Source: a virus
Length of the DNA stretch: 27,695 nt
IMG/VR virus record: IMGVR_UViG_3300045988_163776
Coordinates: 128,001-155,695 of that record
Direction: 5' to 3' (one strand)
Translations under genes and position numbers: made by a program
Notes under the pieces: model-generated
What the model saw: the letters and a program-made list of their open reading frames with translations, nothing else
Told to the model about the DNA's origin: nothing
Database searches by the model: none
Part shown: piece after piece, positions 1 through 27,695 of the stretch
Position numbering within the stretch: position 1 is the stretch's first letter
How the letters are laid out: the number at the start of each line of letters is the position of its first letter

Positions 1-146
1 CAATGTTGTATTTTGCTATGAAGAAATAATTAGCAAGCTTGGTGAAGCTGGATATCGCATGGGTTGGGATTTTACTGATAAAGCCATTGATAATGGAACT
101 TGGTTTTTGTCAATCCATTGGGACTAATATAAAGGAGGGTTGCGCA

Positions 147-857
147 ATGGCAGTAGCAAAAAGCTTTAAAAATTTTGAAATGTTAAGTGAACCATTTGAG
201 AAAAATAATAAGATGTATGTTATTGTGCGAAACCCTAAAACCCAACATGAACGTACCGTAAGATGGTATACAAGTAAAGAGTATGCTAAGCTCTATCCAG
301 AAGAACAACCAATCACACAAGATTGGAAAAATTTAAAGAATTGTCTTGGTTTTAATAAAGGATATATTACAATATTTAAAAATGCAAGTTATGATGATGA
401 ATGGTGTAATATATCAAATGCGCGTTGGCATGAACGTTGGGGCTGGTATATTGCTTCTACAGAAGAAGTACCCGCAGACTGTCCTTTTGAATATGCTCCC
501 TTGTATTGGACTGATATCTCAAAAAGCGAAGGAGCGTTAAAACCAAAAGAGGAGATTGAACAAATTATTTTTTCAATATTTTATGATAATTCTCCATCTC
601 AATATTTAGGTAATATAGGAGATAGAATTGAGCTGGAAGCTGAAATTATAAGTATTGAGAAAGTAGAAACTGCATATGGGGTAAAAGCAAAATATACTCT
701 TTGTGATGAGAAAGGAAATATGCTAGAATGGTTTACTGGAGTAAGAAAAGACTGGTTTAGAGGTAATAAGAAGAATCTTCGAGGCACAGTAAAAGAATTA
801 AAAAGGAAATATGGAATTAACACAACAGTTTTAACAAGATGTTTAGAAAGGAGATGA
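147..857 (+). CDS. hypothetical protein (early block)
   Basis: Track ORF 39-857. Preferred start is ATG 147, preceded by aggagg at 133-138 (8-nt spacing). TGA stop. No in-frame TAG. Confidence 0.6.
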   Translation: MAVAKSFKNFEMLSEPFEKNNKMYVIVRNPKTQHERTVRWYTSKEYAKLYPEEQPITQDWKNLKNCLGFNKGYITIFKNASYDDEWCNISNARWHERWGWYIASTEEVPADCPFEYAPLYWTDISKSEGALKPKEEIEQIIFSIFYDNSPSQYLGNIGDRIELEAEIISIEKVETAYGVKAKYTLCDEKGNMLEWFTGVRKDWFRGNKKNLRGTVKELKRKYGINTTVLTRCLERR

Positions 858-863
858 GGTAAT

Positions 864-1022
864 GTGATCGAAATAATTACATTTATAATTTGGATAATCA
901 TAGGCGTATCAAATTTTTTCTTTTGTCTTGCTGGCTTAGCGCCAACTTGGATAACATTTTGGAGCGCTTATGGTTGCGTAATTATTAGTTTACTCGAAAA
1001 ATATATTAATAATAAAAAATAA
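864..1022 (+). CDS. small hydrophobic (2-TM-like) membrane peptide, about 52 aa
   Basis: GTG start 864 after ggagatgagg. Translation VIEIITFIIWIIIGVSNFFFCLAGLAPTWITFWSAYGCVIISLLEKYINNKK is strongly hydrophobic. TAA at 1020-1022. Confidence 0.35.
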   Translation: MIEIITFIIWIIIGVSNFFFCLAGLAPTWITFWSAYGCVIISLLEKYINNKK

Positions 1023-1051
1023 TTGATATTTTATAAAAAATATTATATAAT
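1023..1051 (+). promoter_or_regulatory. sigma70-like promoter, TTGATA-N17-TATAAT
   Basis: -35 ttgata 1023-1028 and -10 tataat 1046-1051 with an exact 17-bp spacer; member of the repeated promoter family. Confidence 0.5.
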
Positions 1052-1091
1052 ATATATATAATAAAAGAAGTTGAAAAGAGGTTGATTTAAA

Positions 1092-2735
1092 ATGTCATTG
1101 ATGAATATGATTAGTAAAGAGGAACAAGAGTTAATTTCAGCTTATAGAGAAGCTTATATAGGAAGTCATACAGAATCACTTTGTGATAATGAATATCTAT
1201 TAAGAGTATGGCAAGAAGAAAAATCTAAATTCCTTGCTAAAATTTTTAAAGATAGCCTAATTCTTAAAAAAGAAGTTGTAGTTAAGTTACCACATGAAAT
1301 GATCGCCGTAGAAATGGATGGAAAATTATGTTATTATCCTCGTAGAGATGGTTATGTGGATCCTGGAACTCCAAAAGGCTTTATAAGACAGCTAATGAAC
1401 TTAGTCGATGAATTATGTGAAAAAGATTGTATTGATTGGGCTTTAAGAAATGCCATGCGTAACATAAATGGAGATCTTTTAGCAGACAATAGATTTATTG
1501 ATAGATGGGATCCAGATCATAAAAGAAATTTTAAAGTGACTCATCCTTCAGATAAAAGAAAAAGTTTCACTATTTCTTATGGAATGAAATTAATGAAAGT
1601 ATATAATAAATTTGCTACTGCTTTTGGCATTGCAGGTTTTGATGAATATGCAGTCGTTCATTCTCAAATTTTAAATACGACTAATCTTAAAGGAACGCTA
1701 TGCTTGTCAATACATCCTTTAGATTATATGACAATGAGTGATAACAACTCAAATTGGACTTCTTGTATGTCTTGGGAAGGTGACGGCGAGTATAGACAAG
1801 GCACTGTAGAAATGATGAACTCTGATTGTATTGTTGTAGGTTACCTTGAGTCTTCAGCTCCTATGAATATATTAGGAGCAAAATGGAATAACAAAAAATA
1901 TCGTAGTTTATACTGCGTTAATGAAGATGTTATAGCCAATATAAAAGGTTACCCTTATAAAAGCTTAGAGATTGATAAAATAGTTATTGATTGGCTAAAA
2001 GAATTAGTTGAAGCCAATACAGATATCAAATATGAGAGTGATATTATAGATTTTAATAGTGACGAAAATGATTATTATTTAGATTTTCATACTCATATTA
2101 TGTATAATGACTGCTGGAATACAAAAGGCTGTAGAACATGTCATATAGGCTATGTAAGCAATTTAGCATCACATAATTGTTATGTTCATTATTCTGGACC
2201 TGATGAATGCATGTGTTGTGGAGCAGTTGGAGTTATGGAAGAGTGCAGTGAAAGTGATTTGGTTTGCGATTCCTGTGATGGCTATGAGTATTGCGATCAT
2301 TGTGGAGATAGATGCAACTTTGGTGAAACTCATCATATTGATGGATATTCTCTTTGCAGTTACTGCTATGATGAAGCTGTTGCGCAAGACTTCTTTGATG
2401 AAACAGAGCATTTAGAAAATAATATGGTACAAGCAAAAATTAATGTTGACGCTGAAAGCGGAATGTTCATTCGCTCACATTCTGTTTATAGTATTTTTAT
2501 TGATATAAAAAATATAGAAAAATTTATCTCTGTATGCCCTAAAATTTTTAAAGAAGAAAAAATGTCTTCTTATAAGATCTTTTCTGAAGAAAGTTTTTAT
2601 TATGAAGGGAAAATAATAGAGATTAACTGGAATGACCTTTCTGATTATGGTTGGAAATTTTTCTTTAAAGAAAATGATGCGATGATTGAATCAGTTAAAT
2701 TATTCTGTAAACGTTATGAAGAAGCTAAAATTTGA
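1092..2735 (+). CDS. large Cys-rich zinc-ribbon protein, paralog of the 5291-6667 product
   Basis: Intact 547-aa ORF. Shares the core LS[IV]HPLD[YF]..S.N..W.SC...GEYR.G with ORF 5291-6667. The C-terminus carries multiple CxxC pairs (CRTCH..CMCCG..CDSCDGYEYCDHCGDRC). Confidence 0.75.
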   Translation: MSLMNMISKEEQELISAYREAYIGSHTESLCDNEYLLRVWQEEKSKFLAKIFKDSLILKKEVVVKLPHEMIAVEMDGKLCYYPRRDGYVDPGTPKGFIRQLMNLVDELCEKDCIDWALRNAMRNINGDLLADNRFIDRWDPDHKRNFKVTHPSDKRKSFTISYGMKLMKVYNKFATAFGIAGFDEYAVVHSQILNTTNLKGTLCLSIHPLDYMTMSDNNSNWTSCMSWEGDGEYRQGTVEMMNSDCIVVGYLESSAPMNILGAKWNNKKYRSLYCVNEDVIANIKGYPYKSLEIDKIVIDWLKELVEANTDIKYESDIIDFNSDENDYYLDFHTHIMYNDCWNTKGCRTCHIGYVSNLASHNCYVHYSGPDECMCCGAVGVMEECSESDLVCDSCDGYEYCDHCGDRCNFGETHHIDGYSLCSYCYDEAVAQDFFDETEHLENNMVQAKINVDAESGMFIRSHSVYSIFIDIKNIEKFISVCPKIFKEEKMSSYKIFSEESFYYEGKIIEINWNDLSDYGWKFFFKENDAMIESVKLFCKRYEEAKI

Positions 2736-2760
2736 AAAAGTTAAAAAAATAATGTATAAT
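2732..2760 (+). promoter_or_regulatory. sigma70-like promoter, TTGAAA-N17-TATAAT
   Basis: ttgaaa 2732-2737 overlaps the TGA stop of the upstream gene. tataat 2755-2760 after a 17-bp spacer. Confidence 0.55.
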
Positions 2761-2792
2761 AATTATAGAAAATAAATAATAAAGAAGAAAGG

Positions 2793-3224
2793 ATGTTGAA
2801 AAACATGACTGAGAAGACAAAAAAGATAACAAAGAGAGACATTTATGAAGCAATTGCGCAGGCAATGGAAACTGGTGAAAGCACCATTGAGCCACAAGAA
2901 ATCATTAATTTCTGTCACAAGGAAATTGCAGCCCTTGACCGCAAAGCTGAAAAAGCAAGAGAAAATGCAGCGAAAAAACGTGAAGAGGGAGATGCTCTAC
3001 TAGAGCTTGTAAGAAATGCTCTTACAGACGAATATTCAATTATCGCTGATATTACGGCTCGTATTGAAAGTGATGAAGTCGAAGTAACAGTAGCCAAGGT
3101 TCAGTATAGACTTAATCAGCTAATCCAAATGGGTGAAGCTGAAAAGTCAGACGTTTCAGTCGGAGAAACTGGTTCAAAAAGAACTCTTAAAGGCTATCGA
3201 AAAATAGCAACTATTGAAGACTAA
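2793..3224 (+). CDS. hypothetical protein, 143 aa
   Basis: Intact ORF with aagaaagga RBS and TAA stop, directly followed by a strong terminator. Confidence 0.6.
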   Translation: MLKNMTEKTKKITKRDIYEAIAQAMETGESTIEPQEIINFCHKEIAALDRKAEKARENAAKKREEGDALLELVRNALTDEYSIIADITARIESDEVEVTVAKVQYRLNQLIQMGEAEKSDVSVGETGSKRTLKGYRKIATIED

Positions 3225-3236
3225 TTATTGTTTAAA

Positions 3237-3274
3237 AAGGAGTAGAAATTTTATCTACTCCTTTTTTTTCTTTT
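3237..3274 (+). terminator. rho-independent terminator
   Basis: Perfect hairpin ggagtagaaatt ttatctactcc followed by T8. Confidence 0.8.
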
Positions 3275-3389
3275 ATCTGCTCCGGCCGGATACGCACATA
3301 AACACCGCAAATCCAAAGAAAAATGGATTTAGAAAATTTTTGACAAAATTCTTAATTTATGGTATTATAAAAATGAAGGAGTGATAATA

Positions 3390-4193
3390 ATGAAATATTC
3401 ATTACCAAATAGAATATCATTACAATATTTAAAGCAAGCAGATGAAATAAAAATACAAAAATCTGATTGCGAGAAAACAATAGATTATATAGAAGATTAT
3501 CCAGAAGCAGAAATAGTATTATGTATAGAAGATCTAAAACAACAATTTTCAGGAAATGAAGAGGTCATTACGAATACATTGAAAATGTATAAAGAAGAAA
3601 GTAATAAAAAATTTAGTATAGAGCTAGAGCATTTAAATGAAGATGTTGCGTTATTAAAAAAATTGGAAATTCCTTTCTTCTGGAAATATCCAGTGACTAC
3701 TTTTGATGAATTGCAAGCTTTAAAGGAATTAGGAGTTTCACAAGTATTAATAGATGGTCCTCTCTTTTTTCAGATGAGAGAAGTAAAGAGATTTCATATT
3801 CCAATTAGAGTAATTCCAAATGTATGTTACGAGAACTATCTTCCAAGAGCAAATGGTTTGCATGGAACTTGGATGCGCCCGCAAGATCAAGATTTATATG
3901 ACCAATATGTTTCTATTTTAGAATTTAAAGAAAAAGATTTCACCAAATTAGAAGCCTTATTTGACATATATTCTAAAGATAAAACATATTTTGGAGATTT
4001 GAATACATTATTTACAAATTTTGGTTTTACTATTCCTATACTTGCGGCAGCAGTACCTCGAGATGTCATTAAGTCTAGATTAAACTGTGGTCAACGCTGT
4101 ACACAGAATCGTTGTCACTTATGTGAGCGAGGATTGTCTGTTGGTTTACAAGTGCAGACAAGTGAGTATATTAGAGTAAAAGAGCAAAATTGA
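3390..4193 (+). CDS. hypothetical protein with a C-terminal Cys cluster
   Basis: ATG 3390 after aaggag. The track begins at GTG 3381. C-terminus CGQRCTQNRCHLCERG. TGA stop. Confidence 0.6.
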   Translation: MKYSLPNRISLQYLKQADEIKIQKSDCEKTIDYIEDYPEAEIVLCIEDLKQQFSGNEEVITNTLKMYKEESNKKFSIELEHLNEDVALLKKLEIPFFWKYPVTTFDELQALKELGVSQVLIDGPLFFQMREVKRFHIPIRVIPNVCYENYLPRANGLHGTWMRPQDQDLYDQYVSILEFKEKDFTKLEALFDIYSKDKTYFGDLNTLFTNFGFTIPILAAAVPRDVIKSRLNCGQRCTQNRCHLCERGLSVGLQVQTSEYIRVKEQN

Positions 4194-4218
4194 TTTTTTA
4201 TTAAAAATATTATATAAT
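4190..4218 (+). promoter_or_regulatory. sigma70-like promoter, TTGATT-N17-TATAAT
   Basis: ttgatt 4190-4195 and tataat 4213-4218. Confidence 0.5.
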
Positions 4219-4269
4219 TATTATAGAAAAAAATGAAAAAAATAATTATATAAGGGGTGTTTATAGATA

Positions 4270-5294
4270 TGCTTACTTTTTCAGAACAGCAATTTAAAAC
4301 TTTTAAGCAAATTGCCCAGTTAAAACAATCTGGTTTGAAAAAGGTTTTAGTGTCTTTCTTAAGAAAACATTATAGCCAAAACCGAGTTTTTTACTCTGAG
4401 CATTATATTTATGCTATTGGAGATATTCCTATTGCATTAGTGGCGCATTTAGACACTGTTCATAAAAAAATTCCAAGTCAAATATTTTGGGACAGAGAAG
4501 AAGATGTGGTTTGGAGTCCCCAAGGGTTAGGGGCAGATGATAGGGCTGGAGTATATGCTATTATGCAGATTATTTCTTCTGGACTACGACCTCACATTAT
4601 TTTTACGACAGATGAAGAAATTGGTGGAATAGGAGCTATTTTATTATCTAAACGAACAAATCCTTTTGCAGATTTACGTTATATGATAGAGCTTGACCGC
4701 AGAGGTTTTACAGATTGTGTTTTTTATGATTGTAATAATAAAGATTTTGAAAAATATATAGAATCTTTTGGATTTGAGACAGATTGGGGCACCTATTCAG
4801 ATATCTGCGAATTAAGTCCAAGCTGGAAAATTGCAGGTGTAAATTTATCCATAGGATATTTTAATGAGCATTCTTTCGCAGAGTATTTAGAACCTAATAT
4901 ATTAATGAATACTATAAAAAAAGTTAAAGAGATGTTAAAAACACCTAAAGAAGATATTCCTGTGTTTAAATATATTCCTTATAAATCTTCTAAACCGGGT
5001 TTTGTTTACGACACAGATGAAAATTATAAAAAATTAGCTTTAGCTTATGGATATAATTTTTATGATGATGAGATAGGAATAATTTGTTCAGGTTGCCATG
5101 AAGCATTTTTTGAAGATGAAGTATTCCCAGTAAAAAGTGTTGATGGAACTACGAAATATTATTGTCCAGATTGTGTTACAGATAATATAGAATGGTGCAT
5201 TAGGTGTAATGAGCCTTTTGAAAAAGAAAATCCAGAAGATACTAATATATTATGCAAAGATTGTAGAAAAATTAAGGAGGCTTCTTCTAAATGA
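4270..5294 (+). CDS. M42/M20-like zinc metallopeptidase-domain protein with a C-terminal zinc ribbon
   Basis: Motifs HLDTVH, GADDRAG and TTDEEIGG resemble the metal-binding signatures of M42/M20/M28 aminopeptidases. C-terminal CSGCH..CPDC..CIRC..CKDC. Start ATG 4270 after aagggg, with GTG 4257 as an alternative. Confidence 0.6.
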
Positions 5295-6667
5295 GTTGTT
5301 TATTTACAATAGCAAAACAATTTGAACAGGTAATTGATTATTCTCAAGGATTTAAACCGGCACAATCAAAACAAGTTATAAAACAATGGTTTAAAGCTAA
5401 AAAACCTTTCATAAAAAAATTAGGTGGTTTTATATATGAATATCCAGAAACTATAACAACAGATTTATCAGATGCAGAAAAAAGAATGAAAATTAGTGAT
5501 TTTACTGACTGGGTAGAAAGAAAATATGGCTTATATGATTTATCTAATTTTATTACAGCAAATGAAAAAACTTTTTTTGAAAATGCAGTAGCAGAAGAAT
5601 ATAAATATAAAGGTATTATTATACCAAAAGGAATGAAATTATTAAAAGCTTTTAAATATTTTGAAGAGAATAAAGATATTTTAAACGATATTCAAAATGT
5701 GGCAAGTATGTCTATACAAGAAAATAAAATTTCTGGAAAACTATGTTTATCAGTGCATCCACTAGACTTTTTATCCAGTAGCGAGAATACTCTTAATTGG
5801 CGGTCTTGTCATGCCCTTGACGGAGAATATCGCGCGGGGAATTTAAGCTATATGCTTGATGGGAGTACAATAATTTGTTATTTAAAGACAGATGAAGAAG
5901 TAAAGCTTCCACGTTTCCCCTCAAGCGTACCTTGGAACAATAAAAAATGGCGTTGTTTATTATTCTTTTCAGAAAATAATAAAATGATGTTTGCGGGACG
6001 CCCTTATCCATTCGCTGCAAATGGACTTTTAAATAAAATAAGAGATATAGTTCAAGAATTAAAATTGATTGAAGTATTAAATCAACCTTATTGGAGAAAA
6101 CAATACCTTAGCGAATGGCGAAATGATTATGTTGATACTTTTAATTTTTCAGATGGGACACAAGTTAAATTAGAGAGTAGGTTTATTTTAGATTGTTATA
6201 GTGAACTAGTACGTCTGGAAGAAATAATAACAAATGGACAAGGAAGTTGTCATTATAACGATTTGCTATATTCTTCTTGTTATGTGCCTTATTATGTTCA
6301 AGTAGAGTCTGGAGATCATGTCCCAAAGTATAAAAACTATTTTAAAATTGGAGCTAGAACTTTATGCCTTAATTGCGGGAAGTATGAAATATCAGACCCA
6401 GATTCAATGCTATGTGAAGACTGTCTTGATTATTATGATTCAGAAGATTGCTTAGATGAAACATTCTGTTCTGAATGCGGAGCAATAGTTGAAGAGGGTG
6501 AAGGAGAGTTTGCTGCAACAGGGGAGTTTTTATGCCCTCATTGTATAGAAGAATATACCCAAAGATGCTATAAATGTAATGCACGATATTATCAAAATGA
6601 TATGTCTGTTGTTCGAGATGAAGATAATACTCATGTACATTGGATTTGTGCAAATTGTAAGGAATAG
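5291..6667 (+). CDS. large Cys-rich zinc-ribbon protein, paralog of the 1092-2735 product
   Basis: aaggagg RBS. Shares the LSVHPLDF...W.SC..GEYR.G core with the paralog. C-terminal CLNCG..CEDC..CSECG..CPHC..CYKCN. Ends with TAG 6665-6667. Confidence 0.75.
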   Translation: MSCLFTIAKQFEQVIDYSQGFKPAQSKQVIKQWFKAKKPFIKKLGGFIYEYPETITTDLSDAEKRMKISDFTDWVERKYGLYDLSNFITANEKTFFENAVAEEYKYKGIIIPKGMKLLKAFKYFEENKDILNDIQNVASMSIQENKISGKLCLSVHPLDFLSSSENTLNWRSCHALDGEYRAGNLSYMLDGSTIICYLKTDEEVKLPRFPSSVPWNNKKWRCLLFFSENNKMMFAGRPYPFAANGLLNKIRDIVQELKLIEVLNQPYWRKQYLSEWRNDYVDTFNFSDGTQVKLESRFILDCYSELVRLEEIITNGQGSCHYNDLLYSSCYVPYYVQVESGDHVPKYKNYFKIGARTLCLNCGKYEISDPDSMLCEDCLDYYDSEDCLDETFCSECGAIVEEGEGEFAATGEFLCPHCIEEYTQRCYKCNARYYQNDMSVVRDEDNTHVHWICANCKE

Positions 6668-6689
6668 GAAGAAGAGGAGGAAGAATATT

Positions 6690-7001
6690 ATGGCGGCTAA
6701 AGGAACAGAAGCGAAAAATTTAGTTATTTCAAAAATTAAAGAAGCCTTTGGAGAAGATTATATTTTAACAGAAGGCAGTAAAGTCTATGTGTGGGCAGAA
6801 GATGGAGCTAATGGTAGAGTGCAAATAGCTATGACTTTAACTTGCCCAAAAGTAATGGTTGGCGAATGTGCATCAGTTGCAGTAGTTGGCAATCAGTTGG
6901 ATTTTGAAGCAGAATTGCCGCATGCACAAGTGGACTCTGCGCAAATAACTGAACAGGAAAAAAATAATATTGAAGAACTCATGAAACGTTTGAATCTATA
7001 A
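6690..7001 (+). CDS. hypothetical protein, 103 aa
   Basis: ATG 6690 after gaggaggaag. The track ORF starts upstream at 6579, but the RBS supports 6690. Confidence 0.55.
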   Translation: MAAKGTEAKNLVISKIKEAFGEDYILTEGSKVYVWAEDGANGRVQIAMTLTCPKVMVGECASVAVVGNQLDFEAELPHAQVDSAQITEQEKNNIEELMKRLNL

Positions 7002-7043
7002 CACTATATTATTAAGAAATAAAATTTGTGGTCATTTTTGTTC

Positions 7044-7086
7044 TAAGAGAAAGTAATAATTTTTAAGAATATTACTTTCTCTTCTG
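7044..7086 (+). terminator. hairpin terminator-like element
   Basis: 13-bp inverted repeat agagaaagtaata / tattactttctct closing the early block. Confidence 0.5.
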
Positions 7087-7100
7087 GATAAAAATTATAT

Positions 7101-7129
7101 TTGAAAATTTAAAAAAAATATAATATAAT
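7101..7129 (+). promoter_or_regulatory. sigma70-like promoter, TTGAAA-N17-TATAAT
   Basis: ttgaaa 7101-7106 and tataat 7124-7129. First of three tandem copies within 200 bp. Confidence 0.55.
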
Positions 7130-7171
7130 ATATATGTAATAAAGATAAAAAACAAAAAAAATAAAAACTTT

Positions 7172-7200
7172 TTGATTTTTATAAAAATTTATTATATAAT
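7172..7200 (+). promoter_or_regulatory. sigma70-like promoter, TTGATT-N17-TATAAT
   Basis: ttgatt 7172-7177 and tataat 7195-7200. Confidence 0.5.
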
Positions 7201-7249
7201 ATATATGTAATAAAAAAGAAAAGTTAATTTTTTAAATAAAAAATCTTAT

Positions 7250-7278
7250 TTGAAAAATTAAAAAAAATATTATATAAT
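7250..7278 (+). promoter_or_regulatory. sigma70-like promoter, TTGAAA-N17-TATAAT
   Basis: ttgaaa 7250-7255 and tataat 7273-7278, immediately upstream of the tRNA island. Confidence 0.55.
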
Positions 7279-7308
7279 ATATATATAATAAAGATAAAAA
7301 ATAAATAT

Positions 7309-7381
7309 CATCTTATGGTGCAAAAGGATAGCACACTGTTGTACAGCAGAGATAAAGGTTCGAATCCTTGAAAGATGATCT
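7309..7381 (+). tRNA. tRNA-like element, atypical (anticodon arm not resolvable)
   Basis: Canonical T-arm aaagg-ttcgaat-ccttg and D-arm gtgc/gcac. Acceptor catctta/aaagatg has one mismatch. The anticodon region ctgttgtacagcag does not fold into a 5-bp/7-nt arm. Confidence 0.3.
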
Positions 7382-7855
7382 ATTTAGTAAAATGGTTTAT
7401 AATTTAAGTTTTCCGGAAAAACTTAGTACAATCATTGGATTTATATTATGAGTTCGAGTCTCATTAGCTTGCTACAGTAAAGGACGAATATAAAAACTTA
7501 AAATGTATTAGAGGTCAGCTCTGTGGTGAGAGTGAGTACTAAGATACAGGAGATTGGAAGTAAGCAATACACACCACTGAGCTTACTTTTGAGAGATATG
7601 AGATAGAACCTCCTCGTGGTTTCTCTCGGGCAATGCCTTAATAACTTTTGTTTATAGTTAATATGGTAGCAAATCTATCTTTACCCCTTTCCTTATAATA
7701 CTTAAAAAAAAGACAGTATCAGCAAATGAAATGCGTTAAATTAGGGATTTAAAGTGCTTTTATAAAACTGTCTTGTAATATGGTTCTATGGTTTAAGAAA
7801 TTAAAGTACTGTTTTATCATAGTAGAGCTTAAATCTCATAGAACCACCATTATAT

Positions 7856-7928
7856 AGTGATGTAGTTCAGTTGGCAGAACACCTCTCTAATACGGAGGAA
7901 GTCATAGGTTCAAACCCTATTATCACTA
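7856..7928 (+). tRNA. tRNA with apparent anticodon AAU (Ile-like); near-duplicate of the Lys(UUU) tRNA at 14843
   Basis: Acceptor agtgatg/tatcact, D-arm gttc-agttggca-gaac, anticodon stem cctct/ggagg, loop ctAATac, T-arm atagg-ttcaaac-cctat. Confidence 0.55.
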
Positions 7929-8406
7929 TCTTGTGTCGTCGTCAGCGACTATAAATAACTGTGCAGGTTCCCGTGCGATAGCGGATGTGCAAGCTAATCC
8001 ACAAACATACTATCGCCTATATTCCTCTATAGCTCAGCTGGAGGAGCCAAATACATTGAATTGAGGGTATTAGTCCTCAATTCAATGTTCTAAAGGGATA
8101 GAGAATTTGACTTTTAATTAAGTTCTCTAGGTTCGAATTTTTATATCGACTTTTGCAATAAATCATTCGAGAGGAAGTGCGACTCGACATTACAGAGAAA
8201 TCTCAAACGTGATAAAAACGGCGTCTAAAGTCATGACAACAAACGCCATCTATAATGTGACGGATGGTATAAAGGTTGATTTGCTGTAAAAGTTGATATA
8301 GAGATTCTATTAGTTATTTATAAATTCTATTATGAAAAATACTAGTTCACCTTATATAAAATTTAAAGATTATAAGGCTTGAACAAAATAATTTTATATT
8401 TTATAT

Positions 8407-8482
8407 AGCAGGCGGTAGGTGAAGTCATCTTTTCAGCCTCATAAGCTGAAGTAACCGGGAGCATTACCCGGGCCTGTTCCCA
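8407..8482 (+). tRNA. tRNA-like gene with CAU anticodon (Met/Ile2-like), non-canonical D-arm and T-loop, CCA encoded
   Basis: Acceptor agcaggc/gcctgtt (one G-U pair), anticodon arm tcagc-ctCATaa-gctga, T-arm ccggg-agcatta-cccgg, discriminator c then cca. Confidence 0.4.
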
Positions 8483-8522
8483 TTAAACGTTCATTACTTA
8501 GAAGAAAGGGGAAGTGACAAAT

Positions 8523-9014
8523 ATGGCTAAAGAAATTGAAAGAAAATTTTTATTATCTCATCTTCCAAAAATCAAGGCGGATGAAATGTGGTATGTGGAA
8601 CAAGCATATATCTCAGTAGAGCCAGAAGTGAGAATACGAAACAAAAAACCTATGACAGGTTACTTCCCTGGGTCTTATTATAACAAATATTTAATGACAA
8701 TTAAAAGCGATGGTTCTTTAATAAGAGATGAAATTGAAACCCCTATTTATGAAAATTTTTATAATGAAACTATTGGTTTTATAAATAAAGAGCCAATTAA
8801 AAAGGAATACTTTGTTTATAATATAGATAATTTGCAATTGGAAGTATCAATAGTTGATAAAGAAACAGACTATAGTTTTATTTATGCAGAGGTTGAGTTT
8901 CAATCAGAAGAAGAAGCTAAAGCTTTTAAATTTCCTTTTCCAGAAATTCTTATTGAGGAAATTACTTATCAATCAGATTATAAAATGAAAAATTATTGGC
9001 TTAATAGCCGATAA
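8523..9014 (+). CDS. CYTH-domain (triphosphate tunnel metalloenzyme/CyaB-like) protein
   Basis: N-terminal EIERKFLL matches the CYTH signature (ExExK). RBS aagggg upstream of ATG 8523. TAA stop. Confidence 0.6.
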   Translation: MAKEIERKFLLSHLPKIKADEMWYVEQAYISVEPEVRIRNKKPMTGYFPGSYYNKYLMTIKSDGSLIRDEIETPIYENFYNETIGFINKEPIKKEYFVYNIDNLQLEVSIVDKETDYSFIYAEVEFQSEEEAKAFKFPFPEILIEEITYQSDYKMKNYWLNSR

Positions 9015-9035
9015 TTTTAAATCAAATATTTATAT

Positions 9036-9064
9036 TTGAAAAATTAAAAAAAATATTATATAAT
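9036..9064 (+). promoter_or_regulatory. sigma70-like promoter, TTGAAA-N17-TATAAT
   Basis: ttgaaa 9036-9041 and tataat 9059-9064. Confidence 0.55.
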
Positions 9065-9140
9065 ATATATGTAATAAAAAAGAAAGGAGTTATTGATTTT
9101 GAAAGTTAAAGTAAAAAATTCAGACATTACAAAAATAAAA

Positions 9141-9254
9141 ATGACTCCTGAAGAGCTTCAATTTTGGATTCATATACGAAAAAAGAGTGGAGCTATGAGA
9201 AAGAAAAAAGGAAAAGGCTCTTATAATCGTAAAGATAAGTATAAGAGTTTTTAA
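9141..9254 (+). CDS. small Lys-rich basic peptide (about 38 aa, or 52 aa from TTG 9099)
   Basis: aaaggag at 9084-9090 lies upstream of an in-frame TTG at 9099 and ATG 9141. TAA at 9252-9254. Confidence 0.3.
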   Translation: MTPEELQFWIHIRKKSGAMRKKKGKGSYNRKDKYKSF

Positions 9255-9387
9255 TAAGATAAGCCGATGCAATATTTTACCATCAACAAATTACAGCCAA
9301 AAGCAATTGTCGTACTGTTTAATTGGAAAAGCAAAAATTCCAGTGAGTAACAAATGTGCGGCTAGTCAACCTAAGACTATTCTATAT

Positions 9388-9463
9388 GACGGTATCTTCT
9401 AACAGGTCAGGAAACCAGCCCTTCAAGCTGGAAATCTGGGTTCGAGCCCCAGTACCGTTACCA
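9388..9463 (+). tRNA. tRNA-Glu(UUC)-like, CCA encoded
   Basis: Acceptor gacggta/taccgtt, D-arm ttct/ggaa, anticodon arm ccagc-ccTTCaa-gctgg (C at position 33), T-arm ctggg-ttcgagc-cccag, then a cca. Confidence 0.5.
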
Positions 9464-9491
9464 TTAAAATATAAAAAGGAGCTGATTAATT

Positions 9492-10130
9492 TTGGCATAC
9501 ATTTATAAAATTATAAATGATATAAATTAGAAAATTTATATCGGAAAAACAGAATTTTCAATAGAAAAAAGGTTTAAAGAGCATTGTAAAGATGCTTTTA
9601 AAAAAAGAAATGAAAAAAGACCATTGTATTCTGCTATGAATAAATATGGTGTTGAACATTTTCATATTGAACTAATTGAAGAAACAGATATACCAGAAGA
9701 AAGAGAAATTTATTGGATTGAAAAATATCGTTCTTTTAAAAATGGTTATAATGCTACTTTGGGTGGAGATGGTAAAAAATATATTGATTATGATTTAGTT
9801 ATCTCTACTTATAAAGAACTATTAAGCATTACTGGAACTGCGAAAAAGATTGGTATATCAGAAGATAGTGTAAGCAATATTGTTCATAATCAAAAAGATA
9901 TAACTATATTAAGTGCATCTGAAGTAAATATACTGAAAAATGGGCATATAATTAATCAATATAATAAAAATACAAAAGAATTTATACAATCTTTTCCATC
10001 TATAAAAGCGGCTGCTAGAGCTGTTACAAATAAAGAAAAGATAGGTGGTGAAGCATCTCATATTATGGATGTTTGTAAAGGAAAAAGAAAAAGTGCTTAT
10101 GGTTATTATTGGCAATTTGCAGATAAATAA
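9492..10130 (+). CDS. GIY-YIG family homing endonuclease; one in-frame TAG at 9528
   Basis: From TTG 9492 (aaggag 10 nt upstream) the frame reads AYIYKIINDIN*KIYIGKTEFSIEKRFKEH..., i.e. GIY...YIG plus the catalytic R/E/H spacing, contiguous with track ORF 9624-10130. Sits between two tRNA genes. Confidence 0.6.
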
Positions 10131-10295
10131 GTTACCTCCATTCCGTTCATAGGGATGATAAGATACAAATCTCGATAGAGGAACAAATGCTCTTTAGTAT
10201 GCGTGGTTACACAGACCTTAATGTGTTTAAATATAGAGTAATTATTGCTGTAAGATATTTTATTGTAAGGCGTGTAAATAATTACTCTTTTATAT

Positions 10296-10370
10296 GGCTC
10301 CATCGTCTAAAAGTAAGGACATCAGTCTCTCAAACTGGAAATGGGATAGCATAATTCTCTGGAGTCACCA
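10296..10370 (+). tRNA. tRNA-Glu(CUC)-like with non-canonical T-loop, CCA encoded
   Basis: Acceptor ggctcca/tggagtc, D-arm gtct/ggac, anticodon arm tcagt-ctCTCaa-actgg, T-arm gggat-agcataa-ttctc (weak), then a cca. Confidence 0.4.
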
Positions 10371-10374
10371 GTAT

Positions 10375-10451
10375 CAAGTAAATTAATTAATTAATGTATC
10401 TCTTATGTATTGTTTGGCATTGATTAAATTTAATATTAATTAATTTACTTG
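10375..10451. repeat. 17-bp perfect inverted repeat flanking a 42-bp spacer
   Basis: caagtaaattaattaat ... attaattaatttacttg. Confidence 0.6.
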
Positions 10452-10811
10452 ATTTTATATAAAGAGCAAATGATATGCGCGGCGACCGGTGACCTAAGCT
10501 GGAATTGTATTGGGGCATGGTGTTGTTGCAAAACGTGTAAGTTTAAGCTTCATCACTAGCTTCATAAGCTAACATAGAAAATTAAAAGTTTTACACTTGT
10601 TATTGAAGTTGTTGCACTTTTAAGCTATAATGTTAGCATAATAAAAAAATGGAATTAAATCATTTTCTTATTGGTGGTTTAGTTCCCTCCGCCAATATAT
10701 TATGATGTGTGTTTAAGGGGGAGAAGTAGAAAATAAGTGGAAATCAGGGGCGGGAATTGATGTGACACCCCTGACGACTAACAAGTGGAGGTTTGAGTTA
10801 GTTACTTATAT

Positions 10812-10896
10812 GCAGGTATGGCGGAACTGGCAGACGCATGGGACTTAAAATCCCAGGAGTAAAATCGTGTGGGTTCGAATCCCACTACCTGTACCA
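10812..10896 (+). tRNA. tRNA-Leu(UAA), class II, CCA encoded
   Basis: Acceptor gcaggta/tacctgt, anticodon arm tggga-ctTAAaa-tccca, 13-nt variable arm, T-arm gtggg-ttcgaat-cccac, then a cca. Confidence 0.75.
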
Positions 10897-11036
10897 GAGT
10901 CCAAGTGTGAGAAAGTTCTGAAGCAATGCTGGACTTTAATCAGGCAAATTAAGTAAAAGTGCATGAGTAACTTAAAATGCAAGCATCTCGTAGTTCAGTA
11001 GATAGAGAATCTAAAAGAGTATCTACATTTTAATAT

Positions 11037-11109
11037 TGCGGAGTGATGTAATGGTAGTATTTTAGCTTGATTAAGTTAAAGATTAGTAGTTCAAATTTAC
11101 TCTCCGCAT
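11037..11109 (+). tRNA. tRNA with an 8-nt anticodon loop (ttgattaa); identity unresolved
   Basis: Perfect acceptor tgcggag/ctccgca, U8, D-arm atgt-aatggta-gtat, anticodon stem ttagc/gttaa enclosing 8 nt, variable agatt, canonical T-arm agtag-ttcaaat-ttact. Confidence 0.45.
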
Positions 11110-11117
11110 TAAAGAAT

Positions 11118-11191
11118 GCAGATATAATTTAATGGTAAAATTCCAGCCTTCCAAGCTGGTCTTGTGGGTTCGATTCCCATTATCTGCTCCA
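11118..11191 (+). tRNA. tRNA-Gly(UCC), CCA encoded
   Basis: Acceptor gcagata/tatctgc, D-arm attt-aatggta-aaat, anticodon arm ccagc-ctTCCaa-gctgg, T-arm gtggg-ttcgatt-cccat, then t cca. Confidence 0.75.
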
Positions 11192-11199
11192 GTAAATTT

Positions 11200-11275
11200 T
11201 GGGGTATGGTGCAACCGGTTAGCACACTGGACTTTGACTCCAGCAATCTAGGTTCAAGTCCTAGTACCCCAGCCA
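11200..11275 (+). tRNA. tRNA-Gln(UUG), CCA encoded
   Basis: tggggta...taccccag cca with U1:A72, G2:C71, G3:C70, G73 (classical Gln identity set). Anticodon arm ctgga-ctTTGac-tccag, T-arm ctagg-ttcaagt-cctag. Confidence 0.8.
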
Positions 11276-11308
11276 TTGAAAAATAAGAAGTAAGAAAGGG
11301 GTAATTAA

Positions 11309-12400
11309 ATGAATATTATATGTTCTGGTTCTAGATATCAAGTGTATGATACAGAAGATATAAAGACTTATTCTAAACTTCCAGTAGGGACATATGAAGT
11401 ATGTTTTAATCAAAATATTGGTTTTTATCTAACTGCTCATACTGCATTAGAAGTTAAAGAAGAAAAAATTTACGGCTCTACTTTAAACAGAATAGATAAG
11501 ATATTATCATCTTTTGGAAAAAGTGAACGTAACTTTGGTGTTATTTTAAGTGGAAATAAGGGAAGTGGTAAGTCTTTATTTGCAAGAGAATTAAGTAAAA
11601 AATGTCTTGAAAAAGAAATGCCTGTTATTATTGTTAATATAGCAGTTCCAGGAGTAGCTTCTTTTCTTGCTTCAATTAAACAAGAGGTAATGATTTTATT
11701 TGATGAGTTTGAAAAAACTTTTTCTTTTGAAAATGATTGCGGAGAAAAATCTGAACTTCCGCAAGAAGAATTGTTATCTTTATTTGATGGTTTGGATAGT
11801 GGTAAAAAATTATTCATAATTACCTGCAATGATACTTATAGGTTAAGCGATTATTTACTTAATCGTCCGGGCAGATTTCATTATCATTTTAAACTTGGTG
11901 TAGTTACACCGGAAGATATGAGAGAATATATGTCTGATAAATTGTTACCAAAATATCATTATAATATTGAAAAATTAATTAATGTAAGTAATTTTGTTGA
12001 TATGACTTATGATTTATTAAGAGCAATTGTTTTTGATCTTAATCAAGGATATGAATTAGAAGAAACATTATCTGATTTAAATGTTGACAATAAAGATTCT
12101 ATATCAATTGAAGCAACTTTAACCCTTGAAAATGGTTCCGTGTATAAAGCATTAAATTCACATTTATATTTTCAAAACCGTGATTGTTTACAACTCTTTG
12201 ATAGAAATCATGTGGGAGTAAATATAATTTATTACGCTAAAGATTTAAGTTTCAATGGCAATGAAGTTGTTTTAAAAAAATATACATTATCTTTTGATGA
12301 CCAAGCACCAGAAAGTGATAAGCAATCAGAGGTTAAAGAATTAACTATTAAAATAAAAAATGAGTATTCATTTAATTTTATGAATAGTTTTACAGTATAA
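11309..12400 (+). CDS. AAA+/P-loop ATPase
   Basis: Walker A GNKGSGKS, Walker B MILFDEFEK, sensor-1-like IITCND. Intact 363-aa ORF with aaagggg RBS and TAA stop. Confidence 0.7.
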   Translation: MNIICSGSRYQVYDTEDIKTYSKLPVGTYEVCFNQNIGFYLTAHTALEVKEEKIYGSTLNRIDKILSSFGKSERNFGVILSGNKGSGKSLFARELSKKCLEKEMPVIIVNIAVPGVASFLASIKQEVMILFDEFEKTFSFENDCGEKSELPQEELLSLFDGLDSGKKLFIITCNDTYRLSDYLLNRPGRFHYHFKLGVVTPEDMREYMSDKLLPKYHYNIEKLINVSNFVDMTYDLLRAIVFDLNQGYELEETLSDLNVDNKDSISIEATLTLENGSVYKALNSHLYFQNRDCLQLFDRNHVGVNIIYYAKDLSFNGNEVVLKKYTLSFDDQAPESDKQSEVKELTIKIKNEYSFNFMNSFTV

Positions 12401-12402
12401 AT

Positions 12403-12425
12403 GCGGTCCGGTTGTATAAACCGGA
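12403..12425 (+). terminator. hairpin terminator-like element
   Basis: tccggtt-gtat-aaaccgga immediately after the ATPase stop. Confidence 0.4.
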
Positions 12426-12434
12426 TCAAAATAT

Positions 12435-12508
12435 CTGGGTATGGGAAAGTTTGGTAATCCGCCTGATTTGGGATCAGGAGACCGCAGGTTCAAATCCTGC
12501 TACTCAGA
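12435..12508 (+). tRNA. tRNA-Pro(UGG)
   Basis: Acceptor ctgggta/tactcag, anticodon arm cctga-ttTGGga-tcagg, T-arm gcagg-ttcaaat-cctgc. Confidence 0.75.
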
Positions 12509-12718
12509 GGCTTTAGAAAGATAATACCTTCACGTGGTTAAAGCTGTTTTTACTAAAATTATCTTAATAGGTAGCTCGACAGTACCTCCAAGCTAGCATA
12601 AGGGTATTAGAAAAAAGCTGTCCGTTTATGAAAAGAGTTTGTCGAGAAAACTCTTAGTGTAGTACACATTGGGCGGGAATTTTCCCCCGTTTGCGTTTAA
12701 AAGAAAGGGGTAAATAAT

Positions 12719-12937
12719 ATGTTATATGGGACAAGAAATAGCAATAACTATAATAATGAAACCCTCAATTTCTTAGATATTATAAGTATTGCTTCTTTTA
12801 TTTTGCAACTATAGAATAGAGAAAGCAATATGATTGCGGAAATACAAAATCAATTATCTGAAAAAATAGATAAACAAATTAATGTAAAACTTGATAAAAT
12901 TTTAAAAGATTTAGAAGACATAAAAAGTAAAATATAA
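12719..12937 (+). CDS. small protein (72 aa) with one in-frame TAG
   Basis: aaagggg RBS. MLYGTRNSNNYNNETLNFLDIISIASFILQL*NREAI...KSKI, TAA at 12935-12937. Becomes an ORF only if TAG is sense. Confidence 0.4.
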
Positions 12938-12940
12938 TAT

Positions 12941-13014
12941 GGGAGTTTAGTGTAATGGTAGCATGCTTGGCTCCAACCCAAGTGGTTAGGGTTCGAATCT
13001 TTAAATTCCTGCCA
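12941..13014 (+). tRNA. tRNA-Trp(CCA), CCA encoded
   Basis: Acceptor gggagtt/aattcct (two G-U pairs), D-arm gtgt-aatggta-gcat, anticodon arm cttgg-ctCCAac-ccaag, T-arm taggg-ttcgaat-cttta, then g cca. Confidence 0.65.
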
Positions 13015-13023
13015 ATAATTTTA

Positions 13024-13052
13024 ATTGATTTTTTAATAAAAATATAATATAA
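13024..13052 (+). promoter_or_regulatory. sigma70-like promoter, TTGATT-N17-TATAAT
   Basis: ttgatt 13024-13029 and tataat 13047-13052. Confidence 0.45.
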
Positions 13053-13082
13053 TATATGTAAAAGACAATAACAGCAATAAGT

Positions 13083-13155
13083 TCGAGAGTAGCTCAGATG
13101 GTTAGAGTGTTATAGTAAAATATAAAGGTCTGCAGTTCAAATCTGCACTTTTGGA
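13083..13155 (+). tRNA. tRNA-like gene with an atypical 6-nt anticodon loop
   Basis: D-arm gctc-agatggtta-gagt, stem ttata/tataa around gtaaaa, canonical T-arm tgcag-ttcaaat-ctgca. Acceptor tcgagag/cttttgg needs three G-U pairs. Confidence 0.3.
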
Positions 13156-13190
13156 GAAAACAACGTTGTCTTGTACATATGGTGTTATTG

Positions 13191-13265
13191 GTGTAATAGT
13201 AGCATAACGCACTGTGACTGCGTAGGCGAGAGGGCAGAACTCTCATTTCACCCCACTAAAAAAGA
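13191..13265 (+). tRNA. tRNA-His(GUG) with G-1, CCA encoded
   Basis: G-1 pairs with C73. D-arm gtgt-aatagta-gcat, anticodon arm acgca-ctGTGac-tgcgt, T-arm gagag-ggcagaa-ctctc (non-canonical loop). Acceptor has two U-U mismatches. Ends c cca. Confidence 0.5.
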
Positions 13266-13282
13266 CGATTACAGCAATTCAT

Positions 13283-13360
13283 TACCATTTAGCTTAATGG
13301 GAAAGAGCGTTAGAGTTTTAATCTAAAGGAGCGGTTCGAATCCGCATATTTAAATCGTCT
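13283..13360 (+). tRNA. tRNA-like element (UUU anticodon arm plus canonical T-arm); acceptor ends unresolved
   Basis: D-arm gctt-aatgggaaa-gagc, anticodon arm ttaga-gtTTTaa-tctaa, T-arm gcgg-ttcgaat-ccgc. The only complementary acceptor-like strands (agacgat 13273-13279 and atcgtct 13364-13370) lie outside with spacers. Confidence 0.3.
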
Positions 13361-13380
13361 TGTGAGTTAAAAAATCTTTA

Positions 13381-13409
13381 TTGATTATTTATAAAAATTA
13401 TTATATAAT
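13381..13409 (+). promoter_or_regulatory. sigma70-like promoter, TTGATT-N17-TATAAT
   Basis: ttgatt 13381-13386 and tataat 13404-13409. Confidence 0.5.
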
Positions 13410-13471
13410 ATATATATAAACAAAAAAGATATATTATTCTATCATTTTAATTAATTAGAGATGTTACATAT

Positions 13472-13549
13472 GGGCTGGTAGCTTATGCGGTCTGTAGCGC
13501 TGGACTGAAAATCCAGAGGGTGAAGGTCCGACACCTTCCCAGCCCACCA
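13472..13549 (+). tRNA. tRNA-Phe(GAA), CCA encoded
   Basis: Acceptor gggctgg/ccagccc, anticodon arm ctgga-ctGAAaa-tccag, T-arm gaagg-tccgaca-ccttc, then a cca. Confidence 0.7.
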
Positions 13550-13578
13550 TCAAAATTAAAAAGAAAGAGGTAATTAAA

Positions 13579-13722
13579 ATGACAAAAGCAGAACTTAAAC
13601 TATTAAAACTTGAAAATCGTTATCGCCACATGGAAACAAGAGGAGGCTCAGAGGCTTCCAGTGGGGTAATGAGAAAAGTAGCAAGACAAATAAGAACTTT
13701 AAAAACTGATATTGAACATTAA
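13579..13722 (+). CDS. small protein, 47 aa
   Basis: aagaaagagg RBS. MTKAELKLLKLENRYRHMETRGGSEASSGVMRKVARQIRTLKTDIEH. TAA at 13720-13722. Confidence 0.4.
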   Translation: MTKAELKLLKLENRYRHMETRGGSEASSGVMRKVARQIRTLKTDIEH

Positions 13723-13931
13723 AAATGAAAAAAAGACACAAAAACTGCAATTAAGGAAAAAACTAGTATGTTAATGGTTCAAGTCCATTTATTACTTTAT
13801 TAGTAATATAGCTCAATTGGCAGAGCAATAGGTTGTGTATATAATTGTGTCTTGTAATATGGAAGGGTGGTTGGTGGTAATAATGAGACGCCATTTCACC
13901 CTTTACAATAAAAAAAGGAGCGATATTTAAT

Positions 13932-14129
13932 ATGAAAGGATATATATGTCCAATTTGTTTAAAAAAATTTGCTACTGAAAGTAGTATTAAAAAGCATAGT
14001 TTAAGCTGTTGGAAAGAATCACATCCTAATCATATAGTAAAACACGCTCCTCAATGTGAAACAAAAAATACAAAAAAGATAAATGATGATATATTAAGTT
14101 TCTTTAATTCTTTTAGTAAAGGAGGATAA
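13932..14129 (+). CDS. small C2H2-type zinc-finger-like protein, 65 aa
   Basis: CPICLKKFATESSIKKH plus a downstream C/H pair. aaaggag RBS. TAA stop. Confidence 0.5.
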   Translation: MKGYICPICLKKFATESSIKKHSLSCWKESHPNHIVKHAPQCETKNTKKINDDILSFFNSFSKGG

Positions 14130-14132
14130 GAT

Positions 14133-14480
14133 ATGATAGTTAAAATTAATACACACCCAATAGTAAAAGAAGTTCATGAAGAATATCATATGAATTGGTG
14201 TGGAAAAATTAAAAACACTTGTCCTAAAATTGTAAATGATAAACCTATATTTATTATAAGAAACTCTAAAAAGAGAATTGAACTTAATACAATAGATATG
14301 GATTTAATTGAAAGAGTAGCTAAGAAAATAACATCTCCTCAAGGAAGAAGTGCAGTAACTACAGATAAAGCTTATATATATCTTCAAGAGGAAAATGATA
14401 AAGAAACTTTAATGGGAATTCTTACACATAATCATATTAAAACTTATAATCAAATGTTTGATGAGTTTGAGTATGAATAA
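14133..14480 (+). CDS. hypothetical protein, 115 aa
   Basis: Intact ORF beginning 3 nt after the upstream stop, with aaaggagga RBS. Confidence 0.55.
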   Translation: MIVKINTHPIVKEVHEEYHMNWCGKIKNTCPKIVNDKPIFIIRNSKKRIELNTIDMDLIERVAKKITSPQGRSAVTTDKAYIYLQEENDKETLMGILTHNHIKTYNQMFDEFEYE

Positions 14481-14483
14481 TCT

Positions 14484-14574
14484 GGAAAGATGTCAGAGTG
14501 GTTTAATGAATCGGTTTGCTAAACCGACGGCGAGTAATACTCGTTCCTGGGTTCGAATCCCAGTCTTTCCTCCA
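14484..14574 (+). tRNA. tRNA-Ser(GCU), class II, CCA encoded
   Basis: Acceptor ggaaaga/tctttcc, anticodon arm tcggt-ttGCTaa-accga, 19-nt variable arm, T-arm ctggg-ttcgaat-cccag, then t cca. Confidence 0.75.
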
Positions 14575-14588
14575 TTAAATATTTATAT

Positions 14589-14676
14589 GGGTGAGTAACG
14601 CGATAAAGTAGACGCTCCGGTCTGTAAAACCGGCTCCTTCGGGATCGAGTGGGTGCGATTCCCTCCTCGCCCACCA
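14589..14676 (+). tRNA. tRNA-Tyr(GUA), class II, CCA encoded
   Basis: Acceptor gggtgag/ctcgccc, anticodon arm ccggt-ctGTAaa-accgg, long variable arm, T-arm gtggg-tgcgatt-ccctc, then a cca. Confidence 0.65.
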
Positions 14677-14763
14677 CTTAGAAAGTTCTTTTTAATATGA
14701 AAGAGCTTCTCGTAGAAACACTTAAATTTCATCAAAGGTGGAATTAAATTCCACCATTTCTAT

Positions 14764-14837
14764 GCACCAATGACCGAGAGGCGAGGTAACCGGCTGCAAC
14801 CCGGTGGACGCAGGTTCAAATCCTGCTTGGTGCTCCA
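14764..14837 (+). tRNA. tRNA-Cys(GCA), CCA encoded
   Basis: Acceptor gcaccaa/ttggtgc, anticodon arm accgg-ctGCAac-ccggt, T-arm gcagg-ttcaaat-cctgc, then t cca. Confidence 0.7.
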
Positions 14838-14842
14838 ATCAT

Positions 14843-14918
14843 GAGGGTGTAGTTCAGTTGGCAGAACACCAGATTTTTAATCTGGGAGTCGAGAGTTCAA
14901 GTCTCTCCACCCTCACCA
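14843..14918 (+). tRNA. tRNA-Lys(UUU), CCA encoded
   Basis: Acceptor gagggtg/caccctc, D-arm gttc-agttggca-gaac, anticodon arm ccaga-ttTTTaa-tctgg, T-arm gagag-ttcaagt-ctctc, then a cca. Confidence 0.8.
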
Positions 14919-15038
14919 TTAAGGAGGAAGATAAATGAAAATTTATACATCATATTTTTATCGAAAATTGGGTTAAAATTGAAAATTATTACTCCTTACT
15001 TTTCATATTATAATGGAGAAAAGGAGTGAAATAATTTT

Positions 15039-15997
15039 ATGGATATAAATTTTTTAAAGGAGATTAAATCTCAGTACCCTGAATTAAACAAGAAAGAAAA
15101 AAATTTTTTATCTTTTGGAGATAAAATACATCATTGGACTATACTATATCGAACTTTTAATACTAAAAGTAATCATATTTAGTATGTTTGCTAGTGTGAT
15201 TGTGGCACAATTATTCCAGTAGCAAAAACAAGTCTTATAAATAATAAAAGTAAAAGTTGTATTCTCTGTAAAGGTCATAGCATTTTAGGTCAAAAATTTG
15301 GAAAATTAACTGTTCTATATAGAATAGATAATGAAAATAATAGAGGATATTGGCATTGTAAATGTGATTGTGGAAATGAGTGTAACGTAAATACATCTAA
15401 TTTAATATCTGGACATACACGCTCATGCGGTTGCTTACATAAAGAGGTTTAGCATAATAGAAGAATAGATTTAACTGGTTAGCGTTTTGGTAAATTAATT
15501 GCTTTATATCCAGTTTTAACTAAAAAAGGTGATAAATAGCCTTATTGGCATTGCAAGTGTGACTGTGGAGTTGAAAAAGATATATAGGCTGGGTGTTTAA
15601 AAGCTGGAGTTGTAAAATCCTGTGGCTGTATAAAATCTCTTGGAGAAGAAAATATTATAAAAGTATTAAAAGAAAATAATATTTCTTTTGAATATTAGTA
15701 TAAATTTTTTGATTTGCCAAAATATACTTTTGATTTTTTTGTAAATAATTAGTATATTATTGAATATGATGGAATTCAACATTTTACAGATAGTAGTGGA
15801 TGGAATAATAAAATAAACGTTCAAAATGTTCATAAAAGAGACTTATTAAAAAATTAGTATTGTTTTATTAATAACATTCCTATTATTAGAATTCCTTATG
15901 ATGTTTCATACAATTTAAATGATTTAATATTAGAAACTACTAATTTTCTTTTAACCCAAGAAAATGAAAATTAGTATTATGAAGGGAGATTTAACTG
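15039..15997 (+). CDS. homing-endonuclease-like protein (tandem Cys-rich YWHCKCDCG motifs plus a PD-(D/E)xK/Vsr-like C-terminal FDFF..IEYDGxQHF domain); about 10 in-frame TAG codons
   Basis: From ATG 15039 one frame runs about 319 codons to TGA 15995-15997, interrupted only by TAG. Product MDINFLKEIKSQYPELNKK...YWHCKCDCGNEC...YWHCKCDCGVEKDI...KYTFDFFVNN*YIIEYDGIQHFTDSSGW. Absent from the ORF track because of the TAGs. Confidence 0.5.
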
Positions 15998-16069
15998 TTG
16001 ACTATATACACTTCATACTTTTATTAGGTTAGATTTTTCCCTCCTAACTTAATACCACTAAGCACTGCA

Positions 16070-16411
16070 ATGAGCGATCCTAAATGGTATCATAATCCAG
16101 AAGAAGTTTACTATGATAATAGAAATGTTTTAATAGGATTGCGGGCAGAGCCTTTTGTTCCTAATGAACGATTAACTGGTTATAATGGAAAAGAATTTTT
16201 AAAGCTTTATGAATGTCAATTAAAAATGTTGGATTTTAATAAAATAATGCAAAGATTTAAAGATTTAGAAAAGCAAATAGGAAAACCTTGTGACTTTGCT
16301 TTAATTTTCCATGAAGCCCCAGATAATCCTTATAGTGAACGAGGTAGTGTGCAAAAGTGGTTCGCAGAAAATGGTTTAGAGATTGAGGAATGGAAAGGAG
16401 AAGAATTATAA
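16070..16411 (+). CDS. hypothetical protein, 113 aa
   Basis: Intact ORF. TAA overlaps the next start (taATGg). Confidence 0.5.
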   Translation: MSDPKWYHNPEEVYYDNRNVLIGLRAEPFVPNERLTGYNGKEFLKLYECQLKMLDFNKIMQRFKDLEKQIGKPCDFALIFHEAPDNPYSERGSVQKWFAENGLEIEEWKGEEL

Positions 16412-16671
16412 TGGAAGATGTAAAAAAGCACCGAATACTTATTAGGCTTGATAAGCTTTCAGAAGTAAAAGATTTTGTTAATATTTGTTCAAAACTTCCA
16501 GCAGGAGCAAAAGTTCAAATAGTAGACGAAACTTCTAACCAAAGAATAAATGCTACTTCACTTTTAGGAGTAATAAGCACAGTAGATTGGAAAGAAACTT
16601 ATGTTGAATCTGCAGAGGATATTTATGATTCAATTAAACAATTTATTCCGGTAACAAACTTAACAAACTAA
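16411..16671 (+). CDS. hypothetical protein, about 86 aa
   Basis: ATG 16411 after aaaggagaag. The track lists 16390, but the RBS fits 16411. TAA stop followed by a hairpin. Confidence 0.5.
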   Translation: MEDVKKHRILIRLDKLSEVKDFVNICSKLPAGAKVQIVDETSNQRINATSLLGVISTVDWKETYVESAEDIYDSIKQFIPVTNLTN

Positions 16672-16680
16672 AATGAAGAG

Positions 16681-16697
16681 CGGATAATCCGCTCAAT
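16681..16697 (+). terminator. hairpin terminator-like element
   Basis: gagcgga-taa-tccgctc. Confidence 0.4.
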
Positions 16698-16699
16698 AT

Positions 16700-16771
16700 G
16701 GTGGACTGGCTCAATGGTAGAGCAACTGTCTTATAAGCAGTAAGTTTAGAGTTCAAATCTCTAGTCCATCT
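16700..16771 (+). tRNA. tRNA-Ile(UAU)-like (reads AUA)
   Basis: Acceptor ggtggac/gtccatc, D-arm gctc-aatggta-gagc, anticodon arm actgt-ctTATaa-gcagt, T-arm tagag-ttcaaat-ctcta. Confidence 0.55.
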
Positions 16772-16787
16772 CTAATGAATATATAAG

Positions 16788-25759: not shown

Positions 25760-26342
25760 TCCAGAAATAGCTTGTTATATGACAGATTTAGAAGATTTAC
25801 AAAATATCTATGCAAATAAAATAAACAATTATTTTGCAACAGATAAAATAGCAAGCAAATATTATGATTGGGTAAATAATAAAGAACATATAGAACCAAC
25901 ATATGCTTATACATCAGAGGAAATTATTGATATATTATGCTTTAATGAAGATAACAATGGTATCGTGTCAGTATTGCCATTATTTGTATACCTTACCATA
26001 AAAACGAAAAATTGGTCTGTAAAAATAGAAAATATTACAGATGAAATTATTGCTTATACAGAAGCTAATGTAAATGGCTTTAATAATGATTTCCTTAATT
26101 TAATAAAAGAGCAAGTGTTAGAACAATATCCAGGTTTATGTAAGTTTGTTGAGACCGTAGGCGTAAAAGAAGATAATAATACTCAAGAGGGTATTTCTAT
26201 TAATGACAATTTTCTTGATAAATTTGCTTACTATTGGAAAAATGATTGTATGGTAAATATAGAGTTTCCAAGTAAATCTGCTAATGTTGATTTAACTTCT
26301 GGATTTACAGAAGAAGAAAAAAAACGAGCAGAACAAGTTTAG
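25725..26342 (+). CDS. hypothetical protein, 205 aa
   Basis: Strong RBS gaggaggaagagg before ATG 25725. The track ORF begins at 25707. Overlaps the rSAM 3' end. Confidence 0.55.
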   Translation: MSYIVGGTTYPDPEIACYMTDLEDLQNIYANKINNYFATDKIASKYYDWVNNKEHIEPTYAYTSEEIIDILCFNEDNNGIVSVLPLFVYLTIKTKNWSVKIENITDEIIAYTEANVNGFNNDFLNLIKEQVLEQYPGLCKFVETVGVKEDNNTQEGISINDNFLDKFAYYWKNDCMVNIEFPSKSANVDLTSGFTEEEKKRAEQV

Positions 26343-26355
26343 GAGTTGCTAAAAA

Positions 26356-27525
26356 ATGAATCAGATAAGTGATAAAAAAGACTGCCGAGGATGCATGAGC
26401 TTTTGTATGCAAGGTAAATAGTTGGCAGTAGCTGGACATGATGAAAGTCATACCGGTTGGAAAAAATGGAAAGATTTAACTTCTGGTAAGGATGGAACTA
26501 TTATTTGTAGTAAAGATGGATTATCTGCTACCAATCAAACAGACTTAATAAATTTTATCAGAGATGTTTATAAAACTGGAGTGTATAATCCAGAAAAAGG
26601 AAATATGTTTGATGAAGTTCCAAAAAATTTATCACACGTTTATGATTCTCCTTCCTCTAAAAGTGTTCCAAATTCATTAAAAGTTGCAGAAGAAGGAGTT
26701 TCAAGCGATGCTGTTATATATGCAAAACATTATAATAATTTTTTAGAAGCTTTAGCATCTAGTCAAACCAACCCTATTTCAGTAGATAGCAAAGGAGAAC
26801 CTTTAAAAGATAAAAATAAAAATCCTATTAATAATAACGCTACTGAATCTGGCCCAGTCGCTGGTTGGTGGACTAATGCAGATCCTATTGTCGTATCTGG
26901 ATAGAAATATCCGAATAGCGATTTAAGCTTAATAAAAGCTGACTTATATAAAAGTTTATATGAAAAAGCAAGTAAATTAATGTATCATCCTCATCAATGT
27001 TGTATTTGCAATGTATATGAGGGTGGAGATTGGTTAGAAATAGTTAAAGATATTGGCACAGCCTGTTATAATTATGGGATTGTATATAATAACCATGCAG
27101 GAGGTGCTGTTGATACTGCAAAAGGCTATCATGTAACTTTAAGTCGTTTTGACTGTTCTGGATACGTAGGAGCTTGCTTAGCTGTTTTTAATGCTGTTGA
27201 AAATGGTAGTAGTAGCACTAACATTTCTGGATATGGAGGAACTTCAGACGCTTACTTAGAAGATGGTTCTGGGATTCCCTCAAGCTTAAAAAAATATTTT
27301 TCTTTTTCAAGTTCACTTCCTTCTAAACCTGGTTCTATTTTAGTAAGATGGGCAAAATCTGGAGTAGACCCTTTTGGCAATAGAACAGAACACGTTGAGA
27401 TACGAGGAGAAAATGGTATTTGGAGTGGTGGAGGTCGTGGAGGCCCCTCTGGAAATCTTATGATGGGTAAAATGGATACTGGTGGCACTACCTGTAATTT
27501 TGGTTGGGAATATACAGGAGGATAA
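26356..27525 (+). CDS. NlpC/P60-family peptidase-domain protein (putative endolysin/cell-wall hydrolase); 2 in-frame TAG codons
   Basis: ATG 26356 after aggag. Track ORFs 26422-26904 and 26980-27525 share the frame (mod 3 = 1) and are joined by TAG 26902-26904, with another TAG at 26419. C-terminal FDCSGYVGACLAVF...TEHVEIRG matches the NlpC/P60 Cys...His catalytic arrangement. Confidence 0.55.
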
Positions 27526-27541
27526 TAAATAAAAATTTTAT

Positions 27542-27570
27542 TTGAAAAATTAAAAAATATATTATATAAT
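27542..27570 (+). promoter_or_regulatory. sigma70-like promoter, TTGAAA-N17-TATAAT
   Basis: ttgaaa 27542-27547 and tataat 27565-27570. Confidence 0.55.
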
Positions 27571-27640
27571 ATATATATAATAAAAAAAGAAAAGAGATAA
27601 TTAAAATTTATGACTAATATTTTTAATAATAATTAAAAAT

Positions 27641-27669
27641 TTGATTTTTTTAAAAAAATATTATATAAT
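27641..27669 (+). promoter_or_regulatory. sigma70-like promoter, TTGATT-N17-TATAAT
   Basis: ttgatt 27641-27646 and tataat 27664-27669. The leader is identical to the copy at 7124-7150. Confidence 0.5.
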
Positions 27670-27695
27670 ATATATGTAATAAAGATAAAAAACAA

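What the first reader, a model, noticed from the sequence alone, without database searches (positions are those of the whole stretch)
1092..6667. Early block dominated by zinc-ribbon-tailed proteins, including two large paralogs
Products of 1092-2735 and 5291-6667 share a roughly 100-aa core (LS[IV]HPLD[YF]...NW.SC...GEYR.G....[IV]..YL...........WNNKK[YW]R.L). Both end in arrays of CxxC pairs. Independently, 3390-4193 and the M42/M20-like 4270-5294 also end in CxxC...CxxC ribbons. Such repeated small zinc ribbons on otherwise unrelated early proteins suggest a shared targeting function (nucleic acid or a common host partner), plausibly host takeover or anti-defence.
Basis: seen in the sequence. 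Interest (0 to 1): 0.5.

Follow-up and report, generated by a model that had tools for sequence, protein, structure and literature searches.

The report
Conserved phage module of zinc-ribbon enzymes
The two large look-alike proteins belong to a very large, unnamed family from gut phages and mobile elements, are always partnered with an apparently active metallopeptidase that carries the same acidic zinc-ribbon tail, and their function is still unknown.

Summary
Products of 1092-2735 (A) and 5291-6667 (B) are paralogues (BLASTP E 3e-22). The CxxC pairs are conserved zinc-ribbon cysteines in hundreds of relatives.

Corrections:
- A's two ribbons are internal, not terminal.
- 3390-4193 ends in a conserved C-x3-C-x4-C-x2-C cluster, not a ribbon.
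- The peptidase starts at 4269, not 4270.

The block is one conserved module, 39-7001: OB-like protein, A, winged-helix protein, 4-Cys protein, peptidase, B, small protein. It is syntenic in about 100 phage contigs of 140-200 kb.

A family member next to the peptidase also occurs in Enterococcus phages. It also occurs in an integrated element of Vescimonas, beside AcrIIA9-family and PcfJ-domain genes.

The peptidase keeps all clan-MH metal ligands. B's and the peptidase's double ribbons are homologous (hhalign 95.7%). The ribbons are strongly acidic, which argues against nucleic-acid binding.

My best guess, held weakly, is a protein-directed transferase/hydrolase pair used for host takeover or anti-defence.

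The parts
39..857 (+). First gene of the module ('up272'). The probable true start is the ATG at 147. The C-terminal part looks OB-like by eye. Function unknown.
   Evidence: ORF. PHROG families of unknown function (phrog_2319, E 5e-17). An orthologue precedes A in many relatives, and the matches begin at about residue 30-39.
1023..1051 (+). Sigma-70-like promoter candidate (TTGATA-17-TATAAT) in front of A.
   Evidence: 11 of 12 match in the gap before A. This is a consensus match only.
1092..2735 (+). Paralogue A (547 aa): N-terminal region, shared core, two internal zinc ribbons, then a C-terminal domain of about 120 aa.
   Evidence: (1,404 homologues, none with a Pfam domain).
1554..2126 (+). 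Shared core of A (about residues 155-345), with the SIHPLDY..NW.SC..G.YR.G..WNNKKYR motifs and the MYND block.
   Evidence: Invariant residues include S206, P209, D211, W222, S224, C225, G232, K268, R271, Y287, P288.
2208..2366 (+). The two conserved zinc ribbons of A (C373/C376..C392/C395 and C401/C404..C422/C425). The region is strongly acidic.
   Evidence: Seven of the 8 cysteines are invariant and C392 is at least 90% conserved in 43 sequences. Residues 366-430 have net charge -14 and pI 4.05.
2732..2760 (+). Sigma-70-like promoter candidate in front of the 143-aa gene.
   Evidence: 11 of 12 match.
2793..3224 (+). 143-aa protein, probably a winged-helix DNA-binding protein.
   Evidence: Syntenic in relatives. 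A profile of 19 orthologues gives weak hits to HTH-type regulators (7fby, PH0140; E 0.002) over residues 56-117.
3234..3266 (+). Intrinsic-terminator-like hairpin (13-bp stem followed by a T run) after the 143-aa gene.
3340..3368 (+). Sigma-70-like promoter candidate (TTGACA-17-TATTAT with an upstream TG) in front of the 4-Cys gene.
3390..4193 (+). 267-aa protein of unknown fold with an invariant C-terminal four-cysteine cluster.
   Evidence: No Pfam or PDB match for the profile.
4086..4124 (+). C233-x3-C237-x4-C242-x2-C245 metal-site candidate of the 267-aa protein. It is not a zinc ribbon.
   Evidence: Invariant in 21 aligned sequences. The pattern C-x3-C-x4..7-C-x2-C was found in 21 of 22 orthologue sequences; the exception is a 131-aa fragment.
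4269..5294 (+). Clan-MH (M20/M28/M42-like) metallopeptidase homologue (341 aa) with a C-terminal double zinc ribbon. Its stop overlaps the start of B (ATGA).
   Evidence: phrog_34186 E 6e-58 and phrog_4191 'peptidase' E 8e-32. Sub-threshold Pfam hits to M28, M42 and M20. H60, D62, D90, E116, E117, D143 and H201 are invariant in 20 sequences.
5085..5264 (+). Double zinc ribbon of the peptidase (CxxC at residues 273, 299, 310 and 329 of the 341-aa protein).
   Evidence: Homologous to ribbons 2-3 of B.
5291..6667 (+). Paralogue B (458 aa): helical N-terminal domain, shared core, three C-terminal zinc ribbons.
   Evidence: 2,135 homologues, none with a Pfam domain. AlphaFold2 model with mean pLDDT 89.
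5603..6325 (+). Shared core of B (about residues 105-345). The predicted alpha/beta domain resembles the GNAT fold. The invariant loop 171-179 (RSCHALDGE) is modelled with low confidence.
6365..6658 (+). The three zinc ribbons of B (C359/C362..C375/C378, C393/C396..C415/C418, C426/C429..C453/C456). The tail is acidic.
   Evidence: Cysteines invariant or at least 90% conserved. Residues 346-458 have net charge -14 and pI 4.4.
6690..7001 (+). Last gene of the module (103 aa). It starts at the ATG at 6690, which follows a GAGGAGG ribosome-binding site, not at 6579.
   Evidence: Orthologue matches begin at residue 37-40 of the long ORF. Sequence. No PDB match.

Best explanation
SHOWN
- 1092-6667 is the centre of a conserved seven-gene phage module at 39-7001.
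- A and B are paralogous members of a very large, unnamed family of mobile-element proteins.
- Their shared core is a compact alpha/beta domain with a small set of invariant residues: P-x-D, W-x-[ST]-C, G-x-Y-R-x-G and K-K-[WY]-R.
- The family is fixed next to a clan-MH metallopeptidase homologue that keeps all its metal ligands.
- B and the peptidase carry the same acidic double zinc ribbon.

SHOWN ONLY AT FOLD LEVEL
- The core resembles the N-terminal half of the GNAT acyltransferase fold.

INFERRED
- A and B are transferase-like enzymes, or an enzyme plus a degenerate partner, that act together with the peptidase on a protein or small amine-bearing target soon after the element enters the cell.
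- The acidic ribbons dock the enzymes onto each other or onto a common basic partner, not onto DNA or RNA.
- The purpose is host takeover or anti-defence.
For: - Paralogy.
- Family size and lack of annotation: 2,135 and 1,404 homologues without Pfam domains. The core profile hits 3,988 clusters at 50% identity. The PHROG families are of unknown function.
- Synteny: the order A, 143-aa, 267-aa, peptidase, B, 103-aa is seen in about 20 phage contigs binned into MAGs. Of 80 IMG/VR loci on contigs of mostly 80-200 kb, 60 show all six genes in order and most of the rest look like best-match artefacts or a missing 143-aa match. The same order is seen in L002.
- Family member beside peptidase in other elements: Enterococcus phages EF1, EF5 and H1. 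In Vescimonas fastidiosa pMM35_02 the pair lies in a gene run that ends at an integrase and excisionase (family member hhalign 98.5%; peptidase 40% identity, E 2e-50; context).
- Peptidase ligands are invariant.
- The ribbon module is shared and acidic.
- Timing and context: near-consensus sigma-70-like sites in or at the edges of the gaps between ORFs. The module heads the nucleotide-metabolism and replication block of phage H1. AcrIIA9-family and PcfJ-domain genes lie nearby in two independent sequences.
- Precedents for phage GNAT enzymes that modify host RNA polymerase or DNA: PMC7824862.
Against: - There is no sequence match to any GNAT model or any PDB chain.
- The loop that binds CoA pyrophosphate in GNATs (Q/R-x-x-G-x-G/A) is replaced by AGR-x-YPF in B and KGYPY in A. 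No long helix is predicted where GNAT helix alpha-4 would lie.
- H156 is not conserved in two of the three Enterococcus phage paralogues, so a Cys-His mechanism is uncertain.
- No activity, partner or expression data exist.
- The anti-defence link rests on neighbours in one sub-lineage only.
- In-frame TAGs in 4-Cys-gene orthologues mean that not every module gene can be made before the suppressor tRNA is present.
Confidence: 0.3

Rival explanations
1. The module acts on tRNA or other RNA. A and B would be tRNA-modifying enzymes or aminoacyl-tRNA-dependent transferases (like Fem, ATE1 or L/F-transferase, which also have GNAT-like folds) that serve the phage's own tRNA set. The peptidase would trim the amino-acid or peptide product.
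For: - tRNA arrays start on the same strand just downstream of the module: in the window (16 tRNAs, 7380-16974), in L002, in 16 of 21 further metagenomic loci scanned and in 62 of 76 IMG/VR loci (median distance 2 kb).
- A Thg1 tRNA-repair enzyme lies upstream in L010. An RNA ligase and a TROVE/Ro-like protein lie directly upstream in L030 and L033.
Against: - The tRNA adjacency is inherited synteny within one clade, not repeated independent association.
- The Enterococcus phages show no tRNA within 66 kb of the module, and none is seen by the Vescimonas copy.
- The ribbons are strongly acidic, which is unlike RNA-binding ribbons.
- TROVE and RNA ligase occur in one sub-lineage only.
Confidence: 0.2
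2. A and B are not enzymes. They are binding or scaffold proteins, for example inhibitors of a basic host protein, and the acidic ribbons are the working part. The conserved core residues are structural or bind a metal.
For: - Acidic ribbon arrays are shared by three module proteins.
- The most conserved loop is modelled with low confidence, as expected for a site that needs a ligand or partner.
- The CoA-loop motif is absent.
- One Enterococcus phage paralogue has replaced the ribbons with an acidic Asp/Glu-rich tail.
Against: - Cys, Asp, Trp, Tyr, Arg and Lys residues stay invariant across very divergent members. This is more typical of an active or ligand-binding site.
- The family is fixed beside a peptidase whose catalytic residues are all intact, which points to chemistry.
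Confidence: 0.2
3. A and B modify the phage's own DNA bases, as the GNAT-superfamily Mom enzyme of phage Mu does, to evade restriction.
For: - GNAT-like fold.
- Mom-type and other GNAT-superfamily DNA-modification systems are reported in large phages (PMC7824862).
- The module sits with nucleotide-metabolism and replication genes in phage H1.
Against: - No sequence similarity to any Pfam family, so none to a Mom model if Pfam holds one.
- Acidic ribbons are poorly suited to DNA binding.
- A peptidase partner has no role in known base-modification pathways (my knowledge).
- The family also sits in an integrated element on a bacterial replicon.
Confidence: 0.07
4. Nothing specific. The ribbons are generic stabilising knuckles that are common in proteins of this phage clade, and the clustering has no functional meaning.
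For: - Small Cys-rich ORFs occur elsewhere in the window, for example 13171-13326, 13932-14129 and the recoded 15039-16001.
- Some peptidase orthologues have one ribbon or none.
- One Enterococcus phage paralogue has none.
Against: - The same double-ribbon module sits on B and the peptidase.
- Its cysteines are invariant or nearly so over hundreds of relatives.
- It is consistently acidic.
- Outside the module, no window ORF of 50 aa or more has more than two CxxC pairs.
Confidence: 0.1

Closest known systems
GNAT (GCN5-related N-acetyltransferase) superfamily, including the phage enzymes Rac (phiKMV) and Mom (Mu)
   Different: - No sequence-profile match.
- The CoA pyrophosphate loop motif is absent, and there is no clear alpha-4 helix.
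- The invariant residues lie in a loop between the first two helices and include a cysteine.
- The domain is flanked by a helical N-terminal domain and 2-3 acidic zinc ribbons.
- The full-length model did not retrieve GNATs.
Aminoacyl-tRNA-dependent transferases with GNAT-like folds (FemA/FemX, ATE1, L/F-transferase type)
   Different: They score lower than plain acetyltransferases. There is no sequence similarity and no tandem GNAT domain in one chain. The tRNA link is positional only.
Clan MH co-catalytic zinc peptidases and deacylases (MEROPS M20, M28, M42)
   Same: The product of 4269-5294 keeps H-x-D, D, E-E, D and H in the expected order, invariant in 20 orthologues. It gives weak Pfam and NCBIfam hits to M28, M42, M20 and PepT and a strong hit to PHROG 'peptidase' families.
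   Different: All Pfam scores are below the curated cut-offs (19.3 versus 21.3 bits for M28). It carries a C-terminal double zinc ribbon. It is fixed next to, and translationally coupled with, a member of the A/B family.
Double zinc ribbon domains (Pfam DZR, DZR_2)
   Same: Tandem CxxC..CxxC knuckle pairs. B gives weak hits to DZR_2 (E 0.011) and DZR (E 0.16).
   Different: The hits are below threshold. The ribbons here are strongly acidic and form a module shared by an enzyme and its partner.
PcfJ-domain proteins of conjugative elements
   Same: PcfJ-domain genes are encoded beside family members in Vescimonas pMM35_02 and in contig MT840058. Both are proteins of mobile elements with unknown function and, from my memory of the family, a conserved Cys motif.
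   Different: hhalign finds no relation (probability 0.1%), and Pfam PcfJ does not match A or B.

Membership tests
GNAT superfamily | The characteristic mixed alpha/beta fold (b1-a1-a2-b2-b3-b4-a3-b5-a4-b6). | tested here: inconclusive
GNAT superfamily | The pyrophosphate-binding loop Q/R-x-x-G-x-G/A between b4 and a3 (motif A; established knowledge). | tested here: not met
   The loop reads F-A-G-R-x-Y-P-F in the B family and [IV]-K-G-Y-P-Y in the A family. There is no Gly at +3 or Gly/Ala at +5.
GNAT superfamily | Match to a curated GNAT sequence model. | tested here: not met
   No Pfam or NCBIfam acetyltransferase hit for A, B or 31 core sequences, even at E 10 or below.
GNAT superfamily | Acyl-CoA binding and acyl transfer. 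| not testable with these tools
   This needs biochemistry.
Zinc ribbon | Two CxxC knuckles on beta hairpins, with conserved cysteines. | tested here: met
   B has three pairs and A has two, all invariant or at least 90% conserved. The peptidase has two pairs. Short strands are predicted around each knuckle.
Zinc ribbon | Zinc is actually bound. | not testable with these tools
   This needs metal analysis.
Zinc ribbon (for 3390-4193) | Two separated CxxC knuckles. | tested here: not met
   There is only a compact C-x3-C-x4-C-x2-C cluster.
Clan MH metallopeptidases (M20/M28/M42) | The five metal ligands and the catalytic Glu in the order H-x-D, D, E-E, D/E, H (established knowledge, MEROPS). 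| tested here: met
   H60, D62, D90, E116, E117, D143 and H201 are invariant in 20 sequences. The assignment to ligand roles is by motif order, not by structure.
Clan MH metallopeptidases (M20/M28/M42) | Score above the curated family cut-off. | tested here: inconclusive
   Pfam M28 scores 19.3 bits against a cut-off of 21.3, and M42 and M20 score lower. PHROG 4191 'peptidase' matches at E 8e-32.
Aminoacyl-tRNA-dependent transferases (Fem/ATE1 type) | GNAT-like fold used with an aminoacyl-tRNA donor. | not testable with these tools
PcfJ domain | Profile similarity to the PcfJ domain. | tested here: not met
   hhalign probability 0.1%. No Pfam PcfJ hit.
Known anti-phage defence proteins (PADLOC) | Match to a PADLOC model. 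| tested here: not met
   No hit for A, B, the 4-Cys protein or the peptidase.

The most novel reading that the evidence does not exclude
The A/B family plus its clan-MH peptidase would be a previously unrecognised two-enzyme system of phages and integrative elements of gut Firmicutes. In it, a cysteine-dependent, GNAT-like transferase without a CoA loop works with a deacylase or peptidase. Both are held together or aimed at a basic host target by a shared acidic double zinc ribbon. The system would disable a host defence or takeover target on entry.
Probability: 0.2. Interest if true: 0.75.

Novelty: new variant of a known kind. Interest (0 to 1): 0.55.

Why it matters
- About 4,000 protein clusters (at 50% identity) share this core, yet the family has no name, no Pfam model and no solved relative.
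- The family marks a widespread clade of 140-200 kb gut phages that recode the TAG stop codon.
- It also occurs in cultivable Enterococcus phages and in an integrated element of a cultured gut Clostridium relative, so experiments are possible.
- A family gene is found fixed next to an apparently intact metallopeptidase in all three settings, and in the gut-phage clade B and the peptidase carry the same acidic zinc-ribbon module. This gives a concrete, testable picture of a new enzyme pair in mobile elements.
- If the pair turns out to act on host defence or on tRNA, it would add a new type of phage takeover tool.
- If it is merely structural, it remains a useful marker family.

Tried and rejected
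- Sequence libraries for A, B and their neighbours (Pfam, NCBIfam, PADLOC): nothing for the core and only sub-threshold zinc-finger hits. PHROGs gave only unknown-function families.
- PDB by sequence profile. The full B family gave only zinc-finger noise. The core gave chance hits to coronavirus spike domains. The 4-Cys protein gave noise to designed TIM barrels. The 103-aa protein gave nothing.
- The whole-library profile search listed only close relatives, so the distant tail of the 3,988 hits could not be inspected.
- A homologue search with the 335-aa Enterococcus phage paralogue returned only 25 unannotated proteins.
- PcfJ as a remote relative: rejected by hhalign.
- Ideas considered from motifs and dropped for lack of support:
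  - Ligase or capping-enzyme motifs (K-x-DG, DGE, K-x-K). The D and E of 'DGE' are not conserved in family A.
  - An ADP-ribosyltransferase H-Y-E triad, a Cys-His-Asp protease triad, and AEP primase motifs. None is supported by the fold search.
- Literature searches for Enterococcus phages EF1, H1 and VRE9 found nothing useful.
- NAD-salvage genes upstream in L002 looked interesting, but only L002 (with its duplicate L003) and L025 have them.

Full report
1. WHAT IS IN THE SEQUENCE

All long ORFs in the left 7 kb lie on the + strand:
- 39-857
- 1092-2735 (A, 547 aa)
- 2793-3224 (143 aa)
- 3381/3390-4193 (267 aa)
- 4257/4269-5294 (peptidase, 341 aa from the ATG)
- 5291-6667 (B, 458 aa)
- 6579/6690-7001

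A and B are clearly paralogous: BLASTP E 3e-22, 27% identity over 345 columns, with the quoted motif present. The similarity starts at about A155/B105. It continues through a second shared block ([FY]ND) into the ribbons, so the common part is well over 100 aa.

2. THE CYSTEINES

CxxC pairs are concentrated in these proteins and exceed what shuffling gives for A, B and the peptidase, but not for the 267-aa protein.

- In 50 B-family sequences all twelve ribbon cysteines are invariant or at least 90% conserved. That makes three ribbons at the C-terminus.
- In 43 A-family sequences, seven of eight ribbon cysteines are invariant and C392 is at least 90% conserved. That makes two ribbons, and they are followed by a further domain of about 120 aa. 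A therefore does not end in ribbons.
- Thirteen of 19 peptidase orthologues carry at least four CxxC pairs in the tail (a double ribbon). The others carry fewer or none.
- The 267-aa protein has an invariant compact cluster, C-x3-C-x4..7-C-x2-C. It is a plausible metal site but not a ribbon.

A profile-profile comparison shows that ribbons 2-3 of B and the peptidase's double ribbon are the same module: hhalign probability 95.7%, E 9.6e-9, all eight cysteines in register. Cysteine patterns can inflate such scores, so I treat this as good but not absolute evidence.

The ribbon regions are strongly acidic. Median net charge is -15 per 100 residues in the B family and -18 in the A family, and it is negative in 118 of 120 and 119 of 119 proteins. 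This speaks against the usual nucleic-acid-binding role and for protein contacts.

3. A CONSERVED MODULE, NOT A LOOSE CLUSTER

The order (39-857 homologue), A, 143-aa, 267-aa, peptidase, B, 103-aa recurs as follows:
- in about 20 phage contigs that had been binned into bacterial MAGs, at 30-60% identity;
- in L002, a 157-kb contig;
- in 80 IMG/VR viral loci on contigs of mostly 80-200 kb. Sixty show the six genes A to 103-aa in order. Most of the rest look like best-match artefacts (A and B cross-matching where a flank is cut) or lack a detectable 143-aa match.

Variants lack B (L026, L027) or lack both the peptidase and B (L031).

The peptidase stop overlaps the B start (ATGA, from the coordinates). 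The 103-aa gene starts at 6690 behind a GAGGAGG site.

Five 11-of-12 sigma-70-like sites all lie on the + strand, at 1023, 2732, 3340, 7101 and 7250. Comparing them with the ORF coordinates, they fall in or at the edges of the gaps between ORFs; 2732-2760 overlaps the last bases of A. A strong terminator-like hairpin follows the 143-aa gene. These are consensus matches only, but they fit transcription by host polymerase.

4. THE FAMILY OUTSIDE THIS CLADE

Enterococcus phages EF1, EF5, H1 and VRE9_1 to VRE9_4 each show three separate matches to B. In EF5 these are three paralogues of 623, 399 and 335 aa lying around an orthologue of the peptidase; H1 has the same gene layout. In H1 they are genes 1-7, at the head of the nucleotide-metabolism and replication block.

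Across these distant members only P-x-D, W-x-[ST]-C, G-x-Y-x-x-G and K-[IV]-[WY]-R persist. H156 is lost in two of the three, and one paralogue has no ribbon at all.

A family member also sits on plasmid pMM35_02 of the cultured gut bacterium Vescimonas fastidiosa. It is 421 aa with three ribbons (hhalign 98.5%, E 1.8e-15). Twelve bases downstream lies a ribbon-less orthologue of the peptidase (40% identity, E 2e-50). The pair lies at the end of a gene run that begins next to an integrase and excisionase. The run carries genes annotated as lambda-exonuclease family, RecD-like helicase, YodL-domain, AcrIIA9-family Cas9 inhibitor, PcfJ-domain and LigA.

The order AcrIIA9, PcfJ, small gene, family member is repeated in an unrelated faecal phage contig at 34-66% identity.

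A family gene next to the peptidase is therefore the conserved unit. It lives in phages and in at least one integrative element.

5. WHAT THE CORE IS

No Pfam, NCBIfam or PADLOC model matches the core, and the PHROG families it matches have no known function. No PDB sequence matches it.

The family is nevertheless very large: 2,135 and 1,404 homologues, and 3,988 clusters at 50% identity for the core profile. In the GTDB genome collection all 30 hits are MAG contigs, several of 150-176 kb; I read these as mis-binned phages.

AlphaFold2 gives a confident model of B (pLDDT 89). It has a helical N-terminal domain, an alpha/beta core, a beta-rich region and then the ribbons. The invariant loop 171-179 is the only low-confidence stretch.

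I read this as a real but partial resemblance to the N-terminal half of the GNAT fold. Two defining features fail. The CoA pyrophosphate loop motif is absent, and no curated GNAT model matches. I therefore do not file the family as a GNAT. I say only that it has a GNAT-like core.

6. THE PARTNERS

- Peptidase. H-x-D, D, E-E, D and H are invariant in 20 sequences. This is the ligand set of clan MH (M20/M28/M42; established knowledge), so it is probably active. Pfam scores are just below threshold, while PHROG 'peptidase' families match strongly.
- 143-aa protein. Its profile gives weak hits to HTH regulators (E 0.002).
- 267-aa and 103-aa proteins. No detectable relatives of known function.

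7. SURROUNDINGS

tRNA arrays begin on the same strand just downstream of the module:
- in the window (16 genes);
- in L002;
- in 16 of 21 further metagenomic loci scanned;
- in 62 of 76 IMG/VR loci.

The Enterococcus phages show no tRNA within 66 kb of the module.

Upstream neighbours vary:
- Thg1 in L010, a phosphoesterase in L012 and FolD in L014;
- RNA ligase plus a TROVE protein in L030 and L033;
- NAD-salvage genes in L002 and L025.

This gives some colour to an RNA-related reading. It is mostly inherited synteny, however.

8. HOW IT MOST LIKELY WORKS

Shown: paralogy, conservation, shared acidic ribbon module, intact peptidase ligands, fixed pairing, mobile-element distribution.

Shown at fold level only: a GNAT-like core.

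Inferred: A and B act as transferase-like proteins together with the peptidase on a protein or small amine-bearing target soon after entry. The acidic ribbons dock the partners together or onto a basic host protein. The purpose is host takeover or anti-defence.

GNAT-type transferases and M20-type deacylases make and break the same kind of amide bond (established knowledge). That makes such a pair chemically sensible, but I have no direct evidence. I give this about 0.3.

The main rivals are an RNA/tRNA-directed function (0.2), a non-enzymatic binder or scaffold (0.2), generic ribbons with no shared meaning (0.1) and Mom-like DNA modification (0.07).

9. NOVELTY AND VERDICT

It is an unnamed, very large mobile-element family with a divergent GNAT-like core, fused to acidic zinc ribbons and locked to a metallopeptidase. 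I rate it a new variant of a known kind, with interest 0.55. The function is open, and cultivable Enterococcus phages offer a direct experimental route.

Noticed in passing
window 16887-16974, 15039-16001, 18449-20881, 23312-24241 and 26356-27525: The phage reads TAG as a sense codon in its right-hand genes. A tRNA with anticodon CUA lies at 16887-16974. Reading TAG as sense fuses ORFs into proteins of 320, 810, 309 and 389 aa with 10, 9, 5 and 2 in-frame TAGs. The 309-aa protein then gives Peptidase_C1 plus an SLH domain across its TAGs. In the window, the module genes 39-7001 have no in-frame TAG.
   Followed up: partly
L002, L005, L006, L009, L011, L013, L015, L031 (orthologues of window 3390-4193): Orthologues of the 4-Cys gene carry one or two in-frame TAGs in 9 loci (8 distinct, because L003 duplicates L002). 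Most lie in the first 65 codons, at positions where other orthologues have Q, K or E. This gene may therefore be made only once the suppressor tRNA is present. B orthologues in L007, L008 and L012 also show one TAG within the matched stretch; its position was not examined.
   Followed up: partly
window 7380-16974: An array of 16 tRNA genes by ARAGORN (Rfam adds a few weaker ones) is interspersed with small ORFs. It includes tRNA-Ile(UAU), tRNA-Ile(AAU) and two odd tRNAs with a 4-base or a 2-base anticodon call (11037-11109, 13082-13156).
   Followed up: no
window 9624-10130 and 15039-16001: A NUMOD1-domain ORF, likely a homing endonuclease, sits inside the tRNA array. A recoded 320-aa ORF with three repeats of a W-H-C-K-C-D-C-G cysteine motif lies between tRNA genes and has no Pfam match.
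   Followed up: no
window 11309-12400: An AAA-family ATPase gene is embedded in the tRNA array. It is conserved at the same place in relatives L002 and L005 (52-56% identity).
   Followed up: no
window 24509-25759: A 416-aa radical SAM protein lies among the recoded genes (Pfam Radical_SAM, E 5e-15).
   Followed up: no
L030 3470-7150 and L033 3678-7155; L010 450-1280: In two divergent relatives an RNA ligase (PF09414) and a TROVE/Ro60-like protein lie directly upstream of the A-like gene. A weak tRNA-like hit precedes the TROVE gene in L033 (5529-5589). Another relative has a Thg1-family enzyme upstream.
   Followed up: partly
L033 10579-10907 and L030 14707-14786: Rfam reports tmRNA matches above the gathering score inside the phage tRNA regions of two relatives. 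The L030 match is only 80 nt long and may be a tRNA-like fragment.
   Followed up: no
L002 743-4779: A relative carries a run of NAD-related genes just upstream of the module: an isochorismatase/nicotinamidase-like gene, a phosphoribosyltransferase-like gene, NAMPT and NAD synthase. The first two are also seen in L025.
   Followed up: partly
L012 16112-16404 versus window 16887-16974 and L002 16111-16199: The CUA-anticodon tRNAs differ in type between relatives. They are 88-89 nt with a long variable arm in the window and L002, but 75-76 nt in L012 and L019, and L012 has two copies. The amino acid inserted at TAG may therefore differ between lineages.
   Followed up: no

What the first reader, a model, noticed from the sequence alone, without database searches (positions are those of the whole stretch)
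9492..10130. GIY-YIG homing endonuclease gene inserted between tRNA genes, itself carrying a TAG sense codon
Classic mobile-element placement (as with seg/mob genes in T4-like tRNA regions) between tRNA 9388-9463 and tRNA-like 10296-10370. The standard-code ORF track only sees the C-terminal two thirds (9624-10130). The N-terminal GIY...YIG motif lies upstream across a single TAG (9528-9530). A selfish endonuclease written in the recoded alphabet implies long residence in this recoded lineage or expression restricted to late infection.
Basis: seen in the sequence. Interest (0 to 1): 0.55.

Follow-up and report, generated by a model that had tools for sequence, protein, structure and literature searches.

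The report
Recoded homing endonuclease in tRNA array
A selfish DNA-cutting enzyme gene sits between two glutamate tRNA genes of a gut phage that reads the TAG stop codon as glutamine. Related phages show the same site empty, filled or holding decaying copies, so this is a clear but ordinary example of a known kind of mobile gene.

Summary
Window 9492-10130 (+) is a 212-codon frame with one internal stop, TAG at 9528-9530. It encodes a complete GIY-YIG catalytic domain plus a NUMOD1/HTH DNA-binding tail. The GIY and YIG motifs lie on either side of the TAG. The TAG is present in all 12 other independent metagenome assemblies of this phage. The window shows the usual signs of TAG=Gln recoding: a tRNA(CUA), 42 in-frame TAGs, and a TAG at the invariant oxyanion-hole Gln of a papain-like gene. 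The gene lies between tRNA-Glu(UUC) and an atypical tRNA-Glu(CUC). A close relative has these two tRNAs 3 nt apart with no insert. Sister strains carry internally deleted remnants. A distant phage clade shows filled and empty versions of the same junction. This is a free-standing homing endonuclease seen at several stages of its life cycle, positionally like T4 SegB but not its orthologue. Across the gene's clade, TAG at codon 6 and/or 13 is nearly universal. Late-only or gated expression is plausible but untested, and a similar idea is already published. In relatives, but not here, the gene travels with a theta (HDV-like) ribozyme. Verdict: new member of a known kind, moderate interest.

The parts
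9388..9463 (+). tRNA-Glu(UUC) with encoded CCA (9461-9463), directly upstream of the insert
   Evidence: ARAGORN and Rfam at 56.4 bits. It is only 67% identical to the orthologous tRNA of the empty-site relative L224, while the upstream flank is 83% and the downstream tRNA-like gene 98.7% identical.
9467..10292 (+). Insert relative to the empty-site relative L224: leader, endonuclease gene and trailer
   Evidence: blastn: window 9052-9466 matches L224 1-426 and window 10293-10519 matches L224 425-661. In L224 the two tRNAs are separated by TTA.
9473..9481 (+). Ribosome-binding site AAAAAGGAG, 10 nt before the TTG start
   Evidence: Read from the sequence. The same AAAAAGGAG(N8-10)ATG/TTG-GCA-TAC-AT context is conserved in homologous genes of other phages.
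9492..10130 (+). GIY-YIG homing endonuclease gene, 212 codons, TTG start, TAA stop
   Evidence: Pfam GIY-YIG 6.8e-11 and NUMOD1 7.5e-8. PHROGs 'homing endonuclease' 1.5e-24. I-TevI catalytic domain 1mk0/1ln0 at E about 1e-10. More than 6000 homologues.
9528..9530 (+). In-frame TAG (codon 13) in the loop between the GIY and YIG strands, read as Gln
   Evidence: Present in all 12 other assemblies. The same codon is TAG in 7 of 13 clade alleles, and a 48%-identical paralogue has CAA there. Third-position substitutions dominate on both sides of it.
9492..9752 (+). GIY-YIG catalytic domain (residues 1-87), with Y5, Y16, R27, H31, E72 and N87 matching I-TevI Y6, Y17, R27, H31, E75 and N90
   Evidence: Pfam alignment and the profile alignment to I-TevI 1mk0/1ln0.
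9951..10022 (+). NUMOD1 DNA-binding module (residues 154-177) within a helical, HTH-rich C-terminal half
   Evidence: Pfam. AlphaFold2 model of residues 14-212: C-terminal half pLDDT 80-90. Best PDB match is I-HmuI 1u3e, weak at E=0.04.
10131..10295 (+). Trailer between the stop codon and the next tRNA; 10172-10229 is older intergenic DNA, not part of the mobile gene
   Evidence: Window 10172-10229 is 93% identical to the spacer between the two Glu tRNAs in the HEG-less relative L223.
10296..10367 (+). Atypical tRNA-Glu(CUC)-like gene downstream of the insert
   Evidence: Rfam tRNA at 37.5 bits, anticodon loop CUCUCAA, one mismatched T-stem pair and T-loop AGCAUAA. It is 98.7% identical in L224 and present in L223, whose T-arm reads GGGATGGCAGAATTCCC (my reading, not tested, is that the stem changes are compensatory). 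It is probably functional rather than a pseudogene.
16887..16974 (+). Suppressor tRNA(CUA) needed to read the TAG
   Evidence: ARAGORN (labelled Pyl only because of the anticodon) and Rfam at 57.7 bits. The acceptor stem U1-A72/G2-C71/G3-C70 and the G discriminator match the window's tRNA-Gln(UUG); the variable arm is long.

Best explanation
This is an intact, free-standing GIY-YIG homing endonuclease gene lodged between tRNA-Glu(UUC) and tRNA-Glu(CUC) in the tRNA array of a roughly 155-kb gut phage that decodes TAG as glutamine.

The mRNA is probably co-transcribed with the same-strand tRNA array. It is translated from TTG 9492, and codon 13 (TAG) is read as Gln by the phage's own tRNA(CUA). 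The product has an I-TevI-type N-terminal nuclease tethered to a NUMOD1/HTH DNA-binding tail.

When this phage co-infects a cell with a relative that lacks the gene, the enzyme is inferred to cut that relative's DNA at or near the tRNA-Glu junction. Recombinational repair from the gene-bearing genome then copies the gene, and probably the adjacent tRNA-Glu(UUC) allele, into the break.

Shown here: the domains and catalytic residues, translation-frame conservation across the TAG, TAG=Gln in this genome, and filled, empty and decaying alleles at the same site.

Inferred: endonuclease activity, the target site, co-conversion, and the timing of expression.
For: Domains and catalytic residues are complete.

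The frame is conserved across the TAG. Among 13 clade alleles, differences in codons 2-44 fall 556, 378 and 1232 on codon positions 1, 2 and 3, with synonymous variation on both sides of codon 13.

The TAG is real: it is present in 12 of 12 other assemblies.

TAG=Gln in this genome:
- A tRNA(CUA) is present.
- Total length of ORFs of at least 300 nt rises from 20.9 to 27.9 kb when TAG is read through.
- There are 42 in-frame TAGs against 22 CAG and 143 CAA in 23 ORFs.
- With TAG masked as X, a TAG of the papain-like gene 23312-24241 aligns to the Gln of the DQG motif seven residues before the catalytic Cys in PDB 3ois; that this is the family's invariant oxyanion-hole Gln is my own knowledge.

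Mobility:
- Empty site in L224, with the two tRNAs 3 nt apart, and in L223.
- Sister strains 93-97% identical carry a 347-nt internal deletion (L225/L228) or a 506-nt deletion removing the RBS to about codon 164 (L226/L227).
- One assembly has a 1-nt insertion in an A-run.
- In a distant clade, the same Glu(UUC)|Glu(CUC) junction is filled in L048/L052 and empty in L053/L054/L051.
- Another family member sits between tRNA-Ser and tRNA-Ile, which are 3-4 nt apart in relatives.

Family habit: most homologues in fetched phage loci (21 of 31 hits) lie 29-211 nt downstream of a same-strand tRNA.

The tRNA-Glu(UUC) next to the gene is the least conserved segment against the empty allele: 67% versus 83-99% for its neighbours. 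This fits co-conversion or a cleavage-resistant target.
Against: No cleavage activity or target site is demonstrated.

All 13 assemblies of this phage species carry the gene, so no polymorphism exists within the species itself. A fixed homing endonuclease has no targets left in its own population and may already be drifting. Against the 98.6%-identical variant there are 6 nonsynonymous and 4 synonymous changes, including G91D at a nearly invariant Gly.

The empty L224 allele could be a secondary clean deletion rather than an ancestral empty site.

The identity of the amino acid inserted at this particular TAG rests on genome-wide evidence. Column 13 is variable in the family (Q, G, N, D, H). 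The many 'Q' residues at this column in database homologues are themselves TAG codons translated by the source pipelines.

The AlphaFold2 model of residues 14-212 gave a poor N-terminal domain, pLDDT below 55.
Confidence: 0.82

Rival explanations
1. The gene is dead. TAG at codon 13 is a true stop in this gene, and at most a 168-aa catalytically inert NUMOD1 DNA-binding fragment is made from TTG 9624.
For: Standard-code gene callers report only the C-terminal fragment. Close relatives do carry decayed copies and one frameshifted copy. Against the 98.6% variant, nonsynonymous changes are as common as synonymous ones.
Against: The genome is demonstrably TAG-recoded and encodes tRNA(CUA). The 44 codons upstream of 9624 keep every GIY-YIG catalytic residue and show third-position-biased divergence across the clade, on both sides of the TAG. 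A strong RBS precedes 9492; I saw none before 9624 when reading the sequence (not searched for formally). TAG at this codon is shared by alleles that are 50-70% identical. That is not expected for a null mutation.
Confidence: 0.06
2. The early TAG is a selected translational gate, not a neutral by-product of recoding. The endonuclease can only be made once the phage suppressor tRNA has accumulated. This would keep a DNA-cutting enzyme silent early in infection, or in any cell lacking the suppressor.
For: Eleven of 13 distinct clade alleles have TAG at codon 6 and/or 13. Whenever those positions encode Gln in the >=50%-identity clade alleles the codon is TAG, except one CAA at codon 6. Elsewhere in the same genes Gln is mostly CAA.

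A second endonuclease-like gene in the same array, 15039-16001, has 10 TAG among its 15 Gln codons. Neighbouring non-nuclease genes have 0-1.

Borges et al. proposed the same logic for a recoded intron endonuclease in Agate phages (bioRxiv 10.1101/2021.08.26.457843).

Sigma-70-like TTGAAA-N17-TATAAT sites lie upstream at 9036-9064. That would allow early transcription.
Against: The alleles are related by descent, so shared TAGs may be a single inherited event. TAG to CAA needs two steps, through CAG (against AT pressure) or through TAA (lethal), so TAG codons are mutationally sticky.

Two alleles (L001, L068) have no early TAG.

The suppressor tRNA sits in the same array on the same strand, so it may be expressed at the same time as the gene.

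The number of promoter matches is no higher than in shuffled sequence.
Confidence: 0.3
3. The nuclease is retained because it benefits the phage, not purely as a selfish element. Possible benefits are excluding related co-infecting phages, marking a boundary of genetic exchange, or driving amplification or spread of the tRNA block, as reported for T4/T6 SegB.
For: The gene is intact and fixed in 12 of 13 assemblies of the species, the 13th carrying a 1-nt frameshift. SegB promotes preferential inheritance of the flanking tRNA genes (PMC2330249). It has also been reported to amplify anti-defence tRNA loci (PMC13096335, abstract). The adjacent tRNA-Glu(UUC) allele differs sharply from that of the gene-less relative.
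Against: Closely related strains have lost or truncated the gene without other visible change to the locus. The gene is therefore dispensable. The patchy distribution and variable positions among relatives are what is expected of a selfish element.
Confidence: 0.15

Closest known systems
T4 SegB (free-standing GIY-YIG homing endonuclease in the T4 tRNA gene cluster)
   Same: Both are GIY-YIG enzymes of about 210-220 aa lying between tRNA genes on the tRNA strand. In T4 the order is tRNA-Ile, 41 nt, segB, 5 nt, tRNA-Arg. In both cases related phages lack the gene. [quoted passage not shown] That fits this family's habit of sitting just 3' of many different tRNAs.
   Different: Sequence similarity is confined to the catalytic domain: 34% over 97 residues, E=5e-9, with no C-terminal match. 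It is an analogue, not an orthologue. This gene contains a TAG sense codon and depends on a phage suppressor tRNA. Its target has not been determined.
I-TevI (intron-encoded GIY-YIG endonuclease of T4 td)
   Same: The catalytic domain aligns end to end with the solved I-TevI domain, E about 1e-10, with Y, Y, R, H, E and N conserved. Both have a two-part design, an N-terminal nuclease plus a C-terminal DNA-binding region.
   Different: This gene is not in an intron: the Rfam gathering scan of the window finds only tRNAs. It has no zinc-finger linker, since the protein has only two Cys, C32 and C195. The C-terminal half is NUMOD1/HTH, weakly I-HmuI-like.
Recoded homing endonuclease of Agate phages (Borges et al., stop-codon recoding in gut phages)
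   Same: Both are selfish endonuclease genes carrying recoded stop codons in phages that switch genetic code. That paper already proposes that in-frame stops delay endonuclease production until late in infection.
   Different: That case is a group I intron endonuclease with TGA=Trp recoding. This one is free-standing, in a tRNA array, with TAG=Gln.
TAG-recoded gut phages of about 135-155 kb with large tRNA arrays and tRNA-Sup(CUA), e.g. phAss-1 / 'Phassvirus' (PMC10607447)
   Same: Similar genome size, tens of tRNAs, suppressor tRNA(CUA), TAG=Gln in many late genes, and a distant link to Enterococcus phages.
   Different: There is no nucleotide-level match to any deposited phage beyond about 170 nt. 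Membership of that proposed genus was not tested. The word 'endonuclease' occurs only once in the paper's main text, and I did not read that passage.

Membership tests
GIY-YIG nuclease superfamily (Pfam PF01541) | Match to the family profile above the curated threshold, over the whole domain | tested here: met
   42.8 bits against a cut-off of 22.6, residues 1-87 on profile positions 1-78 of 78.
GIY-YIG nuclease superfamily (Pfam PF01541) | GIY and YIG motifs plus the catalytic Arg, His/Tyr, Glu and Asn | tested here: met
   YIY (3-5), YIG (16-18), R27, H31, E72 and N87 align with I-TevI Y6, Y17, R27, H31, E75 and N90. The I-TevI residue roles come from my own knowledge of the 1mk0 (E75A) and 1ln0 (R27A) structures.
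Free-standing (Seg-type) homing endonuclease gene | Not embedded in an intron or intein | tested here: met
   The Rfam gathering scan of the window gives only tRNA matches and no group I or II intron. The gene lies in an intergenic position between two tRNAs.
Free-standing (Seg-type) homing endonuclease gene | Presence/absence polymorphism at the same locus among related genomes | tested here: met
   L224 and L223 are empty. L225-L228 hold deletion remnants. L048/L052 are filled and L053/L054/L051 empty at the same tRNA junction.
Free-standing (Seg-type) homing endonuclease gene | Site-specific cleavage of the gene-less allele and preferential inheritance in mixed infection | not testable with these tools
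   This needs purified enzyme and phage crosses.
T4 SegB orthologue | Full-length sequence similarity including the DNA-binding region | tested here: not met
   BLASTP aligns only residues 3-94 (34% identity); there is no significant C-terminal alignment.
I-TevI-type architecture | Zinc-finger-containing linker between the nuclease and the DNA-binding domain | tested here: not met
   The protein has only two cysteines, C32 and C195 (sequence). No zinc-finger family appears in the Pfam scan.
Genetic code 15 phage (TAG = Gln) | Phage-encoded suppressor tRNA with anticodon CUA | tested here: met
   16887-16974. The acceptor stem and discriminator resemble the window's tRNA-Gln.
Genetic code 15 phage (TAG = Gln) | In-frame TAGs in conserved genes that align with Gln in standard-code homologues | tested here: met
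   With TAG masked as X, the papain-like gene's TAG aligns with the Gln of the DQG motif ahead of the catalytic Cys in PDB 3ois; its role as the oxyanion-hole Gln is my own knowledge. TAG at codon 6 of clade members aligns with I-TevI Gln. A paralogue has CAA at codon 13. Caveat: the 'Q' residues in database homologues are translated TAGs.
Genetic code 15 phage (TAG = Gln) | Peptide-level evidence of Gln at TAG | not testable with these tools
   This needs metaproteomics, as done for crAss-like phages in PMC9523058.
Theta (minimal HDV-like) ribozyme, for the elements noticed at 12509-12572, 16975-17026 and 7590-~7682 | First nucleotide (G1) within a few nt of a tRNA 3' end; P1, P2 and P3 in the order P1-P2-P3-P3'-P1'-J4/2-P2'; a conserved C in J4/2 | tested here: met
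   G1 at 12509 abuts tRNA-Pro(UGG) and G1 at 16975 abuts tRNA(CUA). P1 of 7-8 bp and P2 of 5-9 bp pair in 14 plus 45 distinct examples whose arm sequences all differ. A conserved (A/G)CTAA is present. Matching to the published descriptor is by my reading of PMC10879173, not by running it.
Theta (minimal HDV-like) ribozyme | Self-cleavage in vitro | not testable with these tools
   This needs transcription and cleavage assays.

The most novel reading that the evidence does not exclude
Endonuclease genes of this clade may be adapted specifically to life in code-switching phages, in two ways.

First, one or two TAG codons within the first 13 codons may be kept as a suppressor-tRNA-dependent gate on translation.

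Second, in many relatives the gene appears to move as a composite cassette, theta ribozyme plus endonuclease. The cassette inserts right after the discriminator base of a tRNA gene and replaces the encoded CCA. The ribozyme would then cut the transcript exactly at the tRNA 3' end, making the insertion harmless to the tRNA, much as self-splicing makes intron-borne endonucleases harmless.

The window copy would be a ribozyme-less derivative at a site where the CCA is kept.
Probability: 0.3. Interest if true: 0.65.

Novelty: new member of a known kind. Interest (0 to 1): 0.38.

Why it matters
The case shows that standard-code annotation truncates selfish nuclease genes in recoded phages: here the public protein clusters hold only a 164-aa NUMOD1 fragment. 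It also provides a well-resolved natural series for one homing endonuclease at one tRNA junction, covering intact, frameshifted, internally deleted and absent states. That series defines substrates (empty-site alleles) for a direct cleavage test. If the early TAGs prove to be a selected gate, the gene would be a simple system for testing whether code switching controls the timing of dangerous proteins. If the ribozyme-endonuclease cassettes are real mobile units, they would link two phenomena so far described separately, theta ribozymes at phage tRNA 3' ends and homing endonucleases in tRNA arrays.

Tried and rejected
1. 'Q' in database homologues as evidence for TAG=Gln. Rejected as circular. 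Three homologues checked at DNA level have TAG at those very codons, and the look-up flags 'translates_to_query: no'. I replaced it with the papain-like oxyanion-hole Gln test, the I-TevI Gln at codon 6 and a CAA paralogue at codon 13.

2. A duplicated tRNA 3'-end remnant downstream of the gene, as found in L044 (13 nt, p below 0.002). In the window the best match is 6 nt, p about 0.47, so nothing is there.

3. A theta ribozyme upstream of the window gene. None: only 28 nt separate the tRNA from the start codon.

4. Rfam search of the conserved leader of relatives. No family matched at E of 10 or below. It was identified from the literature instead.

5. MAFFT alignments of the ribozyme (A5, A6) were out of register for the variable arms. 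I scored the helices with an anchored script and shuffles instead. No covariance model was built.

The model of residues 14-212 has an unreliable N-terminal domain, and the fold search gave no hit at E of 0.001 or below.

7. Nucleotide searches of deposited phages found no close relative.

8. The idea that the downstream tRNA-like gene was damaged by the insertion. Rejected: the same odd T-loop is present in the empty-site relatives.

9. The pattern scan of viral contigs returned a mix. About 30 of 82 matches lacked the helices and are an unrelated conserved coding sequence or chance matches.
Full report
**1. The observation**

The + strand frame from TTG 9492 to TAA 10128-10130 contains 212 codons and a single internal stop, TAG at 9528-9530. 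The other two frames of the same stretch hold 15 and 28 stops. For this 25% G+C composition the chance of 211 codons free of TAA/TGA is about 2e-8, and none of 20,000 shuffles had one stop or fewer. The mechanical ORF list sees only 9624-10130, 168 aa.

With TAG read as Q the product starts MAYIYKIINDINQKIYIGKTEFSIEKRFKEH. Pfam gives GIY-YIG at E=6.8e-11 over residues 1-87, covering the whole profile, and NUMOD1 at 7.5e-8 over residues 154-177. There are weak I-HmuI NUMOD-like and HTH matches. The first 44 residues alone hit GIY-YIG at 7.3e-9, whereas the 168-aa standard ORF does not hit it at all. PHROGs places the protein in 'homing endonuclease' families at 1.5e-24.

A profile of the family matches the solved I-TevI catalytic domain (1mk0, 1ln0) at about 1e-10. 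Y5, Y16, R27, H31, E72 and N87 occupy the positions of the I-TevI catalytic residues. A strong RBS, AAAAAGGAG at 9473-9481, lies 10 nt before the TTG. The same RBS-start-GCA-TAC-AT context recurs in homologous genes of other phages, two of which also use TTG.

**2. The TAG is real and is read as Gln**

Twelve other assemblies from different metagenomes, 98.6-100% identical over 9388-10370, all carry TAG at codon 13. The window has the marks of TAG recoding:
- A tRNA with anticodon CUA lies at 16887-16974.
- Total ORF length rises from 20.9 to 27.9 kb, and the longest ORF from 1650 to 2448 nt, when TAG is read through.
- Twenty-three ORFs hold 42 in-frame TAGs against 22 CAG and 143 CAA. TAGs are rare in the early-looking left part and common in the structural and lysis genes on the right.

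One caution. I first took the 'Q' at column 13 of database homologues as support. Three of those homologues, checked at DNA level, have TAG at exactly those codons and had been translated with an alternative code by their source pipelines. That evidence is therefore circular.

Non-circular evidence is as follows:
- With TAGs masked as X, one TAG of the papain-like/SLH gene 23312-24241 aligns with the Gln of the DQG motif seven residues before the catalytic Cys in PDB 3ois, which I take, from my own knowledge of the family, to be its invariant oxyanion-hole Gln.
- TAG at codon 6 of clade members aligns with a genuine Gln of I-TevI.
- A 48%-identical paralogue has CAA at codon 13.
- The suppressor tRNA shares U1-A72, G2-C71, G3-C70 and the G discriminator with the window's tRNA-Gln(UUG), although it has a long variable arm.

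Across 13 distinct alleles of the clade, differences in codons 2-44 fall 556, 378 and 1232 on codon positions 1, 2 and 3. Synonymous variation occurs on both sides of codon 13. The frame is therefore under purifying selection straight through the TAG.

**3. The flanks**

Upstream is tRNA-Glu(UUC), 9388-9463, with an encoded CCA. Downstream, at 10296-10367, Rfam finds a tRNA at 37.5 bits that ARAGORN misses. Its anticodon loop reads CUC, one T-stem pair is mismatched, and the T-loop is AGCAUAA. I first thought it a damaged gene. However, it is 98.7% identical in relative L224, and L223 carries the homologous gene with its T-arm reading GGGATGGCAGAATTCCC, which I read (untested) as compensatory stem changes. 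It is probably a working, atypical tRNA-Glu(CUC).

**4. Presence and absence**

The neighbouring ATPase (11309-12400) led to close relatives.
- **L224** (ATPase 85% identical; DNA 79-89%). The two Glu tRNAs are separated by TTA. The window segment 9467-10292 is simply missing.
- **L223** (ATPase 66%). The tRNAs are about 100 nt apart and there is no endonuclease gene. Its spacer is 93% identical to window 10172-10229, so part of the window's 'trailer' is old intergenic DNA.
- **Sister strains**, 93-97% identical to the window. L225/L228 lack 9602-9948; the remnant keeps the TAG and then runs out of frame. L226/L227 lack 9477-9982, removing the RBS, the start and about 164 codons.
- **One otherwise identical assembly (L093)** has a 1-nt insertion in the A-run near 9620.
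- **A distant clade** (ATPase about 51% identical). The same Glu(UUC)|Glu(CUC) junction is filled by a 58%-identical homologue in L048/L052 and empty in L053, L054 and L051.
- **Another family member.** In L044 it lies between tRNA-Ser(AGA) and tRNA-Ile(GAU), which are 3-4 nt apart in L045, L033 and L037. A 13-nt copy of the tRNA-Ser 3' end flanks that insert.

Together these show invasion, fixation, decay and loss. This is the life cycle expected of a homing endonuclease gene (the cycle itself is general knowledge, not tested here). They also show that the gene is dispensable.

**5. The family**

More than 6000 database proteins match, and those at 60-70% identity are full length. In fetched phage loci most homologues (21 of the 31 hits) lie within tRNA arrays on the tRNA strand, 29-211 nt after a tRNA, the others lying further from or without an upstream tRNA. 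The tRNAs differ: Glu, Pro, Ser, Ile, Thr, Trp, Phe and Met. The arrays of this phage group also hold other nuclease genes with TAG codons:
- Window 15039-16001: 10 TAG, PHROG HNH/homing endonuclease at 4e-40.
- An HNH gene with 2 TAG in L224.
- A third GIY-YIG gene with 3 TAG beside tRNA-Phe in L225.

Within the clade of alleles at least 50% identical, codon 6 is TAG in 7, AAA in 5 and CAA in 1. Codon 13 is TAG in 7 and otherwise Asn, Gly, His or Asp. Eleven of 13 alleles have at least one TAG in the first 13 codons. Other Gln codons are mostly CAA, with TAG also at other positions in several alleles and CAG in a few.

**6. How it most likely works**

Shown: an intact two-domain GIY-YIG enzyme gene, translated through a TAG in a genome that supplies tRNA(CUA), at a site that is empty or decaying in relatives.

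Inferred:
- The enzyme cuts the gene-less allele of co-infecting relatives near the tRNA-Glu junction, and repair copies the gene in.
- The target probably includes tRNA-gene DNA. T4 SegB recognises the T-psi-C stem-loop sequence (PMC2330249). Inserts in relatives begin exactly at the tRNA 3' end.
- The tRNA-Glu(UUC) next to the gene is only 67% identical to that of the empty allele, while its surroundings are 83-99% identical. This is as expected if the tRNA allele came in with the gene, or differs so as to escape cutting.

Timing cannot be read from the sequence. Sigma-70-like sites lie upstream at 9036-9064, but such matches are no more frequent than in shuffled sequence. The suppressor tRNA lies in the same array.

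**7. Comparison with what is known**

Position and logic match T4 SegB, but similarity to SegB is confined to the catalytic domain at 34%. The catalytic domain is I-TevI-like, but there is no intron and no zinc finger. TAG=Gln phages with suppressor tRNAs are well described. Borges et al. already reported a recoded intron endonuclease and proposed delayed production. The finding is therefore a new member of a known kind.

**8. Seen on the way: theta ribozymes**

In most relatives the endonuclease gene is preceded by a conserved element of about 60 nt. I found it to be a double-pseudoknot with perfectly covarying arms: 14 distinct examples, and 45 more from a pattern scan. It matches the theta ribozymes, minimal HDV-like ribozymes that abut phage tRNA 3' ends (PMC10879173).

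In the two filled-versus-empty pairs of relatives, ribozyme plus endonuclease form the insert and replace the encoded CCA. That paper does not mention endonucleases.

The association is one-sided. Only 3 of 45 ribozymes fetched without regard to endonucleases are followed by this family.

The window gene has no ribozyme. The window does hold three such elements: after tRNA-Pro(UGG), after the suppressor tRNA, and a variant near 7590.

**9. Verdict**

'Late expression' remains untested. The case is a tidy and instructive example rather than a surprise.

Noticed in passing
window 12509-12572 (+): A theta (minimal HDV-like) ribozyme-like element starts at the last base of tRNA-Pro(UGG), which has no encoded CCA. 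P1 is GGCTTTAG/TTAAAGCT, P2 AAGATAAT/ATTATCTT, P3 ACC/GGT with loop TTCACGT, followed by the conserved ACTAA. A 72-codon ORF with one TAG follows at 12719-12937.
   Followed up: partly
window 16975-17026 (+): A second theta-ribozyme-like element lies directly after the suppressor tRNA(CUA). P1 is GTCATC/GATGAT, P2 GTAGAA/TTCTAC and the core is GCCTTTACGTGGC. This matches the published link between these ribozymes and suppressor tRNAs.
   Followed up: partly
window 7590-~7682 (+): A variant of the same motif: core ACCTCCTCGTGGT at 7608, P1 GAGAGA/TCTCTC, and about 45 nt inserted before the P2 3' strand (GAGATAGA/TCTATCTT). It lies about 120 nt after tRNA-Pro(CGG), not abutting it. It may be an inactive or extended form.
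   Followed up: no
L048:741-820, L044:5606-5689, also L001, L002, L004, L005, L059/L074, L097-L101: In relatives, theta ribozyme plus GIY-YIG gene behave as one insert placed right after the tRNA discriminator base and replacing the encoded CCA (filled-versus-empty pairs). The theta-ribozyme paper does not mention endonucleases. Only 3 of 45 ribozymes fetched by pattern are followed by this gene family.
   Followed up: partly
window 15039-16001 (+): A second endonuclease-like gene in the tRNA array, 320 codons with 10 in-frame TAG against 4 CAA and 1 CAG. It has three CxCDCG-type repeats and a C-terminal nuclease-like region. PHROG 374/559/9084 'HNH/homing endonuclease' scores up to 4e-40; Pfam gives only weak DUF2726/DUF5889 matches. 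It is the most heavily recoded gene in the window.
   Followed up: partly
window 16887-16974 (+): The suppressor tRNA(CUA) is 88 nt with a long variable arm, although its acceptor stem and discriminator look like tRNA-Gln. Glutamine tRNAs normally have a short variable arm, so how it is charged is an open point.
   Followed up: partly
window 23312-24241 (+): A papain-like cysteine protease domain plus an SLH domain, probably a lysin and a hint of a Bacillota host. It has 5 in-frame TAG, one at the position of the catalytic oxyanion-hole Gln.
   Followed up: partly
window 7309-7378, 11037-11109, 13082-13156, 13182-13252, 13283-13353, 14589-14673 (+): Several weak or odd tRNA-like genes. ARAGORN reports a 4-nt anticodon (gatt) and a 2-nt anticodon (aa). 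Rfam alone finds four more at 32-41 bits. Their status as genes or relics is unknown.
   Followed up: no
window 7101-7129, 7250-7278, 9036-9064 (+): Three identical near-consensus sigma-70-like sites (TTGAAA-N17-TATAAT) ahead of tRNA blocks, although the total number of promoter-like matches is no higher than in shuffles.
   Followed up: no
L225:1669-1957, L228:410-698, L226/L227:421-565, L093:~470: Closely related strains carry decayed copies of the gene: a 347-nt internal deletion, a 506-nt 5' deletion, and a 1-nt insertion in an A-run. This gives a natural series of decay at one locus.
   Followed up: yes
L225:5355-6101 and L224:780-1508: Other nuclease genes with TAG codons are present or absent at other points of the same tRNA array. 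L225 has a 248-codon GIY-YIG gene with 3 TAG just after tRNA-Phe. L224 has a 242-codon HNH gene with 2 TAG where the window has tRNA-Leu, an odd tRNA and tRNA-Gly.
   Followed up: partly
window 9388-9463 versus L224:349-423: The tRNA-Glu(UUC) next to the endonuclease gene is the least conserved segment of the region, 67% identical, with changes concentrated in stems including the T-arm. Flanking DNA is 83-99% identical.
   Followed up: partly

Follow-up and report, generated by a model that had tools for sequence, protein, structure and literature searches.

To our knowledge, natural tRNAs with eight-nucleotide anticodon loops are rare; the described examples comprise laboratory frameshift suppressors and a single mitochondrial case. 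In two of the suppressors, sufA6 and sufB2, the extra base lies 3' of the anticodon, as it would in the gene described here if its anticodon is GAU. These two, which derive from tRNA-Pro of Salmonella, together with sufD (tRNA-Gly) and sufJ (tRNA-Thr), arose by laboratory selection from identifiable host tRNAs and act at defined codons of a slippery or repetitive kind (CCC-N, GGG-N). Like engineered quadruplet tRNAs, and like the gene described here, they combine a cloverleaf with one extra loop nucleotide, making eight (PMC9094753). Single-base insertions can make quadruplet tRNAs in every isoacceptor class, and the products are often toxic or mischarged: the Ile-derived one inserts Arg and the Asn-derived one is very weak (PMC9094753). 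The mitochondrial case, yeast tRNA-Thr1(UAG), is a natural tRNA with an eight-nucleotide loop that reads triplets (PMC3113583, PMC7609411). Its loop is fixed, it was derived from a different isoacceptor family, and it is essential for a codon reassignment in which it is recognized by a dedicated synthetase and its competitor, tRNA-Leu(UAG), is missing (PMC3113583). Phages supply two further comparisons. Their large tRNA arrays contain pseudo-tRNAs, and some phage tRNAs have been reported to evade anticodon nucleases through changes in the anticodon loop (PMC10264068, PMC11555353); these changes are substitutions in seven-nucleotide loops that preserve decoding (PMC10264068).

Here we analyze a tRNA gene, hereafter the target, in a 27,695-nucleotide window of phage DNA. 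It shares the extra loop nucleotide of the suf tRNAs but differs from them in that we found neither a parent with a seven-nucleotide loop nor a cognate +1 site, the +1 sites of the window being G8 tracts unrelated to its anticodon. Like tRNA-Thr1(UAG) it has a natural and fixed eight-nucleotide loop; unlike tRNA-Thr1(UAG) it is dispensable and coexists with canonical tRNA-Ile and tRNA-Asn in assemblies L071 and L073, where it does not stand in for an absent competitor. It resembles the pseudo-tRNAs of large phage arrays in its low score, strain-variable presence, spacer-like rate of change and decaying neighbors (tRNA-Asp, tRNA-Asn and tRNA-His), but all 21 of its 21 stem pairs are intact and its majority allele scores 54.2 bits, like a working tRNA. 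With the nuclease-evading tRNAs it has in common a non-canonical anticodon loop and a fast-evolving array; its own change, however, is an expansion of the loop rather than a substitution within it.

The phage and its tRNA array

The window is AT-rich (31% G+C) and belongs to a 155.7-kb gut-metagenome scaffold (ENA ERZ28573263). A blastn search of GenBank phages found no close relative and matched only the Leu and Gly tRNAs that neighbor the target. The phage reads TAG as sense: with TAG left open, ORF fragments merge into ORFs of 815, 390, 323 and 316 codons. Among its tRNAs is a suppressor tRNA(CTA) with an acceptor stem similar to that of tRNA-Gln.

The target lies on the same strand as an array of 16–19 tRNA genes, in a slot whose content varies between strains. 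The upstream edge of the slot is tRNA-Leu(TAA) (10,812–10,896, + strand), identified by ARAGORN, Rfam and alignment. It is followed by a 140-nucleotide spacer (10,897–11,036, + strand) that, by alignment with relatives, forms one cassette with the target. An Rfam E-value scan of this spacer detected no tRNA remnant, and folding gave no significant structure (z-score 0.0). The target lies 8 nucleotides upstream of tRNA-Gly(TCC), which together with tRNA-Gln(TTG) (11,118–11,275, + strand; ARAGORN and alignment) forms the downstream edge. Upstream of this Leu–target–Gly–Gln run, at 10,603–10,631 (+ strand), is a promoter-like site, TTGAAG-17-TATAAT, identified by its consensus match (10 of 12 positions); no terminator-like site was found between it and the ATPase gene at 11,309. 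This arrangement makes it probable that the target is co-transcribed with tRNA-Leu, tRNA-Gly and tRNA-Gln.

Anatomy of the target

ARAGORN and Rfam both place the target at 11,037–11,109 (+ strand). The window carries allele A, the most eroded of three alleles. The 5' strand of its acceptor stem, TGCGGAG (11,037–11,043, + strand), pairs perfectly with CTCCGCA (11,102–11,108) in seven Watson-Crick pairs, and the stem is invariant across all alleles. The discriminator is T at 11,109; CCA, which is encoded in 9 of the 16 ARAGORN tRNAs of the window, is not encoded here. The D arm, ATGT/AATGGTA/GTAT (11,046–11,060, + strand), has two G·U pairs in its stem, at which the window has T at 11,049 and 11,058 in place of the C of alleles B and C, converting two G-C pairs to G·U. 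The anticodon arm (11,062–11,079, + strand) consists of the stem TTAGC/GTTAA, with one G·U pair, and the eight-nucleotide loop TTGATTAA at 11,067–11,074. Other alleles have C at 11,067 (position 32) and at 11,076 (position 40), and the loop core TGATTAA is invariant. After a variable region of AGATT, the T arm, AGTAG/TTCAAAT/TTACT (11,085–11,101, + strand), contains G53·U61. This pair is G·U in alleles A and B and is canonical G53-C61 in allele C only, which has C at the equivalent of 11,097. U8, A14, G18-G19, TTC (T54-T55-C56) and A58 are all present.

These features agree with a preliminary description of this DNA, which had reported a 7-bp acceptor stem, U8, a D-loop with GG, a five-nucleotide variable region and a TTCAAAT T-loop. 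Its central observation, an eight-nucleotide loop enclosed by the stem ttagc/gttaa, is confirmed by ARAGORN, which calls the target 'tRNA-??? anticodon (gatt)', and by the covariance-model alignment, which keeps a 5-bp anticodon stem and assigns the extra base to the loop. The Rfam RF00005 score is 31.1 bits (gathering score 29), the lowest among the 19 tRNA matches in the window, 13 of which score 56–74 bits and 6 score 31–41 bits. The target thus has the cloverleaf stems and the score of an Rfam tRNA and departs from the family in its anticodon loop, which has eight nucleotides instead of seven. A 6-bp stem closing a six-nucleotide loop had been raised as a competing fold. We rejected it: it needs a U32-A38 pair that can form in allele A only, since C32 of alleles B and C cannot pair with A38, and the covariance model likewise retains the 5-bp stem and the eight-nucleotide loop.

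The loop in independent assemblies

To collect further copies we looked up the exact protein encoded upstream of the target at 9,636–10,130 (a weak NUMOD1 match). It occurs at 10 places in independent ENA and Logan human-gut assemblies, and the target is present at nine of them. Together with the window and contig L059, these make 11 assemblies from about ten human-gut samples, built with different assemblers. The loop is YTGATTAA (TTGATTAA or CTGATTAA), eight nucleotides long, in all 11, so that its length is conserved in every assembly that carries the gene. In IMG/VR, an exact 20-mer and two degenerate patterns permitting loops of 6–9 nucleotides gave no match; the GTDB genomes likewise contained no match to the degenerate target pattern, and a scan of JGI metagenomes with the degenerate pattern returned a single contig, L059. 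None of these searches found an ortholog of the target with a seven-nucleotide loop.

Because the eight-nucleotide loop is reproduced in 11 assemblies, it reflects neither chance nor a sequencing or assembly error. A single extra base is a common type of error, and the tRNA-Asn genes of related phages do vary by a single loop T (L006 and L017 versus L003 and L015). The identical loop nonetheless recurs in about ten samples and with several assemblers, and the extra base lies in a TT dinucleotide with no long homopolymer. We therefore give a negligible probability to the idea, allowed for in the preliminary description, that a corrected sequence would have a loop of seven nucleotides.

Three alleles and their folds

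The copies fall into three alleles that differ at six sites, all of them C/T differences on the sense strand. Five of the sites lie in stems opposite G and one at loop position 32. Allele C (L071, L073, L075, L077 and L079) has U31·G39 and the canonical G53-C61, scores 54.2 bits and forms a cloverleaf of −18.4 kcal/mol. Allele B (L074, L078 and L059) has Watson-Crick stems except for G53·U61 and scores 41.4 bits; its cloverleaf, at −18.0 kcal/mol, is the minimum-energy fold. Allele A (the window and L080) is allele B with four C-to-T changes, at 11,049, 11,058, 11,067 and 11,076, which introduce three more G·U pairs and turn C32 into U32. At 31.1 bits, its cloverleaf has a predicted energy of −8.8 kcal/mol, compared with −18.7 kcal/mol for a non-cloverleaf minimum. 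Allele A is a circulating allele, because it was found in two independent samples (the window and L080). Real tRNAs can accommodate G·U pairs, and a weak cloverleaf can be stabilized by base modifications, which calls for some caution in reading folds of this kind as decay.

In each allele all 21 of the 21 stem pairs are standard (63 pair cells across the three). Five pairs vary on one side, with no double compensatory change, and no allele differs in the D-loop, the T-loop or the GAUU core. The broken stems or lost loops of a pseudogene are therefore not seen, and the sole damage is the thermodynamic weakening of allele A. In a neutral simulation whose substitutions followed the spectrum of the intergenic flanks (88% transitions), all pairs stayed intact in about 12% of runs, and in about 3% of those with at least five stem changes. 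These figures suggest, but do not prove, a residual structural constraint on the target. Covariation does not amount to a proof of function here, the changes being only one-sided, from G-C to G·U, and the neutral simulation giving P = 0.03–0.12.

Turnover of the slot

In L053–L056, whose ATPase is 94% identical, the space between tRNA-Leu(TAA) and tRNA-Gly is occupied by an 86-nucleotide tRNA-Leu(TAG). In the window the same slot holds the 140-nucleotide spacer and the target; the tRNAs on either side and the DNA downstream are almost identical to those of L053–L056. In L076 a 295-nucleotide deletion joins Leu to Gln, with loss of the spacer, the target and tRNA-Gly. The target is also absent from L057 (ATPase 85% identical) and L058 (66%). 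Replaced or deleted in sister strains, the gene is dispensable.

We computed the density of variable sites across nine assemblies. It reaches 8.2% in the target, compared with 7.9% and 3.6% in the intergenic stretches 10,368–10,811 and 10,131–10,295, 2.9% in the spacer (10,897–11,036), 1.4% in tRNA-Gly, 1.2% in tRNA-Leu and 0% in tRNA-Gln. With 8.2% of its sites variable against 0–1.4% in these neighbors, the target is constrained far more weakly than the canonical tRNAs beside it. In its neutral-like rate of change and its dispensability it thus behaves like a pseudogene.

Erosion of other tRNA genes in the window genome

The target is one of several tRNA genes that have changed in this genome. 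L071 and L073 carry, alongside the target, intact genes for tRNA-Asp(GTC), tRNA-Ile(GAT) and tRNA-Asn(GTT) that score 68.8, 68.7 and 67 bits. In the window and in L074 these three genes are altered while the flanks are nearly identical to those of L071 and L073. The tRNA-Asp remnant (about 7,782–7,849) has 28 differences, 23 of them GC-to-AT, and an eight-nucleotide deletion in the T-loop. The tRNA-Asn gene has a 49-nucleotide internal deletion, its remnant starting at 8,023. In tRNA-Ile the anticodon has changed from GAT to AAT, with loss of G34; the anticodon of the Asp remnant, ATC, likewise has A34. Compared with the intact tRNA-His of L053 and L054, a His-like gene at 13,182–13,252 has about 25 differences in 74 positions and lacks both the D-loop GG and the T-loop TTC.

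These changes have a direction that the surrounding DNA does not share. Between L071 and the window, non-tRNA DNA shows 60 differences in 3,376 nucleotides, and its transitions are symmetric, 24 GC-to-AT and 24 AT-to-GC. From L071 to the window, the Asp remnant, tRNA-Ile and the target together show a GC-to-AT to AT-to-GC ratio of 30:4 (Fisher P = 3e-4 against the 24:24 outside). In the target alone, five of the six differences are C-to-T, and at least five GC-to-AT changes among its 28 GC sites have P = 4e-4 under the flanking per-site rate. Allele A appears to be the end of an erosion series, from 54 to 41 to 31 bits, because C is found at the equivalent positions of the closest outgroup and because the change in tRNA-Asp is polarized: there the intact gene must be ancestral. 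Candidate causes of the local GC-to-AT excess over the neutral rate are introgression of old, diverged alleles, transcription-associated deamination of the non-template strand, and selection. The tRNA genes of this array thus turn over and erode far faster than their flanks and with a strong GC-to-AT direction, which bears on how phages acquire, adjust and lose tRNA genes and may be the more useful result of the comparison.

Relatives of the target and its probable anticodon

Relatives were sought in two ways: about 800 tRNAs from related loci were compared with the target by global alignment, and 776 kb of related phage DNA was searched with nhmmer. Apart from self-matches, the best match was the tRNA-Met(CAT) of L025 and L026 (E = 7e-4). 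It shares the acceptor 5' strand TGCGGAG with the target, and its anticodon stem, TTAGC/GCTAA, is the same as that of allele B and encloses CTCATAA. The other nearest relatives were several tRNA-Ile(GAT/AAT) genes. An origin from tRNA-Asn(GUU) by insertion of an A was set aside, as the closest matches are all Met(CAT) or Ile(GAT/AAT) genes, with no tRNA-Asn among them.

The most parsimonious history would begin with an AUN-box tRNA whose loop was CUCAUAA or CUGAUAA and lead to CUGAUUAA. Such a history would give an anticodon of GAU followed on the 3' side by a duplicated U. The fallback of the preliminary description, a GAU anticodon in a distorted loop, therefore remains the most parsimonious reading, in keeping with the target's closest similarity to Met(CAU) and Ile(GAU) tRNAs. 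Its other suggestion, an ochre-reading UUA anticodon, fails on geometry: UUA would occupy loop positions 5–7 and leave a single base on its 3' side, an arrangement that the loop forbids.

The frameshift-suppressor proposal

The headline of the preliminary description was that the expanded loop marks a frameshift-suppressor tRNA, with several late genes that appeared to need +1 shifts at G8 tracts. The window contains two G8 tracts only, at 21,793–21,800 and 22,410–22,417, both within an identical 14-mer, TGACCGGGGGGGGT. They lie about 100 nucleotides into two paralogous genes (ATG at 21,694 and at 22,308) whose long downstream frames are +1. To that extent the claim is right, but its link to the target does not stand: GAUU matches AAUC, and by wobble also AAUU, but cannot read GGGG. 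We scanned both strands for places where a frame open for at least 70 codons is succeeded by one of the same minimum length in the +1 register. No such 0-to-+1 junction with an in-frame AAUC or AAUU was present in the 27.7-kb window of the 155.7-kb genome, in which only ordinary gene overlaps were seen. Of the features that would mark a suppressor, the target thus has the extra loop nucleotide and lacks cognate +1 sites in the genes of the window.

A programmed +1 suppressor or quadruplet decoder could act by reading AAUC or AAUU with GAUU, or by binding AAU and then re-pairing on AUC in the +1 frame. An eight-nucleotide loop is the hallmark of suf-type and engineered quadruplet tRNAs, and this one is constant in length in all 11 assemblies; the phage already decodes in a non-standard way, with TAG as sense and a suppressor tRNA, and two window genes do require a +1 shift. 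The shifts, however, lie at tracts that GAUU cannot read, and no junction in the window offers it a cognate site. In-frame AAUC (28) and AAUU (67) occur among 5,241 codons of confident genes, or about 18 per 1,000 codons, so that an efficient quadruplet decoder would damage nearly every protein of its own phage. Quadruplet tRNAs are, moreover, frequently toxic or mischarged (PMC9094753), and the target is a weakly constrained gene that varies like intergenic DNA and is absent, replaced or deleted in sister strains. We see a very slim chance that the target is such a suppressor.

A probable decaying accessory tRNA and its alternatives

The reading that we favor as the most likely, with moderate confidence, is that the target in the window is a decaying accessory tRNA. 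In this reading it is a genuine accessory tRNA gene confined to one lineage of ~156-kb human-gut phage with TAG as sense, and by its sequence an AUN-box tRNA (Met-CAU- or Ile-GAU-like) with a fixed one-base expansion of the loop, Y-U-G-A-U-U-A-A. Its cassette, the 140-nucleotide spacer plus the tRNA, occupies a strain-variable slot of the tRNA array. Allele C is its near-canonical cloverleaf and the window copy its most eroded form, in which the cloverleaf is predicted to be no longer the preferred fold. The window genome is at the same time losing tRNA-Asp, tRNA-Asn, tRNA-His and G34 of tRNA-Ile. From this pattern we infer a loss of function: the window copy would work marginally at best, or not at all, and would not be a programmed +1 suppressor. 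Should the intact allele decode, it would most likely read AUY triplets through GAU, with the extra U fitted into the 3' part of the loop.

Some of the same evidence could point instead to a working triplet decoder with an enlarged loop, reading AUY (Ile) through G34-A35-U36 with the extra U bulged, or AAU (Asn) through A-U-U stacked on the 3' side. There is natural precedent for this in yeast mitochondrial tRNA-Thr1(UAG) (PMC3113583, PMC7609411). Allele C forms a 54.2-bit cloverleaf with G53-C61, the stems are all paired and the loop core is invariant. AAU (299) and AUU (214) are the top Asn and Ile codons among the 5,241 counted, and in two tRNAs of the same genome position 34 has become A (tRNA-Ile, now AAT, and the remnant of tRNA-Asp, now ATC). 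Against such a role stand the intergenic rate of variability and the loss or replacement of the gene in sister strains. Wherever the best allele occurs, canonical tRNA-Ile(GAT) and tRNA-Asn(GTT) are present too and make the target redundant, and where these canonical genes have been lost the target has eroded further rather than being preserved. Its U73 discriminator also differs from those of E. coli, in which Ile and Met tRNAs have A73 and tRNA-Asn has G73. We consider a functional triplet decoder doubtful, if still credible.

A role outside decoding would fit other observations: the target might be a decoy, a nuclease-resistant mimic that counters host defenses directed at tRNAs, or a processing unit of a polycistronic tRNA transcript. 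Genes of the array diverge far faster than their flanks while their stems are kept, as would be expected in an arms race, and presence varies between strains, as it does for accessory counter-defense genes. A decoy, however, should mimic the loop of a specific target, and YUGAUUAA matches none that we know of. Anticodon-loop changes have been reported as a means of nuclease escape for phage tRNAs (PMC10264068, PMC11555353), but a text search of one of these reports did not find loop expansion among the changes described (PMC10264068). We judge a role of this kind unlikely.

A fixed eight-nucleotide-loop tRNA in a circulating gut phage that rewrites its code would be a natural test case for decoding with expanded loops, and possibly a source of parts for genetic-code engineering. 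Both prospects are tempered by the behavior of the target as an optional, weakly constrained cassette and by the decay of the window copy.

Expanded loops in related phages

In the searchable literature we found no description of eight-nucleotide anticodon loops in phage tRNAs. We ran ARAGORN over 51 related IMG/VR loci and found further examples. In related phages, a UAAA tRNA (UAGA in L011) immediately precedes the ATPase gene. Its loop, GTTAAAAG (GTTAGAAG in L011), has eight nucleotides in all 11 IMG/VR contigs with this scaffold and seven in none. CCA is encoded, and in one contig a compensatory change has converted C7-G66 to T7-A66. Loop expansion has thus occurred repeatedly among these phages, and at least one expanded loop has been stably retained. 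Because such loops recur and one is stable, we leave a slim chance that the intact allele of the target has a novel decoding role, either as a natural decoder with an eight-nucleotide loop that is non-triplet or non-standard (+1 at AAU-C, or AAU/AUY), or as an instance of a wider habit of such loops in TAG-recoded gut phages. The strict conservation of the UAAA/UAGA family shows that expanded loops can be maintained in the group, a point to bear in mind wherever an expanded loop is read as a sign of decay. Two other cases are the UGUU loop of L006 and L017, which is that of the tRNA-Asn(GTT) of L003 and L015 with one inserted T, and an eight-nucleotide GUAG loop in L010.

Expanded anticodon loops in related phages

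Several tRNA genes in related phages also have enlarged anticodon loops. One is a UAAA tRNA, whose 8-nt loop (GTTAAAAG) was found at ~5902-5975 of the phage loci L007, L008, L009, L012, L014-L017, L029 and L044 and in L060-L070; a UAGA version is present at locus L011 (1212-1285). The gene adjoins the ATPase gene, lying directly upstream of it. All 11 IMG/VR matches to the UAAA scaffold have the 8-nt loop and none of the 11 a 7-nt loop. The tRNA has a class-I body with an encoded CCA, and in one case a compensatory change converts C7-G66 to T7-A66. Despite its enlarged loop, the UAAA/UAGA tRNA seems to be stably maintained. We also compared tRNA-Asn(GTT) of close phages, at L006 352-426 and L017 639-713 versus L003 424-497 and L015 1-74. 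Here a single T insertion in the anticodon loop separates the sequences (ACTGTTAA versus ACTTGTTAA), and both 7-nt and 8-nt loops therefore occur among these four loci. A further tRNA with an 8-nt loop, called as GTAG, lies at 3508-3579 of L010.

Ten of the related loci (L003, L006, L007, L014, L015, L017, L019, L023, L036 and L042) have a tmRNA gene of their own among the tRNA genes of the array; an example of a tag peptide from the tmRNAs of related phages is DNNYFDSHMAA.

Substitutions and erosion in the tRNA array

The window's allele of the target tRNA is defined by C-to-T changes at 11049, 11058, 11067 and 11076, spaced exactly 9 nt apart. L059, which carries a less eroded allele, differs from the window at 11 sites over 1622 nt, and these four are among them (binomial P = 0.001). 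The 9-nt spacing itself may be coincidental, a product of how the stems are laid out.

Three more tRNA genes are altered relative to L071 and L073, two carriers of the target tRNA in which they are intact. The tRNA-Asp remnant (~7782-7849) is hypermutated, with 28 differences, 23 of them GC-to-AT, an 8-nt deletion in the T-loop and an anticodon changed from GTC to ATC. Its changes exceed the neutral rate (P about 1e-26), and its anticodon stem is still paired, via double changes. In tRNA-Ile (7855-7930) the anticodon has changed from GAT to AAT (A34), and tRNA-Asn (~8023-8049) has a 49-nt internal deletion. The DNA flanking all three is nearly identical to that of L071 and L073.

Other tRNA-like elements in the window are non-canonical. 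A degenerate His-like tRNA (13182-13252; also 13283-13353) is the counterpart of an intact tRNA-His(GTG) in the sister strains L053 and L054. The anticodon and acceptor ends are retained, but ~25 of 74 positions differ from that tRNA, and the GG of the D-loop and the TTC of the T-loop have both been lost, within flanks that are ~98% identical. L053 also has, at this position of the array, a tRNA-Phe of completely different sequence. A weak tRNA-like element at 10296-10367 (Rfam, 37.5 bits; no ARAGORN call) has a degenerate T arm. Across nine assemblies it contains no variable sites, compared with 3.6-7.9% in the flanking intergenic DNA, and it appears to be conserved although non-canonical. 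At 13082-13156 ARAGORN also called a tRNA, labelled 'anticodon (aa)', whose anticodon loop has 6 nt; it is kept in the close relatives L053-L056.

Upstream of the target tRNA cassette, positions 9636-10130 encode a protein of 164 aa that matches NUMOD1 weakly. In strains with tRNA-Leu(TAG) in place of the target, this protein is cut to a 62-aa fragment (L053 1769-1957). Exchange of the cassette may be linked to the homing-endonuclease-like gene.

TAG reassignment and G8 tracts

TAG is a sense codon in this phage. We counted 24 in-frame TAGs, and leaving TAG open joins ORF fragments at 15030-16001, 18434-20881, 23291-24241 and 26353-27525. A suppressor tRNA(CTA) is encoded at 16887-16974; its acceptor stem (TGGGGAT...ATCCCCAG) resembles that of tRNA-Gln, and its variable region is unusually long.

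Two paralogous genes, at 21694-22225 and 22308-22752, contain G8 tracts (21793-21800 and 22410-22417) and share an identical 14-mer, TGACCGGGGGGGGT, ~100 nt downstream of the ATG. Past the tract, both genes run on in the +1 frame. A third paralog, which starts with the ATG at 22815, lacks a G tract, and its frame is continuous. The tracts could be sites of programmed slippage or phase variation. Because collagen-like GGTCCACAAGG repeats occur in the gene upstream (20935-21540), this may be a tail-fibre module.
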